This document shows, piece after piece, positions 1 to 64,000 of a DNA stretch of 64,000 nt. The DNA comes from Orenia marismortui DSM 5156 (GTDB taxonomy: Bacteria > Bacillota > Halanaerobiia > Halobacteroidales > Halobacteroidaceae), in assembly GCF_000379025.1 (NCBI RefSeq), contig NZ_KB900617.1, positions 858,820 through 922,819 of the forward strand. The letters run 5' to 3'. The notes beneath the pieces were generated by a model. It worked only from the letters and a program-made list of their open reading frames with translations. It was not told the origin of the DNA and made no database searches. Every line of letters starts with the position of its first letter. Positions within the stretch are counted from its first letter, which is position 1. The translations under genes and the position numbers were made by a program.

Positions 1-679
1 GCACCTCTCAGTTTACCATTACTTAGGTTATGGTGTTCTCTAGGTTATCCATACTTTACAGTTATGATTTCCTGTTTGTAATTCTACTAGAACCCACTAT
101 AGTACTAGTGTTTAAACCACTCAAAATTAAGATATCATTAGTAATCAAATCTTAAACTTCAATAACCTAGATATCCTTCGCTATAATCAACTTTCGTTGA
201 TTTTTTTCTCACTACTATGATATCTTCTGAACTCTAATATATCATCACTCTGGCTTTCCTGTTGGAGTTATACCATCACTTATCTCTATAGATTTCTATA
301 AAGAATTATATTAGAGATTCCCTCGGTCAATTACGTAAACCCTACAATCATTCCGACCCTAATCACACCTAGTTTTCTAACATGGGCACTTCCAGTTACA
401 CGTATTTACCAGCGCTACCTGTCTCTCCTTTGTACAGAGCCCCAAGCTAACATTGGACTTCCCCGTTTTTATGGCGGGTCGCCAAAGCTAAATGCCACCT
501 CTGGTTCACATATTGTTCCGGACTGATTGCTCATCTCAAACTCTTCAGATTCTACCTCACGGTAGACACCCTACTACTGTTGATTTCACACACCGTACTG
601 GCGAAAACAGCATGGATAGGATTTTCACCTACTGTTTACTAAATCTACGAGGCACACATAAAAAAGAAGTAGACAGAAT

Positions 680-2077
680 CTACTTCTCTCTTATTAATAA
701 ATCTGCTATTTCATTATCCCCCATCAAATCTTCAATATTTTCTAATCCTAACTCTTGGAGAGTCTTTAGAACATTCATATTGTCAAAAGGAGTCATAATT
801 AAAGAATCTTCACCTGATTCATTGATTATCATAGTAGCTTTCTCTTTGTCAATATTTGTTCTTGGCCCTCCAACACAGCCACCATCACATCCCATTCCTT
901 CTACAAAGTTAGCATCTATATATTCTTCTGAATTTAATTTGTCTAATATATCTTTACAGTCTTTAACTCCATCAACCTTTTTAGCTTTAAGTTTTATTAA
1001 CCGTCTTGGAGCTATTCTGTTAACAACAGTTTTTACGGAAAAACTCACTCCCCCTGTCCTACCATAGATTCTTCCAGCAAAAGATGCTTGATCCTTTTCA
1101 TCAGCAGGTAGATCCTTTATATCAATCTCTAAAGCTTTAAATATCTCATCTAATTCACTATAAGTTAATACAAAATCAATTGCCTCTTTTAACTCCGGCT
1201 CTTTAGCTTCAGATTTTTTAGCTATACAAGGTCCTATAAATACTACTTTAGCTTCAGGATATAATTTTTTTAACATTCTGCCTGATAAAACCATTGGTGA
1301 AACTGAGGGAGACAGATGTTCAAATACTTCTGGATATTTACTTTCAACAAGTCTAATCCAAACTGGACAGCAACAACTTGTTAAAAAGAAATCTTTTTCA
1401 CTTGTCACCAATTCATCAAATTCAAAGGCTTCTTTGATTGTTAACATATCTGCAAATAAAGCTACTTCTACCATATCTTTAAATCCCATATATTTTAATG
1501 CAGTTCTTATCTGCCCTAAAGAGATATGATCACCAAATTGACCTACTATTGATGGTGCCACTGCAGCATATATGGGGGTTTTTTCATCTTTTAAATAATT
1601 AATTATCGGCATAAATTCTATCTTATCTGCTATTGCTCCAAAGGAACAACTACTAACACAGGTTCCACAGTTTAAACATTTATCATTTACTATTAGTGGC
1701 CCTTCTCTCCTCTTATACATTTGTGCTTCATATTTACAAGCTTCATAACATTCCCTATTTTCAATCTCCTTACCACAGGATTCACATCTGCCCTCTATCT
1801 TAGTTACTATTGGCTTATCCACATGAGAAATTTCTTTAATCTTCTTTAATTCATCAGAAAATGGCCTATTTCTACTCGGATCAAGTCCCATCACCACTCG
1901 AATATGATCTTTGATAAATGAATCCTCTTCATCTGAATATCCATACTTTTCTTTAATGTATTCTACTAATTGATCTAAATCTTCACTCTTTAATAGCTTA
2001 TTATTCCATTCTCTCTTAACTACTTCTCTAAAAATCTCCATCCGTTTGCTTTGAAATTCTGTGAATTGCTCCTCCAT
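680..2077 (-). CDS. [FeFe]-hydrogenase family protein (465 aa). It has two N-terminal ferredoxin-like [4Fe-4S] motifs followed by an H-cluster domain.
   Basis: The H-cluster signature motifs are present: 'TSCCP' (L1), 'FIGPCIAKKSE' (L2, an MPCxxK variant) and 'EGMGCDGGCVGGP' (L3, an ExMACxxGCxxG variant). The ferredoxin-type motif 'CLNCGTCVSSC' is also present. Confidence 0.75.
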   Translation of the reverse strand: MEEQFTEFQSKRMEIFREVVKREWNNKLLKSEDLDQLVEYIKEKYGYSDEEDSFIKDHIRVVMGLDPSRNRPFSDELKKIKEISHVDKPIVTKIEGRCESCGKEIENRECYEACKYEAQMYKRREGPLIVNDKCLNCGTCVSSCSFGAIADKIEFMPIINYLKDEKTPIYAAVAPSIVGQFGDHISLGQIRTALKYMGFKDMVEVALFADMLTIKEAFEFDELVTSEKDFFLTSCCCPVWIRLVESKYPEVFEHLSPSVSPMVLSGRMLKKLYPEAKVVFIGPCIAKKSEAKEPELKEAIDFVLTYSELDEIFKALEIDIKDLPADEKDQASFAGRIYGRTGGVSFSVKTVVNRIAPRRLIKLKAKKVDGVKDCKDILDKLNSEEYIDANFVEGMGCDGGCVGGPRTNIDKEKATMIINESGEDSLIMTPFDNMNVLKTLQELGLENIEDLMGDNEIADLLIREK

Positions 2078-2218
2078 AATTTATCCTCCTAGCTAGTTTC
2101 TATTATTTTGTCCAAATTAAAATTAAAAATTATATAATTTAAAAGTAATCATATTCAAAAACAAATTAGGATAAGCTTTGATACCTATCCTAACCTCTCT
2201 AAACTTAATATTTTAAAA

Positions 2219-2626
2219 TTAATTATTAGTTTTGACTAAATTGTAAGCTTTAAGCACAAATTCACGAACTTCTTTATTATCAGACCAATCTATTGTATTA
2301 CTATCTGACATAATATACTTTAAAAATATAATCCATTCTTTTTCTTCTAATGAGTATTGGCTGGTATCTATAGTTTGTGATTTGAGGTAATTCCTTATAA
2401 TCTCCTCCCAGGGAACAGGTTTATTATCCTTTAATGTCCCTTGTTGGCAAGCTTGAAAATAAGCCCATAAAGCCGGCAAAAATAGTGAATTATCTTCTTC
2501 ATTAGGACTATTATCTTCTTGTGATTGTAAGGTTACTTTAATATCTTCTGGATCAATTGGTTCTGCAGAATTAATCTTAAAGTATTTCTTACACCTAATT
2601 CTAGTAGAAGCCTTGGAATTCTCCAT
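2219..2626 (-). CDS. Hypothetical protein (135 aa). A hairpin plus T-tract lies just downstream, at about 2170-2200 on the minus strand.
   Basis: Clean ORF in the six-frame track. I recognised no family. Confidence 0.45.
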   Translation of the reverse strand: MENSKASTRIRCKKYFKINSAEPIDPEDIKVTLQSQEDNSPNEEDNSLFLPALWAYFQACQQGTLKDNKPVPWEEIIRNYLKSQTIDTSQYSLEEKEWIIFLKYIMSDSNTIDWSDNKEVREFVLKAYNLVKTNN

Positions 2627-2699
2627 ACTTCTCCCCCCTTTTTATATGTTGTGAAGCGTAGGGAAAAACCCTACACTTCATAATCAACTTGAAACTCCT

Positions 2700-2879
2700 C
2701 AAAATCTTCTTCTATCATTGTTAAAATCTTCAATAGGCCCTAAGTCTTCAATTTCTATATTTTCAACATCAGCTTCAATAACTAAGTCAAAACAAATACC
2801 AATTGCTCTATCAATATTAATTACTTCTTTAGCATTATTACAATCCTTTCTTCTTTTACCTTCTAATTCTTGAGTCATC
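2700..2879 (-). CDS. Small hypothetical protein (59 aa, MTQELEGKRRKDCNNAKEVINIDRAIGICFDLV...).
   Basis: The ORF is not in the supplied track because it is under 60 aa. A strong SD 'aaggaaaggggaggtgattag' sits 5 nt upstream of the ATG, and a hairpin 'gtagggtttttccctac' follows the stop. Confidence 0.3.
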
Positions 2880-2952
2880 TAATCACCTCCCCTTTCCTTT
2901 AGTTTATATTATGAATTAATGGTAAAATATGTTACAAGCTGATTGTATTATT

Positions 2953-2981
2953 CATAAAAAAAAGACAGACCCTTTGGTCTG
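2953..2981 (-). terminator. Rho-independent terminator for the minus-strand ABC uptake operon (stem cagacc/ggtctg, followed on the minus strand by a T8 run).
   Basis: The minus-strand read is 'gggcagaccaaagggtctgtcttttttttatgaa'. Confidence 0.6.
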
Positions 2982-3010
2982 CCCTTAGTTAAATATTATA
3001 TTCCTAAAAT
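2962..3010. repeat. Copy of the thrC 3' end plus terminator element. It shares the 22-mer 'ttaaatattatattcctaaaat' and a related hairpin with 13575-13630.
   Basis: The 22-bp match is identical. The reverse complement encodes '...ILGI*', which are the last codons of thrC, preceded here by a stop codon. Confidence 0.6.
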
Positions 3011-3140
3011 TTACTTTACCTTTGCTATTAAAGATAATAATTATTATCTAACAGCTATTATTAATCTCAAACACCTAAATGCTTCCTTTTTTCCATATTA
3101 TGCTGATTGAATATATAACAAAGTACAAAAATACTAATCC

Positions 3141-3926
3141 TTATTCTATCAAATCATAAGTAATACAGACAGGTTTATTATTTCTAGGATCAGTTACTAT
3201 TTCAGCATTAATATTAAATACTTTTCTTAAATTTGATTTTGTCATAACTTCCTCTGGTTCTCCATCACAGACTATCTTTCCATCCTTGATAGCAACCATA
3301 TAATCAGCAAACCTGGCTGCATTATTTAGTTCATGAATTACTAAGACGACTGTTCTCTTCTCAACTTTATTTAACTTTTCTAATAGCTTTAAAACCTCTA
3401 ATTGATGTGCTAAATCTAGATATGTAGTAGGCTCATCTAATAATAGAATTTCTGTCTGTTGAGCTAATGCCATCGCTATCCAAACCCTTTGCCTCTGACC
3501 TCCAGATAATTCATCTAATAATCTGTCTTTATAGGGTTTCATTCCTATTACCTCTAACACACCATCAATAATTTGATAATCTTCTTCTTTTAGCTTAGCA
3601 AAGCCACTTTGATAGGGAAACCTACCATAGGCTATCAACTCCTCTACCGTCAAACCCTTAGGAGCTTGTGGACTTTGTGGTAAGACTGCCATTACTTTAG
3701 CTATATCCTTTGAATCCTCAGTAATAATATCCTTGCCCTTTAAATAAACACTACCACTTTTGGCCTTTAAAATTCTAGCTATTGTCTTTAATATAGTCGA
3801 TTTCCCACATCCATTAGGTCCAATAATAGTAGTAATCTTCCCCTGAGGAATCTTTAAATTCAATTCTTTTACAATCTCTACATCGCCATATGCTATTGAT
3901 AAGTCTTGCGTATTTATACAGTTCAT
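3141..3926 (-). CDS. ABC transporter ATP-binding protein of the FecE/FepC type (iron-siderophore, heme or B12 class).
   Basis: Walker A 'GPNGCGKST', ABC signature 'LSGGQRQR', and Walker B 'LLLDEPT'. Confidence 0.9.
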   Translation of the reverse strand: MNCINTQDLSIAYGDVEIVKELNLKIPQGKITTIIGPNGCGKSTILKTIARILKAKSGSVYLKGKDIITEDSKDIAKVMAVLPQSPQAPKGLTVEELIAYGRFPYQSGFAKLKEEDYQIIDGVLEVIGMKPYKDRLLDELSGGQRQRVWIAMALAQQTEILLLDEPTTYLDLAHQLEVLKLLEKLNKVEKRTVVLVIHELNNAARFADYMVAIKDGKIVCDGEPEEVMTKSNLRKVFNINAEIVTDPRNNKPVCITYDLIE

Positions 3927-3941
3927 CTATAGTCACCTCTA

Positions 3942-4958
3942 CTACTCTTTAATCATTAAATAAATAAAATAAGGAACACCAATAATCGACATCACAATTC
4001 CTACTGGCAACTCTATAGGCGCTAGCAGATTTCTAGCTATAGTATCTGCTGCTAAAAGAAGTAAAGTTCCCACTAATGATGCAGTTGGTATTAACATTTT
4101 ATGTTTGGCTCCAACTAATCTTCTTGATATATGTGGAGAGATAAGACCTAAAAATGAAATACTACCAGCAACAGCAGTAGCTACTCCAGCTAAAGCAACA
4201 CTAGCAAGCAAAAGTACTCTTCGCTCTTTTTCAACTTCAACTCCTAAGCCTATTGATAGCTCATCACCTAAATTTAAAACATCTAGATATCTTGATTTAT
4301 AAAAAGTAAGAACAATAAAAAATAATAGCCACGGTAGAATTGTAAATACATACTTCCAATTACTTCCCCAAATACTTCCACTAGTCCAAACCATTACCCG
4401 ATTAAACTCCTGAGTAGTAAATTTTAATTGAAAGACTATTAACAAAGCCTGAAAAGCCGCATTGATACCTATACCAATTAAGATAAGTCTAGTGGCATTA
4501 ATACCTTTCTTCCAAGCAAAAGTATAGATTAAAAATGAACCTAATACAGCCCCTAATAAAGCTATCAGAGGCATGGTAAAGATTGTGGTATTACTGATTC
4601 CAGCATAAACATTTCCATTCATATAATAGATATATATCACTACAGCCAAGGCTGCTCCAGAGTTAATACCTAATATTCCAGGATCAGCCAAATCATTTTT
4701 GGTAATTGCTTGTAATACTGTACCTGATATAGCTAATCCAGTTGCAACAAGGATTGCTAAAATGATTCTAGGTAGTCTAATACTAAAGATTACAATTTCC
4801 TGTTTATTTGTTCCTTGTCCTAGTAAAGTTTTGATTATATCCCAAGTATCTATAGAGAAAGAACCTAGATTTAAGCTGATGATAAAAGTTAGGATAATCA
4901 AAGTAATCAATATAATTCCAGTTAAAATAAACTTCTCTCTTTTATTTGTGCTCATCAT
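3942..4958 (-). CDS. FecCD-family ABC permease.
   Basis: Polytopic membrane protein with a typical FecCD C-terminus. Its start overlaps the upstream gene's stop by 4 bp. Confidence 0.85.
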   Translation of the reverse strand: MMSTNKREKFILTGIILITLIILTFIISLNLGSFSIDTWDIIKTLLGQGTNKQEIVIFSIRLPRIILAILVATGLAISGTVLQAITKNDLADPGILGINSGAALAVVIYIYYMNGNVYAGISNTTIFTMPLIALLGAVLGSFLIYTFAWKKGINATRLILIGIGINAAFQALLIVFQLKFTTQEFNRVMVWTSGSIWGSNWKYVFTILPWLLFFIVLTFYKSRYLDVLNLGDELSIGLGVEVEKERRVLLLASVALAGVATAVAGSISFLGLISPHISRRLVGAKHKMLIPTASLVGTLLLLAADTIARNLLAPIELPVGIVMSIIGVPYFIYLMIKE

Positions 4959-6052
4959 AGCCCTCTAGACCTCCTTCTCACAAGATAAATAAAAAATGGA
5001 ACTCCTATCAAGGCCGTTAGAGAACCTACTGGTGTTTCATAAGGATGATTAATCATTCTTGCTATAATATCACTATAGACCAATAAATTAGCTCCTAATA
5101 CCAAAGAACATGGAATAATATATCTATAATCTGGACCTATTATAATCTTTACAACCTGAGGGATTATCAATCCTACAAAAGTAATATTTCCTGCTACTGC
5201 TACTGCACTTCCACTTAGTAATATTACAATCAAAATACCAATAAATCTTATTCTATTAATATTCTCCCCAAGACCAATGGCTATCTCTTCTCCCAAACTT
5301 AAAACAGTTATTTTTGGGGAAAGAATAATAGCAGCCAATAGACCAAAAATCCCTACAATAGATAATAAATTAACTCCTGACCACTGAGCCCCAGCTAGAC
5401 CTCCTGTAATCCAAAAACTCAATTGCTGAGATAGATTAGCATACATCGCCATAGCTGTAGCTAGTGAGATTAATAATGTTCCCAAAGATGTTCCTGCTAA
5501 AACAAGCTTTACTGGATCTATCCCTTTTACAGATTTAGAACTTAAAAAATAGATAAATAACCCACTAACACTGGCTCCAAGAAAAGCCAAGAGCATTAAT
5601 CCTACACTGCCTATACTCTGTTGCAGTACAAAAGCAATAGCTACTGCAAAGGTTGCCCCTTGTGTAATTCCCATAATAGAAGGTTCAGCAATAGGATTTC
5701 TAGTTATTCCTTGCATAATCGCCCCTGATACAGCCAAAAAAGACCCTACCAGCGCAGCAGAAAAAGCTCTAGGCATTCTGATATCTCTAATAATTTGAGA
5801 ATCAACTCCATCTCTTACCTCAAAAATACTAGAAAATACTGTAGATAGACCAATATCCTTAGTTCCTAAGGATATTGAGACTCCTATACCTAAACAAAGA
5901 ATAAGTAAACCAACTATTATTAAAAGAGAACTTATCACTATTCTACTTTTATTTCTGTTATTATTTATAGATTCAACCATCTCCATCTTTACTGTCATTC
6001 CTCTCTTTATTAAAAAAGTGACTACCAAGGTGTTTATCTCCTTTGCTCTCAC
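4955..6052 (-). CDS. FecCD-family ABC permease (second copy).
   Basis: Paralogous to the preceding permease. This is the usual two-permease arrangement. Confidence 0.85.
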   Translation of the reverse strand: MRAKEINTLVVTFLIKRGMTVKMEMVESINNNRNKSRIVISSLLIIVGLLILCLGIGVSISLGTKDIGLSTVFSSIFEVRDGVDSQIIRDIRMPRAFSAALVGSFLAVSGAIMQGITRNPIAEPSIMGITQGATFAVAIAFVLQQSIGSVGLMLLAFLGASVSGLFIYFLSSKSVKGIDPVKLVLAGTSLGTLLISLATAMAMYANLSQQLSFWITGGLAGAQWSGVNLLSIVGIFGLLAAIILSPKITVLSLGEEIAIGLGENINRIRFIGILIVILLSGSAVAVAGNITFVGLIIPQVVKIIIGPDYRYIIPCSLVLGANLLVYSDIIARMINHPYETPVGSLTALIGVPFFIYLVRRRSRGL

Positions 6053-6068
6053 CCCTATATACTTCTAT

Positions 6069-7010
6069 TTATTTTGATAATTTCTCTGCTATTATGTCTA
6101 ATAATAGCTTTCTACCAATTGGATTATAGCCTTGACCAAAGTATGGAGTACTCTCAAAAATACTGACATTACCTTCTTTAACAGCTCTAATACTCTTCCA
6201 GACTGAGCTTCTTTCTAAGTCCTTTTTAGCTCCTTTTGTTGCTATAACTATGATATGATCAGCATCAATTTCAGATAGACCTTCCATAGTTACAACTGGT
6301 AGACTTATTCCTTTTTGATCAGGAAGGTTAGCTGGCTTAGCTAATTTCATATCCTCATAAATAATTGCACCAATACCGCCATTACTAAAGATATAAAATT
6401 GACCACCACTAGCTAATACTGTTAAGTAAGTCTGCTCACCTTTTGCTTTAATAATTTTTTTGGCTATATCTTGAGCCTTGTTATCATAATCCTCTAGCCA
6501 ATTTTGAACCTGCTCTTCTTGTTTAAATAATCTAGCCAATTCATTCATTTTATTTTTCCAATCATTAGCATAGTCTTTTATCATAACTACTGGAGCAACC
6601 TTCTTTAACTGATCATAGATCTTCTCTTGCCGTCTGCTCATAATAATCAAATCTGGATTACTCTCTAAAATTCCTTCAATATCCATTGTATCCATCATAG
6701 AAAAACCAACAATCTTTACCTCTTTCATTTGGTCTTCAATATAACTTGGAAACTCACTTGTATTATAAGGATCAGTATTTGCTGTAGCAACTAAATTTTG
6801 TTTCATAAGTAATAATTCCTCGCTAGAACCTGATATGTCAGCAATGCGCTGTGGATTGGCAGGTATGAAAACCTCTCCTGTTATTGTATTAACTATTCTT
6901 CTTTTATCTGCCCCTTTATTATCTTTAATGTTGTCTGTAGCTTGATTTTGACATCCACTAAGAACAATTAAAGCTAATAGAACAAAACTAATAATTCTTA
7001 TCTTTTTCAT
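6069..7010 (-). CDS. Periplasmic substrate-binding protein of the siderophore/cobalamin class 8 type. It is a lipoprotein.
   Basis: Signal peptide plus lipobox 'LSGCQNQ'. Two-lobe binding-protein architecture next to the permeases. Confidence 0.75.
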   Translation of the reverse strand: MKKIRIISFVLLALIVLSGCQNQATDNIKDNKGADKRRIVNTITGEVFIPANPQRIADISGSSEELLLMKQNLVATANTDPYNTSEFPSYIEDQMKEVKIVGFSMMDTMDIEGILESNPDLIIMSRRQEKIYDQLKKVAPVVMIKDYANDWKNKMNELARLFKQEEQVQNWLEDYDNKAQDIAKKIIKAKGEQTYLTVLASGGQFYIFSNGGIGAIIYEDMKLAKPANLPDQKGISLPVVTMEGLSEIDADHIIVIATKGAKKDLERSSVWKSIRAVKEGNVSIFESTPYFGQGYNPIGRKLLLDIIAEKLSK

Positions 7011-7170
7011 CCTAACATCACCTTTTTTTTTTAGGGATTACCTCTCAACTTTATTATCTATAATAGTTTAAATGTCAAACTCACCTTTAATTAAAGATGA
7101 GTTTGACTAAATAGACTTTTTGATTTTGACTATTTACTTATCATTAATTACTATCTTCATAAAAATAATT

Positions 7171-9087
7171 CTAGAATTTTCGTTCTATACCTAAGTAGAC
7201 ATTTCTAGCAGGCATAGCATAAGCACCAGGTGTTACCCAACCACTACTACCACTACTTCTTACCTCATAGGCTTCGTTAGTTAAGTTATTCCCCTTTAAA
7301 ACAAGCTTAGTCTTATTATCAAGATGATAATTAACTCTCATATCTACAGTTAAATAAGACTCTGAAGTAAATCTTTCTAAGCTGCGCCCATTAGCACCTT
7401 GTAAAGCTAATTCAGCATTCCATAAATCCTGATCATAACGAAGCTTCATATGATAACCATGTGGTGTACTATTATCAAGATCTTCATAATAATCGCTATC
7501 AGCACCATCTTTATTTTCAATCTTTAAATAAGAGTATCCCATCGCTAGATTCCAACGATATGATAGCTGGCAGCTTAAATTAAGATCAAAACCATACTTT
7601 TTCTGACGATCAATATTAATTGCTAATGTTCTCCCATCATCACTAGTTCCATAACTGATAGCATCTTCTAATTGGCTACTAAAAATACTAGTTTGTAGCT
7701 TAGTCCCTTTACCTAATTCTGTATTTAAACCTAAAGTTATAGTATCTCCAGTCTCTGGGTTAAGATCTGGGTTCCCAACCATCCATTGAGTATCAGAAAA
7801 AAGATCTTCAACTAAAGGAGCTTTTACAAACTGCCCCCAGGATAGATAAAAATTAGTATCATTATTAATTTCACGATTAGCTGTTAGGTTTGAAGTGCTA
7901 TGTCCTCCAATAATACTATGATCATCATAACGACTTCCAGCAGTTAAAGTCCATTGATCTGTTACTTGCCATTGATCTTGCAAATACAGAGCTTTAGTAA
8001 TATAAGAGTTATTAATTCCCTGACTACTATAATCAGAGTCTGTCTGTCTCCACTCTGTACCATAAACTAATTTGTGAGAGTCAGTTAATGTTGAACTTTG
8101 TTGCCAGTCCCCACCAATAGCAATATTATCAAGATCATAGCCAGAACCATTACCATAATCAATCTCCTTCTTAGAGGAGTTACGATAGATACGGACTAAA
8201 CTATCACTTCCTAAATTATAAGTTAAGGCAATATTATTATCTACCGATGTTCCATTTCCATCAGGATAATAATAAACATCACCACTAGAATAACCTTCTG
8301 GTGCCCAACTAAAGCCAAAATTACGATCTGTATAATCAAATTGCAATGATAAAGAACGTTGATTGTTTAACTCCTGATCTAAGCTTAGAGTTAAAGATTT
8401 CTGGTCATAATAACTTTGATCCATCGTCTTGATTTTACCGGTCTTAGCCTCTTTATACTCAAAATCATCTTGTTCTTTTACTTCTCCAGTAATATAAAAA
8501 CCTAATCCATTATCAAATTTATTCTCTGCAGTCAGACTATGTTTCATAAATCCCCAGCTTCCTGTCTCTTGGGAGAAGGAGACTCTTGGTTCAGTTGCTT
8601 CCTTGGTAATAATATTAATTACACCACCTACAGCATCACTACCATATAATGAAGAACCAGCTCCTCGAACAACCTCAATCCGTTCAATATTTTCAATAGG
8701 GATATTATTAAAATCTACCCCCCCTTTACTACCACTCTTTACAACAAAATCCCAGTTCATTCGACGACCATCTATCATCACTAATACTCTTCGATCACCA
8801 TTTAGTATTGGAGTAGAACCTGTAGGATCAGTCTCCATATTCACATTAGATTCACTTAAAATTTGTTCTAAATTGACAAATCCACCTTCTTCAATATCTT
8901 CACTAGTAATTACAGTTACATCAGCTCCAGCCTCTGTCTCCTTAACAGCAATTCGGTTAGCAGTAACTACCAGAGTATACTCCTGTTCATCAGAGCCACT
9001 CTCCTCAGCAGTAACTGCTGTTGTTGTTAAACCAATCAATAAGAAAAATAAAGAAATTGATGCTAAAATCCTTCTATAGTTTTTCAA
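7171..9087 (-). CDS. TonB-dependent outer-membrane receptor (638 aa).
   Basis: Signal peptide; TonB box 'TLVVTANR'; plug and beta-barrel layout; C-terminal aromatic residue '...IERKF'. Confidence 0.85.
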   Translation of the reverse strand: MKNYRRILASISLFFLLIGLTTTAVTAEESGSDEQEYTLVVTANRIAVKETEAGADVTVITSEDIEEGGFVNLEQILSESNVNMETDPTGSTPILNGDRRVLVMIDGRRMNWDFVVKSGSKGGVDFNNIPIENIERIEVVRGAGSSLYGSDAVGGVINIITKEATEPRVSFSQETGSWGFMKHSLTAENKFDNGLGFYITGEVKEQDDFEYKEAKTGKIKTMDQSYYDQKSLTLSLDQELNNQRSLSLQFDYTDRNFGFSWAPEGYSSGDVYYYPDGNGTSVDNNIALTYNLGSDSLVRIYRNSSKKEIDYGNGSGYDLDNIAIGGDWQQSSTLTDSHKLVYGTEWRQTDSDYSSQGINNSYITKALYLQDQWQVTDQWTLTAGSRYDDHSIIGGHSTSNLTANREINNDTNFYLSWGQFVKAPLVEDLFSDTQWMVGNPDLNPETGDTITLGLNTELGKGTKLQTSIFSSQLEDAISYGTSDDGRTLAINIDRQKKYGFDLNLSCQLSYRWNLAMGYSYLKIENKDGADSDYYEDLDNSTPHGYHMKLRYDQDLWNAELALQGANGRSLERFTSESYLTVDMRVNYHLDNKTKLVLKGNNLTNEAYEVRSSGSSGWVTPGAYAMPARNVYLGIERKF

Positions 9088-9356
9088 TTTTAGTTCCTCC
9101 TAATTATTTTTGATAGCAAACTTTAAATAGCACTTTAAAAAAGAGTAATATATATAACACAAAAAAGAAATCATATAATTATCCACAGCCCCTGAAAGCA
9201 GTTGCCCTTTACTTCTTGAGAAAGTACTCTTATGGTATAAAAAACTAATTATTATTTGATTTTAATCGGTGAAAACCTGTGACAAAAATATCAAATTCTT
9301 ATCACTTTGTATATACTAAAACATTTAACACTCCTTATGTAAGTTATTACAAATAG

Positions 9357-10367
9357 TTATTTCAACTCAAACACAATAGCAACACGCATTGTAACCAGAT
9401 TATTACCACTTCTTTTAGGTATCGGTGGAAAAGGTGCCGACCTCTTTAAGGTAGCTATGGCTTCATGATCAAGACTTGGATATCCTGAGGAATTAACCAC
9501 TCTTGATTTTTCCAACCTTCCATCACTCCTAATCACAAACTCTACTAAAGCCTTTCCTTCAAACTCTTGATCCCTTGCATATTGCGGATAACGCTTAGCA
9601 GCAGCAATCCTTCTTAGCACCATCTGGAAATAGCTTTCAGAAATCTCTTGTTTTTGCACACTATTTTGAGCTAAAGAGTTGTCAACTTCTTTAGTTGTTT
9701 GTTTTTGATTATTGGCAATTGGCCTTGACTTCTGTGCTCTTTCTTCTGCTACTTGTTCGGTAATTGATTCAGACTCCTTGACTACTTCCTCTACCTCTTC
9801 AGAAACAGGTTTTGGCTTTTCAACCGCTTCCTCTACCTCTTCAGAAACAGGTTTTGGCTTTTCAACCACTTCCTCTGCCTCTTCAGAAATAGGTTTTGGC
9901 TTTTCAACCACTTCCTCTACCTCTTCAGAAATAGGTTTTGGCTTTTCAACCACTTCCTCTACCTCTTCAGAAATAGGTTTTGGCTTTTCAACCACTTCCT
10001 CTACCTCTTCAGAAACAGGTTTTGGCTTTTCAACCACTTCCTCTACCTCTTCAGAAATGGGTTTTGGCTTTTCAACCACTTCCTCTACCTCTTCAGAAAT
10101 AGGTTTTGGCTTTTCAACCACTTCCTCTACCTCTTCAGAAATAGGTTTTGGCTTTTCAACAATCTCTTCCATATTTGTAGAGGATGGACTATTTTCTCCA
10201 ACCCGCTCTGGAGCTGGTGCTGCTGCAAACTCGATAGACATTTCTGTTGGAATTTCTACCACAGTGGAAGAATCATCATGAAATTTCCATGCTAAACCTA
10301 TCAATAAACAGTGGATTACAAGAGCAAGCAACAAAGCTGGTCGAATAAAATTATCATTTCCCTCCAT
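9357..10367 (-). CDS. tonB: TonB energy transducer carrying ten tandem 13-aa repeats (EKPKPISEEVEEVV) in its spacer.
   Basis: N-terminal TM helix; Pro/Glu/Lys-rich repeat spacer; C-terminal TonB domain '...GKALVEFVIRSDGRLEKSRVVNSSGYPSLDHEAIATLKR...'. Confidence 0.8.
   Translation of the reverse strand: MEGNDNFIRPALLLALVIHCLLIGLAWKFHDDSSTVVEIPTEMSIEFAAAPAPERVGENSPSSTNMEEIVEKPKPISEEVEEVVEKPKPISEEVEEVVEKPKPISEEVEEVVEKPKPVSEEVEEVVEKPKPISEEVEEVVEKPKPISEEVEEVVEKPKPISEEAEEVVEKPKPVSEEVEEAVEKPKPVSEEVEEVVKESESITEQVAEERAQKSRPIANNQKQTTKEVDNSLAQNSVQKQEISESYFQMVLRRIAAAKRYPQYARDQEFEGKALVEFVIRSDGRLEKSRVVNSSGYPSLDHEAIATLKRSAPFPPIPKRSGNNLVTMRVAIVFELK
9783..10172. repeat. Tandem 39-bp DNA repeat, about 10 near-identical copies ('cttcctctacctcttcagaaayaggttttggcttttcaacc'), lying inside tonB.
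   Basis: Direct reading of the sequence. The phantom plus-strand ORF 9712..10281 is its mirror image. Confidence 0.9.
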
Positions 10368-10779
10368 CGCTCACACCTGCTACTTGCTCAGTAGAGATGA
10401 CTAAGTCTTCCCCATTTGACTGTCGTGCAATATCCATTATCTTTACTACAAAACCCATTGGAACACTTTTATCTGCTTTAAGTACAACCTTTTTTGATTG
10501 CTTATCTACTAGTTTTTGAGTAAGTAAATTATGTAATTGCTCAATTTTCAATTCTTGTTGATCTAAAAAAATCTGTTGCTGCTGATCGACATAGATTACT
10601 AATGGCTCATTCAGCTCTTGATTCTCTCCAGTTGTCGCTTCTGGCAACTTAAGCTCAATACCACTATCAGTTACAAAGTTAGAGGTTAACATAAAAAAAA
10701 GCAAGAGCATAAATACAACATCAATCAACGGAGAAATATCCAAAGACATCTCTACACCCTTTGGTCTCTTAAAATCCAT
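10354..10779 (-). CDS. exbD: ExbD/TolR biopolymer transport protein. The start is probably at the internal Met 'MDFKRPKG'.
   Basis: One TM helix and an ExbD-family sequence, placed between exbB and tonB. Confidence 0.8.
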   Translation of the reverse strand: MDFKRPKGVEMSLDISPLIDVVFMLLLFFMLTSNFVTDSGIELKLPEATTGENQELNEPLVIYVDQQQQIFLDQQELKIEQLHNLLTQKLVDKQSKKVVLKADKSVPMGFVVKIMDIARQSNGEDLVISTEQVAGVSDGGK

Positions 10780-11425
10780 ACTCCATATCCTCCTTAGTTT
10801 CACCAAGCTCCGATTGCTTTTCTCCTAACCATTCTGATAAAAGCTGAACAGCTTCTTTCATATTGTTATAATAACCATCCAGCTTACCTTCAAAGTACTG
10901 ATAGAATAACATAGCCGGAATAGCAACTGTTAAGCCAGCAGCAGTAGTAATTAAAGCCTCTGATATTCCTCCAGCCAATACACTAGGATCAACACTTCCT
11001 CCTAATTCATAAATCTTCATAAAAGCTTTGATCATACCAGTCACAGTTCCCAATAAACCAATCAACGGAGATACATGGGCTATAATCCCTAAACCTCTAA
11101 TATTCTTACCCATCTTTTGTAGCTCTTTGGAGCCTATTCGTTGTAAAATTCTATCTCGTTCTTCCCGTGGTTTCTGGTAATTTTTAATTCCAGTACTTAG
11201 AACCTGAGAAACTGGACAATTAGTATCTTCGCAAACTTCCTTAGCTTCTAAGGTTCTATGTTGATAAACTAACTGTTCAACCTCTTCTAGTGTCTTGTCA
11301 GAGCAATCTTTTACTTTACTAAAATAATAGCATCGCTCTAAAACAATAGCTAAAACTATGGTAGAACAAATTAATAATGGGTACATAAAAACCCCACCTT
11401 TTTGAAATAACATATAAATATTCAT
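10769..11425 (-). CDS. exbB: ExbB/TolQ/MotA-family proton channel. The start is taken at 'MNIYMLF', which is preceded by the SD 'ggaggtaag'.
   Basis: Three TM helices; MotA/TolQ/ExbB sequence pattern; first gene of the exbB-exbD-tonB operon. Confidence 0.8.
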   Translation of the reverse strand: MNIYMLFQKGGVFMYPLLICSTIVLAIVLERCYYFSKVKDCSDKTLEEVEQLVYQHRTLEAKEVCEDTNCPVSQVLSTGIKNYQKPREERDRILQRIGSKELQKMGKNIRGLGIIAHVSPLIGLLGTVTGMIKAFMKIYELGGSVDPSVLAGGISEALITTAAGLTVAIPAMLFYQYFEGKLDGYYNNMKEAVQLLSEWLGEKQSELGETKEDMEYGF

Positions 11426-12221
11426 ATTACTTACCTCCATCTTCAAAGTAAAATACAATCATAATAACACTTAATATTTTTAATTCATCATATAAGAAAA
11501 TTTTAAGAATAAACCTTTTTAACCTGAAACGAAAATCATTTTCATTTTCAACCACAAATTATTTTATCAGCCATTTTTATAAATGTCAAATGATTATCTT
11601 GTTGTATATATATAAATTTATTGGCATTAGTCGGATTAAACAACAAAATGGACTATAACTAAATAATCTTTTTAAAGCAGACCAAAATCTGGTCAAAACT
11701 TGATTTTAATAAAGTAAACCTTTTAACTATCAATCTGACCACTTGTCATTTAGAAAATTTAGTTATCCAGCTTCCTGCTTATTAGCTTTTATGTAAATTT
11801 ATTTACTAAAATTAATCTCTCAAAAATGGTTAATACCTAAAAAATAGATTACAATGATAAATTTTAAAGGTGAATATAGACTCCTTTTCTACTATAAAGA
11901 TATTGATAGGTAGAGTAGATAGTTTAGAACTTAGTAGAGATAATCTAATTATAGATGCGCTATCAATCAGCAAATTGAGATAAAATTTAAAGTTAAAAAG
12001 ATCAATTATAAATGAATTGAAGAACTATAGATTAATAATTGAGGATTTAAGATAATTTGTGTATAATATGATTTATGACCAAAAAATGATCAATTTCTTA
12101 TAATCTACTTTCTAAATTTAGTGACATATAAAATAATATTTCTAGTGAGCAAATTTAATTTTAATATAATAAATATAAGTGATTATAAGAAGCTAATAAA
12201 ATATAAGATAGAAGGGATAAT

Positions 12222-13559
12222 ATGGAGAAAAGAAAAAAATTATATCAACTTGCAGGACCTATTTTTATTGAGGTTTTACTATTTATGCTACTGGGAATAG
12301 CAGATATATTTATGTTAAGTCAATTTGATGATAGGGCTGCTGGTGCCGTAGGAGCAGCTAATCAGATAATTGCTAATTTAAATTTAGTATTTGCAATAAT
12401 TTCAGCAGGAACAGCGGTTTTAGTAGCTCAGAATATTGGAGCAAGAAGAACACAAGAAGTTGAAAAGATAAGTGCTATATCTCTTATTGTAAATCTGTTA
12501 ATAGGATTGATTATAAGCATTAGTATGATTTTTGCTGGAGAATACATATTGACTAAAATGGGAGTTACTTCAGACTTGATGAAGTATGCTTCTGAGTATA
12601 TTGAAATTGTAGGTGGAGTATTATTCTTCCAAGCACTATTAAGTCCTTTAATTGCTATTATTAGAAGTCATGGTTATGCTAAACAAGGGATGATGATAAC
12701 TGTTGCTATGAATGTTATAAATATTTTGGGTGATGCAATCTTTATATTTGGTTTATTTGGGGCACCAATTTTAGGTGTTAAAGGTGTGGCAATAGCAACT
12801 ACTTTCAGTAGAATAGTGGCAACAGTAGCTGCTTTTATCTTCTTATTTAAAAAGCTATTACCAGTAACTATATTCTCTCATTTAAAGGAGAAACCAATGA
12901 AAGTACTTAAGAAACTATTTAAAGTAGGATTTCCAGCAGCGATGGAAAATATGTCATATAACGTATCTCAGACAGTAATCATGAGCATTATACTGATCAA
13001 CCTTGGTGAATTACCATATATAACAAGAACTTATGTTTGGACAATAGGTTGGTCTGTCATGCTATTTTCAATAGCTATTGGACAAGCAAGTCAAATAATG
13101 ATTGGCCAGCTGGTAGGGGCCAATCAAATAGATGCAGCTTATAAAACTGGTATTAATAACCTTAAAATTTCTATGCTTATTACAACCTTAGGTAGTATAG
13201 TGATATTCTTTTTTGGAAGTTTTTTTATGAGCCTTTATACCGATAACCCCAAAATTATACTGTTAGGATCTTCAATTCTGATGATAGATGCCTTTTTGGA
13301 ACCAGGAAGAAATTTTAATGTTGTACTTATTAACAGTTTACGGGGTACTGGTGATGTAATTTTCCCTGTGGTGATGGCCATTATCTCTATGTGGGGGGTT
13401 GCAGTTTTAGGTGGATACTTCTTTGGAGTAGTTTTGGGCTATGGACTTCCTGGTATCTGGGTAGGGTTGGCTCTTGATGAATGGATTAGAGGAATCTGTA
13501 TGTTACTTAGGTGGCGTAGTAGAAAGTGGACTAAGAAAGTAATGGTGCATAGTAACTGA
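12222..13559 (+). CDS. MATE-family multidrug/oligosaccharidyl-lipid efflux transporter (445 aa).
   Basis: Twelve TM helices and MATE (NorM-like) sequence features. Confidence 0.85.
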   Translation: MEKRKKLYQLAGPIFIEVLLFMLLGIADIFMLSQFDDRAAGAVGAANQIIANLNLVFAIISAGTAVLVAQNIGARRTQEVEKISAISLIVNLLIGLIISISMIFAGEYILTKMGVTSDLMKYASEYIEIVGGVLFFQALLSPLIAIIRSHGYAKQGMMITVAMNVINILGDAIFIFGLFGAPILGVKGVAIATTFSRIVATVAAFIFLFKKLLPVTIFSHLKEKPMKVLKKLFKVGFPAAMENMSYNVSQTVIMSIILINLGELPYITRTYVWTIGWSVMLFSIAIGQASQIMIGQLVGANQIDAAYKTGINNLKISMLITTLGSIVIFFFGSFFMSLYTDNPKIILLGSSILMIDAFLEPGRNFNVVLINSLRGTGDVIFPVVMAIISMWGVAVLGGYFFGVVLGYGLPGIWVGLALDEWIRGICMLLRWRSRKWTKKVMVHSN

Positions 13560-13577
13560 TTACAAATATACAAAAAA

Positions 13578-13603
13578 AGATAGACCCTGCCAGGGTCTAT
13601 CCG
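13578..13603 (-). terminator. Terminator hairpin 'atagaccctgccagggtctat' after thrC. It follows the T7 run on the minus strand.
   Basis: The minus-strand read is 'atagaccctggcagggtctatctttttttg'. Confidence 0.6.
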
Positions 13604-13612
13604 AATTAAATA

Positions 13613-15175
13613 TTATATTCCTAAAATATCCTTAACCTCTGCTTTAATTGCTGTAGTATTACAATTTCTATTATGTCTAATCTCTTTCTCTTCCAATCCT
13701 TTTAATCCTCGATGAATCTCTAATCCAGTTACTTCATTTAATTTCTTTAAGATCTTAAATTCATTCTCTGCTGCAACATCTCCCTCTAAAGCTTCAAGTA
13801 CTGACTTGCTAAACTTATAAGGATTTGCTGTAGAATCAATTATTGTTATTGTATTATCCCTTGTTTCCTCTACATACTTTTGATAAGAATCAACTCCTAC
13901 AGCAGTATGAGTATCTAAAGTATAATCATATTCTTTAAAAACTTCTGTAATTATATCTTGCGTCTCCTCTTCTGTAGTCCATTCCCCTACAAAAAGACCT
14001 TGAATCTTCTTTCTAGTAGCTTCATCAACCTCAAATTTTCCAGTCTCTTTTAAATCTTTGTACCATTGATTAATCTTATCAGCATCATGTCCAGTCATCT
14101 CAAATAAAAATCTTTCTAAATTAGAAGAAATTAAAATATCCATTGATGGACTGATCGTCTTATGAAAATCACGATTAATATCATAAATACCTGTATTTAG
14201 AAAATCCGTCAAAACCTTATTTGTATTAGATGCACAGATAAATTTATTAACTGCTAATCCCATCTGTGAAGCATAATAAGCTGCTAGGATATTACCAAAG
14301 TTACCTGTTGGTACAGAAATATTTATCTTCTCTCCTTTACTTATGCTTTCATCTCTTAGTAAATATGCATAGGTTGAGAAATAATAAATAATCTGTGGTA
14401 CTAATCTACCCCAGTTAATAGAATTAGCTGAAGAAAATTGATAATTGTTTTGATTGATTAAATTGTTAAATTCTTTATCAGCAAAGATCTCCTTAACAGC
14501 ACTTTGACAGTCATCAAAGTTACCTTCAACACTAACAACTACAGTATTATCACCTTCTGTTGTCAACATCTGAGCTTCTTGCACCTTACTAACTCCATCA
14601 TCAGGATAGAAGACAATAATCTTTATTCCATCTACATCCTTAAAACCTTCTAAAGCCGCCTTACCAGTATCTCCAGAGGTAGCAACTAGAATTACAACCT
14701 CTTTATCTGAATCAGACTTATTAATAGCCTTTACTAACAGATGTGGTAATATTTGTAATGCCATATCCTTAAAAGCAGCTGTTGGACCATGCCATAGCTC
14801 TAATATGTACAGATTATCATCTAACTTCACAACTGGAGCTATATCCTGATCTACAAAACTATTTTCATTATATGCTGCCTCAATAACCTCTTTTAATTCT
14901 TCTTGACTATAATCTGTTAGGAATTTTTCTAATATTTGATAAGCAATCTCTTGATAATTAAGCTCATTCATCTGATAAATCTCATCTTGACTAAAAGCTG
15001 GTACAGTTTCAGGTACAAATAATCCCCCTTCAGGTACCATCCCTAAACGAATTGCTTCTGCTGCACTAACCCCTTCATAATTTCCCCGTGTACTGATATA
15101 TTTCATCCTACTCCATCCTTTCTGCTCGAATATATTAGTTTGCTTAATTATATCAAAGGAAGGTGTAGTTGACAA
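13613..15175 (-). CDS. thrC: Threonine synthase (long form, 520 aa).
   Basis: Thr_synth_N domain 'YISTRGN...'; PLP-lysine motif 'FKDMALQ'; tryptophan-synthase-beta fold. Confidence 0.85.
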   Translation of the reverse strand: MSTTPSFDIIKQTNIFEQKGWSRMKYISTRGNYEGVSAAEAIRLGMVPEGGLFVPETVPAFSQDEIYQMNELNYQEIAYQILEKFLTDYSQEELKEVIEAAYNENSFVDQDIAPVVKLDDNLYILELWHGPTAAFKDMALQILPHLLVKAINKSDSDKEVVILVATSGDTGKAALEGFKDVDGIKIIVFYPDDGVSKVQEAQMLTTEGDNTVVVSVEGNFDDCQSAVKEIFADKEFNNLINQNNYQFSSANSINWGRLVPQIIYYFSTYAYLLRDESISKGEKINISVPTGNFGNILAAYYASQMGLAVNKFICASNTNKVLTDFLNTGIYDINRDFHKTISPSMDILISSNLERFLFEMTGHDADKINQWYKDLKETGKFEVDEATRKKIQGLFVGEWTTEEETQDIITEVFKEYDYTLDTHTAVGVDSYQKYVEETRDNTITIIDSTANPYKFSKSVLEALEGDVAAENEFKILKKLNEVTGLEIHRGLKGLEEKEIRHNRNCNTTAIKAEVKDILGI

Positions 15176-15216
15176 TGTAGAATTGATAATTAATGGATTA
15201 AAAATTTTAATCTATT

Positions 15217-16641
15217 CTATAACAAGAAGATTGCCACTATTGTTGTTACTACAAGACCAATTACAACTGGTACTAAATTTCTTCTAGCTAATTCAAAAGG
15301 GCTTACATCACAAATAGCCGCTACTGGAATAATTGCCCATGGTACTAAAGTACCACCTCCTACCCAAATAGCTGCTATTTGACCTAAAGCAGTGAGAGTA
15401 TCTATTCCTGAGCCAATAGCTGTAGCAAATAATTTTGCTACAGAACCTGCTAAAGAAATACCTGAAAATCCTGAACCATCTAAACCAGTAATGGTACCTA
15501 CAATTGTTAAAGTTATAGAGGCAATAGCTTTGTTAAGAGGTACAGTTTGGGCTAAAACAACTCCTAAATCGTTGACTAAACCAGTAGAACCTTCTGGTAA
15601 GACATTACCAAATACTGATACAAACCCCATATCCCCCATATAAAAGAATGCTGCTATTGGAATTACAGGGGCAAAGACTTTAAAACCAAACTGTAAACCT
15701 TTAATCAAATATTCTGTTATTTCTTCTAAACCTTCATTTTTATACGCTAATAAAGTAATCAAAGTAAAAATAAATATAGAGGTTCCACCAATTAAAGCAG
15801 TAGCATCTCCCCCCTGTAAGTTAGCCAAGACCATAACTATTATATCTATAGTAAACAATATAAAAATTAAAATTGCTAATATTCTTTTGATATTTGTTGA
15901 TAAAATTCTTTTAAAAGACTTATTATTACTCTGATCTTCACTATTACTATCAAAATCTCCAGCTTTAATCTTTAATAGACCCTTTTTCATATCATGCCTT
16001 AAAAATAAGAAAGCTGTTAAAGTGGTTACAAAGCCCATAACTAATACTAGGGGAATACTTGCACTTATTACATCAGCGACGGGAATACCAGCTGCATCAG
16101 CTGTTAACTTGGGAGCTCCTTGAATTACCAGGTCACTAGATAGAGCAATACCATGCCCAAATAAATTCATAGCAATAGCTACTCCAATAGGTGGCAGCCC
16201 TACTTTAATTGCTACAGGTAATAAGACAGCTCCCATTAATGCTGTAGCTGGAGATGGCCAGAAGAACAAAGATATAAGCATCATTAAAATACCAATAACC
16301 CAATAGGCTAAAGTCGGAGTCTTTATAAATTTAGTAAAAGGTGAGATCATAACTTCATTGATTCCTGTATCTTGAAGCACCTGACTCATAGCATAAACAA
16401 TTGAAATAATCAAAATAGTACCCATTAACTCTTTAATAGCGTAAATCAAACTACTAAATACACCAATTACTGATTGAGATAAAGAACCTGTAGCTAAAAG
16501 TCCCAACATAAATACTCCAATTAAGCATACCAAGGTAGTATCTCTTTTTCGAACCATGGTTCCCACAATAAATAAGATAAAAAGCAAATAAACCCAATGC
16601 AATATATTAAGGTTAATATTCATAGACTCCCCTCCTTTCAA
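15217..16641 (-). CDS. Polytopic membrane transporter of uncertain family (474 aa).
   Basis: At least ten predicted TM helices. I recognised no diagnostic motif. Confidence 0.5.
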   Translation of the reverse strand: MKGGESMNINLNILHWVYLLFILFIVGTMVRKRDTTLVCLIGVFMLGLLATGSLSQSVIGVFSSLIYAIKELMGTILIISIVYAMSQVLQDTGINEVMISPFTKFIKTPTLAYWVIGILMMLISLFFWPSPATALMGAVLLPVAIKVGLPPIGVAIAMNLFGHGIALSSDLVIQGAPKLTADAAGIPVADVISASIPLVLVMGFVTTLTAFLFLRHDMKKGLLKIKAGDFDSNSEDQSNNKSFKRILSTNIKRILAILIFILFTIDIIVMVLANLQGGDATALIGGTSIFIFTLITLLAYKNEGLEEITEYLIKGLQFGFKVFAPVIPIAAFFYMGDMGFVSVFGNVLPEGSTGLVNDLGVVLAQTVPLNKAIASITLTIVGTITGLDGSGFSGISLAGSVAKLFATAIGSGIDTLTALGQIAAIWVGGGTLVPWAIIPVAAICDVSPFELARRNLVPVVIGLVVTTIVAIFLL

Positions 16642-16817
16642 TAGAAAATATATTCTCTGATTTGCATTAGCTTATGCCTATAAAAATCAATTAGTGAAAG
16701 AAGTTAAGAGGACTGATGATTTAAAACTCTAGCTAATATACAATTCTATTATCTTAATAAATAAGAATATTAACTAATATCCCATAAAATCATTAATTAA
16801 ATTTATACTCAAAAAAT

Positions 16818-16858
16818 AAAGACTGCTGATATGAACGTTCATATCAGCAGTCTTTATT
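16818..16858. terminator. Bidirectional terminator. It is a perfect 38-bp palindrome 'aaagactgctgatatgaacgttcatatcagcagtcttt' flanked by A and T runs.
   Basis: Direct reading of the sequence. It lies downstream of the 1628-aa ATPase gene. Confidence 0.75.
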
Positions 16859-16886
16859 TTTCTTATTTAATTTTCACTACTAATCC

Positions 16887-19800
16887 TTACTTCATGCTAT
16901 TTCCTATTAACTTAAGACTTTCTCCTATCTGATTTAATTCTTGAATTACTTGTATTACATTTTGACCATCTTTTTCTGATTTTTTCTTAAGATATATCTC
17001 TTTTATCTCTTGCCATCTCTGCTGTTGTTCTTCTGTCATTCTATTACTGATCTCATAGAATTTCAACAAACTTGCTTCTGCTTCAGTTGCCAAAGTCTGA
17101 GCATCATTAATATAACTATTCTCTACTAATCCCTTGATTTCATTGTCATTCATAATTGGAACTACTTTTTCTACTATTTTGTTAATATTTCTATAAGAAC
17201 CTTGTAATTTAAATGGTGGTTCTGTTCTGTATTCATCACTTTGAGATGAGGAATAAATATACTCCATATTTACCTTCAAAATTTCATCTCTTATCTTCAG
17301 ACAGCTTTCTAATACACTTAAAGCCTCTTCTATTTCTTCCTCAGTATAGCTTCCATTTAAATCAATATCTCCCCTATCTCCAGTATCAATAGCTTGAATC
17401 AATTTATAAATATCTCCAGAATCTTTCATATAGATATTATTTAAGTAAGTATTTGAAGTAACAGCATTCTCTATATAACTGAGCTTAAAGGCCTCTTCAT
17501 TCTCCCTTAACATATCACCTAAGTTATAAACATCAGCTCTATTTGCTAACATATCAGGAATCTTAAACTTATCACCACTTTCAGTATAAGGATTTCCTGC
17601 CATTACCACAGCAACCTTCTTACCTCTAAACTCATAGGTCTTACTAACCCCATTATAAACACCTTCAATCTTTCTCTGCCCATCACACAAAGAGATAAAC
17701 TTCTGCAAAAATTCTGGGTTTGAATGCTGGATATCATCTAAATAAATCATTACATTATTTCCAAGTTCAAAGGCTAAATTTAATTTTTTCAACTCTTCTC
17801 TCGCCCCTGCATTTTTAGCTTCTGCTGGATCAAGAGAAGTAACACCATGACCAATTGTTGGACAGTTCACCTTGACTAACATCATACTCAATCTATTAGC
17901 AACATACTCCATTAGGGTAGTTTTACCATAACCTGGTGGAGATATCATTAGTAACATCCCCATGTTATCAGTTCTCTTATTCTTTCCTGCTGTACCTATC
18001 TGTTTTGCTAAATTATCACCGATTAAAGGTAGATAAACTTGGTCTATTAACTTACTTCTTACAAAGGAGGTTAAGACCTTAGGTTGTAAATCATTAAAAT
18101 TAATTTTATTTTTTATCTCTTCAATCTTAGCAAATTTTAATTGCTGGAATTTTTGATATTGTGGTATAATCTTATTTTTGAAATTATCTAACTTATGAAG
18201 AAAATCTATCAGATTAATTTGATATTTACCATTATCAATCACCTTATGAGTACCTACTAACTTATCTATAATCATTTCTGATTTTTTATTAATTGCTCGT
18301 CGATTGGAATAGTCACCTAAGATTAAACTCACTAAGACTTCATAGATATAGTCATTAAACTCTAACTCTTCTTCATATAAGTAAGATTGAACCCATTCAT
18401 TCACTAAAATATATCTTCCTTCTAAGTCATCACTTAAATTCTCTAAGGATTTTTTGAAGTCTTTTTTTCCTCCCTTTGAGATTAAAAAGTTATCAAAATT
18501 CTCATATATCTCTGCTGCTTCTACACTCAATACAAAAGTTTCATTCTGACTTATCTCTTTTGCTAAATATTCAGCAATTTTTTGATTATCATCAGTCTCT
18601 ATCCAGGGATTTTCATCTACAAAAGATTCTACCTCTTTAGCTAGACTTGGAATAAATCCTTCTATTAAGCCACGTTTAGAATATTTTGAGATCATATTTA
18701 CAGTCTTTAATCTATTTTGAAGCTTCTCTTTTCTTTCTTGAATTAAGCCAAATTGCCAAAATAAATTGGCTACAGCTCTAACTTTTGGGTTATAAGAAGC
18801 TAATTCTAACTCCCAATATATATTAACTAGAGTAGATAATATTTTATACGCATCATGATCATGAACACCTTTAGTATAATACTCATTAGAATGCTCTTGT
18901 ATATACTCTTTTATAATCCTATTTAAAGTCTGTTCATCTTTTTGATACAACTCTTCTAAAGAATTATTCTCTTGATAATTTTTAAAGATATTATATGCTA
19001 AAAACTCTCCTCGATATACTTCTTCATTTTCAGAGATAACTTTCTGGTCCCAAACCTCTTGATAATTGCTAAATTCTTCTGCATCTACCTGCTCCCAAAA
19101 GTCGGTACCAGAAATATGAAAATAGAATCCATCCTCTTTTTTAAGTAGACTAAGCTCAGGCTTTTGATTGTTTACAAGGAAATGATTATTCCCAAACTTA
19201 ATAGTATTCTCATCTAAGAATAGTTCCTTTTTATCCTTTAATTGCTTAATACTCGACTCTTTTAAAGACTTTAACTTATTTTCAATATCATCGGCTTTAG
19301 TACTATCACCAAGCTCTATCAACTGTTCTATAATATCTCTTATCTTATCTACCATAGGGCTAGTTGATAATAGTTCATTAATAGAACTTACTTCTTCAAA
19401 AGATTTTACCCTGTTTTTCAAACTTTTAAAGATTCTATCGGCAGCATTACTCAAAGAATCTATCTTTTTATTCTTCTTTTCAATTAATTGTTGCTTTTTG
19501 GACTCAAAGGTTGAGATTACTTCATCCCTTTTTTCAGTTAACATTACTAAAAATTCATCAAAATCAGAAAATTTACTTTCTAACTCATCAATCTGAACTA
19601 TTATTTTGGACATATAATCTTCGGTTTTTTCTACATTAGTAGATAAATCTAAATAGTTGGATACAGAATGAGTCAACAAATTCAGCTTGGAATAAAACTC
19701 CGCCTCTTTTTCTCTAGCATTCAAATTATCTATCTTATTCTTTAATTTAGATTTACTTTGATTCAAATTGGAAAAAAGCACAGAAATCTTATCGATTATC

Positions 19801-21773
19801 TCAGAAGTCTTAGTTGCATCTTCAATCTTTAAAGTATTTACTATATTAATTAGCATTTCTAATTCTTCTGATACTTTGACTATCTTTTGATTCAGTTCTT
19901 TTCCATCTACAAGCTTTTCAACTGTAGTTAAATTATTCTCTATGGACTTTACCTCTTCAATATAAGGATTTAAGCTTTCATCTTTGAGGAGAAAATTAGT
20001 ACAATCCAATGATAATTTATCATTCTTCTCTTTTATCTTTTTAGATAGATCTTCAACCTTCTTCTCATCAATAAATTGTAAATCCTTAAGTGCTGAGATC
20101 TCTCCTCTGACCTTTCTTATTTTAGTCAGATATTTTACAAAGTCATTGATATTTTCAAAGCTAGTATAGCCAATAGCTTTACTAATATCCTCGACCTTCT
20201 CTTTGACCTCATTATAGCTATTAGTTGTATTCTCTTTAATCTTAGTAACCTTATCAAACTCTTTAATCGCAATTGCCCCTGCTTCTTTAATTTTAAGCAG
20301 TGACTCTTTTATATTAAAGGCTTCCTTTTTGTCTAGCCAGAAATAATTATTGATAATATTTTCAGCATCTTTTACTATATCTACATATAAACCATAGTAG
20401 CTATCATCTTTTTGAGATAAGCTATAAAGCGAATAACAATCAGCCATCAATCTAACTATCTCTTTATTTCCGATATTATATAAGAATTCGTCCTTCTTCT
20501 CATCCTTTTCTTCTAATATATCTTTTACAAAGGAAGTCTGCCAAATTTGAATGGTATGATTTCTTTTAGGCTCTTGTCCTGCTTTAAAGATAATCAATTC
20601 TCCATTATCAAAATGTGAATATCCATTACAAATTATTGGCGTTTCAATATCTTGATGAATTATATTATAATTATGAATATAGTACTCTCCTGTTACTATA
20701 TCATAGAAGATATATTGATAGTCTTCACCATTTATAGAAGCTTTTTTATTTTGAAAGACTACATTCTGATAATCTACTTGAAATTTTTTAAAACCTCCTG
20801 CTTGTAAAAAGATACCATCAGGAAAGATTATTCCATGGTCTTCTGGCAATAAAACTACTGATTTTGCTATAGAATCTATCCGCTGTACTTCCTTCGTCTT
20901 CTCATTAAAGACAATATATCTATAATTCTCTTCTTGGTAGGGTTTTATCTTAAGTAAAATAAGATTTCCTACTATAGAATAGAAGATATCAGCATCATCA
21001 AGCTTTTGATCTTTTTGCTCTACTTCTTCTGCATAAATACCTTCTCCAGAATTTGTATTATCCTCTATCTTTAAGGTTAACGTCCCACCAATAGTTTCTA
21101 CAAATATACGATCTTCAATGGAAATATGGGGATGAAGACCAGCAACCTGGTCTTCTCTTGTAGTTATTTTCCATTCTATTTCTTGTTGGGTAGGATATAA
21201 AATCTCATGACTAAACCTATTACCCAAATACTCTATACTTTTATCTTCTTTGATTACCCATTTAAAACTCTTGATATCATCTACCTTATCTCCATTTTGA
21301 AAGACCATATAAATAAAATTATCTTTCTCATGAAATTTCGTAAAAAAACTATCTTTATAATATTTATACAACTCTTTAAAATCACTTTTAAATTGCTTAT
21401 CATTTAATAAAGAATAATCTTCACGAACAAATCTATCGCCATTATAAGTATATATAGAAAATACATCACTCAATTTACTTTCTGACTTTAATCCTAAGTG
21501 AACATTATATCCCAAAATAACTTTATTTCCTACTGGGACTATATCTCTAGGGATACAACTATTTTCTGTAACTATAGCTTCACTCTTCTTTAAGGTGTTT
21601 TTTATTTCGCCATATATCTCTATTCTCTTTTGATCTAATTTCTCTAATTTTTCTTTTAACTCTTTAGTTCTTTCAGTTAATCTATTTCTAATAACATTGT
21701 AAGAAGCAAAATTCTCCTGTTTTTTTTCTTGCTTAACTTCTTCCCCCATATCTATATCTATCCCCTTACCCAA
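16887..21773 (-). CDS. Giant (1628 aa) coiled-coil protein with a C-terminal AAA+ ATPase domain of AAA_5/MoxR-like type. The N-terminal roughly 500 aa is a beta-rich domain of unknown family.
   Basis: Walker A 'SPPGYGKTT'; Walker B-like 'VMIYLDDIQ'; sensor motif 'VVMAGNPY'. A heptad-like coiled-coil region of more than 600 aa precedes the ATPase. The start codon overlaps the flotillin stop by 8 bp. Confidence 0.7.
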   Translation of the reverse strand: MGKGIDIDMGEEVKQEKKQENFASYNVIRNRLTERTKELKEKLEKLDQKRIEIYGEIKNTLKKSEAIVTENSCIPRDIVPVGNKVILGYNVHLGLKSESKLSDVFSIYTYNGDRFVREDYSLLNDKQFKSDFKELYKYYKDSFFTKFHEKDNFIYMVFQNGDKVDDIKSFKWVIKEDKSIEYLGNRFSHEILYPTQQEIEWKITTREDQVAGLHPHISIEDRIFVETIGGTLTLKIEDNTNSGEGIYAEEVEQKDQKLDDADIFYSIVGNLILLKIKPYQEENYRYIVFNEKTKEVQRIDSIAKSVVLLPEDHGIIFPDGIFLQAGGFKKFQVDYQNVVFQNKKASINGEDYQYIFYDIVTGEYYIHNYNIIHQDIETPIICNGYSHFDNGELIIFKAGQEPKRNHTIQIWQTSFVKDILEEKDEKKDEFLYNIGNKEIVRLMADCYSLYSLSQKDDSYYGLYVDIVKDAENIINNYFWLDKKEAFNIKESLLKIKEAGAIAIKEFDKVTKIKENTTNSYNEVKEKVEDISKAIGYTSFENINDFVKYLTKIRKVRGEISALKDLQFIDEKKVEDLSKKIKEKNDKLSLDCTNFLLKDESLNPYIEEVKSIENNLTTVEKLVDGKELNQKIVKVSEELEMLINIVNTLKIEDATKTSEIIDKISVLFSNLNQSKSKLKNKIDNLNAREKEAEFYSKLNLLTHSVSNYLDLSTNVEKTEDYMSKIIVQIDELESKFSDFDEFLVMLTEKRDEVISTFESKKQQLIEKKNKKIDSLSNAADRIFKSLKNRVKSFEEVSSINELLSTSPMVDKIRDIIEQLIELGDSTKADDIENKLKSLKESSIKQLKDKKELFLDENTIKFGNNHFLVNNQKPELSLLKKEDGFYFHISGTDFWEQVDAEEFSNYQEVWDQKVISENEEVYRGEFLAYNIFKNYQENNSLEELYQKDEQTLNRIIKEYIQEHSNEYYTKGVHDHDAYKILSTLVNIYWELELASYNPKVRAVANLFWQFGLIQERKEKLQNRLKTVNMISKYSKRGLIEGFIPSLAKEVESFVDENPWIETDDNQKIAEYLAKEISQNETFVLSVEAAEIYENFDNFLISKGGKKDFKKSLENLSDDLEGRYILVNEWVQSYLYEEELEFNDYIYEVLVSLILGDYSNRRAINKKSEMIIDKLVGTHKVIDNGKYQINLIDFLHKLDNFKNKIIPQYQKFQQLKFAKIEEIKNKINFNDLQPKVLTSFVRSKLIDQVYLPLIGDNLAKQIGTAGKNKRTDNMGMLLMISPPGYGKTTLMEYVANRLSMMLVKVNCPTIGHGVTSLDPAEAKNAGAREELKKLNLAFELGNNVMIYLDDIQHSNPEFLQKFISLCDGQRKIEGVYNGVSKTYEFRGKKVAVVMAGNPYTESGDKFKIPDMLANRADVYNLGDMLRENEEAFKLSYIENAVTSNTYLNNIYMKDSGDIYKLIQAIDTGDRGDIDLNGSYTEEEIEEALSVLESCLKIRDEILKVNMEYIYSSSQSDEYRTEPPFKLQGSYRNINKIVEKVVPIMNDNEIKGLVENSYINDAQTLATEAEASLLKFYEISNRMTEEQQQRWQEIKEIYLKKKSEKDGQNVIQVIQELNQIGESLKLIGNSMK

Positions 21774-23805
21774 TTATTGATTTTATTGGATCATTTTCTA
21801 CTCCAAGTTCTTTAGCTTTATCTAAGATCTTAGTTATAGCTGTGCTTGGAGTGCCATTAGAATCATCCATATATTTCATTATAGCACTAGAAATTGTAAG
21901 GTTCTTTATTGCTTCAGTATCAACATTAAAACTATTGATTAAAGTTTTTAACTGCTTTTGAAAATTATCTATATCTCCATTAAAAAATGTATCCTTTACA
22001 TCGGTTAAGACATTAGAATTATTAACCAATCTATCAACTTGCTTTCCAGCACTAATTGAATTTATTAGCTTATCAAAGAAGATTGAGTCTCCACCAACGA
22101 TATCAACATTAGCATTCTTCAATCCGTCTTTCATTATTTCTGCTTGTGCCCTTGCTATCTCTGCTTTAATACCTATCTCTGCTAGTTCTACTTCCTTATC
22201 CTTATTTAGTTTTAATTTAAACTCTTCATGCTCTTTTCCTACAGAATCCAACTTTTTCATTGCTTCTGCTTTTCTGTTAATTCCTTCAGCTTCTGCTAAT
22301 GCCTTTTCTCTAGTTACTTGTGCTTCTGATTCACCTTTAACTTTAATTGCTTTAGCTTCTGCTGCTGCTTGCATCTCTTCAACTTTAGCTTTTGAAGCAC
22401 CTTCTGCTTCAAAGGCCTCTGCCTGTGCTTTCATTACTCTAGAATCAGAGATTCCTTGTACTGAAGCTTCCTCTGCCTTAGCATCTGCCATAATCTTAAT
22501 AGACTCAGCCTTCTTATGGGAGGTCTTTAGTTCAGTATCTGCCATTATAACCTCTTTTTCAGCTAATTCTTGAGCACTTTGTTTTTCTGCCTCAGCAAGT
22601 TTGATCTTGTCAATTGCCTTAACTTCTGCATCACTTTCAGCCTTTGTAACATTTACCTGCTTATCTCTATTAGCCTGAGCTATCTCTATAGTATCCTTTA
22701 TCTTCTCTTCTTCCTCTGCTACTGATTTCTCAACCATTACTCTTTCTCTAACTACTTCTTGCATACTCTTCTTCTCTTTTTCTAAATCCTTTTCCTTAGC
22801 TATTTTGGCAAGAGAAACTACTTTCTCTCGTTCTGTTCTTTCTATTTCTGTCTCTTTTTGTGCTCTTTCTTGTTGTACAGATTCTGTTCCTTCTTTGGAT
22901 ACTCTAGCAATAATTATCTGTCTATCTTTATTCTCTTCAGCAATTGAAATCTCTTCATCAGTCTTGATTCTTGTTCTTTCTGCTTTTAATCGCTCTTCCT
23001 CTTCTACAATTTTTATTTGAGAATTTTCTCTAGATTTCATATTAGCTATTTCTCTCTTTTGCTTCTCTTCTGCTTCAGTCTGCTGTCTTTCCAATTCTAA
23101 AACAGCCTCTCTGGCACTTACATCTTGTTTAACAATTGTCTTCTCTTTATTTCTTTTAATTTCATTTGATTTCATTGCCTGAGTTGCAGTTAATTCAATA
23201 ATCTTTTTAATACCTTCTGAGTCAAGTACATTATTCTCATCTAAATTCTCTACCTTTGTCTGTTCTAAATAATCAATGGCAGCATCATCTAATACATAAC
23301 CATTAAGATCAGTTCCTATCACTTGAAGAATCTCTTCTTTAAAAGTATCTCTTTCAGTATAAAGTTGCGTAAATTCAAATTTCTTTCCAACTGTTTTTAA
23401 AGCTTCTGAAAATTTAGCATCAAAAAATTCCATTAAAGTAGCAGTATCAGATGCTTTTTTAGTTCCTAAAGATTTAGCAACTCTTAGTACATCCTTCTCT
23501 GTATGATTTACCCTTACAAAGAAAGCTACCTTGATATCGGCTCGTAAATTATCTTTACATATCAGTCCAGCTTTGCCACTTCTCTCGATCTCTACCTTTT
23601 TAATAGATACATCCATCTTCTCCCAATGGTGCAATATCGGAATAATCCAGGTTCCAGTAAAGGAGACCTTTGACCCTCCAATTCCATTCTTTACAATAGC
23701 AGTTCCTTGATCTACTTTCTTATAAAATAGTGTTAATAATATAGGAAAGGCTATAAAAATTAAAAAGGCCACTCCTCCAACAACATATAATATCATTTTT
23801 AACAT
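21766..23805 (-). CDS. floT: Flotillin-like SPFH/band-7 protein (FloT/YqiK family, 679 aa).
   Basis: N-terminal TM helix; SPFH domain '...RADIKVAFFVRVNHTEKDVLRVAKSLG...'; long Glu/Ala/Lys-rich flotillin coiled coil. Confidence 0.8.
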   Translation of the reverse strand: MLKMILYVVGGVAFLIFIAFPILLTLFYKKVDQGTAIVKNGIGGSKVSFTGTWIIPILHHWEKMDVSIKKVEIERSGKAGLICKDNLRADIKVAFFVRVNHTEKDVLRVAKSLGTKKASDTATLMEFFDAKFSEALKTVGKKFEFTQLYTERDTFKEEILQVIGTDLNGYVLDDAAIDYLEQTKVENLDENNVLDSEGIKKIIELTATQAMKSNEIKRNKEKTIVKQDVSAREAVLELERQQTEAEEKQKREIANMKSRENSQIKIVEEEERLKAERTRIKTDEEISIAEENKDRQIIIARVSKEGTESVQQERAQKETEIERTEREKVVSLAKIAKEKDLEKEKKSMQEVVRERVMVEKSVAEEEEKIKDTIEIAQANRDKQVNVTKAESDAEVKAIDKIKLAEAEKQSAQELAEKEVIMADTELKTSHKKAESIKIMADAKAEEASVQGISDSRVMKAQAEAFEAEGASKAKVEEMQAAAEAKAIKVKGESEAQVTREKALAEAEGINRKAEAMKKLDSVGKEHEEFKLKLNKDKEVELAEIGIKAEIARAQAEIMKDGLKNANVDIVGGDSIFFDKLINSISAGKQVDRLVNNSNVLTDVKDTFFNGDIDNFQKQLKTLINSFNVDTEAIKNLTISSAIMKYMDDSNGTPSTAITKILDKAKELGVENDPIKSIIG

Positions 23806-24057
23806 TAAACATTCCTCCTTGACACTATATAATTTTTATGTAAAAAAAGCTTATCTCATCTTAATATAAAAGATCTTTAGAGACATAGCTTATATAAACT
23901 TTATAAATAAATTCACTTACTTCCCACCAGCTCAAAAAACTCCTTAGCTATTAATAATCTAAAAAATTATAATACCGCCACAGACTAGACCCCAATGTCA
24001 TAAAGCTATACTGCAATAAAAAAGAACTTAATGTTAATTATCTTAAATTTATGAAAA

Positions 24058-24215
24058 GTTCCTCTCTCTTAAGAATAAGAGAGAGGTTAGGAGATTTCTT
24101 TTATCACGGAGTGGTCGTTAGACCCGTAGAGAGAGTTGTGAGTTTTTAAAACCTCGAACTCTCCCCTTAATCCCCTCTCTTCATCCCAAGCGAGGGGAAA
24201 AACATAACCCCTTTC
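24058..24215. repeat. MITE-like palindromic element, copy A. Its roughly 85-bp core is shared in reverse orientation with 55538-55619.
   Basis: Palindrome 'cctctctcttaagaataagagagagg' followed by 'ttaggagatttcttttatcacggagtggtcgttagacccgtagagagagttgtgag' and a second hairpin 'cccctc...gagggg'. Confidence 0.7.
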
Positions 24216-24322
24216 AAAACATTTGTGAATTAATGGTATTGTAAATTGATGACATTGGGCTGAATCCTGTGGCTAATAAATTACTCATAAATAGTTGAAC
24301 ATTTAACTATTTCATCTTTCTA

Positions 24323-24988
24323 TTAAATATTTAACTTCTCTTTTACAATATATAGTTCTTTCCCTTGAACTTTTGATACTACAATTATTTGACTACCCTT
24401 CAAAATGTTTTCTCCTAAAGACTTTACATTAATTACAATAGGATATCCATTAACTATAATTTCAGCCTGAGCAATATTTCCAGAATTCAAACTGGACTTC
24501 AAAACACAGCTCTGACCAATAATCTTAATATCACTTCTGTCTTCCATAGAGGCAAAAAATCCTTTCAATGGCTCTGTAAGTCCTTTAGTTATAAAAATTG
24601 ATATTATAAAATTCTGTACAAATATTAAAATCCCCAAAAAGGAGTTTGGAGAAATATTCGTATAATAAACTAACATGGTCAAAGACCATAGTACAAGAAA
24701 TAAAATAGTACCGTAAAACATAATAGGCACAGCACCAATATTTAAAAATTTTAATATCTTTACAGAATAATATTTTACTGTTCCCAGCTCTGATTTTATT
24801 TCTTCAGGATCAATTCCACCATCAAAGTACATATTAGATGAAAAGTCCACCTCTAAGTCTAATTCAAAATCTATAGTATCAAAGGAGAATATGCCCAATA
24901 TTATTAAGAGCCAGTAGGTTATTACCATAATTAAAAAAATAGAAGGTAGTATATTGATTCCAGTAAAAGCAAATTGAATATATTCCAT
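24323..24988 (-). CDS. NfeD-like (YuaF/YqiJ-type) membrane protein and flotillin partner (221 aa).
   Basis: N-terminal TM helices plus a C-terminal Gly/Val-rich beta-barrel-like domain, located upstream of the flotillin gene. Confidence 0.5.
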   Translation of the reverse strand: MEYIQFAFTGINILPSIFLIMVITYWLLIILGIFSFDTIDFELDLEVDFSSNMYFDGGIDPEEIKSELGTVKYYSVKILKFLNIGAVPIMFYGTILFLVLWSLTMLVYYTNISPNSFLGILIFVQNFIISIFITKGLTEPLKGFFASMEDRSDIKIIGQSCVLKSSLNSGNIAQAEIIVNGYPIVINVKSLGENILKGSQIIVVSKVQGKELYIVKEKLNI

Positions 24989-25173
24989 AATGTCTCCTTT
25001 CTATTTAGTGTCAGGCAATTCTTTATTCTTAGGAAATTGTTTTTGACATAGGCTTAAGGATTTATTTTTAAACCTGAAGCTAAAACTCGTAGTGAGTAAA
25101 TCCACAAGTCTCAATAATTCCTTGTCTTTAAATTTTGAGCTTCGGTCTTTGATTTTAAATTTTTAATTCTAAA

Positions 25174-25980
25174 TCATAAATTGCCCTTATATTCGTATTG
25201 ATTTATTCGATTTGCCATCTTCTGTAAGTCAGCAATACTTAAATCAAACTCCTTCTTGGCCTGACTTGAAGATGTTTTAACTCTTCCTAATTTTATTTTC
25301 ATATTATCTATATCTGTCATTGCTTTTTCATTAATAGATAGATATCTATCTATAGAATCTAGTTCGCCTAAAATCATCCCTTTTCTCTTTTGCAAAGATA
25401 TAAGCTCTTCTCTCATCTCAGTCGTTAAATCTGCTTTGTTTTCCAACATATCGATCCTAAAGTTTATGTAACCTAGATTAACATCTTCTATTGATTGATA
25501 AATATTCTTTATCTTTTCTAAATTATCTAAAATATTATAATAAACTTCTTCGGTTACGCTCATAAATCTTTCATAAGTTATCTCTTCTTTATCTAGCTTA
25601 ATATCTAGGATATTTTTAAACTTTTCAAATTTATCAATTAACCTGAGTAATTGATTTAAAGCCAGCCTAGCACTTTCTTTATAATATTTAGAACTTGTTA
25701 AATCACTAAATTGTAATTTTAACTCTTCAATGAACTCTATAATTCCTTTATTGTATGAAATTGAAGCTTCTGATAGCTTTATATCTTCCAAATCCTTTAA
25801 TGGAGATTTTTCAGTTTTAGCTTTGAACTTTGTTCTATCTAATCTCAAGTTTAAAACTTCGACTAATAACGCTCCTACTATAATTCCAAGTCCAAATTTT
25901 TGAAGCGAGTCTGAAAAGAAAATAACTTCTATAGCTATTACAAAAGGGATCAATTTCTTTATGATTTTTTTCTTATCCAC
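25174..25980 (-). CDS. Membrane-anchored coiled-coil protein, possibly an XpaC-like partner of TelA (268 aa).
   Basis: Two N-terminal TM helices then a coiled coil. It lies 11 bp downstream of the telA-like gene. The family assignment is tentative. Confidence 0.35.
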   Translation of the reverse strand: MDKKKIIKKLIPFVIAIEVIFFSDSLQKFGLGIIVGALLVEVLNLRLDRTKFKAKTEKSPLKDLEDIKLSEASISYNKGIIEFIEELKLQFSDLTSSKYYKESARLALNQLLRLIDKFEKFKNILDIKLDKEEITYERFMSVTEEVYYNILDNLEKIKNIYQSIEDVNLGYINFRIDMLENKADLTTEMREELISLQKRKGMILGELDSIDRYLSINEKAMTDIDNMKIKLGRVKTSSSQAKKEFDLSIADLQKMANRINQYEYKGNL

Positions 25981-25991
25981 CTTTATACTCC

Positions 25992-27167
25992 TTAATTATT
26001 AACTTTCTTATTATCGATCTTATCTTCATCGAGCAGATTTATATTTTTAGCCTTAGCAAAACCTTTAATTTTTTCTTCCCCTGCTGTAATAAGTTCGTTA
26101 AACTCTTCTATTGACTCTTTCATCTTTGGTAGAGATTTAAGCCTAAAACTTGTTATTTCATCCATTGCATCATTTATGTCTTTAAAAGCCTCTTTTAATT
26201 TATCGGCTTCCAACATAGATGAAGAAGCTTGCTTTTGAATTTCAATTCCCTGTTCTTTTAATTTTTCAGCAGTCCCAGCTATTAAATTATTGGTAGCAGC
26301 ATTTAAAGCGTTTATCTTATCTAATACAAGTTTCTGATCTGCAAGAGCTTGAGAAACTATTATCGCTATTTCTAAAGCATTTACTGTGACCATCTTTGCT
26401 CTATCTATTCCCCTAATTAATTCCTTATTATTCTTCTTTATAATTTCTATCGCAAATATCCCTTGTTGGTTTATAGACTGTTGTTGCTGTAAGTCCATTA
26501 CCCTTTGTCTTAGAGGGAATTGTATCTCTTCCATTAAAAATTTCCTTTTATCTTCATCTCTTATAGATTCTATTTCTACTGATAACCTTTTATCAATATA
26601 ATTACCCATTTCTATATATTTACTTAATCTCTTAGTCAAATTATACATATCTTCTTGGTCATAAGTTAAAGTAATATTATCTCTTTTTAATATCCCTTTA
26701 GATTTCTCCAAACTTTCTATAATCTTATTAATTATTTCTTCTGAACTCTTATATTTATCAAAGTATTTATTCACTGGATTGAAAATTTTAAATATTCCCT
26801 TGCTTCTTTTTGTAAAATCAATATCACTTGGATCTAAATCTTCTACAGTAGACTTTAGTTCTAATAAAGAATTAGCTACTCTTTCTCCATCTGAACTTTT
26901 TGCAGAAATACTCTGAACAGATGTCTTTAACTTGGCACTATTTAATGAACTTTCTTTCTGCACATCTATTCCAAGCTTATCAATATTGCTAATCGCTATA
27001 TCTCTTTCTTCTACTTCTTTATCATTTAGCATTAATAAGCTTTCAATAAAGTCTTCAGATTGCTTTTCAAGTTCAGTTAATTCCTCTTTAGGAACACTAT
27101 TTTCTTCCTCAATCTTCTCTTTTAGCTCTCTATCCTCTGGTAAAATCAAAGAAAAATCATTACTCAT
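25992..27167 (-). CDS. TelA-like (toxic anion resistance, YaaN family) protein (391 aa).
   Basis: Size, charged coiled-coil character and TelA-like N-terminal region '...IDKLGIDVQKESSLNSAKL...'. Confidence 0.6.
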   Translation of the reverse strand: MSNDFSLILPEDRELKEKIEEENSVPKEELTELEKQSEDFIESLLMLNDKEVEERDIAISNIDKLGIDVQKESSLNSAKLKTSVQSISAKSSDGERVANSLLELKSTVEDLDPSDIDFTKRSKGIFKIFNPVNKYFDKYKSSEEIINKIIESLEKSKGILKRDNITLTYDQEDMYNLTKRLSKYIEMGNYIDKRLSVEIESIRDEDKRKFLMEEIQFPLRQRVMDLQQQQSINQQGIFAIEIIKKNNKELIRGIDRAKMVTVNALEIAIIVSQALADQKLVLDKINALNAATNNLIAGTAEKLKEQGIEIQKQASSSMLEADKLKEAFKDINDAMDEITSFRLKSLPKMKESIEEFNELITAGEEKIKGFAKAKNINLLDEDKIDNKKVNN

Positions 27168-27552
27168 TATTACCCTCCCTATTCTATCCTGATAATTTTT
27201 TTCTTATTTCTTAGTCTAAAAATATAAGCAAGTTTGTAATTAAAATCATTTTATTTTAAAATTTTACTTATAATTGCATTTTTAATCTATCATGTAAAAT
27301 TATAGATGTCAAGCGATTTTATTATTAAAAAATCAGCTCCCAATTTGCATCAAAGCTTTAAATCTCTAATTATTAAATTTTGATAATTTAGTTTGTACCA
27401 AGTTAAAATAAGCGTTTTTGTTATTTGTTTGATATTTTATTATTTATATCTTTTAATACTATATATTACAAATCTCTATTCGATTCTTACTTTTATAATT
27501 ACTAAAAACAAAAATTAATCTTTAAATCATAGAGCTAAATCCCTTATTAATC

Positions 27553-27590
27553 ATCAAAAACCCGACCATTAATGGTCGGGTTCTTTTAAC
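27553..27590 (-). terminator. Terminator 'cccgaccattaatggtcggg' followed by T5, after the 1404-aa gene.
   Basis: The minus-strand read is 'gaacccgaccattaatggtcgggtttttgatg'. Confidence 0.7.
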
Positions 27591-27620
27591 TATATTTTTT
27601 AACTCTTTATCAAAATCATC

Positions 27621-30600
27621 TTATTGCTCTATCATTTCATCTTCATCTAATTTAGGTTTCCATAGTATTTGCAGATAATAACTAATAACTAAGAAGACTA
27701 CCCCAAATCCAATGAATAATAATATCTTCCAAATTGCTTCTACATTTGCTAAATCTATCATAAACAACTTTCCAACTACCACAAATAAGGTAGCTACTGC
27801 TGTACCTATAAACAATCTCTTATCTAATCTAAGCCCAAAAAGTAAGATACTTATCGCATATATTCCCCAAGCTACTGTTACAGATCCTTGCCCATTTGCT
27901 AAATGAACAAACTCTTTATAAAGTAATATTAACATACTCAAATAAGAGAAAAATCCATATACCAAGGCTTTAGTCTTATCACTTTCAAAATAAGCATAAA
28001 TTGCAATACAAAGTATTACTAAAATATCAGCTAAGGCCATTATATTAAGAATTGGTACTCCCAATCTTATTTTAAATATTCTATAAACTACCCAAACAGC
28101 TAATATAGCAAAAACAACTTGAGAAGAAAATTTAGCAGTTAAATCTAGACTTCTTTTAGCATCAAAATGTAGTAACAAACCTAGTATTGTCCAAGAGATA
28201 ATTATATAGCTATAACCATTATGCAGACCTTCAAACTCTCTGTAGAATATTCCTGCTAATAATAAAGCCGATAATAATTTGTAATACTTTAGCTCAATTT
28301 CTTTTCCGTATAATTTAATTGTTCCTCCTATAAGAGCTATGACAATTGCCTCTGTAATCACAGCAAAATTCAGTATTGGATAATCAACTAAGTTTAAAAA
28401 TATCCTAGCAGAAATCCAAAGAGCTAAAGCTCCAAAGACAAAGTCAGCACCTACCTCAAGATCAAAGTTATCTTTTCTTTTAGCAATAATATAAAGAATA
28501 GTTGCTTCTATTACCCAAACTAACATTGTATACTCATAACCCCTAATAAAATTAGATAGGAATTGATATGAACAAAGCAAGAATAAAATATGAGATAATA
28601 ATAAATAGAGATTCTTCATTCTCTTCTCAACAATTTTCTTTCCTACTAGCGCTATACTAACTAAAATAATAAAGTCTGTTAATACTCCAAAGCTAAGAGC
28701 AGGTAGATAACCACTTATTCTTGAACTTGCTCTAGCTACTATCCAAATACCTAAAATTGCAAAAACTAAATGGCTAAAATCATTTAAATAATTAAGCTTC
28801 TTCTTTTTAGCAATCAAATGTACTATTATTGCTTCAACAGTCCAAGCTAACATAATATAACTATAACCAAAAGTAATTAACCCTCTAAATAACCAAGCTA
28901 AAAATAGTAGATTAGCACCTACTAGATAATATCTCTTATCTACAGAGTTTAGCTTCTTAGATATATACACAGCACTTGCTATAATAAGCAGATTAACTAT
29001 AGAACCTATACTTATGAGTGATAAACTATCCCATCCTAAAGTTATTCTTAATCCTACCCATAAAGCCATTAAAATAAAGGTTAAATGGGCAGTTAACTTC
29101 AAATAATTGTAATTTTTAGACTTAGCTATTAAATGGACTATCAAGCCTTCTATTAACCAAGCTAAAAGTACATAATTATAAGCTAAAATTGATAATTCTC
29201 TAAATAACCATCCTAAGATCATAACTAAAGCAATTACCCTATAAAGAATTTTTTCTTCTCTCTTTATAATTTTACTTATGCCTAAAGCTGAAGTAATAAT
29301 TAATAAATCTACTAAAGCGGTCAAATTAAAAACAGGTGTTGTTAGATAATAATAACTAAAGCCTCTTATTAATCTATAACCTAAGATCACTCCTAAAATC
29401 ATAAATACATAATGAGCACTTAAGGTCATAAATCTATCAGAATCTCGATAAGCCAAAATATGAATAATAACTGCTTCTAAGACCCAAGCAATCATCACAT
29501 AATTGTAGCCTGGAAGTGCTGATAATTCCCGCCATGCTAAACCAAAAGCAGCTAGATAACTTCCAATCTTATAAAGAGTATTATTTTTGCTTTTAACATT
29601 ATCTAAGCTGGACATTATAAATCCAACAGCAATGATTATAATATCAGCTAATGACTGCATATTAAAGACGACCATTCCATTAACTGTTTCTGTTATAAAC
29701 CAGTACCCACGCCATAATAGTAACGCTCCAAAAACTAGATGTGAAGCATTCTTAAGCAGTTTATTATCATACTTTTTCGCAATTATATACTCTGCTAAAG
29801 CTTCAGCTGCCCAAGCAATAGCAATTAGGTGATATCCGTTTGGAACTGGTGAAAGTTCACGCCATAATAGAGTTAAGATTGCTAAATGACCAAAGAATAA
29901 TTTATAGATCTGTGATACCCTTTTATCCTTAATATTTTTAGTAGTAACTAATCCACATATAATAATTACTATATCAACTATGGCTTGAGTATTTAAAATA
30001 GGAAGACCTATTAAATCATTCATAGCTAATCTTAATCCTAGCCAAATAGCTACAACTACAAAGATTAAATGAGACATTAAATTCATAATCTTATCTTTAA
30101 GTTTAATTGACACTAATATCAATGCTGTTGTTTCTAATGCTAAAGCTGCAATCAAAGTATTCCCCTCTACCAAAATAATCAATGTCATAGTAAGTAATAC
30201 AAAAGCCATTAGAATATGTACATACTCTAACTTTTCTTTTACTTTAATTTTTTTAAGAATGAAAGCAACTGCCTGATAAACTACACTTCCAGCTAAAGCA
30301 ATTCCCCCCCACCTTAAGCTACTATTTCCTAAATCCCAAATTCTATAACCAACCTTCCAAAGCTTCATTGAATATAACAATGAGATTAATGGAGTTATAA
30401 TTACTAATAGATTCACATGCCTATTTACAAAAGCCATCATATCCTCTGAAAGATGATCCTTTAAAAAATCTAAACTAGGTTTAGACCATTTATTTTTATT
30501 CTTTGACCATAAAACCTCACGTAATACTGGAATAATCCAATATATAAGCCAAAAGAATACAATTGCTACCTGAACTGCTCTTCTTTCCGCATAACTTATA

Positions 30601-31835
30601 TCACCAATTAAACCTAAAGAGATTAAAGGCCAACCTCCTAATACAGATACCCATAACAATAAAGGCCATCCTTTATATAAGTAGACCAAAGATGTTCCAC
30701 CTACAATAAAACATAGATATAACATTAAGTTAACTAAGCTTCCCTCTCCACTGTATAATAAAAATGGAGTTCCTACTCCACCAACAAAACCTATTAAAGC
30801 TAATACAACCTCTTCTTGCCTAATTGATAGGTAATAAGCATATAATGTTACTGCTAACATAAATACGAAGGCAAGTAAATAAGGAACTATTTCATATAAT
30901 TGAAAGGCTGCAAAACCACTAGCATATAAGGCCGCAATCCCTCCTCCAATTAGCACCTGCCCAAATCTTGCTCGCTTACTATACACTCTAAGTCCTATAA
31001 CTTCAAGGGTAATTCCTATTGCCAAGCCTATACCAACCTTAATCTGTGGTGTAACCCATCCCTGATTAAGTGAATACTTAAATAAAAATATAATCCCTAA
31101 TAATAATAATCCAATCCCTATCTTATTTAACCAATATTCAAAACTAAGCATCTTTTCAAAATCAAATTTTGATCTCTTACTCCAAATAGCTCTATCAAAG
31201 GGCTCAATCACCTTTCCTCTTAACATTTCTTTAAACTTTTTCATTCTGTCTGCTCGTTCTTGTTTAACCTCTTCATCAAGTTGATTTAATCTTTGCTCAA
31301 CACTTGTATCACTTTTAATATTATCGTCTAGATGATTATCCTCTTCTTCTTTTACAGCAAATTGCTTCCAATAATCCTCCTTTGAACTATCTTGGAGATT
31401 ATTAACTTCTTCCTTTGTCTTAACTATAGTCTGCTCCTCTATATTATCTACTGTAGTATCTGATTCTTCTTCAGTATCAGCCTCTTCTTCTACTTCTATT
31501 GCAATACTAGTTTTATCTTCTATACCAGCCGCTGTGACATCTACTTTCTCTTTTTTCTTATCTTCTATAATCTCTTCTTTTATAACTTCTCCTTTTTCTG
31601 TTTCATCTACTGCCTTTTGCATTTCTTCATTTTCTAATTCTACCTTTTCCAATTCTTCTCTAACTGAACTTTCTTTTAATAATTGTCCATCAATTTTTTC
31701 TTTAAAATTACTAAATTCTATAACTTCACTCTTTAAATATCTAACTTCCTTTCTTAAATTTTTAATCTCATTACTTAAATTAATTAAAATAATTATAAAA
31801 ATAATAATTAATATAAAAGAAAACACTATCCCCAC
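27621..31835 (-). CDS. Giant (1404 aa) modular membrane protein, DUF2339-like. An N-terminal TM helix, coiled coil and acidic linker are followed by at least 9 tandem multi-TM modules.
   Basis: The motif '...LxxxxHLxFxxLxLWxxxR...GYxxxMxAWxxEAxxxHxIAKxK' recurs about every 90-100 aa. Confidence 0.6.
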   Translation of the reverse strand: MGIVFSFILIIIFIIILINLSNEIKNLRKEVRYLKSEVIEFSNFKEKIDGQLLKESSVREELEKVELENEEMQKAVDETEKGEVIKEEIIEDKKKEKVDVTAAGIEDKTSIAIEVEEEADTEEESDTTVDNIEEQTIVKTKEEVNNLQDSSKEDYWKQFAVKEEEDNHLDDNIKSDTSVEQRLNQLDEEVKQERADRMKKFKEMLRGKVIEPFDRAIWSKRSKFDFEKMLSFEYWLNKIGIGLLLLGIIFLFKYSLNQGWVTPQIKVGIGLAIGITLEVIGLRVYSKRARFGQVLIGGGIAALYASGFAAFQLYEIVPYLLAFVFMLAVTLYAYYLSIRQEEVVLALIGFVGGVGTPFLLYSGEGSLVNLMLYLCFIVGGTSLVYLYKGWPLLLWVSVLGGWPLISLGLIGDISYAERRAVQVAIVFFWLIYWIIPVLREVLWSKNKNKWSKPSLDFLKDHLSEDMMAFVNRHVNLLVIITPLISLLYSMKLWKVGYRIWDLGNSSLRWGGIALAGSVVYQAVAFILKKIKVKEKLEYVHILMAFVLLTMTLIILVEGNTLIAALALETTALILVSIKLKDKIMNLMSHLIFVVVAIWLGLRLAMNDLIGLPILNTQAIVDIVIIICGLVTTKNIKDKRVSQIYKLFFGHLAILTLLWRELSPVPNGYHLIAIAWAAEALAEYIIAKKYDNKLLKNASHLVFGALLLWRGYWFITETVNGMVVFNMQSLADIIIIAVGFIMSSLDNVKSKNNTLYKIGSYLAAFGLAWRELSALPGYNYVMIAWVLEAVIIHILAYRDSDRFMTLSAHYVFMILGVILGYRLIRGFSYYYLTTPVFNLTALVDLLIITSALGISKIIKREEKILYRVIALVMILGWLFRELSILAYNYVLLAWLIEGLIVHLIAKSKNYNYLKLTAHLTFILMALWVGLRITLGWDSLSLISIGSIVNLLIIASAVYISKKLNSVDKRYYLVGANLLFLAWLFRGLITFGYSYIMLAWTVEAIIVHLIAKKKKLNYLNDFSHLVFAILGIWIVARASSRISGYLPALSFGVLTDFIILVSIALVGKKIVEKRMKNLYLLLSHILFLLCSYQFLSNFIRGYEYTMLVWVIEATILYIIAKRKDNFDLEVGADFVFGALALWISARIFLNLVDYPILNFAVITEAIVIALIGGTIKLYGKEIELKYYKLLSALLLAGIFYREFEGLHNGYSYIIISWTILGLLLHFDAKRSLDLTAKFSSQVVFAILAVWVVYRIFKIRLGVPILNIMALADILVILCIAIYAYFESDKTKALVYGFFSYLSMLILLYKEFVHLANGQGSVTVAWGIYAISILLFGLRLDKRLFIGTAVATLFVVVGKLFMIDLANVEAIWKILLFIGFGVVFLVISYYLQILWKPKLDEDEMIEQ

Positions 31836-32696
31836 CCCTTATCTTATTATTAGCTATCTACTTATAACACTCTCTTAAACAACTATATAAGCTGAACTAA
31901 TAATTTTCATAAAAAATATAACTAAAAAACTTGTTTTGTTACAAATTTAACTAATCTACACGAATAATTTTAAAAAATTAAATTATATATAGAACATAAG
32001 AAAGAATTTAAATTTACTTAGAAACAAATTGAAACCCAAGCTTTTTTTGACGCTGATTAAAACCTGATTAAGTTCTGACCTTATTTATTCCGTTAGCTAA
32101 TAGCCAATAGCTAACATACCTGCGTAAATCACCCAAGAGTACTTCCTCAGTCATTCCTCTCTGGGTTTGGACAGATCCCCCTTCATGAAATTTAAATTTT
32201 AGGTATATAAATTAATTCTTCAGTCCTTTATTCGTATTAATTCGTGGCTAAAAATTATTTTAGTAAATACTTATGTTTTAATGAAATTTTTTAAATTCAA
32301 TCTATATAATAAGAAAAGTCAAATCAATCTATAACTTTAATTCATCAAAATAAGCTAATTACTGAAATATAACGGAAGTTAAAATTTTACAATTAAAATT
32401 ATAGCAATTATTTCATCAAAAATCAATTTTATCTTATGTGATTATAAATTGTAATATGATGATTAAAAAAGATATTGCGACAATTTTAGCTTCTGGCTGT
32501 TGGCTACTAACCGCTGGCTTAGAGCTTATAAAAACAATACTAATAGCTAGAGGCTAACAGCTATAAGCTAGTGGCCAAAGTATCTCTTTATACTCAAAAT
32601 ATAACTCTCTTATTGACTCAAAAATCATTTTGAATAATTTGACAATACGATATTATACATGTATAATATATAACAAGTAGAATATAAATTAAAGGA

Positions 32697-33251
32697 GTGA
32701 TACTTATCTCTTTAAAACATGGAATCTTAGGATTATTATCCTACAATGATATGACAGGATATGATTTGAGTAAATACTTTGATCAATCTCTTCAATTCTT
32801 CTGGAGTGCACAAAAAAGCCAGATCTATCGAGATCTTGGTAACCTTGAAGAAAAAGAATTTGTAGTATCCAAAATAGTCCATCAAGAAGGTAAACCAGAT
32901 AAAAAGCTTTATTCAATCACTAAAAATGGAGAAGAAGAATTAGTCAATTGGATTAATCAATATTCTTTTGAAGATTCAATGAAAATCAGAGATTCTTTTT
33001 TGATGAGAATATTTTTCAGCGCTAAAGGAAATAACCAAAATTTAAAAATAGCATTACAGGAATATATTCAACAGCATCAAATCTATCTAGATAACTTAGA
33101 TAATATAAAAAAGAAGTATATTAAAGAAGATTATCTAGGAGATAGTAATGACTATATTTATTGGGCGATGAGTATAAAAAAAGGATACTATAACTTTAAA
33201 GCCAATATTGAATGGGCTAATGATATTTTAGAGATGTTAGATAACTTATAG
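32697..33251 (+). CDS. PadR-family transcriptional regulator (GTG start).
   Basis: Winged-HTH PadR motif '...MTGYDLSKYF...WSAQKSQIYRDLGNLEEKEFV...KLYSITKNGEEEL'. Confidence 0.8.
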   Translation: MILISLKHGILGLLSYNDMTGYDLSKYFDQSLQFFWSAQKSQIYRDLGNLEEKEFVVSKIVHQEGKPDKKLYSITKNGEEELVNWINQYSFEDSMKIRDSFLMRIFFSAKGNNQNLKIALQEYIQQHQIYLDNLDNIKKKYIKEDYLGDSNDYIYWAMSIKKGYYNFKANIEWANDILEMLDNL

Positions 33252-33254
33252 GAG

Positions 33255-34922
33255 GTGGATAATTTGGAGAATATATTAATCTTAAATGGTAGTCCACGAG
33301 GAAAGAAAGGTAACACAGCTAAGTTAGTTGATAATTTTATTACAGGTCTTAAAGAAGAGAGTTCTAATCTTATTATTGAAAATATTGAATTATACAAGAA
33401 GAATATCAATTCTTGTACAGGATGCTTTTCTTGCTGGAATAAGACTCCTGGTAAATGTATTTTTAATGATGATATGAAAGATCTAATTTCTAGTTATGTT
33501 AATGCAGATTTGGTAATTTGGGCTACCCCACTTTATCATTTCGGAATGACTTCTATAATGAAAAGGTTCACTGAAAGAACCTTGCCAATTAATAAACCAG
33601 ATATAGTGAAATATGATGAAACTTATACCCACCCTCAAAGATATGATATGAATAATAAAAAAAATATACTAATATCTACTGCTGGTTTTCCTGAAGCTCA
33701 TAACTTTGAAGTATTAATAGATCAGCTAAACAAAATAACTGGAGGCAAAGTTAGTGAAAGTATTCTAACTGTCATGGGGGAACTATTATCAGTCAAAGCC
33801 TTAGAAAACAGAATATCCTGGTATTTAGATGCTGTTCAGCAAGCAGGTAAAGAATTTATATCACAAGGCTCCTTAAACAAAAAAACAAAAGATCTTTTGA
33901 AAAAAGAATTAGTTCCTATCGACGATTTTGTTGAAATGGCTAATTTAACTCAGAAAACAGAAGAAAAAATCACAACAGAAAAATCACAAAAAGGATATAA
34001 TCTATTAAAGTTGATGGGCCATAGCTTTGTTCCCAATAATGCAAATGGCATTGATGCTATTTTAGAGATGGAATTTACAGACTTGAATGAAAGCAACCAC
34101 TTTATTATTAAAGATAACAGCTGTCAACTAAAAAAGGGGCCTAGTAATAACTTTAGTGCTAAGATCATTACAGGCTATGAGATTTGGCAAAAGATTTCTC
34201 AAGGAGACTTAGATGGACCTCAAGCAATGATGGATGGACTTTATAAAATAGAAGGAGATTTTGATTTGATTCAAAAATTAGACAGAATCTTTGGTTCATC
34301 TAAGGGAAAACAAGATAATAAAAATCAAAAAATAAATATAGATTCCCGATTAGTTGGTCAAAAAGCAATGGGAATCTCCTTTATTCCTTGGGTCTTCTCT
34401 TGGATCTTCATTGAATCAAATCTCTTAGCAGGAGTTTTATTACCTCTATTACTTAGTTTAGGACTGGTTGCTATCAAAAAGAAAAAATATGAGCTTACTT
34501 ATTTTGAAAAAATGAACACTCTATATTTCTCAATCTTATCCATTATTAGTCTTTTTGATTATCAGCTATTAAGTAATATAGGCATTGAGCTTAACTACTT
34601 TGCAGTAGCTTCAATCTGGGGTCTATCAGTCTTATTTAACACTGCTTTGACCAGCGATTATTCAAAGTATGACTATGAAGAAGATCTAGAAGATAATCCT
34701 ATATTTATTAAAACCAATGATATTCTAACTCTATTTTGGGCATTAATGTTTGTTGGTCAAGGTGTAGCTATGATTATTTTAAAGAATTATAGCTATTTAA
34801 AATACTCTCCACTACTATATATATTAATTTTAGTAGCCATTAAATTTACTAATTACTTTTCCAAGAAATATCCTGAATATATTGCAAAAGGAAAGCTTAA
34901 AAAAAATATCTTCTCCTCTTAA
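33255..34922 (+). CDS. Flavodoxin-like NAD(P)H-dependent FMN reductase / iron-sulfur flavoprotein domain fused to an SCP2 domain and a C-terminal multi-TM region (555 aa).
   Basis: N-terminal 'ILILNGSPRGKKGNT...CTGCFSCW' region; central SCP2-like segment '...GDLDGPQAMMDGLYKIEGDFDLIQKL'; about 4 TM helices at the C-terminus. Confidence 0.55.
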   Translation: MDNLENILILNGSPRGKKGNTAKLVDNFITGLKEESSNLIIENIELYKKNINSCTGCFSCWNKTPGKCIFNDDMKDLISSYVNADLVIWATPLYHFGMTSIMKRFTERTLPINKPDIVKYDETYTHPQRYDMNNKKNILISTAGFPEAHNFEVLIDQLNKITGGKVSESILTVMGELLSVKALENRISWYLDAVQQAGKEFISQGSLNKKTKDLLKKELVPIDDFVEMANLTQKTEEKITTEKSQKGYNLLKLMGHSFVPNNANGIDAILEMEFTDLNESNHFIIKDNSCQLKKGPSNNFSAKIITGYEIWQKISQGDLDGPQAMMDGLYKIEGDFDLIQKLDRIFGSSKGKQDNKNQKINIDSRLVGQKAMGISFIPWVFSWIFIESNLLAGVLLPLLLSLGLVAIKKKKYELTYFEKMNTLYFSILSIISLFDYQLLSNIGIELNYFAVASIWGLSVLFNTALTSDYSKYDYEEDLEDNPIFIKTNDILTLFWALMFVGQGVAMIILKNYSYLKYSPLLYILILVAIKFTNYFSKKYPEYIAKGKLKKNIFSS

Positions 34923-35147
34923 TTCTACAATAGAAGAATGAACAGATATAAAATAGCATAAGAAAGATTTCAACAATTCTTCAAGAAACGATAGTAATAA
35001 AGTATAACCTGAAGGTCTTCCTAAAGGATAACCTTACTAAAGTATGACCCAAAGAACAGTCCTTAATACTACTTCAATCTTGCGCAATTAAAATTGGAGA
35101 ATCAGTGTTAAAAACACTATGCTTTGATTAAAATTGGAGGTGATTTT

Positions 35148-36110
35148 ATGAAAAGAGCTAGTAGTAGCTTATATTTATTAATTATATTAATTCTTTTGTT
35201 AATTGGAGTGTTAGAGGTTAATGCTATGAGCAAAAAAACTTATGCTAAGTCTACTTTAAAAATTAAGGTAGCTAATGGCAAAGATTTCAGTGTAGTAGGA
35301 AATGTTAAGATCGTTGATGACTTTCAAATGACTCCGCTAGATAGAAAGAGAAGAATCTGGATATACCTGCCACCTGATTATAATCAAAGTAATAAAAGAT
35401 ATCCTGTTCTTTATATGCATGATGGTCAAAAGGTCTTTGATATGCCTGTAGGACATCGTGTAGAATGGGAGGTAGATGAAAGTCTGGAGAGATTATTTAA
35501 CGAGAATAAGACTGATGGAGTAATCGTAGTAGCAGTAGAGCACGGAGGGGAAAGCGGGAATTATTATAGATATCGTGAATACGCTCCTTGGAGCATTTAT
35601 AATAGTCAAGGAGAAGCTCCTCCAGTAGAGGCAGATGATTATGTAGAGTTTATCGTTAGTAAATTAAAACCTTATATCGATAACAATTATAGAACATTGA
35701 AAGAACGTGAGCATACTGGAATCGCTGGTTCTTCTTTAGGAGGATTGATCTCTTTATATGCAGGGCTTAAATATCCAAATGTATTCTCTAAAATAGGTGC
35801 TTTTTCCCCATCTTTATGGGTTGGTTATAATGAGTCTAGTAAAGGAAATGGAATGATCTTTGATTGGATACAAACTAGAGAAATACAAGAAGAGATGAAG
35901 ATATATCTCTATGTGGGGGGACAAGAAGTTGGTGGTAATTTAGAACAAAGCAAGTTCTTTAGGAATAATGTAGTTTCCTTTTATAATTTGTTACAACAGA
36001 TAGGTTTTAAGAAAGATGATTTAAAGCTAGTAATAGATGAAGAGGGCAATCATTATGAAAACTACTGGGCAAAATATTTTCCAAAAGCCTATCTCTGGTT
36101 ATTTGAATAG
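35148..36110 (+). CDS. Secreted alpha/beta-hydrolase esterase of the enterochelin-esterase-like 'putative esterase' family.
   Basis: Signal peptide; 'GSSLGG' nucleophile elbow; start moved to the ATG preceded by the SD 'ggaggtga'. Confidence 0.7.
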   Translation: MKRASSSLYLLIILILLLIGVLEVNAMSKKTYAKSTLKIKVANGKDFSVVGNVKIVDDFQMTPLDRKRRIWIYLPPDYNQSNKRYPVLYMHDGQKVFDMPVGHRVEWEVDESLERLFNENKTDGVIVVAVEHGGESGNYYRYREYAPWSIYNSQGEAPPVEADDYVEFIVSKLKPYIDNNYRTLKEREHTGIAGSSLGGLISLYAGLKYPNVFSKIGAFSPSLWVGYNESSKGNGMIFDWIQTREIQEEMKIYLYVGGQEVGGNLEQSKFFRNNVVSFYNLLQQIGFKKDDLKLVIDEEGNHYENYWAKYFPKAYLWLFE

Positions 36111-36367
36111 TTAAATTCATCATCTAAATTGCAGGTTGGTATTTTAGCTGCTAAATTACACTTTAATTTAAAAATAAGTAATTGGTGCTAACCATAACTA
36201 TAGTTAGCGACTTTGGATGAAGTCTTTAAAATTATAAACAAAAGAAATGCATATTATCCTAAAGATTATAAATATAAAAGTAGCATTTTAGGTCAAGTTA
36301 TAGGGGATATCGAAATAGTAGGTAAAAATAATGGAACTTAAACAGAATTATGTCTAAAGAAAGGAAG

Positions 36368-36400
36368 AGGCTCTAGCTAGAGCCTCTTCCTTTCTTTAAA
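36368..36400. terminator. Bidirectional terminator, perfect palindrome 'gaagaggctctagctagagcctcttc'.
   Basis: Direct reading of the sequence. It lies between the converging esterase and ferredoxin genes. Confidence 0.7.
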
Positions 36401-37213
36401 CTAATTTTTCAGCTCACCATCAATACTAATTGTAACAATTTCTACTTCTAAATCTGATTCAGCTTTTCTAACTGCTTCTTCTGCAATTCTTACCATTCCA
36501 CCACAGCAAGGAACTTCCATCCGAGCCACAGTAATACTATTTAAATCATTATTTGCAATAATAGAGGTTAATTTATTTACATAAGCCTGCCCATCATCTA
36601 GCTTCGGACAGCCCATTGCTACTGCTTTTCCTTTTAATAATTTCTGATGATAATTTGCATAAGCAATTGGAACACAATCAGCGGTAATTAATAAATCGGC
36701 ATTTTTAAAATATGGAGCCATTGGAGGTACTAAGTGAATTTGAACTGGCCATTGTTGTAATTCAGATTGAATTTCTACATTATTATTATCCTTTGAATCT
36801 TTATCCATAACCTTCATTTGCTTACCTGGACATCCACCCTTAGCCTTCTTCATTACTCTCATTCTACTTCCTGGACAGCCTCCACTACTATGATTTGAAG
36901 ATGAATCAGAATTATTAGCTTCATGCTCTTTTTGGGCTTCCATCATTTCTTCTACTGCCTCTTCACCTCTTAAACTTCTAACATGTTCTGCCGTTGCATC
37001 TAAGTCAAACTCTTTAGCTTCCCGTTCTGTAATAACTAAAGCACCTGTTGGACATTCACCTATACAATCACCAAAGCCATCACAAAAACTCTCATTTACC
37101 AACTTTGCCTTACCATTCACAATCTGTAATGCTCCTTCATGACAACCTGTTACACATAAACCACAACCATTACATTTATCTTCATCAATTTCAATAATCT
37201 GTCTTGTAGCCAT
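36401..37213 (-). CDS. 4Fe-4S dicluster ferredoxin-domain protein with a Cys-rich C-terminal domain ('...PCCGGM...').
   Basis: Motifs 'CNGCGLCVTGC' and 'CDGFGDCIGECP'. Confidence 0.6.
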   Translation of the reverse strand: MATRQIIEIDEDKCNGCGLCVTGCHEGALQIVNGKAKLVNESFCDGFGDCIGECPTGALVITEREAKEFDLDATAEHVRSLRGEEAVEEMMEAQKEHEANNSDSSSNHSSGGCPGSRMRVMKKAKGGCPGKQMKVMDKDSKDNNNVEIQSELQQWPVQIHLVPPMAPYFKNADLLITADCVPIAYANYHQKLLKGKAVAMGCPKLDDGQAYVNKLTSIIANNDLNSITVARMEVPCCGGMVRIAEEAVRKAESDLEVEIVTISIDGELKN

Positions 37214-37423
37214 ATTAATCTCCTCCTTAAAAATTCAATTTATCCTAAACTATTTTATATAAAATTGCATTTGTTATCAATAAACTCTTAACTTAATTAA
37301 ATTATAATCCTTTTCTAATCTTACTTCTGTGAAGAGTATCACATAGAGTAAATTTGATTAATTTTAAATTTTAATTGTGGTTATAATAGTTATATATTTA
37401 GCTAAACAAAGGAGGTAATTGTA

Positions 37424-37645
37424 GTGAAGAAGAAGGTATATCTTGAAAATATAGAATCAGAAGAAGATTTAGATCTAATTAAAGGGAATTTAAAAGAAAT
37501 AGATGAAATTAAATTTGTTAATGTAGATGCTAAAGATAATAGCATCACTGCTACACTAAAAAAGCAGATTACTGATCAAAAGATTAAAGAAGGAATCAAG
37601 ACTGTTAGTGACTGTCATGTAGAAAAAATTTATGATTTAGACTGA
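37424..37645 (+). CDS. Small hypothetical protein (73 aa). GTG start preceded by the SD 'aaaggaggtaa'.
   Basis: Strong SD, with a near-perfect 44-bp palindromic terminator immediately after the stop. Confidence 0.4.
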   Translation: MKKKVYLENIESEEDLDLIKGNLKEIDEIKFVNVDAKDNSITATLKKQITDQKIKEGIKTVSDCHVEKIYDLD

Positions 37646-37689
37646 AATAACCTAACTAAGGATTAGCTAATCCTTAGTTAGGTTATTTT
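37646..37689. terminator. Near-perfect 44-bp palindrome 'aaataacctaactaaggattagctaatccttagttaggttattt' (bidirectional terminator).
   Basis: Direct reading of the sequence. Confidence 0.75.
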
Positions 37690-37699
37690 TATTTTAATT

Positions 37700-38040
37700 T
37701 ATAATTTATCTCTTAGCTCTTCTATTTCATCTCTAATTTGGGCTGCTAACTCGAACTACAAGTTTGCCCTACGAGTCTTAAAAATCCAAGACTCTTCGTA
37801 AGAGTTCAATCATCATAGTTTAGTGCGTAACTCCTCAATCTCGTCCCTTATCTGAGCTGCCAGTTCAAACTCAAGGTTCTTCCTACGAGTTTTTAAAATA
37901 CGAAAAACTCTCCGTGACTATTAAGTTTACAACTTATTTCTTAATTCTTTAATTTCATCGCGAATCTGTGCCGCTAACTCAAATTCTAAATTCGCCCTAC
38001 GAGTCTTAAAAATCCAAGACTCTTCGTAAGAGTTCAATCA
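37700..38040 (-). repeat. Array of three relic copies of the uvrB 3' end, each about 63 bp encoding a UVR-motif tail. Two of the three carry an intact stop and downstream hairpin; the outermost copy (A) has only a conserved tail.
   Basis: The copies at 37700-37762, 37812-37876 and 37928-37990 encode '(stop)[18 protein letters not shown]', '[20 protein letters not shown]' and '[20 protein letters not shown]', compared with the real tail '[20 protein letters not shown]'. Hairpins occur at 37763-37811, 37877-37927 and 37991-38040. Confidence 0.85.
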
Positions 38041-40020
38041 TCATAGTTTAGTGCGTAATTCTTCAATCTCGTCTCTAATCTGAGCTGCAAGTTCAAACTC
38101 CAAATCCTTCGCTGCTTCTTCCATCTCTTCTTCTAATTCTGCTATCTCCCTTAAAATCTCTGCTTCTGACATCTCTTCTAGCTCTTCTTCATCTAGCTTG
38201 TAATCTTCTCTACTTTCAACTACCATATCAACTGGACGAAGTACCTCTCTAACCTTCTTCTTAATAGTCTGAGGAATAATATTATGTTCTTCATTAAAAT
38301 CCATCTGTAACTGACGACGACGGTTAGTCTCTCCAATAGCTTCTTTCATTGAATCGGTCATCTTATCAGCATACATAATCACTCTACCATTAGCATTACG
38401 AGCAGCTCGTCCAATTGTTTGAACCAAAGATGAAGTTGAACGTAAAAAACCTTCTTTATCTGCATCTAAAATAGCGACTAAAGACACTTCAGGAATATCT
38501 AATCCTTCTCTCAATAGATTAATACCCACCAAAACATCAAATTTACCTAAACGTAAATCTCTAATAATCTCTAATCTTTCAATAGTATCTATATCTGAAT
38601 GAAGATATCTAACTTTAATTCCTGACTTTTCTAAATAATCTGTTAGATCCTCTGCCATTCTTTTAGTTAAGGTTGTAATTAATACCCTTTCATTTCTAGT
38701 AATTACTTGATTAATCTCACCTAGCAAGTTATCAATTTGATTTTTAATAGGTCTTACCTCTATCTCTGGATCAATCAAACCAGTTGGACGAACAATCTGT
38801 TCTACAACCTGCTTACTTCTTTGAAGCTCATAATCTGCTGGTGTAGCAGAAATATATACAACTTGGTTAATCAAGCTTTCAAATTCATTGAATTTTAAAG
38901 GGCGATTGTCTAAAGCAGAAGCTAAGCGAAAACCATACTCTACCAATCTTTCTTTTCTAGATCTATCCCCTGCATACATCCCTCCAATTTGAGGAACAGT
39001 TTTATGAGATTCATCAATGACTAATAAAAAATCATCAGGAAAATAATCAAGTAAAGTTTGTGGTCTAGAACCAGAAGCCCTTCCTTCTAAATGTCGAGAA
39101 TAATTCTCTATCCCAGAACAGAACCCTACTTCTGACATCATCTCCATATCATACTTAGTTCTTTCTTCTAATCTTTGAGCTTCTAATAACTTCCCTTCAC
39201 TTCTTAACTCTTCTAACCTCTCTCCTAACTCTCTTTCAATTTCTTCCAAAGCACGTTCAATCTTATCTTCTGGAGTAACAAAGTGGCTAGCAGGATAAAT
39301 TGTCAATTCACCTAAATTACCTAAAATTTCACCTGTCAAAGTATTAATCTCTTTAATTTGATCAATCTCATCTCCAAATAATTCAACTCGATATGCCTTA
39401 TCTTCATACGCTGGAATAATTTCTATAACATCACCTTTCACCCTAAAAGTCCCTCGGGCAAAATCAATCTCATTTCTTTTATATTGAATCCCTACCAACT
39501 CACGAATTATATCACTTCGATCTTTAATCATTCCTCTTTCTAAATAACAGGTCAAATCTAAATAATCAGCTGGATTACCCAATCCATAAATACAGGAGAC
39601 ACTAGCTACAATAATTACATCATCACGCTCAAATAAAGAACTAGTTGCCGATAATCTCATCTTATCAACCTCTTCATTAATTGAAGCATCCTTTTCTATA
39701 TAAGTGTCTGTTTGTGGTACATAGGCTTCTGGTTGATAATAGTCATAATAACTAACAAAGTATCCCACTTTATTTTCAGGGAAGAACTCCTTAAATTCAC
39801 TACATAATTGTGCAGCCAAAGTCTTATTATGGGCTATAACTAAGGTAGGCTTTTTTACTTCCTCGATTACATTTGCTATAGTAAATGTCTTTCCTGAACC
39901 AGTTACCCCTAATAATGTCTGTTCCTTCATTCCTTCCTCCATGCCTGAAACTAATTTTTCAATTGCTTTAGGTTGGTCGCCTTTAGGAGAATACTCTGAA
40001 ACCAGCTTAAAATTAGGCAT
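38041..40020 (-). CDS. uvrB: Excinuclease ABC subunit B.
   Basis: Helicase motifs '...[10 protein letters not shown]...' and DEAD-like 'VIDESH'; UvrB interaction domain; C-terminal UVR motif. Confidence 0.95.
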
Positions 40021-40147
40021 AATTTATTTTCACCTCACCTTTTTATAATATAAAATTTAGTTTATTTAGGAGTTAGGTGTTAGGCTCTAGGTTCTAGTAA
40101 AACATAATACCTAACACCAGAAAATATTACAATATATTATTATAACC

Positions 40148-40178
40148 GAAAAAGCACCCACAAAAGCAGGTGCTTAGT
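40148..40178 (-). terminator. Terminator 'aagcacctgcttttgtgggtgctt' followed by T5, after the deacetylase gene.
   Basis: Minus-strand hairpin plus a T-run. Confidence 0.65.
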
Positions 40179-40200
40179 AAATCTAAACTAAATTCAAAAT

Positions 40201-41358
40201 CTATTCAAGCAAATCTGACACATATACCATCTTAACTCCCATATCTTCAATAGTAGGAATTAATTCTTGAATAGCTAAAGCAGTATTAGATCTAACATGT
40301 CCAATTATTACTAACTCTTTCTTTTCTAAGGCTATTTTAGCTAAACGAAGTATCATCTTCTTAACTTCCTCTTTTTTATCAATATTATCAATAAATAAAT
40401 AATTTAATGTAGTTGGAACACCATATTCTTTAGCAGTTTCAAAGCCTACAGACTTCTGTGAAGTACTACTATCTAGATAGAAAAGATCTCTTTTCTTTAA
40501 TACCTCTATTATAGCCTTCATTACATGGCTATCAGCAGAAGCTTTAGATCCCATATGATGATTTGCACCCACTACTTCTACTAAACTATCTAAGTTTTTC
40601 TCAAATACCTCTTTAATCTGCTTAGAATCCATCTTGCTATAAATAGCACCCTTACCTGGATCTACTTCTGGATTAGTAGGCTCTAATGGTTGATGTAAGA
40701 TCAATTCATGATCTGACTCTCTAATCAATCTAGCATCCTTGTCTGAATATGGTCTAAAAGGTAAAACTGCCATAGTCAAAGGTCTTTCAATACTTAACAT
40801 TTCTTCTGTTCCCTGCCTATTAAAGCCCCAATCATCAATTACAATTGCTAATTTAGCTTTTGGTTCTGGCTGAATAAATTCAAGATGATGAGTCTTAAAT
40901 TCTGCGCTATTAGATTGTGCTTTAAATGCAATATCTATAACCAACCTTTGCTCTGATTCATCTTGACTCCAATCAGCTTTAACTATTGGAAAGTTTTGAT
41001 CTAGCTTATTAATTAGTTCATCCTTCAGACTAGATAAGAGTCTAATATTTGTATCAAAAAGAGGAACTTCTAACTTACGATAGTTATATCTCCAAGTAAA
41101 TTTATAATCTTCTCTCTGAACTTCTTTATCCTTTTGTGATGATTCTGATATCAGTATCTCTTTATCTAGATTAAATTCTTTTAAAATAGAATCTAATTTA
41201 TTATCAAATTGATTGCTAAGTTTACTATAATCTACCTTTATACTCTCTAGTTCTGTATCTTGATTAGATGTTGTTGGTTGACTATCTTGAGAACATGCTG
41301 ACAATAACAACAATAGAAGCATAGAAAGTAAAATAGTCAATAACTTATCTATATCCAT
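40201..41358 (-). CDS. Divergent polysaccharide deacetylase family lipoprotein (YibQ-like).
   Basis: Lipobox 'LLSACSQ' and a YibQ-like core 'LAIVIDDWGFN...HMGSKASAD'. Confidence 0.65.
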   Translation of the reverse strand: MDIDKLLTILLSMLLLLLLSACSQDSQPTTSNQDTELESIKVDYSKLSNQFDNKLDSILKEFNLDKEILISESSQKDKEVQREDYKFTWRYNYRKLEVPLFDTNIRLLSSLKDELINKLDQNFPIVKADWSQDESEQRLVIDIAFKAQSNSAEFKTHHLEFIQPEPKAKLAIVIDDWGFNRQGTEEMLSIERPLTMAVLPFRPYSDKDARLIRESDHELILHQPLEPTNPEVDPGKGAIYSKMDSKQIKEVFEKNLDSLVEVVGANHHMGSKASADSHVMKAIIEVLKKRDLFYLDSSTSQKSVGFETAKEYGVPTTLNYLFIDNIDKKEEVKKMILRLAKIALEKKELVIIGHVRSNTALAIQELIPTIEDMGVKMVYVSDLLE

Positions 41359-41372
41359 CGCTATTACCCTCT

Positions 41373-42575
41373 CTAATTTAATTTTTCTTCTAAAATTTCA
41401 ATAGCTTTCTCTAGTTGATCATCTATTTCTGTATCTGGATTATACTTAATCTTTACATCAGGTTCAATACCTTGGTGATGAATAAACCTTCCAGCTGGAG
41501 TATAATACTTAGCTGTAGTAAGCTTTACAGCTGAACCATCAGCTAAAGGAACTACACTTTGCACTACCCCTTTACCAAAGGTCTTATCTCCAACTATTAC
41601 TCCTCGATGATTATCCTGAATAGCACCTGTTACTATTTCAGAAGCACTAGCACTACCACCATTAACTAAGATAACTAGAGGTTCATCAATACTCTTAATC
41701 CCTCTAAATAATGGTACTGCTTCTTTTGCTTTACCTCTTTCTTTCACGTAAACAACTGCTCCTTTATCAATAAAATTACTTGCTACTTTAGAAGCTTCAC
41801 CTAACAGTCCTCCTGGATTATTTCTTAAATCAAGAATAAATGCTTTAGCTCCTTCTTTATGTAGCTTATCAATCTCATCAGCAACCTTTTCTCCTACATG
41901 ATCAATAAATTGAGTTAAACGAATATAACCAATATTTCCTTCTTTCATCTCTGAAGAAACATAAGACAGCTCAATATCTTCTCTTATAATCTCTACATCA
42001 AATTTATTAAACTTATCTCCATTTTCTTTTTCTTTATTAGCTTGATCCTCTTCCTGATCTATTAACCTTTTTATTGTTAGAGTTACTTTAGTACCGGCTT
42101 CACCTTTCATCATTCCTACAGCTTTCTGCATTCCCATACCTTTAGTATCTACTCCATCAATTGCTACAATCATATCTCCACCAAGCAATCCTGCTCTCTC
42201 ACCAGGTGTATCCTCCATAGGTGATACAATTGTAAGTTGCTCATCTTTCATAGTAATAACAATTCCAATCCCACCATATTTACCTTCAAATTCTTCCTGC
42301 ATATTTTCAAAGTCCTGAGGTGGTAAATATCCTGTATATGGATCATCTAAGGTCTCTAACATACCATCTATAGCACCTGTTAATAACTCATCAGCATCTG
42401 TTTCTTCAACATAGCTTCTTTTAACTAAATCTAAAATAACAAAAAGTTTCTTGAACATATTTAATTCATTTACTTGGTTTGCTTGCACTTTATGAATAAA
42501 AAATCCTGTTGCACCTGCAGTTACTAACATTAATAATATTAGCACTGTACTTATTACTCTTTTTTTATTAAACAT
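41373..42575 (-). CDS. ctpA: Carboxyl-terminal processing protease (S41 family), containing a PDZ domain.
   Basis: S41 motifs 'NPGGLL' and 'GGSASASE'; N-terminal TM helix; PDZ region. Confidence 0.85.
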   Translation of the reverse strand: MFNKKRVISTVLILLMLVTAGATGFFIHKVQANQVNELNMFKKLFVILDLVKRSYVEETDADELLTGAIDGMLETLDDPYTGYLPPQDFENMQEEFEGKYGGIGIVITMKDEQLTIVSPMEDTPGERAGLLGGDMIVAIDGVDTKGMGMQKAVGMMKGEAGTKVTLTIKRLIDQEEDQANKEKENGDKFNKFDVEIIREDIELSYVSSEMKEGNIGYIRLTQFIDHVGEKVADEIDKLHKEGAKAFILDLRNNPGGLLGEASKVASNFIDKGAVVYVKERGKAKEAVPLFRGIKSIDEPLVILVNGGSASASEIVTGAIQDNHRGVIVGDKTFGKGVVQSVVPLADGSAVKLTTAKYYTPAGRFIHHQGIEPDVKIKYNPDTEIDDQLEKAIEILEEKLN

Positions 42576-42930
42576 CTATTTTCCTACCTTCCCACTTAGT
42601 TTATTACATTTAATTCTACCATTTTTTTTATATTTCCGCAAACAATCCACCTATGATCAGACTATATATTATAGTTAATTGTGGATAATTTTAATCTTCT
42701 ATAAAAAAAATACTACCACTATATTTTTATTCCATTTTAAATTATATGATTTAATACACTATTAGTATAAAGCAACATTGAAAAGTTAAATGATCTTTAC
42801 TATCTAAATTAAATACTGTAATATTTTCTTATTTCTATCAATAATTCTAATAATTATTTAGGATTAAAATTAAAAACCAGAATAAAAATTCAATTATTCC
42901 AAAAAATAAACTAACAAAGGAGGCGATATC

Positions 42931-43392
42931 TTGACACAAATTACACTAACTCAAAAAGAAAGAACTCTTCTAGAAGACCAAAAGAGCCATGAAGAGATCT
43001 GTATTCAAAAGTATAAACATTATGCAAATCAAGCTCAAGATCCAGAATTAAAGGCACTATTTAATTATTATGCAGATCAAGAGCAACAACACTTTGATAC
43101 TGTTAGCCAGATGCTCAATGGTACTATCCCTCAGATAAATCAGGGAAAGCAACAGCAAAATAATCAACCTCAGATAAGCCAAGGAAAGACTGGAAATGAC
43201 GCTGACTACAAATTATGTACTGACCAGCTAATGACTGAAAAATACGTATCTTCTACTTATAATACTAGCATCTTTGAATTTACTAATTCTAAAGCCCGAC
43301 AAGTTCTAAACCATATCCAAAAAGAAGAGCAAGAGCATGGAGAAGGTATCTTCAACTATATGCAAAGTCGTGGTATGTATAATCCAAAATAA
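42931..43392 (+). CDS. Spore coat protein F-like protein (Coat_F domain). TTG start.
   Basis: Motif '...LLEDQKSHEEICIQKYKHYANQAQDPELKALFNYYADQEQQHFDTV...'. Confidence 0.55.
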   Translation: MTQITLTQKERTLLEDQKSHEEICIQKYKHYANQAQDPELKALFNYYADQEQQHFDTVSQMLNGTIPQINQGKQQQNNQPQISQGKTGNDADYKLCTDQLMTEKYVSSTYNTSIFEFTNSKARQVLNHIQKEEQEHGEGIFNYMQSRGMYNPK

Positions 43393-43580
43393 ACTCTAGC
43401 TACTAACTATTAGCTGTTTTACATTAGGCAAAAAATATCTTTACTATATAAAAACACCCTATAATAAATACTCTTTTTAGAATTATTTTATAGGGTGCTT
43501 TTTTTAAGATAACTATGTCTAGTTTTTACTTATTAATTTAAAATCTTCTTGACTAATAGCAAATAGCTAAGAACCAACAA

Positions 43581-44390
43581 CTAAAACAGCAATAAACTCA
43601 ATGCCATTACTGCCATTCCAGCTACAAAACCATAAATCACTTGGTGACCATGTCCATATTTACGAGAAGTGGGCAATAACTCATCAATAGATATGAATAC
43701 CATTATTCCTGCTACACTTCCAAATAGAACTCCAAAAGTTAATTCACTAAAGAAGGTTCTAAAGACAAAATACCCTAAAATTGCTCCTAAAGGCTCAGCA
43801 ACTCCAGATAGAAAAGAGTATATAAAGGCTTTCTTCTTATCCCCTGTAGCATGATAAATTGGTACTGAAACAGAAATCCCTTCTGGAATATTGTGTATCG
43901 CAACAGCAATAGCAATAGATATTCCCAAAGCTGGGTCAGACAATGCTGAAGCAAAGGTAGCTAATCCTTCAGGGAAATTATGTATTGCAATTGCTAAAGC
44001 TGAAAACATTCCCATTCTTAATAACTGGCTCTTGTCATCTATTGTGTCCTCTTGTAAATCTCTAATTTCTCTCTTATCTCTAGCTTCATGAGGATTCTCT
44101 GCTTCAGGAACAAATTTATCTATAATTGCAATTAAAGCTATTCCCAAAAAGAAGGCCCCCACTGTAGCCCATTCGCCATTTTCCGCACCTAAAGCGACTA
44201 CTAAAGAATCTTGAGCCTTTGGTATAATCTCTATAAAAGATACATAAATCATTACCCCGGCTGAAAATCCTAATGATGTTGCTAAAAATGATGTATTAGT
44301 CCTTTTGGTAAAGAAGGCTAAAGCACTTCCAATTCCCGTTGATAATCCTGCAAATAATGTTAGCAAAAAAGCAATTAAAACATTATCCAT
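43581..44390 (-). CDS. ZIP-family divalent metal transporter (ZupT-like).
   Basis: Eight TM helices and the ZIP signature 'HNFPEGLA...' with its histidine-rich TM IV-V region. Confidence 0.8.
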
Positions 44391-44456
44391 TTTAACACCT
44401 CATTATATTATCAGTAATTATCTGATTAATTATAAATTAATAGCCTTAAAAATAAT

Positions 44457-45272
44457 TTAACCCAAAGCTACATCTAAAGACATCATTACTGCAAAGCCAA
44501 GCATTAAACCAGCTGTAGCTATATGACTATTACCTTCTTGATGAGATTCAGGAATCAATTCTTCACCTACTACAAAAATCATTGCCCCGGCAGCAAAAGA
44601 TAAAGCATAAGGCAAAATAGGTCTCATCAATAATACAGCTGCTGCACCAAGTACTCCTGCAATTGGTTCAACTATTCCTGATGCTTGACCATACATAAAA
44701 CTCTTCATTGGTGATAATCCTTCTCTTCTTAGAGGTACTGATACAGCTGTTCCTTCTGGGAAATTTTGAATACCGATACCTATAGCCAGAGCTATTGCCC
44801 CTGCTAAAGAAGCTGAGGGCAAATTAGCACCTACTGCACCAAAAGCCACCCCTACAGCTAAACCTTCAGGAATATTATGTAAAGTTACTGCAAGTACTAA
44901 CAAAACACTTCTTTCCCAACTAGTTTTAACCCCTTCTGCTTTACCTTGAGATAGGCCGGGATGAAGATGAGGTAAATATCTATCTACAAACCTTAAAAAT
45001 ACTCCTCCTAATAAAAATCCAATTACCGCTGGAACCCATCCAGGAATACCTAAGTTTTCTGACATCTCAATAGCAGGAGCTAGTAATGACCAAAAACTAG
45101 CTGCAATCATTACTCCAGCTGCAAAGCCTAACATTCCATCTAAAAACTTTCTATTTACTTCTTTAAAAAAGAATACTACTCCTGCTCCCAAAGCAGTTAA
45201 AAACCAAGTAAACAAGGTTGCCAACAAAGCTTGAGTAATAGGAGTTAATTCTTTAAACCATTCCAAAAACAT
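44457..45272 (-). CDS. ZIP-family divalent metal transporter (paralogue of the preceding gene).
   Basis: '[10 protein letters not shown]' signature, in tandem with the previous ZIP gene. Confidence 0.8.
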
Positions 45273-45502
45273 AAAATCATCCTTCCTTTACTATTAATAA
45301 TAGTTATTAATTATATTATAATATATTATCTTCCATAAGTAAATCAAAAATCTATCTGATAATTATCCAATTTTAAAATATAATTAAAATTAACTTTAAT
45401 TATAACAAGAAAAAATAAATAAAAATTTATAATCCTCTACTTCTTATTCTGCTTCTAATCACATAAATAATTATAAGATAAAAATTTAAGGAGTGTCAAT
45501 CC

Positions 45503-45916
45503 ATGCTTTCTCCAAGTTTAGAAGATTACTTAGAAGAGATATACCGTTTTTCTAAAGAATTAGGATTTGTTAGAACCACAGATATAGCAGAAAAACTTAA
45601 TGTTTCACTTCCCTCGGTAACAAAAGCTGTTAAAAGGCTAAATAAAAAGAACTATCTAAATCATGAACCCTATAAAAATATTAAACTAACTCAAAAAGGA
45701 AAAAAGTTAGGCGCATTCCTAGTAAGAAGAAATAAAACTTTACAAGAATTTGTAGAAATAATCGGTAGTAAGTCTAATAAAGCTGACGAAGCTGAAGCAA
45801 TGGAACACTATCTTTCCAAAGATACTGTTTCAGCAATAACATCACTAGTAGAATTCTTAAAAAAAGAACCACAATTACAGAAAAAATTGTTAGAATTCAG
45901 AAATAAAAATAACTAA
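45503..45916 (+). CDS. mntR: DtxR/MntR-family metal-dependent transcriptional regulator (137 aa).
   Basis: Motif 'LEDYLEEIYRF...TTDIAEKLNVSLPSVTKAVKRL', MntR-like length, flanked by metal transporters. Confidence 0.75.
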   Translation: MLSPSLEDYLEEIYRFSKELGFVRTTDIAEKLNVSLPSVTKAVKRLNKKNYLNHEPYKNIKLTQKGKKLGAFLVRRNKTLQEFVEIIGSKSNKADEAEAMEHYLSKDTVSAITSLVEFLKKEPQLQKKLLEFRNKNN

Positions 45917-45956
45917 TATAGTAACAGGTAGAGGAATAATCCCCTACCCTTTTATT

Positions 45957-48132
45957 TTATAAAAACAAAGCAGTAAATATTTGATTGACTAAGAAACAGA
46001 CTATAATTCCAACAATAAGCGGCATAATAGCAGCAAAAATAGTCCATTTCCAACTATTAGTCTCCTTCTTAATAGTTATTAAAGTTGTTCCACAAGGAAA
46101 ATGTAATAAAGAGAATAACATTGTACATAAAGCTGTTACCCAAGTCCAACCATTATTAACTAATATCCCCTTTAAAGCCTCAGCACTATCAGGCTCAATC
46201 ATAGATCCTAATGAAAGATAACTCATCACTAATATCGGTAATACAATCTCATTAGCTGGTAAGCCTAAGATAAAAGCTAAGAGAATAAAACCATCTAAAC
46301 CAATCAATACTGCAAAAGGATTAAGTAAATTGGCTAGATAATCAATAATACTTATCCCACCAACAGTATTATTGGCTAGAAGCCAGACAATTCCTCCTGC
46401 TGGTGCTGCTACTATTATAGCCCTCCATAATACAAATAAAGTTCGATCTATAAAGGAACGAACTAAAACCTTTCCAACTTGTGGCTTACGATAAGGTGGC
46501 AGCTCTAAGGAGAAAGAAGAAGGAACACCTTTAAGCAGAGTCTTTGACAATATCCAAGATATTAACAAGGTAATTGTAATACCGATTAAAACCAAGAGTA
46601 CTACCATAGCAGCTGCTCCAATTGAACTACCCTTGCCACCGATAGTCCCTATAAAGATCATAGATAAAATTAATAAAGTAGGAAATCGTCCATTACAAGG
46701 AACAAAATTATTGGTCAAAATAGCCAATAATTTCTCTCGGGGAGATTCAATAATTCTAGCTGCAATTACCCCTGCTGCATTACAACCAAAGCCCATACTC
46801 ATAGTTAAAGACTGCTTCCCATTTGCTCCTGCCTTCTTAAAGAAGTTATCAAGATTAAAAGCTACCCTTGGCAGATATCCCAAATCTTCCATTAAAGTAA
46901 AGAGTGGAAAAAAGATAGCCATTGGTGGTAACATAACCGAGACAACCCAAGCTAAAGTTCGATAAGTACCATCAATTAAAAATCCACGTAGCCATTCTGG
47001 AGTTCCAATAAAGATCAATAAATTACTAAGTTGACCTTCTAACCAGAATAATCCTTTAGCTAATAGCGCTGATGGATAATTGGCTCCAACAAGAGTAAGC
47101 CAAAAAACTCCACCTAACATAAGTAGCATAATTGGAAAACCAAGCCATTTCGAGGTTAAAATATCATCTATTCTTTCACCTAAACAAATCTTTTCTTCTT
47201 CAACATTAACATTATTAATAGTAATTTTTTCTGCTTTGCTATAAATATCTTTGACCACCTGATCCCTCAATTCCTGTCTTTCCTTTTCACTAAAAGAATT
47301 TGATATCTTAGATAATAGATCACTTAATCCCTTATTCTTAGTCAAATCCATAGAAATCAGCCTCACTCTCTAAATTTTCTCTAAAGTAGTAGTTCCTCAT
47401 TGACTCTAAAATAGTTTGGTCACCTTCTAATAACCTTAAAGCCAACCAACGTAAATTCAAGCCATCAGATAATTCACCTAAAGCATTTTTGATATCTGGT
47501 AATAATTGATCGATTGCCTTTTCAATTTCTGATGAATACTTTACTCTTACTGGCTTTACTCTCTTCTCCTGCTCAACTATTGCTGTTACTATATTTCTAA
47601 GCTTATCTAAACCAATCTCATCACGTGCTACAGTAGGAACAACTGGTATCCCTAATTCCTTTTCCAACCCTTTGATATCAATCTGAATATTCTTTCTTTC
47701 TGCCTCATCCATTAAATTTAAACATAATATTAAATTTTCAGTTAGCTCAGTTACCTGTAAAACTAAATTTAGATTGCGTTCTAAATTAGTAGCATCAGCC
47801 ACAACAATAGTTGCATCTGGTTTGGCAAAACAGATAAAGTCTCTAGCTACCATCTCTTCACTTGAACTAGCTAATAATGAATAAGTACCTGGCAAATCTA
47901 CTAAAGTATATTCCTGTCCTTGATTCTCATAATAACCCTGAGCCTGGCTTACAGTCTTACCAGGCCAATTTCCTGTATGCTGTCTTAACCCTGTTAGAGC
48001 ATTAAAAACTGTACTTTTTCCTGTATTTGGATTACCTGCTAAGGCAATCACAGGGCTATTATTTTCTGGGTCAATATTAAAAAATTCTCTTAATAAACTT
48101 AAGCCACTTGATTCTGCTGTTAATCCCATCAA
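45957..48132 (-). pseudogene. feoB: Ferrous iron transporter FeoB, split by a frameshift into a G-domain ORF (47338..48132, 264 aa) and a membrane-domain ORF (45957..47366, 469 aa).
   Basis: G1 'GNPNTGKST' lies in the upstream ORF and the gate/membrane domains in the downstream ORF. The two ORFs overlap by 29 bp in different frames, and the peptide continuity '...ESEADFYGFD / KNKGLSDLLSK...' is restored by a 1-nt shift near 47338-47345. Confidence 0.7.
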
Positions 48133-48200
48133 CTCAACCTCCTAGATATATTTTATATATATTAAACCTTCTAAACTAGGGTTTATAATTTTAATACTAA

Positions 48201-48428
48201 TCACCTCACTTCAATCAAACTAGTCTCTTCACTTCGTAAAGCAATTACAGTTCCTCTAATTAAATAAGCTGTTGGATCTCCTGAAGGACTTCTTCTTTTT
48301 CCTATTACTTCAGTGCCTGGAATCAATCCTAAATCCAACAATCTTCTCCTTTTAATACCTTCAGCCTTGAGATCAACTACCTGACAACTTTCTCCTAAGG
48401 GTAATTGAGTTAATAACATTTGCTCCAC
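48201..48428 (-). CDS. feoA: FeoA (75 aa).
   Basis: SH3-like FeoA sequence, immediately upstream of feoB. Confidence 0.8.
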   Translation of the reverse strand: MEQMLLTQLPLGESCQVVDLKAEGIKRRRLLDLGLIPGTEVIGKRRSPSGDPTAYLIRGTVIALRSEETSLIEVR

Positions 48429-48436
48429 CTCCTAAA

Positions 48437-48473
48437 TTTATTAGTCTAGACTAATAATCTTAACCTAGGTTAA
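48437..48473. promoter_or_regulatory. Two adjacent perfect palindromes in the feoA promoter region: 'ttattagtctagactaataa' (20 bp) and 'ttaacctaggttaa' (14 bp). These are candidate operators for a metalloregulator of Fur or DtxR type.
   Basis: Direct reading of the sequence, 9-45 bp upstream of the feoA start. Confidence 0.4.
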
Positions 48474-48535
48474 CTTCCTTTTGCTCCATATTATGTGCTA
48501 AATCAAAAGTTGTGTAGATAAATTTTTATAAAGCT

Positions 48536-49740
48536 TCATTGTAAAATCAAATTGAACAAAATAAAAATAGCCATAGGGCACCAACCTGTAATATAATTAA
48601 ATCACCACAAAATAACCAGTTACAGGAGGGTGCACACTATGACTTACTTAAATGATACACCAAAATCCCGAAAAAATAAACACCTAAATGCTTATGAACG
48701 TGGTCAAATTGCATTATTACATTCCGAAGGAATGAATCCAAATGCTATTGCAAAACGTTTAGGTAGAGCTTCTAATACCATTAGAAACGAACTAAAACGT
48801 GGTACAGTTTCTCAAATTAAAGCTAATAAAAAGATTATGGTCTATTACCCTGACACTGGTCAAAGAGTTTATGAATCTAATCGCAAGAATTGTGGTCCTA
48901 AATTTAAACTTTTGCAATGTGAAGAGTTCATTGATTATGTTATAGAACAGTTCTACGAAAAAGGACATTCTCTTGATGCTATATGTGGTGCAGCAAAACT
49001 TCATAATAAATTTCCAAAGCCAGAGATGGTATCTACTAAAACGCTTTATAACTACGTCAACGCTGGATTATTGACAATTAAAAACATTGATTTACCTTTG
49101 AAGCTTAAGCGTTCTTCAAAAAGAAAGCACACTAAAAATAATAAAAAGAAGCTTGGTACAAGTATAGATCAACGCCCTGAAAGTATTAATAATCGTAGTG
49201 AGTTTGGTCACTGGGAAATTGACACTATGATAGGCAAAAAGACTAAAAATGAATCAGTTTTACTTACTATGACAGAACGTATGACTCGTAAAGAAATTAT
49301 TCGTAAAATCCCTGCCAAGACTGCTCAAGCAGTTCAAGATGCTATTTTAAAGCTCGTTAATGAAGCAGGAGATTGTTTTTCCAAAGTATTTAAAAGCTTC
49401 ACTTGTGATAATGGCTCTGAGTTTGCTCAAATGTCATTTTTAGAGCAAATTAGTGATACTAAAGTATACTTTGCACATCCATATTCATCATGGGAAAGAG
49501 GAACTAATGAGCGTCATAATGGTCTTATAAGACGCTTTATCCCTAAAGGTAATAGTCTAAACCAATTCTCTATTGAATCTATTGCTAGAGTCCAAAACTG
49601 GTGCAATACTTTACCAAGAAAAATCTTAGATTACCTAACCCCTGATGAAATATTTGAAGATAAATTAAAACAAATTCTTTATGACTAAATAACCAAATTA
49701 TTACAGTTTGAAAATGTTCAATTTATTATTGCAATTTAAG
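48536..49740 (+). mobile_element. IS30-family insertion sequence, copy 1 (about 1.2 kb), with imperfect terminal inverted repeats around 'AAATTGAAC'.
   Basis: The ends align with copy 2 at 54227-55434: 'ttcattgtaaaatcaaattgaac...' versus '...gttcaatttattattgcaatttaag'. Confidence 0.8.
48630..49688 (+). CDS. IS30-family transposase (352 aa).
   Basis: N-terminal HTH 'YERGQIALLHSEGM'; DDE core carrying the IS30 signature 'GHWEIDT...CDNGSEF...WERGTNE'. Confidence 0.9.
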   Translation: MHTMTYLNDTPKSRKNKHLNAYERGQIALLHSEGMNPNAIAKRLGRASNTIRNELKRGTVSQIKANKKIMVYYPDTGQRVYESNRKNCGPKFKLLQCEEFIDYVIEQFYEKGHSLDAICGAAKLHNKFPKPEMVSTKTLYNYVNAGLLTIKNIDLPLKLKRSSKRKHTKNNKKKLGTSIDQRPESINNRSEFGHWEIDTMIGKKTKNESVLLTMTERMTRKEIIRKIPAKTAQAVQDAILKLVNEAGDCFSKVFKSFTCDNGSEFAQMSFLEQISDTKVYFAHPYSSWERGTNERHNGLIRRFIPKGNSLNQFSIESIARVQNWCNTLPRKILDYLTPDEIFEDKLKQILYD

Positions 49741-50002
49741 AAATTTTTATAAATTAAATCTATTTTTAAAATAAGTCTATAGTTTTAAATTTAATTAACT
49801 TTTCATATTTATATTACAGATTAAATTATTACTTTCTATTTAGTTCTTATTTAAGAAAACTAATAGAAACATTTATCTAATAATATTTACTCTCTATAAT
49901 TTTTAGCTATTAGACTATATTTAAAGGCTAAGGTTATAAAAAATAGCCATAAGAAAAAATTACAAGTATTAAATATTTTATTTGGATAATCCTAATAAAA
50001 AC

Positions 50003-50047
50003 CCAATATGTAGTGTTATCTTCTATTTATTACACTATATATAGTTC
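50003..50047 (+). promoter_or_regulatory. Two candidate NrdR boxes, 'ccaatatgtagtgtta' and 'acactatatatagttc', upstream of nrdD.
   Basis: Both resemble the NrdR palindrome acaCwAtATaTwGtgt. They are about 29 bp apart centre to centre and overlap the promoter. Confidence 0.45.
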
Positions 50048-50055
50048 TAAAGTGT

Positions 50056-50084
50056 TTGACAGATAAATCTAAATGAGATAAAAT
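50056..50084 (+). promoter_or_regulatory. Sigma-A-type promoter for nrdDG: TTGACA, a 17-bp spacer, then TAAAAT.
   Basis: The -35 box is at 50056-50061 and the -10 box at 50079-50084, about 35 bp upstream of the nrdD ATG. Confidence 0.6.
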
Positions 50085-50118
50085 TATCACTGTAATTTAT
50101 GCTATAGGAGGTAATTCA

Positions 50119-52152
50119 ATGATTAATAGGTACATACAAAAGAGGGATGGTAGAAAGGTTCCTTTCAAAAAAGACAAGATTCAAGAAGCTGTTAATAAAG
50201 CAGCTAAAGCAGTTGGAGTAGAATCAGATATTATTGGTGAAGAAATTAGCCAAGAGGTAATATCTTATTTAAATATCTTCTTTAAAGGTGAAGGTATACC
50301 AACTGTAGAACAGGTACAAGATTTAGTTGAAAAGATTTTAATTGAAAAAGGATATGCTGCTATAGCTAAAGCTTATATCCTATACAGAGAACAACATGCT
50401 AAATTAAGAGATACAAAACAATTATTTGGTGATGCTATAGAAACTATAGAAAACTATTTAGATCGTAGTGATTGGAAGGTAAATGAGAATAGTAATATGG
50501 GATATTCTTTACAGGGGTTAAATAATCATATTGCTTCTGAAATCACTGCTCAATACTGGTTACAAGAGATCTATCCTCAAGAAATTAGAGATAAACACTT
50601 ATCAGGTGATATGCATATCCATGATTTAAGTAATTTAAGTGTTTATTGTTGTGGATGGGACCTAAAAGACTTACTATTAAGTGGTTTTGGGGGGGTTTCT
50701 ACTAAAGTAGAAAGTAAACCACCTAAACACTTTAGAACAGCTTTATTACAGGCAGTAAACTTTTTCTATACATTACAAGGAGAAAGTGCTGGAGCTCAAG
50801 CCTTTTCTAGTTTTGACACATATTTAGCTCCTTTTATCCATTATGATAAGCTAACTTACAAACAAGTTAAACAGGCTATGCAGGAGTTTATTTTTAACTT
50901 AAATGTTCCTACCAGGGTAGGTTTCCAAACTCCTTTTACAAATATAACTATGGACTTAATTTGTCCAAATATTATAGCTGATGAACCAGTAATTATTGGT
51001 GGAGAAGCTCAAGATAAGACTTATAAAGAATTCCAAAAAGAAATGGACATGCTTAATAAGGCTTTTGCAGAGATTATGTTAGAGGGTGATTCCAAAGGCA
51101 GAGTATTTAGTTTTCCTATTCCAACCTATAACATTACAAAAGACTTTGATTGGGATAAAGAAATTCTAGAGCCTGTTTGGGAAATGACTGCTAAGTATGG
51201 TATCCCATATTTCAGCAACTTTGTTAACTCAGATATGAAACCTGATGATGTTAGAAGTATGTGTTGTCGTCTAAGACTTGATAATACTGAACTAAGAAAA
51301 CGTGGTGGAGGATTATTTGGAGCTAATCCAATGACAGGAAGTATCGGGGTTGTTACCTTAAATATGCCACGTATTGGTTATCTAGCCGAAGATGAAGAAG
51401 ATTTCATTAAGCGTACCTATGAATTAATGGATTTAGCCCAAGAAAGTTTAGAAATTAAAAGAAAGATTCTGGAAAGATTAACTGATAAAGGTTTATACCC
51501 TTACAGTCAATTTTATTTAAGAAATGTTAAATTACGCTTTGATGAATATTGGAAGAATCACTTCAATACTATTGGTTTAAATGGTATGAATGAAGCAACT
51601 ATTAATTTCCTTGGTGAAGATATTACTCATCCCGAAGCTAAAGAATTTGCTATTAGAATAATGGATGCTATGCGTGATAAATTGGTAGAGTATCAAGAAA
51701 GAACAGGTAATATTTATAACTTAGAAGCTACTCCTGCTGAAGGTACTTCGTATAGATTTGCTAGTTTAGATAAGCAAGAATTTGGAAATGAGATTATCTG
51801 TGCTAATGAAGATAGAGTTTTAAATGAAGATGCAGATCCTTATTATACTAACTCTACTCAAATACCTGTAGGATATACTGATGATATCTTTGAAAGTTTA
51901 GAGTTACAGGATCAACTACAAAAGCGTTATACTGGAGGAACTGTTCTTCATGGATTTATTGGAGAGAAGATGCCTTCTACTCAAAGTACTAAATTATTAG
52001 TTAAAAGGATTGCAGATAACTTTGAATTACCATACTATTCAATTACTCCAACCTTTAGCGTCTGTCCTACTCATGGATATTTGGCTGGAGAACATGAATA
52101 TTGTCCTAAATGTGATGCTGAAATAGAATATGAGAAAGAAGATACTGCTTAA
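50119..52152 (+). CDS. nrdD: Anaerobic ribonucleoside-triphosphate reductase (class III) lacking the C-terminal glycyl-radical segment. It ends right after the Zn-ribbon.
   Basis: N-terminal ATP-cone 'IQKRDGRKVPFKKDKI'; NrdD core; C-terminal 'CPTHGY...CPKCD' Zn-ribbon. No RVxGY motif occurs before the stop. Confidence 0.9.
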   Translation: MINRYIQKRDGRKVPFKKDKIQEAVNKAAKAVGVESDIIGEEISQEVISYLNIFFKGEGIPTVEQVQDLVEKILIEKGYAAIAKAYILYREQHAKLRDTKQLFGDAIETIENYLDRSDWKVNENSNMGYSLQGLNNHIASEITAQYWLQEIYPQEIRDKHLSGDMHIHDLSNLSVYCCGWDLKDLLLSGFGGVSTKVESKPPKHFRTALLQAVNFFYTLQGESAGAQAFSSFDTYLAPFIHYDKLTYKQVKQAMQEFIFNLNVPTRVGFQTPFTNITMDLICPNIIADEPVIIGGEAQDKTYKEFQKEMDMLNKAFAEIMLEGDSKGRVFSFPIPTYNITKDFDWDKEILEPVWEMTAKYGIPYFSNFVNSDMKPDDVRSMCCRLRLDNTELRKRGGGLFGANPMTGSIGVVTLNMPRIGYLAEDEEDFIKRTYELMDLAQESLEIKRKILERLTDKGLYPYSQFYLRNVKLRFDEYWKNHFNTIGLNGMNEATINFLGEDITHPEAKEFAIRIMDAMRDKLVEYQERTGNIYNLEATPAEGTSYRFASLDKQEFGNEIICANEDRVLNEDADPYYTNSTQIPVGYTDDIFESLELQDQLQKRYTGGTVLHGFIGEKMPSTQSTKLLVKRIADNFELPYYSITPTFSVCPTHGYLAGEHEYCPKCDAEIEYEKEDTA

Positions 52153-52167
52153 GAGAGGTTGTTTATA

Positions 52168-52860
52168 ATGAAAATTTCTGGATTACAAAGGACAAGTTTA
52201 ATTGATTACCCTGAACATATTACTACTATAGTCTTTACTCAAGGTTGTAATTATAAATGTCCTTATTGTCATAATCCTAGTTTGATAGCTAATTCATCTC
52301 CTGATGAAAGTTATCTACCTTTAAAAGATTTTTGGCAATTTATAGATAAGAGAAAAGAATTAATTGATGCAGTTACTATTACAGGTGGAGAACCAACATT
52401 ACAAAAAGGACTAATAGATTTTATTAAAGATATCAAAAAAAATGGTTTAAAAATAAAACTTGACAGTAATGGAAGTAACTTTAAAACCTTAAAAAGAATA
52501 ATTGAAGCTAACTTAGTTGATTATATAGCAATGGATGTTAAAGCTCCTTTAGATAAACATTCAAAGATTACTAAGAACCTAAACACAAAAGAAATATCTA
52601 AAAGTATTAATCTAATCAAAGATTCAACTATAGATTATGAGTTTAGGACAACAGTAGTTCCAAGTATTCATTCTAAACTTGATATTAAGGAGATTGGAAA
52701 GCTAATTTCAGGAGCTAAACGCTACTACATCCAAAACTTCCGACCAATTAATACTTTAGATAAAAAATTGAAAGGTGTTACTCCTTTTCCACCTGCTAAA
52801 TTAGAGGAATTTAAAGATATAATTTTACCTTATGTTCAAGAAGTTCAAATTCGTAATTAA
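52168..52860 (+). CDS. nrdG: Anaerobic ribonucleotide reductase activating protein (radical SAM).
   Basis: Motif 'CNYKCPYCHNP' (CxxxCxxC) and the SD 'aagagagg' 9 nt upstream of the ATG. Confidence 0.85.
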   Translation: MKISGLQRTSLIDYPEHITTIVFTQGCNYKCPYCHNPSLIANSSPDESYLPLKDFWQFIDKRKELIDAVTITGGEPTLQKGLIDFIKDIKKNGLKIKLDSNGSNFKTLKRIIEANLVDYIAMDVKAPLDKHSKITKNLNTKEISKSINLIKDSTIDYEFRTTVVPSIHSKLDIKEIGKLISGAKRYYIQNFRPINTLDKKLKGVTPFPPAKLEEFKDIILPYVQEVQIRN

Positions 52861-52881
52861 AATTACAAGGAGGAGATAAAT

Positions 52882-53028
52882 ATGAAACAAGATCAAAACA
52901 GACAAAAATGTGAAGTATATTCTCGAGTAGTTGGTTTTTTAACTCCAGTAAGTCAATGGAATCGCGGAAAAAAAGAAGAATGGATAGATAGAAAGACTTA
53001 TGATAAAGCATTAAAAGAGGCTAATTAA
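52882..53028 (+). CDS. Stand-alone 48-aa ORF encoding the NrdD C-terminal glycyl-radical motif (MKQDQNRQKCEVYSRVVGFLTPVSQWNRGKKEEWIDRKTYDKALKEAN).
   Basis: 'RVVGFL...WNRGKKEE' matches the class III RNR glycyl-radical loop (RVCGYL...WNxGKxxE). An SD 'aaggaggag' lies 7 nt upstream. The ORF is below the track threshold. Confidence 0.5.
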   Translation: MKQDQNRQKCEVYSRVVGFLTPVSQWNRGKKEEWIDRKTYDKALKEAN

Positions 53029-53053
53029 ATTTAATAATTGATAAATATAAAAA

Positions 53054-53086
53054 AGCAGTTGAGAAAATCCTCAACTGCTTTTTTAT
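53054..53086 (+). terminator. Rho-independent terminator 'agcagttgag-aaaatc-ctcaactgct' followed by T6.
   Basis: Direct reading of the sequence. It lies downstream of the small glycyl-radical ORF. Confidence 0.75.
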
Positions 53087-53201
53087 CTCTCATCTCTCAT
53101 CTCTCATCTCTCATCTCTCATCTCTCATCTCTCATCTCTCATCTCTCATCTCTCATCTCTCATCTATTATCTATTATCTATTATCTATTATCTATTATCT
53201 A
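53086..53201. repeat. Two adjacent heptanucleotide microsatellites, (TCTCTCA)x11 then (TCTATTA)x5.
   Basis: Direct reading of the sequence. They lie between the convergent nrdDG-small-ORF unit and pfkA. Confidence 0.95.
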
Positions 53202-53205
53202 TCCT

Positions 53206-54180
53206 TCAATAACAAAGCATCTTAGTTAATTCATAATTTTTAGTATTAAACTTCTTCTTATCGCTATTAACTACTTTTAAATCTACAGCTTTTACAACAT
53301 TATTTCTAACCCCTACCATCTTAGAACTTTCTCCTTTAACTAATTGATTAACAGCTTCTGCCCCTAACTTACTTCCCAATACTCTATCAAATGCCGTTGG
53401 ACGTCCTCCTCGTTGTTGATGGCCTAATAGTGTCTCTCTCACTTTAAATCCTAGCCTCATCTCTAACTCTCTACTAATCTCATCAACCTTACCTACACCT
53501 TCAGCCATTAAGATGATTCCATAATTTTTACCCAGCTCAAACTTTCTTTTTAAATTAGCAGAGATTTGATCATAATCTACCTCTTGCTCTGGAATCAATA
53601 AAGCATCTACACTTCCTGCTAAAGTTGAAGTCATAGCAATCTCTCCTGAATGACGCCCCATCACTTCTATTACAAAAACCCGTGGGGTACTACCTACTAA
53701 AGCTGTTGCTGTGTCTAAAATTCTATCAACAGTTTCAGTTACAATATTACAAGCAGTATCAAAACCAATAGCATAATCGGTTCCAGTAATATCATTATCG
53801 ATAGTACCAGGAACCCCCATAACCTTAATTCCTGCTTCAGATAATTTCTGGGCACCTTTCATTGAACCATTACCACCTATAACTACCAGCCCATCTAATT
53901 CTAAATTTTTAATATTATCTAGTGCTTTATTAAACCCTTCTTTCCTTTGAAACTCTTTAGTTCTTCCAGTCTTGATTATAGTCCCACCATAACTGACAAT
54001 CTCTTCTACATCTAATATATCTAAGTTTCTATATCTTCCCTCTAACAATCCTATATATCCTGCTTCTATTCCTATAACTTCTAAATTATGATATGTACCA
54101 GCTTTTACTACAGCTCGCAAGGTAGCATTCATCCCTGGAGCATCTCCTCCACTTGTTAAAACTCCAATCTTTTTCATCAT
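53206..54180 (-). CDS. pfkA: ATP-dependent 6-phosphofructokinase. The catalytic motif reads GGNGS rather than the canonical GGDGS.
   Basis: 'GGDAPGMNA', 'PGTIDND' and 'MGR' motifs; 324 aa. Confidence 0.9.
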   Translation of the reverse strand: MMKKIGVLTSGGDAPGMNATLRAVVKAGTYHNLEVIGIEAGYIGLLEGRYRNLDILDVEEIVSYGGTIIKTGRTKEFQRKEGFNKALDNIKNLELDGLVVIGGNGSMKGAQKLSEAGIKVMGVPGTIDNDITGTDYAIGFDTACNIVTETVDRILDTATALVGSTPRVFVIEVMGRHSGEIAMTSTLAGSVDALLIPEQEVDYDQISANLKRKFELGKNYGIILMAEGVGKVDEISRELEMRLGFKVRETLLGHQQRGGRPTAFDRVLGSKLGAEAVNQLVKGESSKMVGVRNNVVKAVDLKVVNSDKKKFNTKNYELTKMLCY

Positions 54181-54226
54181 GCACCCCCTGAATTTAATTT
54201 TACCTTTATCTATTTTTTTATTCTTA

Positions 54227-55434
54227 CTTAAATTGCAATATTAAATTGAACTAGTTTCAAACTGTAATAATTTGGTTAATTAGTTATATAGAATTTCTCT
54301 TAGTTGATCTTCAAAAGCTTCATCAGGAGTTAGGTATCCTAAAATTTTTCTTGGTAGAGTATTACACCAGTTTTGAACTCTAGCAATAGATTCAATAGAG
54401 AATTCACTTATACTTCTGCCTTTAGGTATAAAACGTCTTATGAGACCATTATGACGTTCATTGGTACCTCTTTCCCATGATGAATAGGGATGAGTAAAAT
54501 ATACTTTTGTATCAACTATTTCTTCTATAACACCTAGCTCTGAAAATTCAGAGCCATTATCGCAGGTAAAGCTTTTAAATACAGTAGAAAAAAGCTCTCC
54601 AGAGTCTTTGATTAGTTTTAATATAGCATTTTGAACAGATTCAGCTGTTTTACCAGGAATTTTACGAATGATTTCTTTACGAGTCATGCGCTCTGTCATA
54701 GTGAGTAAAACTTCATCATTTTTATTCTTTTTACCAATAACAGTGTCAATTTCCCAATGCCCAAATTCACTGCGATCATTAATATTTTCAGGGCGTTCAT
54801 CGATACTTGTGCCAAGTTTCTTTTTATTACGCTTAAGACATTTTGATTTTGAAGAACGTTTAAGCTTCAATGGCAAATCAATATTGCTAATCTGAAGTAG
54901 TCCAAGATCTATATAGTTATATAGAGTTTTAGTGCATACCATCTCTGACTTTGAGAATTTGTTATGCAGCTTTGCTGCACCACAAATAGAATCAAGAGAT
55001 TGTTTATGCTCGCAAAATAACTCTATAACATAATCAATGAATGTTTCACATTCTAAAAGCTTAAATTTCGGTCCGCAATTTTTACGATTAGATTCATAAA
55101 CTTTTTGACCAGCGTCAGGGAAGTAAATCTCTACAGTTTTATTGCCTTTAATTTGGGAAACTGTACCACGCTTTAACTCGTTTCTAATTGTATTAGAAGC
55201 TCTACCTAGACGTTTTGCAATAGCATAAGGCGACATTCCTTCGGAATGTAACAATGCAATTTGACCACGCTCATAAGCATTTAGGTGTTTATTTTTTCGG
55301 GATTTTGGTGTATCATTTAAGTAGTCCATAGTGTGCACCCTCCTGTAATTTTTTGTTTTGTGGTGATTCAATTATATTACAGTTTGGTCCACTATGGGCA
55401 TTTTTTTATTAGTTCAATTTAATTATACAATCAA
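54227..55434 (-). mobile_element. IS30-family insertion sequence, copy 2. It is inverted relative to copy 1 and diverged from it.
   Basis: Terminal sequences align with copy 1. The transposase is about 85% identical by eye. Confidence 0.8.
54280..55329 (-). CDS. IS30-family transposase. The start is taken at 'MDYLNDTPKS', which aligns with the copy 1 start.
   Basis: Same HTH and DDE motifs as copy 1. Confidence 0.9.
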   Translation of the reverse strand: MDYLNDTPKSRKNKHLNAYERGQIALLHSEGMSPYAIAKRLGRASNTIRNELKRGTVSQIKGNKTVEIYFPDAGQKVYESNRKNCGPKFKLLECETFIDYVIELFCEHKQSLDSICGAAKLHNKFSKSEMVCTKTLYNYIDLGLLQISNIDLPLKLKRSSKSKCLKRNKKKLGTSIDERPENINDRSEFGHWEIDTVIGKKNKNDEVLLTMTERMTRKEIIRKIPGKTAESVQNAILKLIKDSGELFSTVFKSFTCDNGSEFSELGVIEEIVDTKVYFTHPYSSWERGTNERHNGLIRRFIPKGRSISEFSIESIARVQNWCNTLPRKILGYLTPDEAFEDQLREILYN

Positions 55435-55500
55435 CCTTTTTTATTCTTAATATATATTTTAAAATAAAACATAAGAAAGATAAAGAGACAGTTGCGGAGT

Positions 55501-55708
55501 TAGTGTACAGTTGACAGTTTACAGCTAAGTTCAAAAGCTCACAACTCTCTCTACGGGTCTAACGACCACTCCGTGATAAAAGAAATCTCCTAACCTCTCT
55601 CTTTATCTAAAGAGAGAGGAATTTTTAAAGTCCTCTCTTAAGAATAAGAGGGGATTTAGGGGAGTTGTGATGTCTTGACTTTTAATTTTAACTGTCAACT
55701 GTACACTA
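55501..55708. mobile_element. MITE-like element, copy B, bounded by 21-bp terminal inverted repeats ('tagtgtacagttgacagttta' and 'ttaactgtcaactgtacacta'). It carries the conserved core and palindromes shared with 24058-24215.
   Basis: Terminal inverted repeats match 20 of 21 positions. The internal core 55538-55619 is the reverse complement of 24061-24142. Confidence 0.7.
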
Positions 55709-55826
55709 CCACCTAGCACCTAAAAATGTCACTTTATCCCCATATTGTAATCTGTTATTCAAAAAATTTATAATTCCTATCAAATAAGGAACGGCTCCCA
55801 CCGTCCCTTATAGCTAATCTATTATA

Positions 55827-57017
55827 TTACATTAAAATACCAGCAATTGTAGCAGTCATATAAGTTGCTAATGAACCAGCAATTAATGCTCTAACTCCTA
55901 ATTGTGCAAGTTCTCCTCTTCTTTCTGGAGCTAAACTTCCTAATCCACCAATTTGAATAGCAATTGATGAGAAGTTAGAGAAACCACATAATGCAAAAGT
56001 AGCAATAATTTCTGCTTTATTAGATAATACACCTTCTTTAAGCATTCCAGCTAAGTTACTATAAGCAACAAATTCGTTTAATGCCATCTTTTGTCCTAAT
56101 AAAGTTCCTACTTCTGTAATTTCAGAGACTGGAACACCCATTACAAAAGATAATGGAGCAAAGATATAACCTAAAATTTGTTCTAAACTTGTTCCAAGAT
56201 AACTTAATGGGTAGTTAACTAAAGCAATAATAGAAACGAAAGCAAGTAACATTGCAGCTACATTTAACGCTAATTTCAACCCTTCACTAGCACCTTCTGC
56301 AGCAGCATCTATAACATTTGCATTGTCAATTTCTAAGTCTACTTCCATCTTTCCTGAAGTAGCTGATTCTTTAGTTTCTGGCACAACAATCTTAGCCATT
56401 AATAATGCAGCTGGAGCAGACATAATACTTGCTGCCAATAGATAACCAGCATCAATACCCATTCCAATATATCCAGCCATTACACCACCAGCTACAGTAG
56501 CCATACCTCCAGTCATTAATGCCATAATTTCTGAACGAGTCATAGTTGGTACAAACCTCTTTACAACTAATGGAGCCTCAGTCTGTCCAACAAACACATT
56601 GGCTGCAGCAGATAGAGATTCAGCACCACTTAAATTCATAGCTTTTTTCATTATTTTCGCCATAAATTCTACTACTTTTTGAATTACTCCAAGGTAGTAC
56701 AATACAGACATTAATGAAGAGAAGAAAATAATCGTAGGAATTACAGCTAAAGCAAAGCTAAATCCTGTATCCATTAAAGATCCAAATAAGAACTCAGCCC
56801 CTTTGGTAGAAAATCCTAAAATTTTAGCAATAAAATCACTTAATCGTTGAAAAATTGCCTTACCGATAGGCAATTTTAAAATTACAAAAGCAAATGATAA
56901 TTGCAATAATAATCCACCAATTACTGGTCTTAAATCAATCTTCTTTCTATCTTCTGAAATAAGATAAGCAATTGCTAGTAATACAAACATTCCAATAACA
57001 CCAATTAATTTTGACAT
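55827..57017 (-). CDS. nupC: NupC-family concentrative nucleoside transporter.
   Basis: CNT family N-terminal region, gate domain and C-terminal region '...CGFSNFSSIAIQIGGLG...'. Confidence 0.85.
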   Translation of the reverse strand: MSKLIGVIGMFVLLAIAYLISEDRKKIDLRPVIGGLLLQLSFAFVILKLPIGKAIFQRLSDFIAKILGFSTKGAEFLFGSLMDTGFSFALAVIPTIIFFSSLMSVLYYLGVIQKVVEFMAKIMKKAMNLSGAESLSAAANVFVGQTEAPLVVKRFVPTMTRSEIMALMTGGMATVAGGVMAGYIGMGIDAGYLLAASIMSAPAALLMAKIVVPETKESATSGKMEVDLEIDNANVIDAAAEGASEGLKLALNVAAMLLAFVSIIALVNYPLSYLGTSLEQILGYIFAPLSFVMGVPVSEITEVGTLLGQKMALNEFVAYSNLAGMLKEGVLSNKAEIIATFALCGFSNFSSIAIQIGGLGSLAPERRGELAQLGVRALIAGSLATYMTATIAGILM

Positions 57018-57315
57018 ATTAATAGCCCCCTTGTTATTTTTAATTTTTTATAGTTTATATTCAGAGGCTTATTAATAGTTATTGGTTATTAGACGCCAAC
57101 TTATTCATAGTAATTTAAAATTACTTATTAAAAATTAAAACTAGATTCTGACAATAACTATTATCTTATCAGACGTCTAACAATTAATATTATAATTCAG
57201 ATACAGAAATTTGTCAACTTCATTTCCTTATATAATTATTGGTTTTTTATCAAAAAACATCTTTATTTATTTATTTTTTATAACCATTTCTTTATTTTAA
57301 AAATCTATAACAATT

Positions 57316-57471
57316 TTATAAAATACTTTTCATAAATACTAAGCCTAAATAAACACCGAAAACACCCATAACTCCTGCTAAATTTGGTGGTGCTGGAGCT
57401 GGTAAATTTAAAAAAGAGAATAAGGCCCCAACTATAAACCCTGATAAAGTAGCCGTTAGAACTTGAATCAT
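57316..57471 (-). CDS. XapX-like small membrane protein (DUF1427). The start is at 'MIQVLTATL'.
   Basis: Two-TM peptide; SD 'aggagg' upstream; placed between nucleoside genes. Confidence 0.5.
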   Translation of the reverse strand: MIQVLTATLSGFIVGALFSFLNLPAPAPPNLAGVMGVFGVYLGLVFMKSIL

Positions 57472-57694
57472 CAGATTTCCTCCTCTATTAGTTACTTCCC
57501 TCTCCCACCCACTCACTTATTTAAGTGAGTTGAATAAAAAACTTAGCTTTAATAACCTTAACTTACTCTAAAAATTAGCAAAAGTAAGTCGTCTGACATC
57601 TTACAATATAAGTCTAATATAATTAAGCTAATTTGTCAAGAGCATAAAAAAAGACTTATTTATCAGCTGATAAATAAGTCTAAAATATATAGAT

Positions 57695-58369
57695 TTAATA
57701 ATCACTTGTAGCTGTCCCACCTGTAACAATAGCTATACCTGAACTAGCTCCAATTCTAGTAGCCCCTGCTTCAATCATCTTCATAGCATCTTCTTTACTT
57801 CTAACTCCACCAGAAGCCTTAACTCCCATCTTATCTCCAACAACTTCTCTCATTAATTTTATATCTTCAACTGTTGCTCCACCAGTTCCAAAACCTGTAG
57901 AAGTCTTAACAAAATCAGCCCCTGCTTCTTTTGAAACTTCACAAGCCTTCCTTTTTTCTTCATCTGTTAAGTAACAAGTTTCTATAATTACCTTAACTAT
58001 AGCTTTTCCTTTAGCAGAATGAACAACAGATTTAATATCATCTTTTACAATATCCCAAGCTCCCGACTTAATAGCACCAATATTAATAACCATATCGATT
58101 TCATCAGCACCATTTTTAATTGCATTCCTTGCCTCAAAAACTTTAGTTTCTGTTGTACTCTCTCCTAGTGGAAATCCAATTACTGTACATACCTTAACAT
58201 TACTACCTTCTAGTTCTTTGTTTACAACAGAAACAAAGGTAGGATTAACACACACAGAAGCAAATTCATATTCTAAAGCTTCTTGACACTTCAACTTAAT
58301 ATCCTTTTCCTGAGCATCCGCATTTAATATTGTATGGTCAATCATAGCTGCTAATTCTTTATTATCCAT
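57695..58369 (-). CDS. deoC: Deoxyribose-phosphate aldolase.
   Basis: Schiff-base lysine context '[10 protein letters not shown]' and a TIM-barrel DeoC sequence. Confidence 0.9.
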
Positions 58370-58508
58370 TTATTCTCCTCCTAGTTTTAAAGTTATATAT
58401 ATCCAAAACAATTGTATGACGTCTAACAATCTTATGATACCATAATGTAAATATCTTTTCAAGCCCTTACAAATCTTATCATATCCTAATTCACTATCTT
58501 AATTCTTC

Positions 58509-59369
58509 TTAACCGTCCCTAAATAAACTTTCATTAAAGCCTTCTCCTAATACCTCATGCACCTCAGTAATAATAACAAAAGCATCTTCATCAATATTAT
58601 GTACTAATCTCTTTAAATCAGATACTTCAGAACGATTAATAATACATAATAACACATCTTTATTATTATTGGTAAAACCACCTTTACCTTTTAAGATAGT
58701 AACTCCTCTATCCATACTATCCAAAATTTCTTTTCTAATATCTTCTGCATGATCTGAAATAATAAATGTTCCTTTAGAAATCTTTAATCCCTCTTGTACT
58801 AAATCAATTGTTTTACTAGCAATAACCAGCGAAATTAAGGCATAAAGTGCTAATTCAGCATTGAAGACTATTCCAGCCAAAGTAATTACACAAAAATCAA
58901 TAATCAACAAAGCCTTCCCAACACTAATCCCAGTAAATTTATTAATTAATTGTGCTACTAAATCAGTTCCTCCAGTAGTCCCCTTAGACCTAAAGACCAG
59001 ACCTAAGCCTAAACCTGTTATTCCACCACCATAAATAGAAGCTAATAACAGATCATGTGTCAAAACGCTTAAATAAGGAGTTAACAAATCTATCCCAAAA
59101 GATAAGACAATAATTCCATAAAAAGTTCTAATGCCAAATTTAGCCCCCATCTCTTTAACTCCTATTATAAAAAGAGGAATATTAATAGCCAAACTTAGCA
59201 TTCCTACTGGCAAATTGAATAAATAATAAATCACTGTAGCTAAACCACTTACTCCTCCGGCAGCAATCTTATTTGGAATTAAGAAAATAACTAAACCTAC
59301 TGCTGTCAAAAGTGAGCCAACTGTAATCCAAAAATAATCATAAATAACTTGTCTCTTCATTACCAACAC
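58509..59369 (-). CDS. YitT-family membrane protein (DUF161/DUF2179).
   Basis: Four to five TM helices plus the C-terminal DUF2179-like soluble domain. Confidence 0.7.
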   Translation of the reverse strand: MLVMKRQVIYDYFWITVGSLLTAVGLVIFLIPNKIAAGGVSGLATVIYYLFNLPVGMLSLAINIPLFIIGVKEMGAKFGIRTFYGIIVLSFGIDLLTPYLSVLTHDLLLASIYGGGITGLGLGLVFRSKGTTGGTDLVAQLINKFTGISVGKALLIIDFCVITLAGIVFNAELALYALISLVIASKTIDLVQEGLKISKGTFIISDHAEDIRKEILDSMDRGVTILKGKGGFTNNNKDVLLCIINRSEVSDLKRLVHNIDEDAFVIITEVHEVLGEGFNESLFRDG

Positions 59370-59406
59370 CCTTATTAAATTCTTATTTAATTCTACTCTA
59401 AAATAA

Positions 59407-60159
59407 CTATTTCAATTTATTTAACTTTCTTATCTTCTCCTGAACAATTCGGTAAATAAATTTAGGGATTGAAGACATTCTACCTAAACGTTCAGGTTCT
59501 TGAGCTAATCTATATAACCACTCTAAGTGAATCTTTTGCATTAGCTTAGGAGCCCTAGTCTTCTTTTCAGCCAAAATGTCAAAACTGCCACCAACTCCAA
59601 TTCCCACTGCTACATTTAATAAATCTAAATGTTTATTTAGCCATTTTTCTTGTAAAGGAACCCCCATACCTACTAACAAAATATCTACCCTATTCTGTCC
59701 TATTTCATCTAAAACTTTAGCCTCTAAGCTAGCATTTAAATAACCATGATGGGTTCTAATCTTTAAATTAGGATATTTTTCTTTAACCTTATTTTTAGCT
59801 TCTTCAGCTACACCTGGCTTGCCTCCTAAGAAATAAAAACTATAACCTTTCTGATTACCTCTAGCCAATAACTCTTCAACTACATCTACTCCTGCTACTC
59901 TCTCTTCTAAATTATACTTTAATAACTTAGAAGCTAAGACAACACCAGCACCATCAGGAATAGATAACTGGGCTGAATTTAGAATTTTTTTTAACTCTTT
60001 GTCCTGTTGAGCTCTAATAATCATTTCAGCATTGGGAGTAACCACCAAATTACTATCCTGATTCTGTATAAACTCTTCTATCTTATTTATTGCCTCTGAT
60101 TGGTTGACATGATCTATGAAAACCCCTAATATATTTATTCTTTCTCTCACCTCAATCAC
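59407..60159 (-). CDS. tagA: WecB/TagA/CpsF-family glycosyltransferase (N-acetylmannosaminyltransferase-like).
   Basis: Family-typical N-terminus '...ILGVFIDHVNQSEAINKIEEFI...'. Confidence 0.75.
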   Translation of the reverse strand: MIEVRERINILGVFIDHVNQSEAINKIEEFIQNQDSNLVVTPNAEMIIRAQQDKELKKILNSAQLSIPDGAGVVLASKLLKYNLEERVAGVDVVEELLARGNQKGYSFYFLGGKPGVAEEAKNKVKEKYPNLKIRTHHGYLNASLEAKVLDEIGQNRVDILLVGMGVPLQEKWLNKHLDLLNVAVGIGVGGSFDILAEKKTRAPKLMQKIHLEWLYRLAQEPERLGRMSSIPKFIYRIVQEKIRKLNKLK

Positions 60160-61237
60160 CTAGCAACCTTAAAGATAATTCTATATTTTGCTTAGCTAGT
60201 CCTTCTAAATTCTTAACTTTTTTATCTATTCTCTTTATTAAATCTTCTTTTTGCTCCCAAATCTCAACTATTTGCTTTAATAACTGTTGACTGTCTAATT
60301 TTTCTATAGTACCAATAGGTGACAAATCTAATTGATCTAGAAAGCTATCTATCTTAGGATCATAAGATATTCCTGCAATTGCTACCCGATTCAAACTAGC
60401 AAAGATCAATGAATGGAGCCTTACACCTAATAACATATCTACCTCTCCTATCAAAGATAATATTTCTTTGGGAGTATAACTGCCTTCAATTATTTCTACT
60501 TCCTCTTTCATCAAAGCTTCTACTTCCTTACTTACTTCTAAATCCTGTGGATAATGTAATGGTAAGAATAAAATCTTCACCCCCAAAACCTCTTTAACTT
60601 GATCTAACACTTTTGCTATTTCTTTTAAATAGTGATTATCCTGCCAGGGGCGTAAGGATACTCCTAACATACCCGTCCGACAACAAATACCTTCCTTTTT
60701 TAGGATTTCTTTTATTCTGCTTCTATTTGTTTTATTCAAAGTAAAAACAGGGTCTGCTGTTAAATAAATTTTCTTCTTCACCCCTATACTCTTCAGCAAA
60801 CTTTTAGAGTCTTTATCTCTAACTGTTATTAACTCTAACTTATTCAAGATCTTTTTAATCATTTTCCTATTAAAAGACTTTTTAATAGGGCCTACTCCTT
60901 GAGCACAGAAAAAGACTGGTACTTTTAATAGTTTTGCTATAACTATAACTCCCAAATAATAGGGAATACTCCGATTACTACTTACATCCTGTAATAAGCT
61001 ACCTCCACCACTAATTAATAGATCAGATTCTTTCAAATAAGAGATTAATCTCCTAATACCTACTCTATTAATAGAACTAACATTATAAGTATTTTCTGTC
61101 CATTCAGGATCAGCTGATAAAACTATAATCTCTATATCTTTGATAACTCTTTTTAAATTATCGATCAAGGCTGCTAAAATGGCTTCATCTCCTGCATTCT
61201 TAAATCCATAATAGCCAGATAAAATTATTCTTTTCAC
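60152..61237 (-). CDS. csaB: Polysaccharide pyruvyl transferase CsaB.
   Basis: 'MKRIILSGYYGFKNAGDEAIL' N-terminus typical of CsaB. Confidence 0.75.
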   Translation of the reverse strand: MKRIILSGYYGFKNAGDEAILAALIDNLKRVIKDIEIIVLSADPEWTENTYNVSSINRVGIRRLISYLKESDLLISGGGSLLQDVSSNRSIPYYLGVIVIAKLLKVPVFFCAQGVGPIKKSFNRKMIKKILNKLELITVRDKDSKSLLKSIGVKKKIYLTADPVFTLNKTNRSRIKEILKKEGICCRTGMLGVSLRPWQDNHYLKEIAKVLDQVKEVLGVKILFLPLHYPQDLEVSKEVEALMKEEVEIIEGSYTPKEILSLIGEVDMLLGVRLHSLIFASLNRVAIAGISYDPKIDSFLDQLDLSPIGTIEKLDSQQLLKQIVEIWEQKEDLIKRIDKKVKNLEGLAKQNIELSLRLLGD

Positions 61238-63090
61238 AATGGGTCACTTCCCCTTAGTCTATTATATCTATCAGATATACCATCAAAGATAATAATTAAT
61301 AATAAACCTATAGCAGAACCTAAAACTATACCTATTAAAACTCTTATAGTAGATATTAATAAAGGAGTATGGAGATGAGAAAATGTATTTATTATATTAA
61401 TCTGTCCAATTAATCCTAACAAATTAATCCATAGATACCCCCTCTTCTTATGAGATAAGTAAATTCCTAAGATTAATAAAGGATGTCCAAATAAAAAAGA
61501 CTTAAATCTAGGTCTAACTATCAAAATCTCTTCTAATAATTCTCTAAATTTTAATTCTAAATCACTAACTGGAATGATTGGATTATTACCTGTGCGACTA
61601 AGATAGATAATAGTAACAACTATAACTACGAGAATAATCACTATATCATATAAGAATAATGGCCTTTTTAATAACTTTATTACACTAGCTTTTAAATCTC
61701 TAAAATTATTATATTGATAATACAAATAATAAATAAAACTCAAAATAAAAGGTAAAATAAAAGATAGCTTAATACCTCTCAAATATCTCACTTTTAATAA
61801 ATATTCATTAGAGACTAGTAATGATAGCATTAATAAAACACCTATAATAGTTATAGAAGTTGACTTAAAAAACACTTTATAACTTTGTAAAATATCTCCG
61901 CTGTTATTAATTTTGTTAATTAAATACCTAAAACTTAGGACTGGAGAAATAATAGCAATTAGTAAAGCTATTATTTCTAAACTTAGATTAGGTTTTAATA
62001 AATAGAGTAACGATGCTATTGATATATCTACAATAAAACTTAAGTAAAACAACCTTATACTCCATAAACTTAAAATTAAAGAAATAATAGAAACAACCGA
62101 TATAACCACCAGAAACTTAGCTAACTTATTGGGCTTTAGCTTTTTAAATCCTTGTGCTGAACCCAATTGATATCCCTCTTCATTTAAATCTTTAACTAAT
62201 AGCTTAACAAACTCTAAGGTTTTATTCCTATCTGCAAAAGGTTTTAAATATAAATTTCTAACATTCCTCTCTTTTACCGCCCTAATATAACGATTAACTG
62301 TAGCTTCTATTCCTAATTTAGCTAACTCCGCTTGTTGTAAACTATGAACTCTAATCGCCTTTAGATCAATCATTTGAGCTAATTTATCTACACCTTGCTG
62401 CTTAGCAATAAAAGCTTCTATTATCCCCAATTTTATCTCTCTATCTTTTAATATTTCTGCTGTTTCTTTAATTTGATTAGGAAATCCTAATACACTTTCC
62501 CCATTAAAGATAATCTCCTTTACAGCAGGCAAGTTAGCTAATAACTCATCAAATTCTTCAATAGCAATATTATTTGAAATCCGAGGTATTAAATTAAAGC
62601 CTAAAGAATTTATAAGCTTAACCTCTGCTTCAGAAAAGTAAAATGGTTCTTCTAAACTTTCCTTATCAAAATCAGATAATATTAATACATCCTTTTGTGT
62701 AAGCACTTTATCTTCACCAAATCTACTAATTAAAACCTCTCTTAATTTATTTGAAAATTTATTACCACCACTAATATATAAATCTGAGTCATTAACCTTT
62801 TCAAGGTTAGGAAGAAAGTTAGCAAAGAAATTAAGTTCTCTTCCAAAATAATAGCTTATAGTATTATTACTACTTAAACTTTCTAAGCTCTGCTCATAAA
62901 TAGCTACTGAATTAACCCCTATTTTTTTTAGCTCTGTTAATATTTCAGTTTGCTGAAAATCTTTTAACAATTTATAATCTATTGTTAACTCTACAACTTT
63001 ATTACTCATCTCAACTTGATACCTATCAAAAATCAAATAAACCGAACTAATAAGCCCTAGAATAATAATTATAATCAATAATTTCCTCAT
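61234..63090 (-). CDS. Large polytopic membrane protein (618 aa), in an operon with csaB. It may be DUF5693-like.
   Basis: An N-terminal TM helix, an extracytoplasmic domain, and about 8 C-terminal TM helices. Confidence 0.5.
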   Translation of the reverse strand: MRKLLIIIIILGLISSVYLIFDRYQVEMSNKVVELTIDYKLLKDFQQTEILTELKKIGVNSVAIYEQSLESLSSNNTISYYFGRELNFFANFLPNLEKVNDSDLYISGGNKFSNKLREVLISRFGEDKVLTQKDVLILSDFDKESLEEPFYFSEAEVKLINSLGFNLIPRISNNIAIEEFDELLANLPAVKEIIFNGESVLGFPNQIKETAEILKDREIKLGIIEAFIAKQQGVDKLAQMIDLKAIRVHSLQQAELAKLGIEATVNRYIRAVKERNVRNLYLKPFADRNKTLEFVKLLVKDLNEEGYQLGSAQGFKKLKPNKLAKFLVVISVVSIISLILSLWSIRLFYLSFIVDISIASLLYLLKPNLSLEIIALLIAIISPVLSFRYLINKINNSGDILQSYKVFFKSTSITIIGVLLMLSLLVSNEYLLKVRYLRGIKLSFILPFILSFIYYLYYQYNNFRDLKASVIKLLKRPLFLYDIVIILVVIVVTIIYLSRTGNNPIIPVSDLELKFRELLEEILIVRPRFKSFLFGHPLLILGIYLSHKKRGYLWINLLGLIGQINIINTFSHLHTPLLISTIRVLIGIVLGSAIGLLLIIIFDGISDRYNRLRGSDPL

Positions 63091-63206
63091 GAAATTCCCC
63101 CACTAAGTTCCCATAAAGATTATTAAAAAATAAAAACTCATCCTTGTAATTAGGATGAGATTCTTCTAAGGCAATTATTCTATTATTCTTAGTATTTTAA
63201 AGCAAG

Positions 63207-63896
63207 CTATTGATTCTTACCTAGTATAGATAGTCTATCTTCTTCTAAGATAATCTGATTAATTTCTAAAGGAATAGGCAATTGAGAAAGATCGATCTCA
63301 AATTGTAATTTATCCTTTAACTGTTCTATTAAAGCTGTAGGAATTACAATATTTTCTAAAGCTAATTTATCAGAGCTAAATACTATAGTTTGAGGACCGG
63401 CTATGTTGAAATTACCAGATAATTGAATATTAACTTGTGCATTAAAAAAACTTATATCCCCAACTAACATTACTTTATTCTTTAATAGTTCAACTTTAAA
63501 GTTTTCAAATATATCTAATTCAGGTCTAGTATTTAAGTACTTATTTAATCCTTCTTCACTTAACTCTAAATCTAAATAATCATTTTTTCCTTTTATAACC
63601 TTCCATTTTCCTTCTACTTGCTTAAGCTTTAAGTCTTTAAAGCTACTATTCAATTTCGAAATAGGCAAAGAATCTACTACTAGACCCTCTCCTACCACAA
63701 TAAGTTCATCAACTCTTCCTATTAATAATTTTAATGCTGGAAAACTACTAAGCTCTAATGATAATTCAGCACTTTTATTTATCTCCTTATCTAAACTAGC
63801 TTTAATTCTTTTAGAAACTGCATTTGGTAATATCAATTGAGTAGAAATAAGCAAAAATAATATAAAAAAAATCAATCCTACCCTAAACTTTCTCAT
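63207..63896 (-). CDS. Hypothetical membrane-anchored protein (229 aa).
   Basis: One N-terminal TM helix. No family was recognised. Confidence 0.4.
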   Translation of the reverse strand: MRKFRVGLIFFILFLLISTQLILPNAVSKRIKASLDKEINKSAELSLELSSFPALKLLIGRVDELIVVGEGLVVDSLPISKLNSSFKDLKLKQVEGKWKVIKGKNDYLDLELSEEGLNKYLNTRPELDIFENFKVELLKNKVMLVGDISFFNAQVNIQLSGNFNIAGPQTIVFSSDKLALENIVIPTALIEQLKDKLQFEIDLSQLPIPLEINQIILEEDRLSILGKNQ

Positions 63897-64000
63897 ATCA
63901 TCACCTCATCTTTACCTAAATAATTTATCGGCTAACTCTAAGTATAGTAATGTCATCTAAAATATAATATTATGTATTATAAATCCATTTAAAGAATAAT

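Follow-up and report, generated by a model that had tools for sequence, protein, structure and literature searches.

A conserved flotillin-like/NfeD-like/giant AAA+ ATPase gene module in Orenia marismortui

The three genes described here are best explained, at a probability that we put at roughly 0.55, as encoding a flotillin-like/NfeD-like scaffold together with its dedicated ATP-driven remodeller, in an abbreviated version of a published operon class. They are located on the minus strand of a stretch of 64,000 nucleotides of Orenia marismortui DSM 5156 (NCBI RefSeq assembly GCF_000379025.1, contig NZ_KB900617.1, positions 858,820 to 922,819), hereafter referred to as the window, and the strong terminator-like hairpin that follows the ATPase gene marks the end of the operon (Table 1).

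Table 1. Features of the flotillin-like/NfeD-like/ATPase locus, in window coordinates
Feature	Position	Strand	Properties
YqiJ/YuaF-type NfeD-like membrane protein	24323..24988	-	221 aa; ~3 TM and C-terminal beta-rich domain
NfeD-like/flotillin-like spacer	23806..24322	-	517 nt; 97-nt repeat copy and hairpin
Flotillin-like SPFH scaffold protein	21766..23805	-	679 aa
Giant soluble ATPase (DUF3686 family)	16887..21749	-	1620 aa from ATG at 21749
DUF3686 region of giant ATPase	20340..21662	-	modelled N-terminal helix, ~7 four-stranded beta blades (propeller-like), then helices
DUF7902 of giant ATPase	19731..19976	-	Pfam PF25472, E 1e-21; inside long-helix region (residues ~513-842)
AAA+ core of giant ATPase	17583..17954	-	Walker A, Walker B, pre-sensor-1 beta-hairpin, sensor-1, NRAD (1403)
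Bidirectional terminator-like hairpin	16814..16859		strong, 20-bp stem; 28 nt past ATPase stop

The flotillin gene was found upstream of the ATPase gene, on the same strand, in 60 of 63 loci anchored on the ATPase, the other three having no SPFH gene nearby, and reciprocally the ATPase gene lies downstream in 58 of 59 metagenome loci anchored on the SPFH protein. An NfeD-like gene precedes the flotillin gene in 55 of 60 ATPase-anchored loci and in 60 of 63 related loci. This tight reciprocal linkage supports the earlier suggestion that the flotillin-like/NfeD-like pair has a dedicated partner in the giant ATPase, inherited together with it, and the adjacency of the two genes is not sporadic. 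At least eight phyla contribute loci, the lineages represented being Clostridia, Bacteroidota, Planctomycetota, Verrucomicrobiota, Desulfobacterota, Kiritimatiellota, Omnitrophota and Fibrobacterota, with Pseudomonadota, Actinomycetota and Deinococcota in addition. Both the ATPase and the flotillin-like protein are unusually conserved (40-57% identity across phyla). The gap between the flotillin and ATPase genes, usually about 120 nt in other loci, is extended to 0.5-2.7 kb in about 20 of them; a fourth conserved component was considered for these gaps, whose contents proved to be unrelated insertions (Y1 transposase, DUF559, toxin-antitoxin genes and lipoproteins). Likewise, a permease gene downstream of the module does not travel with it in related loci and was rejected as a member. 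Upstream of the module, on the same strand, Pfam matches confirmed the TelA (E 5e-66) and DUF2339 (E 7e-76) genes named in the preliminary description, while the 268-aa protein that it called XpaC-like found no support in Pfam or NCBIfam. The 15-kb membrane-centered block into which these genes had been combined with the module did not hold up, as none of the 160 related loci contains TelA, the 268-aa protein or DUF2339, and the TelA/DUF2339 block is not conserved even in O. metallireducens.

The three minus-strand reading frames were recovered as previously described, the third running from 16887 to 21773 with 1628 aa. This length results from mechanical extension of the reading frame to a TTG at 21773, where the sequence reads TTGGGTAAGGGG and not ATGGGGAAG as had been quoted. 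An ATG (ATGGGGGAAGAAG) at 21749 is located 17 nt past the flotillin TAA with AAGGGGA in front of it, the N-termini of homologues align to this start, and the NCBI protein of Orenia marismortui (1620 aa), which is 100% identical to the ATPase of the window, begins there. Since the NCBI start and the homologue N-termini both fit the ATG at 21749, the 8-bp overlap with the flotillin gene most likely represents an artefact of reading-frame extension. The translational coupling that had been deduced from this overlap is not supported: it requires the TTG, whereas the likely start lies past the flotillin stop, and an overlap occurs in just 4 of 69 loci.

In the flotillin-like protein the previously noted SPFH domain was verified, and it was detected only in the N-terminal 200 aa: Band_7 (PF01145) matched the isolated fragment with E 1.1e-10 and 42.3 bits (gathering threshold 23.6), while full-length Pfam scans returned nothing for the protein of the window or for eight orthologues, presumably due to compositional bias. 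An N-terminal hydrophobic anchor (aa 1-32) and the SPFH domain (aa ~31-170, nt 23296-23715) are followed by a long helical region consisting to 54% of E, K, A and R (aa 201-560) and by a conserved C-terminal region. Pfam scans of C-terminal pieces detected no Flot domain, the C-terminal part shows a weak FloT-type match only, and the FloT equivalog model (NCBIfam NF058507) scored 17.6 bits (E 0.0016) against a cut-off of 700. PDB sequence and profile searches with the SPFH protein gave no match. Judged by its sequence, the protein is flotillin-like and no FloT orthologue, and represents a separate subfamily with higher conservation; orthologues adjoining the ATPase in other phyla are 45-57% identical to it.

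The hydropathy segments of the 221-aa protein (residues 4-41, 81-109 and 114-138) agree with about three transmembrane segments, and it aligns with orthologues that match YqiJ_N (8 of 16, best E 3.6e-8) or, weakly, the C-terminal OB-fold partner-binding domain of NfeD (PF01957; 3 of 16, best E 0.005), while the protein of the window itself has no NfeD or other Pfam match. A PDB search with the NfeD-like profile returned chance GPCR matches only and neither a YuaF nor a YqiJ structure. The spacer that follows its gene is long in comparison with related loci, where it usually measures less than 60 nt, and with O. metallireducens (111 nt). It contains a hairpin (24086..24061) and a repeat copy (24054-24150) that is 94% identical, in inverted orientation, to positions 55530-55626 of the window; no Rfam match was found in it. 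Similar to the NfeD2-SPFH2 operons yuaF-floT of B. subtilis and yqiJ-yqiK of E. coli, the locus encodes a small NfeD-like membrane protein and then an anchored flotillin-like SPFH protein with a long helical region. The description of these two operons mentions no ATPase (Hinderhofer et al., 2009, PMC2636767), whereas the flotillin subfamily of the window is almost always followed by the ATPase gene.

The giant ATPase combines DUF3686, DUF7902 and an AAA+ domain. Its N-terminal region, previously described as an unknown fold, corresponds to Pfam DUF3686 over the entire model (PF12458, positions 1-448 of 448, E 2e-167, 557.7 bits versus a cut-off of 25), and AlphaFold2 (AF2) modelling with Foldseek comparison yielded propeller-like matches, the region being modelled as a beta-propeller of divergent type with helices on either side. 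For the part that follows, described earlier as a coiled-coil stalk exceeding 600 aa, the model shows approximately 330 aa of long helices (513-842), all-helical across DUF7902, and after them a small beta domain and then a helical one. No Pfam match was found in residues ~840-1270 and in the last 220 residues, and a PDB sequence search with the protein gave matches at the level of the P-loop only. No transmembrane segment was found in the ATPase, as opposed to the single N-terminal anchor of the flotillin-like protein. Pfam confirmed the AAA+ domain (residues ~1266-1412, numbered from the ATG), the isolated fragment passing the cut-offs of both AAA (30.8 bits) and AAA_5 (24.8 bits, cut-off 22), and the motifs quoted earlier are all present, SPPGYGKTT with GYGKTT at 1273, IYLDDIQ at 1335 and VVMAGNPY at 1381. 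Among 45 sequences the catalytic motifs show no variation. This includes D1338-D1339 of the Walker B motif IYLDD, which has D-D instead of D-E in all members, suggesting that ATP turnover may be slow or regulatory.

Fold comparisons of the AAA+ domain gave weak matches (E 1e-6 to 1e-2) to dynein, ClpC/Skd3, NorQ/CbbQ and RuvB. The MoxR-type proteins NorQ, CbbQ and RavA provided the best target-normalized structural matches (TMt 0.44-0.55), the E values for NorQ/CbbQ being similar to those for RuvB and Clp, with dynein scoring similarly. A MoxR likeness is also seen in the AAA_5 match, although the generic AAA model scores higher, and in an 'NP...(I/L)P..L..R' stretch after sensor 1, which we take to resemble a MoxR motif. 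However, the ATPase is 5-6 times larger than MoxR-type proteins and differs from them in having Walker B DD, not DE; no vWA partner protein was found among the conserved neighbors. The family is widespread, with over 1884 clusters of homologues at 90% identity, and ranges over Clostridia, Planctomycetes, Bacteroidota, Streptomyces, Pseudomonas plasmids and Vibrio.

The preliminary description considered the system undescribed, but comparative genomics of 2020/2024 had already assigned such an operon, including its abbreviated form, to the membrane-stress network of the phage-shock protein PspA (Ravi et al., 2024, mSystems, PMC11237479). The published class comprises CesT/Tir-PspA, YqiJ-YuaF, Band-7-flotillin and beta-propeller-coiled-coil-AAA+ components, with Dokdonia donghaensis ANH61663.1 as an example; the operon is often joined to CesT/Tir-PspA, and one sentence explicitly allows abbreviated operons without this dyad (Ravi, Anantharaman et al., 2024, PMC11237479). 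The description agrees gene for gene with the triad of the window: the ATPase has the propeller-like DUF3686 region, the long helices (513-842) and the AAA+ domain, the flotillin-like protein has Band_7, the anchor and the E/K/A/R-rich helical region, and the orthologue matches identify the 221-aa protein as the YqiJ/YuaF-type 3-TM component. Bacteroidota loci in our collection reproduce the published context, including a divergent cHTH regulator. The operon of the window, which differs from the full form in lacking the CesT/Tir-PspA dyad and the cHTH regulator, is very probably an abbreviated form of this class. The dyad of PspA (PF04012, E 6e-41) and CesT_Tir_1 (E 3e-58) genes was found directly upstream in about 20/80 and 31/80 related loci, and in plasmid pQBR103 the triad follows a PspA-polyamine module; no PspA gene is present in the 64-kb window. 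This recurrent linkage fits the membrane repair or remodelling role suggested earlier. Our literature search found no experimental study of any member of the operon, and no paper on DUF3686 (PF12458) or on a 'DNA repair ATPase' with flotillin.

A working model, to which we give slightly less than an even chance, would make the ATPase an ATP-driven remodeller. The YqiJ/YuaF-type 3-TM protein and the flotillin-like SPFH protein would form a membrane-anchored oligomeric scaffold, and the 1620-aa soluble protein with its putative beta-propeller, long helical region and AAA+ ring would be the scaffold's dedicated ATP-driven partner, the three-gene module being self-contained at the cytoplasmic face of the membrane. 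The ATPase would oligomerize via its AAA+ domain, its propeller and helical arms could reach the scaffold, and ATP would be used for assembly, remodelling or disassembly of the flotillin lattice and, in genomes with linked genes, of PspA polymers as well. We thereby infer a physical interaction of the ATPase with the scaffold as well as its oligomeric state, its substrate and the direction of remodelling. Such remodelling would belong to an envelope or membrane-stress response and might resemble the action of Vps4 on ESCRT-III or that of NSF on SNAREs. As with Vps4, the AAA+ protein is linked in the genome to a polymer that remodels membranes: related loci carry PspA, an ESCRT-III homologue. 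It differs from Vps4 in having no MIT domain, another N-terminal architecture and a modelled pre-sensor-1 hairpin unlike the classical AAA clade, and the window contains no PspA. Points that speak against the remodeller model are the D-D pair of Walker B, the lack of a PspA gene in the 64-kb window, the three ATPase loci with no SPFH gene nearby and the weakness of the AAA+ fold matches.

Alternatively, the module might serve in membrane-protein quality control, the flotillin/NfeD-like cage corralling damaged or unfolded membrane proteins for extraction and unfolding by the AAA+ protein, as a non-proteolytic analogue of HflK/C-FtsH. The pairing of SPFH and AAA+ proteins follows the logic of HflK/C-FtsH, where an AAA+ machine at the membrane is functionally linked with an SPFH scaffold, ClpC1, Skd3 and ClpA, all of them unfoldases, are among the fold matches, the modelled beta-hairpin before the sensor-1 strand would be in line with this function, and a staphylococcal flotillin has reportedly been seen to stabilize unfolded proteins (PMC11222466). 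However, the resemblance to HflK/C-FtsH is one of working principle. FtsH is embedded in the membrane and includes a metalloprotease, HflK/C is oriented towards the periplasm, and neither a propeller nor a long helical arm is present in these proteins. The ATPase of the window is soluble and has no protease domain, no protease gene was found among the conserved neighbors, and the recurrent linkage partner is PspA rather than a protease. The module is no member of the HflK/C-FtsH complexes, and we regard a quality-control function as unlikely.

An anti-phage or abortive-infection function, in which the ATPase would sense infection and the flotillin/NfeD-like pair would disrupt the membrane, had also been proposed and appears considerably less probable. 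Defense systems often contain large multi-domain NTPases that have membrane partners, and selfish elements (Y1 transposase, DUF559, toxin-antitoxin) are among the insertions between the genes in a minority of related loci. However, none of six proteins matched PADLOC-DB 2.0 at E <= 0.01, no homologue was found in 50,697 phage records, and just 13 of 72,556 plasmid records gave matches, most of these being megaplasmids or chromids. Furthermore, the identity retained across phyla is unlike that of fast-evolving defense genes, and the conserved neighbors are PspA and CesT/Tir, not defense genes. That the family's NCBI/Pfam name, 'DNA repair ATPase' or 'ATPase involved in DNA repair', is correct and the flotillin adjacency incidental is hardly credible. 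A weak similarity to RuvB speaks for it, but this covers about 45 residues around the P-loop with 17-21 bits versus cut-offs of approximately 280-300. Domain scans of the ATPase revealed none for a nuclease, a helicase or DNA binding, the conserved neighbors include no DNA-repair gene and the reciprocal linkage is to membrane proteins. The name, which NCBI-named records also apply to the protein of Orenia marismortui, comes without a characterized role; we found no basis for it and no paper backing it, and it probably originates from generic ATPase or coiled-coil similarity.

Returning to the remodeller model, a more specific version, which we advance more tentatively, is that the ATPase forms a ring, binds to a closed cage of flotillin and YqiJ on the inner face of the membrane and opens, disassembles or loads this cage during membrane damage, together with PspA where the genes are linked. 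This would make the ATPase the first motor dedicated to a flotillin scaffold in bacteria and a new class of SPFH-coupled AAA+ machine, and its family would be misnamed as DNA repair ATPases across thousands of genomes. The system itself is not a new discovery. What the present analysis adds to a single published paragraph are statistics of gene linkage, structural models and a corrected start site; the paper reports neither linkage statistics nor a structural model nor an experiment (Ravi et al., 2024, PMC11237479). The mechanistic role of bacterial flotillins is still debated, and a distinct flotillin subfamily that almost never occurs without an AAA+ partner of about 1600 residues would offer an experimental handle on this question through a single point mutant of the ATPase.

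Anchored on the giant ATPase (one genome per species; 80 loci from many phyla), our scan found an orthologue of the 679-aa SPFH protein (45-56% identity) encoded upstream on the same strand in 60 of the 63 loci, the window included, that had at least 2.5 kb of upstream sequence, and an NfeD-like gene ahead of the SPFH gene in 55 of the 60 ATPase loci with at least 4 kb. In the reverse direction, among 80 metagenome loci chosen via the flotillin-like protein, the ATPase gene lay downstream in 58 of the 59 with at least 1.5 kb of downstream sequence, and an NfeD-like gene lay upstream in 60 of 63. The same arrangement is present in annotated records from Pseudomonas fluorescens plasmid pQBR103 and Streptomyces. 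The adjacency is not sporadic, and this reciprocal linkage strongly supports the proposal of the preliminary description that the giant ATPase is a dedicated partner of the flotillin-like protein. Stand-alone ATPase copies also exist, since three related loci (L022, L036 and L064) carried no SPFH or NfeD-like gene nearby in 7-10 kb of upstream sequence. At about 20 loci (including L023, L053, L040, L044, L034, L049 and L039), the flotillin and ATPase genes were separated by 0.5-2.7 kb of unrelated inserted cargo, comprising REP-associated Y1 transposase-like, DUF559-like endonuclease and toxin-antitoxin-like genes and small lipoproteins (typed by eye from translations); insertions seem to be tolerated at this junction or drawn to it.

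The three minus-strand open reading frames described earlier were found in the window, clearly in the same orientation and tightly packed.

Features of the module and predicted domains of the giant ATPase (residues counted from the ATG at 21749)
Feature	Position	Strand	Remarks
NfeD-like 221-aa protein	24323-24988	minus	ORF; ~3 hydrophobic segments
Flotillin-like 679-aa protein	21766-23805	minus	ORF; single N-terminal hydrophobic anchor, 54% E/K/A/R region
Giant ATPase	16887-21773	minus	mechanical ORF from TTG, 1628 codons
Terminator-like palindrome	16814-16859	both directions	perfect 20-bp stem, T-runs either side
Long helices incl. DUF7902	residues 513-842		~330 residues; AF2 model
Small beta domain	residues ~844-887		AF2 model
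Helical domain	residues ~913-1127		AF2 model
AAA+ core	residues ~1266-1412		beta-hairpin ahead of sensor-1 strand; AF2 model
Lid and more helices	C-terminal to AAA+ core		AF2 model

The flotillin-ATPase junction reads ...attgggTAAggggatagatatagatATGggggaa..., and at 21773, where ATGGGGAAG had been reported, the actual sequence is TTGGGTAAGGGG. The ATPase ATG at 21749 lies 17 nt past the flotillin stop with AAGGGGA upstream of it; an identical 1620-aa NCBI protein (Orenia marismortui) begins at this ATG, to which the N-termini of homologues also align. In related loci the median gap between the SPFH and ATPase genes was about 120 nt and the two overlapped in only 4 of 69. Because of this start site and the rarity of overlap, the translational coupling and "fixed stoichiometry" argued earlier are not supported. 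The palindrome, 28 nt past the ATPase stop and between this gene and the next, is likely a bidirectional terminator. An unusually long spacer separates the NfeD-like gene from the flotillin-like gene (517 nt; 111 nt in O. metallireducens). A 97-nt stretch of it (24054-24150), overlapping the hairpin CCTCTCTCTT...AAGAGAGAGG, recurs at 94% identity in inverted orientation at a distance of 31 kb (55530-55626) and resembles a small, MITE/REP-like dispersed repeat that has entered the operon.

As to the genes upstream, TelA (PF05816, E 5e-66) and DUF2339 were confirmed, while the 268-aa protein called XpaC-like matched neither XpaC nor any other family. Within 25174-27167 the TelA gene is followed after 11 nt by that of the 268-aa protein, which has hydrophobic N-terminal segments (aa 5-47); this pair of genes resembles the yaaN-xpaC pair of B. 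subtilis. Since TelA, the 268-aa protein, DUF2339 and the downstream permease were found in none of 160 related loci, O. metallireducens included, the supposed 15-kb membrane block is a local coincidence or, at most, species-specific.

A Pfam scan gave no match for the full-length 679-aa protein or eight orthologues, whereas its first 200 residues alone matched Band_7/SPFH (E 1.1e-10); the E/K/A-rich region probably trips the HMMER bias filter in full-length scans. The FloT equivalog scored only 17.6 bits against a cut-off of 700, and the protein is therefore classed, on sequence, as flotillin-like and not as a FloT orthologue. The missing full-length match is an annotation pitfall, through which this flotillin-like subfamily can escape automated pipelines. 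The 221-aa protein had no family match of its own, and it aligns with orthologues of which 8 of 16 match YqiJ_N and 3 of 16 match NfeD.

The giant protein matched DUF3686 (E 2e-167, full model), DUF7902 (E 1e-21) and AAA, and its isolated AAA+ fragment exceeded the cut-offs of both AAA (30.8 bits) and AAA_5 (24.8 bits); no transmembrane-like segment was found in it. In the AF2 model of residues 1-512 (pLDDT 87, pTM 0.85) an N-terminal helix precedes about seven four-strand groups (52-404) and C-terminal helices. Foldseek against the PDB gave 115 matches at E <= 1e-3 (best 1e-6), and all of the best 50 contain a beta-propeller, with TM-scores low (0.10-0.37), so that the region is predicted to be a divergent propeller. 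The model of residues 513-1620 (pLDDT 83, pTM 0.59) gave weak matches, of the general kind shared by AAA+ proteins that have a pre-sensor-1 hairpin, to dynein heavy chains (E 1e-6), ClpC1/Skd3, NorQ/CbbQ (TMt ~0.5) and RuvB, which leaves the earlier "MoxR-like" label plausible rather than settled. Among solved structures the ATPase had no sequence relative beyond a P-loop match. Walker A (GYGKTT), a D-D Walker B, the NPY sensor-1 region and NRAD were invariant in 45 sequences. The Walker B pair is Asp-Asp (IYLDDIQH; residues 1338-1339, window ~17733-17738; 45/45) instead of the usual Asp-Glu, which may point to slow or regulated hydrolysis. The helical domain that separates the small beta domain from the AAA+ core contains an invariant Y.KG.HD.D motif (YTKGVHDHDA; residues ~958-966, window ~18852-18878), which lies outside any Pfam domain.

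Contrary to the earlier claim, the system is not undescribed: Ravi, Anantharaman et al. (mSystems 2024, preprint 2020; PMC11237479) reported the NfeD-SPFH-ATPase triad, with abbreviated operons without the CesT/Tir-PspA dyad being widespread, and the gene string of their Dokdonia donghaensis example is that of our Bacteroidota loci. Earlier, the NfeD2-SPFH2 pair was described with no ATPase (Hinderhofer et al., 2009), and PspA was later noted with band 7/FloT and NfeD (Popp et al., 2022). DUF3686, PF12458 and the label "DNA repair ATPase" were not found mentioned in a flotillin-operon context, nor was experimental work on the triad found in the literature; the window locus belongs, in abbreviated form, to a computationally described kind. 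The observation behind the preliminary description was largely real, and its central proposal of a dedicated ATPase is strongly supported; its overlap argument, 15-kb block and claim of novelty are not supported. Some 20 Bacteroidota loci, as well as 31 of the 80 metagenome loci, had PspA/IM30 (E 6e-41) and CesT_Tir_1 (E 3e-58) genes directly upstream of the triad, which there also faces a divergent HTH regulator. On pQBR103 of P. fluorescens SBW25 (locus L081, 85.5-97.6 kb) a block of PspA, rhomboid, DUF2491, DUF350, DUF1190 and glutathionylspermidine synthase genes precedes the triad and is fused to it, uniting two PspA operon classes kept apart in the 2024 paper (PMC11237479).

The ATPase is soluble and is inherited together with a single, specific flotillin subfamily; its AAA+ domain, which would form a ring, sits at the tip of long helical arms bearing the propeller. 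SPFH proteins (HflK/C, flotillin) form large membrane-attached oligomeric cages, and NfeD-type partners bind them. A rather unlikely alternative is an unfoldase or extractor that works without proteolysis, by analogy with HflK/C-FtsH. Anti-phage defence is considerably less probable; PADLOC matched no protein of the locus, and ATPase homologues were found in none of 50,697 phage records and in no more than 13 plasmid records, most of which are megaplasmids or chromids. A genuine DNA-repair role is very improbable, as the RuvB similarity behind the label "DNA repair ATPase" spans only ~45 residues around the P-loop, far under family cut-offs. The most economical model is that the ATPase would use ATP to assemble, disassemble or remodel the flotillin scaffold and, where the genes are linked, PspA as well, in a setting of membrane stress.

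Follow-up and report, generated by a model that had tools for sequence, protein, structure and literature searches.

Two permuted hairpin mosaics in Orenia marismortui probably belong to a non-coding intergenic repeat family with a BoxC-type triplex motif

What are the two look-alike palindromic stretches that lie 31.4 kb apart, in inverted orientation, in this part of the Orenia marismortui DSM 5156 genome? We analysed the whole stretch of 64,000 nucleotides around them (hereafter the window; 31% G+C), for which a preliminary description, read from the letters, had proposed a mobile family of miniature inverted-repeat transposable elements (MITEs) or, alternatively, a small structured RNA. 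The reading that we consider fairly probable is that the two stretches, copies A and B, are members of a family of intergenic DNA repeats of the genus Orenia that are non-coding and prone to form structures, each member being a mosaic of hairpin modules that includes an intrastrand triplex motif of the BoxC/PIT/TM_ECO type.

Both copies were found where they had been placed, and the core that they share is real: positions 24054-24150 (copy A, plus strand) and 55530-55626 (copy B, minus strand) form a 97-nt inverted repeat, 94% complementary, with no third occurrence in the 64-kb window. In copy A, the core runs from a CT/GA hairpin (hp1) through a spacer to a GC-rich bulged hairpin (H), and then to GAGAGAGTTGTGAG. 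The GC-rich stretch is shared as 38 identical nt, present twice in the window against zero occurrences expected from 100 shuffles; the CT/GA palindromes are also there, at 24061-24086 in copy A and 55594-55619 in copy B, as is the GAGGGGATTTAGGGGAG-type sequence common to the two copies (18 nt, 94%). All neighbour genes are on the minus strand, and the two copies have opposite orientations relative to these co-directional genes. Both are thus intergenic elements with no orientation bias towards genes, a feature of BoxC/PIT/TM repeats.

A point missed by the direct reading of the sequence is that the modules are permuted. The element is a mosaic of three separable modules, hp1, H and a triplex unit, and the GAGGGGATT.AGGGGAG module is found on the 3' side of the core in copy A and on its 5' side in copy B, with the same strand sense; copies A and B are permuted because the triplex unit lies on opposite sides of the core. 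The separability of the modules is seen in a relative that lacks H and in the occurrence of H on its own near uvrB, both described below. The whole mosaic sits centrally in a longer imperfect palindrome.

In the triplex unit, ATTWA and then a G-rich run come after a second CT/GA hairpin. It was characterized with an ITxF-like script following the published ITxF criteria, that is, a pyrimidine stem, a loop of 1-6 nt, a complementary purine stem, a second loop of 1-6 nt and a mirror third strand (G on G, A or T on A), with stems of at least 8 nt and at most one mismatch. As a positive control, the script recovered both published TM_ECO motifs of the E. coli hrpB-mrcB spacer. Copies A and B were the only sites in the window with such motifs, apart from a weak AT-rich match within nupC; none was found in 20 shuffles of the window, and the background rate was 3 motifs in 763 kb of non-Orenia DNA. 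The copy A unit (24157-24198, minus strand) reads TCCCCTCGCTT-GGGATG-AAGAGAGGGGA-TTA-AGGGGAGAGTT and contains 11 triplets, with one Watson-Crick mismatch and no third-strand mismatch, and the copy B unit (55631-55667, plus strand) reads TCCTCTCTTA-AGAA-TAAGAGGGGA-TTT-AGGGGAGTTG and contains 10 triplets. The G-rich run is the mirror image of the hairpin's purine arm, so that the unit has the layout by which an intrastrand purine-motif triplex is defined. In every member, the third strand tracks the purine arm (AAGAGAGGGGA/AGGGGAGAGTT, TAAGAGGGGA/AGGGGAGTTG, AGGAGAGGGC/AGGGTGAGGT and TAGGAGAAGGG/GGGATGAGGTG).

Repeats of the TM_ECO/BoxC/PIT kind are abundant in E. coli, Enterobacter and cyanobacteria; they are intergenic, occur in either orientation and sometimes as inverted pairs, are not linked to known mobile elements, vary between strains and are located where rearrangement greatly exceeds that of control spacers (Holder et al. 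2015, PMC4666352). The Orenia units have the same order of pyrimidine arm, loop, purine arm, loop and mirrored G-rich strand, and the elements resemble these repeats in their intergenic position, either orientation, presence or absence between strains, rearranged loci and lack of a product or known mobilising enzyme. However, neither window unit matches the TM_ECO consensus CCCTCNCCC N3-6 GGGNGAGGG N3 GGGNGAGGG: one reads CCCCTCGCTT..AAGAGAGGGG ATTAA GGGGAGAGTT and the other CCTCTCTT..AAGAGGGG ATTTA GGGGAGTT, the departure being due to their higher AT content (CCTCTCTT/AAGAGGGG versus CCCTCNCCC/GGGNGAGGG). Unlike TM_ECO, each window copy has one good triplex unit within a mosaic of hp1, H and heptamer arms, and the host, an anaerobe of the Halanaerobiales, has 31% G+C. 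Judged by sequence, the window copies fall in the same class as TM_ECO but outside its subfamily; we filed them as related to TM_ECO, and not as TM_ECO itself, because they are AT-richer and the triplex unit is only one module of the mosaic.

The two remaining modules, hp1 and H, make up most of the conserved 97-nt core, and neither is a triplex motif. hp1 is a perfect CT/GA hairpin of 10-11 bp, CCTCTCTCTTA-AGAA-TAAGAGAGAGG in copy A, and did not pass the triplex-motif test, as its third strand GGAGATTTCT matches at 5 positions only; it is a second CT/GA hairpin with a decayed third strand. In both window copies, hp1 is followed by a T-run when the strand opposite to the core is read. In copy A, AACTTTTCAT follows hp1 on the minus (gene) strand, and the hairpin with this T-rich tail scores terminator-like. 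H, which did not pass the triplex-motif criteria either, has the plan ACG-RAG(N)-stem-loop-stem'-YCGTAG, with a fixed base and a 5' bulge; it is found at 24106-24129 in copy A (plus strand; ACG-GAGT-GGTC-GTTA-GACC-CGT-AG) and, by motif scan, at 55551-55574 in copy B (minus strand). Two sequences, GAGAGTTGTGAGTTTT / AAAACCTCGAACTCTC, form a long-range pairing in the folds of copy B that closes the element as a whole; in copy A, they are adjacent and form a local hairpin (24131-24163; inverted-repeat search and folds). The closing-stem sequence is common within each lineage (CACAACTC/GAGTTGTG in O. marismortui and CCTCACCC/GGGATGAGG in a metagenomic lineage, L057, described below). The G-rich run of the triplex unit is complementary to CTCACAACTCTC, which adjoins H.

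H was also found away from the two copies. Its sites are 24106-24129, 55551-55574, 37769-37799, 37883-37915 and 37997-38027 in the window, 11377-11405 in L057 and 4395-4422 in contig L056; the base (ACG/CGT, the RAG bulge and the 3' AG) is fixed and the upper stem varies with compensation (GGTC/GACC, GTCT/AGAC, GTCTT/AAGAC, GTTTTT/AAAAAC). The H pattern gave one chance-like match in 1.56 Mb of non-Orenia DNA and no match in viral contigs. From these scans, H is a recurring Orenia-specific motif, and it has no match among Rfam families. The three further window sites belong to an unusual arrangement downstream of uvrB (38041-40020), where the uvrB 3' end, encoding the UVR domain, is present four times in the same reading frame (37693-38110, minus strand). 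The first of these copies stops in TGA TGA directly before a hairpin, and copies 2-4 each have an H hairpin (ACGRAG..YCGTAG) before them: 37997-38027, directly after the uvrB stop codons and found by motif scan, 37883-37915 (a variant, ACGGAGAGTTTTTCGTATTTTAAAAACTCGTAG) and 37769-37799 (ACGAAGAGTCTTGGATTTTTAAGACTCGTAG), all on the minus strand. The copies are 63-87% identical in DNA and encode nearly the same peptides, so their differences are mostly synonymous. The uvrB 3' end looks like the scars of repeated integration or replacement. A SECIS-like role for the hairpin after the UGA-UGA was set aside as speculative, H being found also outside a coding context, and Rfam searches with the uvrB-side hairpins gave only chance-level matches at E <= 10.

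We then asked whether the repeats are a dispersed family, as had been proposed, or a one-off. In agreement with the preliminary description, copy A is located in the spacer that separates the NfeD-like gene (24323-24988) from the next gene (21766-23805); the name flotillin given to the latter gene is weakly backed, by a FloT match of 17.6 bits against a cutoff of 700. The protein of this downstream gene is 93% identical to that of Orenia metallireducens. The window and a second O. marismortui strain (GCA_004365685.1) are 96-98% identical in DNA, and copy A is part of a 423-nt strain-specific segment (23897-24319): BLAST blocks against contig L045 stop at 23896 and resume at 24320, and 61 unrelated or poorly alignable nt take the place of the segment in the second strain. 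Copy A is absent from GCA_004365685.1 and from O. metallireducens and is present in two other read sets, the assemblies of which break within the core. Copy B is flanked on one side by nupC and on the other by an IS30-type insertion sequence (54208-55431) located just upstream of pfkA; the copy is kept at the same place in GCA_004365685.1, where the IS30 is missing.

Relatives were found at other loci. In L057, an Orenia lineage from a JGI metagenome whose NupC is 90% identical, a diverged member (L057-1) occupies the same nupC-pfkA slot with the module order of copy B. Its stems all differ in sequence and all still pair, the T-run after hp1 is absent, and its triplex unit, CCCTCTCCT GAGATG AGGAGAGGG CTA GGGTGAGGT, is almost the E. 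coli consensus. The same contig carries a second member (L057-2), which separates two genes whose O. marismortui counterparts overlap. This member combines the closing stem with two CT/GA hairpins, lacks H, and is followed by an arm about 80% like the heptamer arm of copy B. The count is two copies in the 64-kb window and two in 12 kb of L057. A further relative, from a GC-richer organism (L150; metagenome contig WNFI01581421.1, 795-890), contains two BoxC-like triplex units, arranged as an inverted pair and enclosed by a closing stem; inverted pairs are frequent in the BoxC kind. On the reverse complement, its ACCTCACCCCTAACCCCTCTCC..GGAGAGGGG reads almost like ACCCTCACCCTAACCCTCTCCC..GGGAGAGGG of E. 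coli BoxC (PMC4666352, Table 1), and the L057 and L150 relatives are near-identical to E. coli BoxC in plan and largely so in sequence. The L150 element is in-frame within a GNAT acetyltransferase ORF (538-1053, minus strand), to which it adds 28 residues (TSPLTPLRRAERGSSPSPQVEKGLGDEV), whereas TM_ECO is reported to be always intergenic (PMC4666352).

Sequence searches set the scale of the family. The core 20-mer GGAGTGGTCGTTAGACCCGT had no match in viral, genome (185,579 species representatives) or JGI metagenome collections, which means only that it is not in other species representatives, because GCA_004365685.1 carries it. BLAST of both copies against plasmids and phages returned nothing, and a metagenome search with the pattern GGGGATGAGGTN{0,3}AGGTTTT gave at least 120 matches at a chance-like level, L150 alone being real among the matches listed. 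The term dispersed family refers here to four or five loci, since two copies were counted and the 20-mer is absent from the collections.

With two copies in the window, inverted and 31.4 kb apart, and with no match in public scans, the pair might have arisen by local duplication or been left behind by an inversion of 31 kb. We consider this very improbable. On either side of each copy, the genes follow the order seen in the strains and species without copy A, and the triplex units of A and B are too different for a recent copy, yet copy A is younger than the strain split. In another Orenia lineage and in a metagenome contig, related members occupy other loci. The relatives at two loci of the L057 lineage thus speak for a dispersed repeat family, and against a one-off local duplication.

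The next question is whether this family is one of MITEs, that is, non-autonomous elements that are bounded by terminal inverted repeats, depend for their movement on a transposase supplied in trans from elsewhere in the genome, and insert with a short target duplication. Copy B is indeed bounded by inverted ends, although these are perfect over 19 nt (55501-55519 / 55690-55708) and not over the 21 nt first given; they extend to 52 nt at 77%. The left arm is composed of heptamers (AGTGTAC AGTTGAC AGTT..). The terminal arm (TAGTGTAYAGTTGAYAGTT..AAGTTCAAAA; TAGTGTAYAGTTGAYAGTT...TTCAAAA) is about 80% conserved as the right arm beside L057-2, at a different locus, and this recurrence hints at defined ends and so at a transposase. 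Copy A, a strain-specific insert, lacks the ends of copy B, as had been noted, and has an inverted repeat of its own that had escaped notice, an unrelated, imperfect pair of 25 nt (23977-24001 / 24249-24273; GCCACAGACTAGACCCCAATGTCAT) that reaches 44 nt at 70% when extended; a possible TATTA flanks the unit at either end. The small size, missing coding capacity and strong fold are also typical of MITEs.

Several results speak against classical MITEs. No terminal repeat is common to the family: TAGTGTACAGTTGACAGTT was found at copy B only, GCCACAG..CCCAATGTCAT of copy A is unrelated to it, and L057-1 has no inverted-repeat ends. The copy B ends are tandem heptamers, of which one unit varies between strains. 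When the copy A inverted-repeat unit was removed and the remainder realigned to the empty site of the sister strain, no clear target-site duplication was seen; the TATTA duplication is not established because the spacer without the unit still fails to align with the empty site. The permuted module order of A and B would be hard to obtain by fixed-end cut-and-paste. The rest of the window consists of housekeeping genes, and among the window genes there is no transposase other than those of IS30, no reverse transcriptase and no Y1/HUH gene, and no parent insertion sequence shares the element ends, those of IS30 being unrelated. What stands of the proposal is a non-coding, palindromic, dispersed family in which copy A is polymorphic between strains and the copy B arm recurs; the unshared ends and the permuted order do not fit it, and with no clear target duplication and no parent insertion sequence in the window, the classical MITE is only partly supported. 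We regard it as unlikely. Two related candidates were rejected: an IS30 end or an IR-IR junction, because IS30 ends at 55431 and has unrelated repeats, and a DGR, there being no A-specific differences and no reverse transcriptase.

Strong folding could also point to a structured RNA, either an sRNA gene or a cis element, in which case the conserved functional locus would be copy B, upstream of pfkA, and copy A would have been duplicated recently. The folds are strong (z = -4 to -10), and copy B and L057-1 retain the same multi-branch fold, in which a closing stem encloses two or three hairpins, despite their changed stems, a comparison made on single-sequence folds; pair counts from RNAalifold (MAFFT alignment, four members) were unusable because the diverged hairpins were mis-registered. 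Copy B is moreover conserved above its flanks, a T-run follows hp1 in both copies, and copy A has a promoter-like site at 24229-24201. However, Rfam 15 gave no match at the gathering threshold over the whole window, and around both copies it gave only chance-level matches of at most 21 bits even at E <= 10. The strand that folds better differs between members, so that no consistent strand emerges; the modules are permuted and the copies lie in opposite orientation to the flanking genes; the T-run is missing in L057, and copy B has no promoter comparable to that of copy A. In an RNA fold, the mirror-repeat third strand would have no role, and purine-motif triplexes do not form in RNA (PMC4666352). 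The element is also absent from the O. metallireducens strains at the same spacer, and the L150 relative is in-frame within a protein gene. Taken together, these data make a small structured RNA, the alternative raised in the preliminary description, distinctly unlikely. A riboswitch or leader was rejected on position and orientation.

Coding potential was considered as well. The only ORF over copy A (32 aa) is absent from the records and is interrupted by a stop in copy B, leaving no conserved coding potential, and six-frame peptides of the element, used as protein queries in search of mis-called ORFs over other copies, had no match. There is no sign of a product from the element. Any effect of copy A on its neighbours would most likely be incidental, for example through the predicted terminator-like hairpin between the NfeD-like gene and the downstream gene.

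The repeat-family reading, which we favour, brings the variability of the host spacers into focus. The content of the nupC-pfkA spacer differs in every Orenia lineage examined, through the IS30 (in the window only), a loop flip, a 7-nt heptamer indel and a different insert in each O. metallireducens strain. In GCA_004365685.1, one arm of copy B has one extra 7-nt heptamer and the 4-nt loop of hp1 is exactly reverse-complemented (AGAT vs ATCT). Together with the NfeD spacer (423 nt in the window versus 61 nt), this describes rearranged host loci on the basis of these two spacers. By analogy with the E. coli TM_ECO loci, unwinding of the DNA would let the modules fold into hairpins or triplexes; such structures could cause polymerase stalling, template switching and recombination, by which elements might be duplicated, permuted, flipped or replaced, making the host spacers hypervariable. 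The exact flip of the hp1 loop is the kind of change that recombination between hairpin arms would be expected to give.

Within this variable spacer, copy B itself is conserved, with 3/208 substitutions between strains versus 11/132 in the surrounding spacer (Fisher p = 0.003). Given this conservation and the presence of a member in the same slot in two Orenia clades, with stems still pairing, selection on a function fits at least as well as junk DNA. A more speculative possibility, which we hold to be rather improbable, is that H, Orenia-specific and with an upper stem that changes with compensation, is the recognition site of a hairpin-specific recombinase or transposase that moves or joins modules; repeated integration at the uvrB 3' end would then each time have left H and a displaced UVR-domain coding end, differing mostly at synonymous sites. 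Alternatively, in the same low range, copy B would be a selected DNA or RNA structure upstream of pfkA.

Other families of bacterial repeats offer partial parallels to the Orenia elements. The REP/BIME/REPINs of Enterobacteria and Pseudomonas are hairpin modules of varying order and orientation, often located after stop codons and species-specific in sequence; a REP is an imperfect palindrome of 20-40 nt with a 5' GTAG head and is associated with a Y1 (RAYT) transposase gene. Short hairpin modules in varying order and orientation are the common feature. In contrast, H has CGTAG at its 3' end (CTACG at the 5' end of the other strand) and not a 5' GTAG head, the Orenia modules are CT/GA-rich where REPs are GC palindromes, and no RAYT/Y1_Tnp-type gene was found among the window ORFs. 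Bacterial MITEs (Correia/NEMIS, RUP, bcr1, Nezha) are similar in being non-coding, 100-300 nt long and strongly folded, with inverted repeats and strain polymorphism, and differ in that the Orenia elements have unshared ends, a permuted interior, no target duplication shown and no parent insertion sequence in the window. Rickettsia palindromic elements (RPE) insert in-frame into protein genes, as the L150 relative does with its 28 additional residues; the two groups are unrelated in sequence, and both window copies lie outside genes.

If the favoured reading holds, the BoxC/triplex-motif class would extend from Proteobacteria and cyanobacteria to a low-G+C halophilic anaerobe, with the triplex unit as a separable module of a larger mosaic. 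The two loci would provide natural examples of effects on spacers, namely gain and loss, module permutation, hairpin-loop flip and nearby insertion of an IS, and Orenia, with few and diverse copies, could suit the study of how BoxC-type repeats spread. For annotation, such stretches break short-read assemblies, and no gene or sRNA should be called on them without evidence.

The nupC-pfkA spacer shows further variation. Its centre is wholly different between two O. metallireducens strains and from O. marismortui, with unrelated inserts: contig L048 (4290-4410) has a GTAGGG..CCCTAC hairpin around GGTCGAGACC, and L056 (4290-4610) has several other hairpins, one of them H-like. This spacer is a hot spot of small palindromic inserts across the genus. 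The window contains two IS30-family copies (HTH_38 + rve; 54208-55431 and 48558-49759), inverted and 82-85% alike. The first ends 27 nt before the pfkA start and is absent from the sister strain, so that the insertion has separated pfkA from its native upstream sequence in the window strain. Downstream of pfkA, tandem heptamers (53085-53200) form a polypurine/polypyrimidine tract of about 12 ATCTCTC units followed by about 5 ATCTATT units. In the sister strain, 53029-53205 is replaced by about 1.7 kb (L047, 12599-14340) encoding a 391-aa HTH protein together with fragments of GIY-YIG and NrdD.

Elsewhere in the window, long perfect or near-perfect intergenic palindromes at 16789-16884, 36352-36401 and 37626-37707 are unrelated to the element family and are probably bidirectional terminators. 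A 42-nt tandem repeat of about 9-13 units (9701-10246; 64-90% identity) lies within a TonB-like ORF (9357-10367), in which it presumably encodes a repetitive linker.

Follow-up and report, generated by a model that had tools for sequence, protein, structure and literature searches.

The uvrB locus and its downstream array

The window, a 64,000-nt stretch of the Orenia marismortui DSM 5156 genome that was analysed at its full length, carries a uvrB gene whose product matches the Pfam families UvrB_inter, UvrB, Helicase_C, ResIII and UVR and is 100% identical to the O. marismortui UvrB protein P0001 (Table 1). Beyond the stop codon of this gene (38041-38043) lie three further copies of its terminal 20 codons, each with a stop, at 37989-37927, 37875-37813 and 37761-37699, in addition to the live tail at 38103-38041. 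These extra copies had been recognised in a sequence-only reading of the locus, which placed them at the right sites with coordinates that were each 1 nt off. Tandem Repeats Finder reported a head-to-tail repeat with a period of 114 and 3.4 copies; the four tails start at relative positions 0, 114, 228 and 342 and share one frame, and a degenerate tail pattern matched four times in the 64 kb, against zero matches expected.

The repeat unit is a 114-bp cassette. Two junction codons are followed by the last 20 codons of uvrB, which cover the loop of the UVR motif and its second helix, then by a stop codon and a spacer of 45 nt whose end coincides with the base of a small hairpin. Every unit encodes a complete UvrB C-terminus with its stop, that is, it restores the 3′ end of its target gene. 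Cassette borders are sharp and common to the units, with ...ACT CGT AGG followed by GCG AAT or by AAG AAC. The cassettes are of two old types, A and B, which follow each other in turn and are set apart by differences, nearly all of them synonymous, at about 30-37% of positions. The order in the window is A-B-A-D, the O. marismortui stack ending with a third type of tail, D, that adjoins the original terminator. Literature searches returned nothing on integration at the uvrB end or on this Orenia locus.

Table 1. Features of the uvrB 3′ region, with positions in the window.
Feature	Positions	Strand	Remarks
uvrB CDS	38041..40020	-	659 aa; from the ORF list; last 22 codons are part of cassette c0
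Cassette c0, type A, live	37996..38109	-	Junction AAG GAT (K-D); 45-nt spacer ending ACTCGTAGG
Cassette c1, type B, relic	37882..37995	-	Junction GCG AAT (A-N); spacer with GAGTTTTT/AAAAACTC hairpin
Cassette c2, type A, relic	37768..37881	-	Junction AAG AAC (K-N); A spacer; last 63 nt identical to c0
Terminal tail c3, type D, relic	37699..37767	-	Ends TAA; TAG at codon 2; abuts the true terminator
Type-A spacer hairpin (c0)	37996..38022	-	GAGTCTT-N8-AAGACTC + GTAGG; -13.2 kcal/mol, z -1.95
Type-B spacer hairpin	37882..37910	-	GAGTTTTT-N8-AAAAACTC + GTAGG; -7 kcal/mol, z -0.3
Second type-A spacer hairpin (c2)	37768..37794	-	Exact pattern match
36-aa TTG ORF	37927..38037	-	Start 3 nt after the uvrB stop; spans relic c1
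Perfect palindrome, 44-46 bp	37644..37689	.	Only terminator-like element here, by terminator consensus scan
Convergent 73-aa gene	37424..37645	+	Relatives give a weak HMA-like match; delimits the array downstream at a fixed point

The boundary of c0 falls exactly at the 3′ base of its type-A hairpin, and an intact hairpin helix is present in 9 of 9 units. Compensatory changes had been claimed for the hairpins; pairing is indeed kept between types A and B, but the two differ by one covarying pair, which amounts to a single evolutionary event. The spacer hairpins had also been taken for terminators, a role we rejected: they have no T-run, they are followed by GTAGGGCGAAT or GTAGGAAGAAC, and the consensus scan for intrinsic (Rho-independent) terminators scored neither type, the 37644-37689 palindrome being the only element that scored. 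This palindrome is common to uvrB with its array and to the convergent 73-aa gene, and is kept in the second O. marismortui strain, where a double change at its centre leaves it palindromic. Rfam gave no match at gathering score, with only sub-threshold matches to miRNA models on the palindrome. A REP- or MITE-like dispersed hairpin was also discarded, the motif being confined to uvrB arrays in the window and the 98 loci searched.

Distribution and divergence of the cassettes

The array is also present in a second O. marismortui strain (L082) and in one clade of O. metallireducens, in the output of three assemblers. Array-bearing strains have two to five tails each, and their UvrB proteins are 98-99% identical. 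The order is B-A-D in L082 (periods 114 and 111) and B-A-B-A′ in seven assemblies of the O. metallireducens clade, with B-A′ in L086 and A-B-A-B-A′ in L098, while the Z6 clade, L087 and Halonatronum have a single tail and no relics; the number of tails across relatives thus runs from one to five. A broad contig scan yielded, among the matches listed, distant relatives only (≤69% identity) and no Orenia loci.

Live ends of both types occur. The UvrB proteins P0001 and P0006 end in ...AAKD or ...AAKN (type A) and the others in ...AAAN (type B), and each type is the live end in some strains of both species. The A-specific KD junction of c0 is joined to the uvrB body where other Orenia UvrBs read AN, with the exception of P0006/L098, whose KN is another A junction. 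The ortholog of cassette c1 in strain 2 is the live end (L082_c0), the GCG AAT junction codons included and intact, and the c2 tail differs from L082_c1 by 1 nt. Relic sequence of one strain forms part of another strain's live tail. Terminal tail c3, which is probably the oldest end and still in its original position, differs from its strain 2 ortholog at 10/60 nt against a background of 2.3% (P=1e-6). The array is older than the split between O. marismortui and O. metallireducens. The copies had been proposed to stem from different lineages, but they are not three independent captures; they are two old types and a terminal D. A and B are both older than the separation of the species, and they exchange sequence inside the array.

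Relics c1, c2 and c3 differ from the live tail at 18/60, 7/60 and 17/60 nt, with 2, 0 and 2 amino-acid changes, respectively, and the differences fall mostly at third codon positions (neutral simulation, P<0.0002). Over all tail pairs there are 7-22/60 nucleotide and 0-3 amino-acid differences, with pN/pS of 0.02-0.13, and neutral simulations of all pairs that differ at 6 or more sites gave P≤0.0004. The same pattern holds between two relics in different species, c2 of the window and L085_c1, which differ by 9 nt and 1 aa. Our analysis therefore bears out much of the sequence-only reading: the relic peptides and the TAG at codon 2 of c3 are as it gave them, the pN/pS values point to constraint at the protein level, as it expected, and rule out the simple tandem duplicates decaying in situ that it argued against, and the relics behave as the once-functional gene ends it proposed, as though they had been working uvrB ends for most of their past. 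Its range of about 7 to more than 20 substitutions is right at the lower end (c2 versus live), but values above 20 occur only between relics (c1 versus c2, 22).

Same-type cassettes differ across species at 7-15/60 nt, with about 12/60 for the uvrB body, and A differs from B or D at 14-22/60. The A-type cassettes do not cluster by species, lying at 7-9/60 in all comparisons, which could mean interspecies transfer or stronger constraint. Spacers are 8-22% diverged across species versus about 43% at synonymous sites, which hints at a constraint on the hairpin. Distal relics show decay, with the TAG in c3, a truncated last unit (A′) in the O. metallireducens arrays and a 113-nt unit that breaks the frame in every one of them, as would be expected of DNA that is not translated. 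Two further ideas were set aside: over-divergence of A and B beyond synonymous saturation, as from selection for dissimilarity, was nominally significant in one of three comparisons (P=0.013), and the GC3 of some relics (0.45-0.50, against a 95th percentile of 0.35 for O. marismortui uvrB windows) is, over 20 codons only, too weak a sign of foreign origin.

Recombination footprints and the origin of the stack

Several junctions within the arrays carry the marks of recombination between cassettes. L086 has the array of L085 less 228 nt; the deletion junction falls within 16 nt of identical sequence in the B spacer and leaves that spacer a hybrid. Cassettes c0 and c2 share a 63-nt identical tract (0/63) beside a stretch with 9/51 differences (Fisher P=0.0005); partitioning the same pair into tail and spacer (7/60 versus 2/51) is not by itself significant (P=0.17). 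The live tail of L082 is chimeric: its 5′ half resembles type B, its 3′ half type D (P=0.015). Between L098 and L085 the other 423 nt of the array show no difference, while 12 of the 29 differences in their uvrB bodies cluster in the last 250 nt; the extra front unit of L098 is accompanied by this clustered patch of polymorphism. The two O. marismortui strains differ by about 2% in the flanks and by 10-17% inside the array, which upholds the view of the uvrB 3′ end as a recombination hotspot; the suggested route of allelic replacement is likewise favoured, by the occurrence of A and B live ends in both species and by the L098 patch. Runs of exact identity are no longer than 9-14 nt between adjacent cassettes and are 21-63 nt long between cassettes of the same type, which exchange sequence with one another.

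We consider it somewhat better than an even bet (about 0.55) that the locus is a polymorphic stack of once-live allelic uvrB ends that is recycled by recombination. Turnover would proceed by homologous exchange between strains whose arrays stand in different registers, by unequal crossover and by gene conversion. The first cassette alone would be translated, the rest being transcribed, if at all, as a 3′ UTR that extends to the palindromic terminator. The live position would pass between A and B and the relics would repeatedly be overwritten from selected copies, and it is because of this rotation and overwriting that untranslated cassettes would bear a synonymous-only signature. The argument that exposure as the live end would purge nonsynonymous changes is qualitative, drawing on two O. 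marismortui strains and about three arrays of the O. metallireducens clade. Alternation of A and B would be a survivorship effect: the identity between neighbours is too short for efficient homologous recombination, so that an alternating stack would persist, whereas adjacent cassettes of identical type, with their longer shared tracts, would collapse. The stack may best be regarded as a self-perpetuating by-product, one that arises from recombination at a strongly conserved gene end. Counting against this account are the hint of a constraint on the hairpin, for which it has no need, and the A-type cassettes, which do not group by species. The founding event also lies outside it: that event must have joined the hairpin base to the junction codons, and must also have given rise to a natural A-type end (...AAK[DN]). 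Moreover, homologous recombination alone cannot turn a B-ended uvrB body into an A-ended one, since the uvrB body and the B spacer have no homology, and A-live alleles must therefore be old or imported.

Serial site-specific integration, in which elements with an attP carried a replacement uvrB end and later lost their bodies to leave att-like scars, appears unlikely to us. The repeats do restore the gene 3′ end, as att sites located at the ends of genes do, the spacer hairpin, with inverted repeats of 7-8 bp flanking an 8-nt centre, resembles the core site of a tyrosine recombinase, the precise cassette boundary sits at its base, and in either species new units arise at the head of the stack; stacked att relics are reportedly found elsewhere, for example with the ssrA-targeted islands of Dehalococcoides. 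Against this, a Pfam scan of window ORFs of at least 100 aa (exclusive of overlapping antisense ORFs, and with the 43.5-52.9 kb block taken from gene calls) found no tyrosine or serine recombinase anywhere in the 64 kb, where mobile elements are represented by no genes other than two for IS30-type DDE transposases, at a distance of 10-16 kb. The sequence-only reading had proposed looking for integrases at the uvrB 3′ end of relatives, and in five relatives (L082, L084, L085, L087 and L088-L095) the genes called up to 10 kb from uvrB included no recombinase. Units abut directly in every array (period 113-114 nt), with no cargo and not one base of element DNA between them in about 10 arrays, so that integration would need repeated, exact loss of every element. 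Searches of IMG/VR with the tail pattern and with the tail-plus-hairpin pattern gave zero matches, and a scan of JGI metagenomes gave chromosomal uvrB arrays only; an attP borne by a phage or ICE was rejected on these scans. The confinement of the hairpin to the arrays also speaks against integration, as does the homology dependence of the junctions seen in the 228-nt deletion and the conversion tracts.

That the relics are functional and directly selected in place is similarly doubtful. They might be translated, by reinitiation at the TTG to give a 36-aa UVR-helix peptide that modulates UvrB-UvrC pairing or by read-through or bypassing, or they might serve as a reservoir or as a 3′-UTR structure for uvrB mRNA. 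Contrary to the earlier view that no relic sits in an ORF, c1 falls within the TTG ORF at 37927-38037, which begins just behind the uvrB stop; neither O. marismortui strain has a unit out of frame (periods 114, 114, 114 and 114, 111), a 35-aa gene is called over the terminal relic in strain 2, and the synonymous-only pattern extends even to cassettes that are relics in both species. The intact helices and the low spacer divergence would also fit. The TTG, however, has no Shine-Dalgarno sequence at a useful distance and is not conserved in O. metallireducens, being TAG in L085 and TTT in the A-live L098, no identical 36-aa product is on record, and the ORF is probably not expressed. The decay of the distal units weighs against selection in place, the type-B hairpin folds no better than shuffled sequence, and Rfam gives no match. 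Each tail is followed by double or triple in-frame stops, and these, with the broken frame in O. metallireducens, led us to discard read-through, frameshifting or bypassing to tandem UVR helices. An alternative code with TGA as sense, fusing c0 and c1, was dropped because long table-11 ORFs occur throughout and other units are followed by TAA or TAG. Three related lineages lack any relics and the stack is therefore dispensable; it is without demonstrated function.

Active, position-specific stacking in place of ordinary homologous recombination seems a long shot. A 114-bp cassette would be added between uvrB codons 637 and 638, with the terminal hairpin recognised or priming, as in integron-attC-like single-strand recombination or template switching, and silent cassettes would be selected as a reservoir of UvrB C-terminal helices or, in a variant, as expressed UVR-helix micropeptides that tune UvrB-UvrC pairing. 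This reading would fit the exact boundaries at the hairpin base, the placement in either species of a whole A cassette ahead of a former B end that is still intact, the unbroken hairpin helix in every unit, and the freedom of relics from nonsynonymous change across species.

Ordinary tandem duplication, expanded by slippage and now in neutral decay, is very improbable. Head-to-tail repeats with a constant 114-nt period, a boundary hairpin that could promote slippage and a strain-variable copy number would suit it, but neutral decay predicts about 5-13 amino-acid changes for 7-22 substitutions where 0-3 are seen (P≤0.0004), A and B are more diverged than species or even genera and yet synonymously so, and the last unit is not followed by the spacer-like sequence that simple duplication requires. 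As a complete explanation it is already refuted by the codon-position pattern, while a founding duplication may be the ultimate origin of the stack. The array is not an assembly artefact, a repeat wrongly expanded or collapsed having next to no likelihood: Logan contigs from the same read set end 12 nt beyond the stop of uvrB and within the palindrome, and c0 and c2 have their 63 identical nt in common, but each of the four units has unique sequence, a single linear order fits the junctions, and homologous arrays occur in the second strain and in at least 7 independent assemblies of another species (ENA/megahit, JGI, Logan); the copy number given for the window strain is that of a single assembly.

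Comparison with known systems and significance

Tandem accretion of integrative elements, of the ICESt1/ICESt3 type at the fda 3′ end in Streptococcus thermophilus, resembles the Orenia locus in having 3′-end direct repeats downstream of an intact gene, with the functional copy nearest the gene and the repeats marking a recurrent point of recombination. The Orenia locus differs in lacking an integrase, inter-repeat element DNA and an attP-bearing element, and in that its repeats are long (114 bp), fall into two alternating, deeply diverged types and rearrange in a homology-dependent way. Another system of this kind for comparison is that of the ssrA-targeted islands of Dehalococcoides (PMC3146451).

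The conserved gene end acts as a recombination anchor in two further settings. Minimal mobile elements in Neisseria are islets between conserved gene ends that are exchanged by homologous recombination, and homology-facilitated illegitimate recombination leaves scars in transformable bacteria. Here, as in Orenia, the displaced end is a relic allele that differs synonymously from the live one because both are alleles from different lineages. The broad contig scan brought up an analogue in Streptococcus: in three genomes, uvrB-end relics depart from the live end by 1/0/12, 0/0/4 and 3/3/17 substitutions when these are sorted by codon position (1/2/3), and no integrase was found at these loci; those of S. 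oralis and S. downii, with cargo genes between the live uvrB end and the relic, look like such elements or scars. In Orenia the only cargo, by comparison, is the 45-nt hairpin spacer, and the relics are stacked up to four deep at a fixed period.

Concerted or birth-and-death tandem arrays share with this locus a constant period, whole-unit copy-number polymorphism, recombinant junctions, conversion tracts and same-type homogenisation. Unlike them, the Orenia array expresses its first unit alone, keeps two types distinct and alternating, and retains a coding-type substitution pattern without translation. As with the silent cassettes of pilE/pilS in Neisseria and vlsE in Borrelia, untranslated partial copies donate to an expressed gene, the strain 2 live tail holding D-type sequence that is a relic in the window; the Orenia cassettes, in contrast, encode the same protein (0-3/20 conservative differences) and bring no diversification. 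The TR/VR pairs of DGRs also have a gene 3′-end repeat lying downstream, but the same Pfam scan found no RT domain in the window and the c0/c2 differences involve all four bases with no adenine bias, and a DGR or other retroelement was rejected.

The locus shows that untranslated DNA can bear the substitution signature of a protein-coding gene, of which it is a clean natural example, and this matters for gene finding and dN/dS methods, which take a coding signature as translation. The coding signature of the relics most likely means that they often exchange sequence with the expressed position and rotate into it. The array also illustrates a rule of tandem-repeat stability, by which only alternating, synonymously recoded neighbours would persist. 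It is a curiosity of genome evolution, with no new enzyme, pathway or molecular machine, although active cassette stacking, if true, would be much more important. Taken with the Streptococcus loci, the Orenia array identifies the strongly conserved UVR-helix end of uvrB as a recurrent recombination anchor in Bacillota, which helps to interpret variable islets beside uvrB.

Organisation of the uvrB tail array

The uvrB gene of the window, whose product is 100% identical to Orenia marismortui (Halanaerobiales) UvrB, ends in a tandem stop (TGA TGA) that is followed by three further copies of its last 20 codons and stop, here termed relics c1 to c3, numbered away from the live tail c0. The four tails are spaced by exactly 114 nt and form one array (period 114, 3.4 copies, Tandem Repeats Finder); as 114 nt equals 38 codons, they share one frame. 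A degenerate back-translation of an 11-residue tail motif matched four times in the 64-kb window against zero expected, matches to the spacer hairpin motif in a window scan were confined to the array, and no relic of its own tail was found 3′ of any other window gene. Compared over 60 nt with the live tail, relics c1, c2 and c3 show 18, 7 and 17 substitutions, mostly at third codon positions, with 2, 0 and 2 residues changed. Across all tail pairs pN/pS was 0.02–0.13, and an equal number of random substitutions never or almost never produced so few amino acid changes (P≤0.0004). The near-synonymous divergence described by the sequence-only reading is thus borne out, and its tail copies are real although placed 1 nt off; its statement that no relic sits in an ORF is incorrect, since c1 falls within a 36-aa TTG ORF.

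Features of the uvrB region, of the remaining window and of Streptococcus loci with a second uvrB 3′ end
Feature	Position	Strand	Remarks
uvrB	38041–40020	minus	ORF list; Pfam UvrB_inter, UvrB, Helicase_C, ResIII, UVR
Live tail c0	38103–38041	minus	20 codons + stop
Relic tail c1	37989–37927	minus	20 codons + stop
Relic tail c2	37875–37813	minus	20 codons + stop
Relic tail c3	37761–37699	minus	20 codons + stop
36-aa TTG ORF	37927–38037	minus	Starts 3 nt after uvrB TGA TGA; spacer A + relic c1
Terminator-like palindrome	37644–37689		Common to array and convergent 73-aa gene
Esterase gene	35124–36110	plus	PF00756; region ~34900–36420
IS30-type transposase gene	48630–49688	plus	HTH_38 + rve
IS30-type transposase gene	54280–55371	minus	HTH_38 + rve
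DUF3686/DUF7902 cluster	16887–24988	minus	1628-aa 'ATPase involved in DNA repair', 679-aa and 221-aa proteins
S. oralis L062	11959–13302		Cargo between ends: Acyl_transf_3 protein
S. oralis L057	11959–13993		Cargo between ends: split GIY-YIG/Schlafen-type helicase
S. downii L071	11959–13313

Alignment of the uvrB body with the spacer ends placed a sharp cassette boundary at an identical position in every unit, each cassette running from two codons before LEFEL to '...ACT CGT AGG' at the 3′ base of an extended hairpin. Type A cassettes have junction codons AAG GAT, AAG GAC or AAG AAC (K-D/K-N), CTT GAG TTT GAA CTN codons, a TGA TGA stop and a GAGTCTT/AAGACTC hairpin; type B cassettes have GCG AAT (A-N), YTA GAA TTT GAG TTA codons, a TAA stop and a GAGTTTT(T)/(A)AAAACTC hairpin. 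A third tail type, D, directly adjoins the true terminator in O. marismortui and resembles the live tails of Halonatronum and of another relative, L087; D therefore probably occupies the site of the original end.

The 7-bp hairpin helix is intact in 9/9 distinct units, although the hairpin's folding exceeds that of shuffled sequence by only a modest margin (A, z −2; B, z −0.3 to −1). Covariation consistent with the compensatory changes claimed earlier is present, but in one pair only. The spacer hairpins had also been taken for terminators; they have neither a T-run nor a terminator score, and the palindrome is the sole terminator-like element at the array. They match no Rfam family and, being confined to uvrB arrays both in the window and across 98 loci, are not a dispersed repeat. 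In the second O. marismortui strain (L082, 12095–12142) the relic A cassette has a remodelled hairpin, shortened by 3 nt (TCTTGGATTTTTAAGA to TCAGGTGTTCAGA), while the adjoining tail is just 1 nt off c2 of the window; the change resembles one complex mutation of the stem-loop. The palindrome centre likewise shows a double, palindrome-preserving change between the two strains (GGATTAGCTAATCC in the window, GGATTGGCCAATCC at ~12215–12260 of L082).

Array polymorphism and recombinant junctions in relatives

We compared the uvrB loci of L082 (uvrB 2.3% diverged from the window), two O. metallireducens clades (L084/L088/L089 and L085/L086/L090–L094/L096–L098; ~20% diverged), L087 and Halonatronum (L095). 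The arrays differ from locus to locus by whole repeat units, and the gap from uvrB to the next gene is 61–520 nt at loci where that gene is the convergent 73-aa gene; L098 has one further unit, on a contig that ends before the next gene.

Order of tail units at each locus, the first unit being live (A′, truncated A)
Locus	Array
Window	A-B-A-D
L082 (strain 2)	B-A-D
L085, L090–L094, L096/L097	B-A-B-A′
L086	B-A′
L098	A-B-A-B-A′
L084/L088/L089, L087, L095	Single tail

Assemblies of different samples (megahit at ENA, JGI, Logan) contain the same array, which is therefore not the assembly artefact that the sequence-only reading had allowed for. The units of the window each hold unique sequence and their junctions permit one linear order only. 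The window strain's own Logan short-read contigs break here, one (L001) 12 nt past the uvrB stop, at a 63-nt repeat common to c0 and c2, and the other (L101) inside the palindrome; the copy number in the window thus rests on the window assembly, and short-read assembly will systematically miss or truncate such arrays.

The live UvrB of the window carries the A junction, whereas other Orenia UvrBs read '...EEAAAN-LEFEL', with the exception of P0006, the protein of the O. metallireducens-clade strain L098, which ends '...AAKN...TRLW'. Behind the A unit of the window the former B end persists intact, GCG AAT included, and the L098 DNA is the L085 array plus one extra front A cassette. Both species therefore include A-live and B-live strains that are one front cassette apart. 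In L098 (2070–2078) TGG replaces the first of the two TGA codons, adding a terminal Trp; the second TGA then ends UvrB, and the tandem stop thus serves as a backup.

Several junctions are recombinant. L086 equals L085 minus 228 nt, the junction lying within a 16-nt identity of B spacers and yielding a hybrid spacer. In the window the last 63 nt of c0 and c2 are identical while the preceding segment differs at 9/51 positions (Fisher P=0.0005), which looks like a conversion or crossover tract and explains the short-read contig break. The L082 live tail is chimeric: its 5′ half is B-like, with 1 difference from B against 8 from D, and its 3′ half is D-like, with 7 differences from B against 2 from D (P=0.015), so that relic sequence of one strain forms part of another's live tail. 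Without its front A cassette L098 differs from L085 at 1/423 nt, and 12/29 differences in the uvrB body fall within the 250 nt that precede the tail, some of them being alleles shared with other strains; this cluster is the trace of an import by recombination through which the new end arrived. The longest exact identity is at most 9–14 nt between adjacent cassettes and 21–63 nt between cassettes of the same type.

The uvrB genes of the two O. marismortui strains are 2.3% diverged overall and 5.8% at third positions; between species the values are ~20%, or ~12 differences per 60 nt, and 43%. For same-type cassettes the between-species difference is 7–15/60 nt, A-type cassettes clustering tightly (7–9/60) whatever the species, and A differs from B or D at 14–22/60 nt, above the between-genus value of ~23%. 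The A and B lineages are thus older than the species split and have evolved in a coding-like manner since. Within the array the two O. marismortui strains diverge far more than in the flanks (D relic, 10/60 nt, P=1e-6 versus background; c1 versus the L082 live tail, 8/60 nt, P=7e-5), again mostly at synonymous sites.

Elsewhere in the window, the two IS30-type transposase genes flank nrdD/nrdG and pfk in opposite orientation and could form a composite arrangement. The esterase gene, between ferredoxin-like and flavodoxin/SCP2 genes, is absent at this position from strain 2, whose alignment with the window breaks down at ~36420. The DUF3686/DUF7902 cluster, which may be a defence or repair system and whose 679-aa and 221-aa proteins have no Pfam match, lies in O. 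metallireducens directly downstream of the ferredoxin-like gene near uvrB, indicating rearranged synteny.

Origin and turnover of the tail cassettes

We consider it somewhat better than an even bet (probability roughly 0.55) that the cassettes are allelic uvrB ends, each formerly live, in a polymorphic stack turned over by homologous recombination processes. Turnover would combine unequal crossover and gene conversion with homologous exchange between strains whose arrays differ in register. Copy-number polymorphism, live-type switching, recombinant junctions, conversion tracts and the age of the A and B lineages are all directly visible in the comparison. The proposal that the relics are once-functional ends at a recombination hotspot accordingly holds, on their coding-type substitutions, the switching between strains and the raised divergence within the array; allelic replacement, one of two routes envisaged, fits the A-live and B-live strains of both species and the import in L098. 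This explanation does not account for the founding event, in which the boundary came to lie precisely at the base of the hairpin, or for how the A-type K-D/N junction arose.

The main alternative, an active hairpin-directed stacking mechanism or direct selection on the silent cassettes, is improbable. The 36-aa ORF, for which no identical product was found on record, is positioned to suit translational coupling. Its TTG start is not conserved in O. metallireducens, where the frame across units is also broken. Each tail is followed by multiple stops, the distal relics are truncated or carry TAG, and relics are missing altogether from three lineages, so the relics are unlikely to be translated. 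Three independent captures do not describe the array, in which two old cassette types alternate. Nothing supports the integrase/attP route: neither a reverse transcriptase nor a tyrosine or serine recombinase was found in the window (Pfam scan, ORFs ≥100 aa), where the only mobile-element genes are the IS30-type transposases 10–16 kb from uvrB, no integrase among genes called up to 10 kb from uvrB in five relatives, no element DNA between array units, no tail or tail-plus-hairpin copy in IMG/VR, and only chromosomal arrays, none element-borne, in a JGI metagenome scan.

An independent analogue occurs in Streptococcus. Among the matches listed, 77 uvrB loci of other Bacillota with at least 100 nt of downstream flank were screened, and at least three of them, from Streptococcus, carry a second uvrB 3′ end (83–196 nt) 1.2–2 kb downstream of uvrB. 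Mismatches between relic and live ends at codon positions 1/2/3 were 1/0/12, 0/0/4 and 3/3/17, and no integrase lies between the two ends. Such a pattern would be expected of a conserved gene end acting as a recombination anchor, the displaced resident allele being kept as a relic, and this uvrB end looks like a recurrent anchor for recombination-exchanged islets.

The Orenia stack is akin to two known kinds of locus: tandem arrays that evolve in concert, and relics of gene ends at sites of recombination or integration. If it is a recombining stack of allelic ends, the A/B alternation would reflect recombinational stability, a survivorship effect because too-similar neighbours would recombine and collapse. 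The live position would alternate between A and B on a timescale of ~1–2% sequence divergence, and relics would be overwritten from selected copies. We infer that live exposure has been frequent enough to purge nonsynonymous changes; together, alternation and overwriting would let all cassettes keep a coding-type pattern while untranslated in place.

What the first reader, a model, noticed from the sequence alone, without database searches (positions are those of the whole stretch)
50119..53028. Class III ribonucleotide reductase with its glycyl-radical segment encoded by a separate 48-aa ORF downstream of nrdG
The 677-aa NrdD ORF has the ATP cone, the catalytic core and the C-terminal Zn-ribbon ('CPTHGY...CPKCD'), but it stops 11 codons later without the universally conserved glycyl-radical loop (RVxGY). 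After nrdG there is a small ORF with a good SD (52882-53028) that encodes exactly that loop: 'KCEVYSRVVGFLTPVSQWNRGKKEEWIDRKTYD'. Its first residues ('QKCEVY') even echo the nrdD end ('CPKCDAEIEY'). This could be a two-piece NrdD in which the radical domain is supplied in trans. That would be analogous to the GrcA/YfiD spare-part glycyl-radical protein that rescues oxygen-damaged pyruvate formate-lyase. Alternatively it is a rearrangement scar, with nrdG inserted into the nrdD 3' end, and therefore a non-functional nrdD. I do not recall either situation being described for NrdD.
Basis: partly seen in the sequence, partly recalled or inferred. Interest (0 to 1): 0.65.

Follow-up and report, generated by a model that had tools for sequence, protein, structure and literature searches.

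The report
Two-piece anaerobic ribonucleotide reductase operon
In this bacterium (Orenia marismortui) the short loop that carries the glycyl radical of the anaerobic DNA-precursor enzyme is made as a separate 48-residue protein; many other anaerobes do the same, and I found no paper that describes it.

Summary
The operon is nrdD (50119-52152, 677 aa), nrdG (52171-52860) and a 48-aa ORF (52882-53028). The large protein covers Pfam NRDD positions 1-532 of 562 and T. maritima NrdD residues 101-609. The small ORF covers positions 529-562 and residues 610-646, so its Gly18 sits on the radical Gly621. The two pieces are exactly complementary.

It is not a scar or a misassembly. All 120 closest NrdD homologues (71% identity or more) lack the radical loop. 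The same gene triplet occurs in the Halothermothrix orenii genome and a Jonquetella chromosome. The small ORF is under purifying selection (dN 0.14-0.25, dS near or at saturation). The same cut also occurs with the order nrdD-small ORF-nrdG in CPR bacteria, DPANN archaea, Thermoplasmatales and Elusimicrobia. It arose more than once: all-split monophyly had 0/100 bootstrap support.

Best reading: a two-subunit class III ribonucleotide reductase. NrdG puts the radical on the small chain, which then docks into the barrel of the large chain. A replaceable-cartridge role after oxygen damage is plausible but only inferred.

A 2026 review states that spare-part proteins are known only for formate lyases. 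I rate this a new variant of a known kind.

The parts
50001..50047 (+). Two NrdR-box-like 16-mers (50001-50016 and 50032-50047, starts 31 bp apart) just upstream of the promoter
   Evidence: each has 2 mismatches to ACACWATATATWGTGT. The count over the whole window is not significant (3 found, 2 expected). The argument rests on position and spacing only, and the consensus is recalled from memory.
50056..50084 (+). Sigma-70-like promoter, TTGACA-17-TAAAAT (11 of 12 matches)
   Evidence: It is a consensus match only.
50119..52152 (+). nrdD large chain, 677 aa. It has the ATP-cone (aa 5-94), the catalytic barrel with Cys177/Cys178 and finger-loop Cys382/Cys383, the Zn ribbon C649/H652/C662/C665 and an acidic 12-residue tail. 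It has no glycyl-radical loop.
   Evidence: AlphaFold2 model pLDDT 78. The best Foldseek matches are class III RNR structures, TM 0.6-0.74.
52063..52113 (+). Zn-ribbon coding segment (C649-P-T-H652 ... C662-P-K-C665), the last conserved element before the cut
   Evidence: C649, H652, C662 and C665 are invariant in 41 homologues. The His position is Cys in some relatives (L058, L067, L080), as expected for a metal ligand.
52171..52860 (+). nrdG, the radical-SAM activase (229 aa from the ATG; an alternative TTG start lies at 52159)
   Evidence: TIGR02495 NrdG2, 213.7 bits against a cut-off of 131. Pfam Radical_SAM and Fer4_12.
52868..52873 (+). Shine-Dalgarno AGGAGG of the small ORF, 8 nt before its ATG
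   Evidence: Read directly from the sequence.
52882..53028 (+). Small glycyl-radical chain, 48 aa: MKQDQNRQKCEVYSRVVGFLTPVSQWNRGKKEEWIDRKTYDKALKEAN. The predicted radical site is Gly18 (codon 52933-52935). Cys10 is conserved.
   Evidence: There are 118 clusters of stand-alone homologues. A profile search found 5110 hits, and the best 150 cluster representatives are all 42-174 aa. dN/dS is 0.2 or lower where it could be computed.
53047..53086 (+). Hairpin with a U-tract right after the small ORF, a likely intrinsic terminator that closes the three-gene operon
   Evidence: -22.7 kcal/mol, z = -8.3 against shuffles. The consensus scan did not list it. My guess is that the A/U runs pair and extend the stem.

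Best explanation
The operon nrdD-nrdG-small ORF encodes a class III (glycyl-radical) ribonucleotide reductase whose catalytic polypeptide is naturally split into two chains. The 677-aa chain carries the ATP-cone, the ten-stranded barrel with the finger-loop cysteines, and the Zn ribbon. The 48-aa chain is the radical loop plus the C-terminal tail of a normal NrdD.

Shown here:
- The two ORFs are complementary to the residue.
- The split is conserved in a whole clade and has arisen more than once.
- Both pieces and the activase are co-transcribed neighbours, and the small ORF is under purifying selection.

Inferred:
- NrdG abstracts the hydrogen of Gly18 on the small chain, either free or docked.
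- The chain inserts its loop into the barrel so that Gly18 faces Cys383, and catalysis then proceeds as in single-chain NrdD.
- The acidic tail of the large chain and the basic head of the small chain help the two ends meet.
- A likely pay-off is cheap repair. Oxygen cleaves glycyl-radical enzymes at the radical glycine, so here only a 48-residue chain would be lost and the 677-residue chain could be reloaded.
For: Complementarity:
- Pfam NRDD positions 1-532 against 529-562.
- PRK08270 positions 4-652 against 648-683.
- T. maritima NrdD residues 101-609 against 610-646, with Gly18 aligned to Gly621.

Conservation:
- None of the 120 closest large-chain homologues has RVxG[YF] in its last 60 residues.
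- There are 118 clusters of stand-alone small homologues, named from Orenia, Halothermothrix, Halocella, Jonquetella, Aminobacterium, Pyramidobacter and Thermovirgaceae.
- The same nrdD-nrdG-small ORF triplet occurs in Jonquetella CM001376 and Halothermothrix orenii CP001098 and in 8 further genomes.
- A second arrangement, nrdD-small ORF-nrdG, is cut at the same junction in 22 loci. In the 20 whose junction I could read, the small ORF has its own start codon (or overlaps the nrdD stop, L029), the nrdD stop is TAA in 16, the two ORFs lie in all three relative frames, and the spacers run up to about 200 nt.

Selection and phylogeny:
- dN is 0.14-0.25 with dS at 0.9 or above or saturated.
- Type A monophyly 100/100. 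A split Thermoplasmatales enzyme sits inside a fused clade 100/100. All-split monophyly 0/100.

Signs of an active enzyme:
- Cys177/178, Cys382/383 and the Zn ligands are invariant in 41 homologues.
- The fold prediction matches class III RNRs.
- The cognate activase is in the operon.
- The large-chain tails have median net charge -4 (97% negative, n=118). The small-chain heads have median +2 (80% positive, n=216).

From the literature:
- The radical domain of P. copri NrdD is mobile and becomes fully disordered in the dATP-bound state (PMC11226230).
- Oxygen cleaves glycyl-radical enzymes at the radical glycine, and the small protein GrcA restores activity to oxygen-cleaved PFL in trans (PMC13450708).
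Against: - There is no experimental evidence here: no protein detection, no EPR and no activity assay.
- The residue after the radical Gly is Phe here and in about half of the small chains. PMC11226230 describes a highly conserved Tyr at that position that bonds to the substrate network, so the details of catalysis may differ.
- The repair advantage is pure inference. The fissions could be selectively neutral.
- Whether Orenia has another ribonucleotide reductase elsewhere in its genome is unknown. None is among the eight large ORFs I scanned in this 64-kb window.
Confidence: 0.8

Rival explanations
1. Rearrangement scar: nrdG (or a piece of DNA) was inserted into the 3' end of nrdD, so nrdD is dead and the small ORF is a remnant.
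For: The gene order nrdD-nrdG-remnant is what an insertion would leave. IS30-family copies flank the locus.
Against: The arrangement is shared by a whole clade at 71-99% identity and by distant phyla. The small ORF keeps its start codon and Shine-Dalgarno and evolves under purifying selection while synonymous sites are near or at saturation. The catalytic and Zn residues of the large chain are invariant. The same cut exists without nrdG in between.
Confidence: 0.02
2. Spare part for another enzyme: the small protein is a GrcA-like rescue factor for a separate full-length NrdD elsewhere in the genome, and the truncated NrdD has some other role, for example regulatory.
For: Orphan NrdD-type radical-domain genes with no nrdD or nrdG nearby do exist in Desulfobacterota and in viral contigs. 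A trans-acting role is therefore plausible for the wider family.
Against: In the window's clade the small ORF always sits in the operon of a loop-less NrdD. The two pieces add up exactly to one enzyme. The large chain retains every catalytic residue. None of the eight large ORFs I scanned in the window is a second RNR, but the rest of the genome was not available.
Confidence: 0.06
3. The two chains are joined after translation (split intein or other ligation), or the split is bypassed by recoding, so the mature enzyme is a single chain.
For: Inteins are common inside the large chains of this clade (PF14528 and PF14890 in many homologues).
Against: A 229-aa gene lies between the pieces, so readthrough or frameshifting cannot join them. 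The large tail (median 13 residues) and the small head (median 11 residues) are very short to hold split-intein halves (my judgement from general knowledge). Pfam finds no intein domain in either ORF. In the other arrangement the two ORFs lie in all three relative frames and most nrdD genes end in TAA.
Confidence: 0.02
4. The split is real and functional but selectively neutral. Fission at a flexible linker is simply tolerated and gives no repair or regulatory benefit.
For: Fused and split enzymes are interleaved in the tree. The linker between CPxC and CEVY varies from 2 to about 30 residues in fused enzymes, which fits a permissive site.
Against: The cut recurs at one junction. The split forms have persisted for a long time under selection. 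The two new ends have acquired opposite charges. Orphan and phage-borne copies exist. Together these hint at a use for a detachable radical chain, but none of them is decisive.
Confidence: 0.3

Closest known systems
Canonical single-chain class III ribonucleotide reductase NrdD with activase NrdG (phage T4, E. coli, T. maritima, P. copri, S. thermophilus)
   Same: The ATP-cone, barrel, finger-loop cysteines, Zn ribbon, RVxG[YF] radical motif, C-terminal tail and NrdG partner are all present and alignable.
   Different: The polypeptide is cut about 12 residues after the last Zn ligand and 17 residues before the radical Gly. The radical loop and tail form a separate 48-aa gene product, here encoded after nrdG. 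The residue after the radical Gly is Phe, not Tyr.
GrcA/YfiD and phage T4 Y06I (vs.6), the autonomous glycyl-radical spare parts for pyruvate formate-lyase
   Same: It is a small stand-alone protein that carries a glycyl-radical loop, is presumably activated by the enzyme's own activase, and acts in trans on a large barrel protein.
   Different: GrcA is a PFL-type Gly_radical (PF01228) domain of about 127 aa that rescues an enzyme which normally has its own loop. The Orenia protein matches only the NrdD family, is 48 aa, and is obligatory because the large chain has no loop. A 2026 review states that spare parts are known only for formate lyases (PMC13450708).
Split class II ribonucleotide reductase NrdJa/NrdJb (Pseudomonas aeruginosa, some phages)
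   Same: It is an RNR catalytic chain encoded by two consecutive ORFs that must associate (PMC4520616 title; PMC9669993).
   Different: In NrdJ the second chain carries the IscU-like and Zn-finger domains, not the radical. NrdJ uses adenosylcobalamin and has no protein radical store.
Intron-, intein- or homing-endonuclease-interrupted nrdD genes of phages
   Same: nrdD appears as more than one coding piece (PMC3653736).
   Different: According to that paper most of those interruptions are self-splicing introns or inteins, and the cause of one fragmented nrdD (Aeromonas phage phiAS4) is unknown. I take it from general knowledge that splicing restores a single chain. Here there is no intron or intein at the junction, and a whole gene separates the pieces.
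Class I ribonucleotide reductase alpha/beta
   Same: Conceptually, the radical is stored on a separate small subunit that docks onto the catalytic subunit.
   Different: The proteins and the chemistry are unrelated: a ferritin-like metallo-subunit with a tyrosyl radical and long-range radical transfer.

Membership tests
Class III ribonucleotide reductase (NrdD) | Sequence membership of the catalytic chain (Pfam NRDD, NCBIfam NrdD equivalogs) | tested here: met
   PF13597, 634 bits. PRK08270, 1067 bits against a cut-off of 548. TIGR02487, 538 bits against 326.
Class III ribonucleotide reductase (NrdD) | Barrel fold with a finger-loop cysteine facing the radical loop | tested here: met
   Cys383 (and Cys382) aligns with the P. 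copri finger-loop Cys (PMC11226230). The AlphaFold2 model matches class III structures with TM 0.6-0.74. Confidence in the finger loop itself is low.
Class III ribonucleotide reductase (NrdD) | C-terminal Zn ribbon | tested here: met
   C649, H652, C662 and C665 are invariant in 41 homologues. Metal binding itself was not tested.
Class III ribonucleotide reductase (NrdD) | Glycyl-radical motif RVxG[YF] on the same polypeptide | tested here: not met
   The motif is absent from the large chain. It is present as RVVGF on the separate 48-aa chain. The enzyme meets this feature only as a two-chain assembly.
Class III ribonucleotide reductase (NrdD) | Cognate radical-SAM activase NrdG encoded alongside | tested here: met
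   TIGR02495 NrdG2, 213.7 bits against a cut-off of 131.
Class III ribonucleotide reductase (NrdD) | Glycyl radical formed, and NTP reduced to dNTP | not testable with these tools
   This needs EPR and an enzyme assay.
GrcA/YfiD autonomous glycyl-radical cofactor | PFL-type Gly_radical domain (PF01228) | tested here: not met
   At E up to 1 the small ORF matches only PF13597 NRDD.
GrcA/YfiD autonomous glycyl-radical cofactor | Stand-alone small protein that carries the radical glycine | tested here: met
   It is a 48-aa ORF with its own Shine-Dalgarno and ATG and has 118 stand-alone homologue clusters.
GrcA/YfiD autonomous glycyl-radical cofactor | Rescues an enzyme that normally has its own radical domain after oxygen cleavage | tested here: not met
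   The partner large chain never has a radical loop in this clade. The small chain is therefore a constitutive subunit, not a spare.
Split RNR (NrdJa/NrdJb type) | Catalytic chain encoded by two ORFs of one operon | tested here: met
Split RNR (NrdJa/NrdJb type) | Class II (cobalamin) enzyme with homology to NrdJ | tested here: not met
   The full-length matches above their cut-offs are class III models. The class II and class I models match only the ATP-cone region (residues 4-135), far below their cut-offs.

The most novel reading that the evidence does not exclude
NrdD-type glycyl-radical loops form a widespread family of detachable radical cartridges.

- In split enzymes such as Orenia's, the cartridge is the obligatory radical subunit and can be swapped after oxygen damage.
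- The unlinked proteins of about 116 aa (Zn ribbon plus loop) in Desulfobacterota would be true GrcA-like spare parts for class III RNR.
- The many orphan copies on viral contigs, one of them next to an NrdG-like activase, would let phages keep the host's anaerobic dNTP supply running, or take it over.

This would extend the spare-part principle from formate lyases to ribonucleotide reduction.
Probability: 0.3. Interest if true: 0.85.

Novelty: new variant of a known kind. Interest (0 to 1): 0.72.

Why it matters
Class III ribonucleotide reductase is the textbook single-chain glycyl-radical enzyme, and it is often discussed as close to the ancestral RNR. A natural version whose radical loop is a free peptide of about 50 residues matters in four ways.

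1. It shows that the loop can be supplied in trans. This has been demonstrated only for pyruvate formate-lyase with GrcA.
2. It offers a simple system for studying how the activase recognises and activates the loop, and how the loop enters the barrel.
3. It makes the idea of cheap repair after oxygen exposure directly testable for DNA-precursor synthesis in anaerobes. These include the Halanaerobiales, the Synergistota, and the CPR and DPANN lineages with their small genomes.
4. It flags a practical annotation problem. The small ORFs are labelled as whole reductases, 'hypothetical' or 'uncharacterized'. Surveys that filter by length (400-1100 residues in PMC9531940) would drop the small ORF and would not see that the large chain lacks its radical loop.

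Tried and rejected
- **Complex model.** I tried an AlphaFold2 model of an artificial large-linker-small fusion to look at docking. I modelled the large chain alone instead. That model only confirms the fold, and its low-confidence flap and finger loop cannot be interpreted with a 41-sequence alignment.
- **RNA elements.** An Rfam scan of 48-56 kb found nothing.
- **Terminator scan.** The consensus scan missed the hairpin after the small ORF. Folding showed it.
- **Readthrough, frameshift or altered genetic code at nrdD-small ORF junctions.** Rejected because most nrdD genes end in TAA, the two ORFs lie in all three relative frames, and the small ORFs have their own starts.
- **Split intein.** Rejected.
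- **Cys10 as a fourth Zn ligand supplied in trans.** Not supported for this clade, because the large chain already has four ligand positions with Cys/His interchange. It may hold for the separate 'MAKCG...' group.
- **Locus L086.** It looked like a full NrdD plus a spare loop, but it is a scaffold with an N gap and I did not use it.
- **Literature.** Six full-text searches and ten papers gave no description of a split NrdD radical domain. The library lacks most subscription-journal papers, so this is not proof of absence.
Full report
**1. What is in the sequence**

Three co-oriented genes lie between two IS30-family copies.
- nrdD: 50119-52152, 677 aa.
- nrdG: 52171-52860.
- A small ORF: 52882-53028, 48 aa.

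The gaps between the genes are 18 and 21 nt. The small ORF has an AGGAGG Shine-Dalgarno 8 nt before its ATG. A sigma-70-like promoter (TTGACA-17-TAAAAT) lies at 50056-50084. Two NrdR-box-like sites precede it. A strong hairpin with a U-tract follows the small ORF at 53047-53086 (-22.7 kcal/mol, z = -8.3). The three genes therefore look like one transcription unit. The small protein is 100% identical to a protein that NCBI records for Orenia marismortui.

**2. The two ORFs add up to exactly one NrdD**

| Reference | Large ORF | Small ORF |
|---|---|---|
| Pfam NRDD (562 positions) | ATP-cone plus 1-532 | 529-562 (E 5e-9, above the gathering score) |
| NCBIfam PRK08270 (684 positions) | 4-652 | 648-683 |
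| T. maritima NrdD (PDB 4COI) | residues 155-666 on 101-609 | residues 7-42 on 610-646 |

Counting along the 4COI alignment puts Gly18 of RVVGF on Gly621.

The large chain keeps Cys177/178, the finger-loop Cys382/383 and the Zn ribbon C649/H652/C662/C665. All of these are invariant in 41 homologues. An AlphaFold2 model of the large chain alone (pLDDT 78) matches class III RNR structures with TM 0.6-0.74. The cut therefore falls after the Zn ribbon and 17 residues before the radical glycine.

**3. It is conserved, so it is not a scar or an assembly error**

- None of the 120 closest large-chain homologues (71-99% identity) has an RVxG[YF] motif near its C-terminus. Those with a source name come from Halanaerobiales, Synergistota and unclassified Bacillota genomes. 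Apart from one partial sequence they share the CPxHGY...CPxC motif followed by a short, mostly acidic tail.
- The small ORF has 118 clusters of stand-alone homologues of 41-83 aa.
- A profile of these small proteins, searched against 1.84 billion cluster representatives, found 5110 hits. The best 150 are all 42-174 aa.
- The identical triplet nrdD-nrdG-small ORF is present in the Jonquetella chromosome CM001376 and in Halothermothrix orenii CP001098. It is also present in eight further species genomes.
- Between Orenia and these relatives the core of the small ORF has dN 0.14-0.25, while synonymous sites are near or at saturation (dS 0.9 or above). dN/dS was 0.2 or lower in the five comparisons where it could be computed.

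**4. The same cut exists in a second gene order and arose more than once**

A scan of species-representative genomes gave four situations.
- **Type A:** nrdD-nrdG-small ORF (Halanaerobiales, Synergistota, Bacillota).
- **Type B:** nrdD-small ORF-nrdG (Saccharibacteria, Dojkabacteria and other CPR bacteria, DPANN archaea, a Thermoplasmatales genome, Elusimicrobia, a Thermotogae genome).
- **Type C:** ordinary fused NrdD, mostly 704-750 aa, followed by nrdG.
- **Type D:** orphan small ORFs.

I could read the junction in 20 of the 22 type B loci. The small ORF has its own start codon, or overlaps the nrdD stop (L029). The nrdD stop is TAA in 16 of the 20. The two ORFs lie in all three relative frames. 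The spacers run up to about 200 nt. This excludes frameshift errors, readthrough and code reassignment.

In a neighbour-joining tree of 51 NrdD sequences:
- type A is monophyletic (100/100 bootstrap);
- a split Thermoplasmatales enzyme sits inside a clade of four fused ones (100/100);
- all split enzymes never form one clade (0/100).

Fission at this junction has therefore happened repeatedly, or fission and re-fusion have both occurred. Fused relatives read CPxHGY...CPxC-x(2-12)-C-EVYSRVVGY. The cut lies in a linker of variable length. The Cys of 'KCEVY' is an ordinary conserved position and not a duplicated Zn ligand.

**5. How it most likely works**

*Shown:* complementarity, co-location with the activase, conservation and retained catalytic residues.

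*From the literature:* in P. copri NrdD the radical domain comprises the Zn site, the buried Gly loop and a tail that crosses the barrel top. It is highly mobile and completely disordered in the dATP-bound state (PMC11226230). Glycyl-radical enzymes are cleaved at the radical glycine by oxygen. For PFL, the small protein GrcA restores activity after that cleavage (PMC13450708).

*Inferred:*
- NrdG installs the radical on Gly18 of the 48-aa chain.
- The loop enters the barrel of the large chain opposite Cys383.
- The C-terminal part of the small chain lies over the barrel top, as in fused enzymes.

One new observation supports a physical pairing of the new ends. Large-chain tails are acidic (median net charge -4, 97% negative, n=118). 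Small-chain heads are basic (median +2, 80% positive, n=216).

A plausible benefit is that oxygen damage destroys only a 48-residue chain. This is not shown, and neutral fission at a permissive linker remains a serious alternative for why the split exists.

**6. Rivals**

- **A scar or pseudogene** is excluded by sections 3 and 4.
- **Misassembly** is excluded by the independent genomes.
- **Joining of the chains by an intein or by recoding** does not fit: the tail and head are very short, Pfam finds no intein domain, and a whole gene lies in between.
- **A spare part for another, full-length NrdD** is unlikely for this clade. The small ORF always accompanies a loop-less NrdD and completes it exactly. 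The rest of the Orenia genome could not be searched, and none of the eight large ORFs I scanned in the window is a second RNR.

**7. Comparison with what is known**

It is a class III RNR by every sequence and fold criterion except one: the radical motif is on a second polypeptide.

It works like GrcA/YfiD in that a small protein supplies a glycyl-radical loop in trans. It is not a member of that family, because it gives no PF01228 match. It is also not a spare, because the partner never has its own loop.

The closest precedent among RNRs is the split class II enzyme NrdJa/NrdJb (PMC9669993; PMC4520616 title). There the second chain carries the IscU-like and Zn-finger domains, not a radical.

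Split nrdD genes reported in phages are described mostly as intron or intein interruptions, with one fragmentation of unknown cause (PMC3653736).

[quoted passage not shown] A 2022 analysis of RNR C-terminal extensions, as far as I read it, treats the class III radical domain as part of the catalytic chain. I found no paper that describes this split. The library searched lacks most subscription journals. Public annotation labels many of the small ORFs as whole reductases, and Pfam, NCBIfam and PHROGs have no dedicated family for them.

**8. Verdict**

It is a new variant of a known kind of enzyme. It is widespread in genomes and, as far as I could find, unstudied.

- Confidence that it is a functional two-chain reductase: about 0.8.
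- Confidence that the split serves repair or regulation, and is not neutral: about 0.4.

**9. Beyond the finding**

The family of free NrdD-type radical loops is larger than the split operons.
- Desulfobacterota carry an unlinked, monocistronic protein of about 116 aa with a Zn ribbon plus the loop. It has 464 clusters, and no nrdD or nrdG lies within 10 kb.
- Among the best 80 viral-contig loci, 70 hold a small loop ORF with no NrdD or NrdG hit within 5 kb.
- One phage-like contig has an NrdG-like activase next to such an ORF.

These are candidates for true NrdD spare parts and deserve their own study.

Noticed in passing
L033 4276-4626; also L020, L023, L025, L032, L043, L090 10001-10354, L091: Desulfobacterota carry a monocistronic protein of about 116 aa. 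It has a short N-terminal segment, a CHDC...KCDxC Zn ribbon and an NrdD-type radical loop (CEVYSRVVGYLRPV). There are 464 clusters at E 1e-5 or better. No nrdD or nrdG lies within 4.5 kb (L020-L043) or within the 6-10 kb held for L090 and L091. It is a candidate GrcA-like spare part for class III RNR.
   Followed up: partly
Viral loci L092-L171 (IMG/VR): 70 of the best 80 viral-contig matches are small ORFs (open frames of 41-264 codons) that encode an NrdD-type radical loop, with no NrdD or NrdG hit within 5 kb. Many share an N-terminal 'NGDLxLDNGxxIPAxKR' motif. PHROGs has no family of its own for them.
   Followed up: partly
L088 4172-5186 and L089: A phage-like contig has an NrdG-like radical-SAM gene (231 aa), a 35-aa basic ORF and a 61-aa radical-loop ORF in a row. 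No nrdD lies in the 5 kb upstream.
   Followed up: partly
L005 4684-4833: A 49-aa radical-loop ORF (MKCGAETEVYSRVVGY...) sits alone inside a Mu-like prophage region (a Gam gene is nearby) of a Lentisphaerae bin. Its neighbours have no Pfam match.
   Followed up: partly
P0102, P0105-P0109, P0111-P0113, P0116, P0117; L086 3150-3560: A group of small loop proteins starts 'M[AP]KCG..TEVYSRV.GY', that is, inside the second Zn knuckle. In L086 the preceding ORF ends '...HGYIPGNHPCCP' plus a short tail. In this group the fourth Zn ligand may come from the small chain. L086 is a scaffold with an N gap, so this is uncertain.
   Followed up: partly
window 48558-49759 and 54208-55410: Two IS30-family elements (transposases of 352 and 363 aa; arms 82-85% complementary) lie in inverted orientation. 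They bracket about 4.4 kb that holds nrdD-nrdG-small ORF and pfkA (53206-54180, minus strand). This may be a composite mobile unit.
   Followed up: partly
window 53085-53205: A heptamer microsatellite, (TCTCATC)n changing to (TCTATTA)n, lies between the operon terminator and the end of pfkA. It creates a spurious 63-aa ORF (53038-53229).
   Followed up: no
window 52117-52152 and 52882-52911; homologues P0001-P0381: The new chain ends carry opposite charges. Large-chain tails have median net charge -4 (97% negative). Small-chain heads have median +2 (80% positive). Split large chains of both gene orders often share a 'CPxC-D-A-E-x-G-Y' tail motif.
   Followed up: partly
window 52936-52938 (Phe19 of the small ORF): The residue after the radical Gly is Phe here and in 111 of 216 small loop proteins. 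Fused relatives are almost all Tyr. The literature describes this Tyr as highly conserved and bonded to the substrate and flap network.
   Followed up: no
window 52909-52911 (Cys10 of the small ORF): The Cys before EVYSRV is conserved in 176 of 216 small proteins and in most fused relatives, but it is Val in T. maritima NrdD. The Zn site appears complete without it, so its role is unknown.
   Followed up: partly
window 50001-50016 and 50032-50047: Two NrdR-box-like palindromes, 31 bp apart, lie directly upstream of the -35 element. They suggest NrdR control of the split operon. The consensus was recalled from memory, and the window-wide count is not significant.
   Followed up: partly
Homologues P0127, P0136, P0139, P0174, P0189, P0204, P0221 and others: Many large-chain homologues of this clade are 850-1130 aa and carry intein or LAGLIDADG domains (PF14890, PF14528). 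Inteins are therefore frequent in these split NrdDs, but they are not at the split junction.
   Followed up: no
window 21766-23805 (minus strand): A 679-aa ORF has no Pfam match at E 1e-5 or better. It lies next to a 1628-aa ORF (16887-21773).
   Followed up: no
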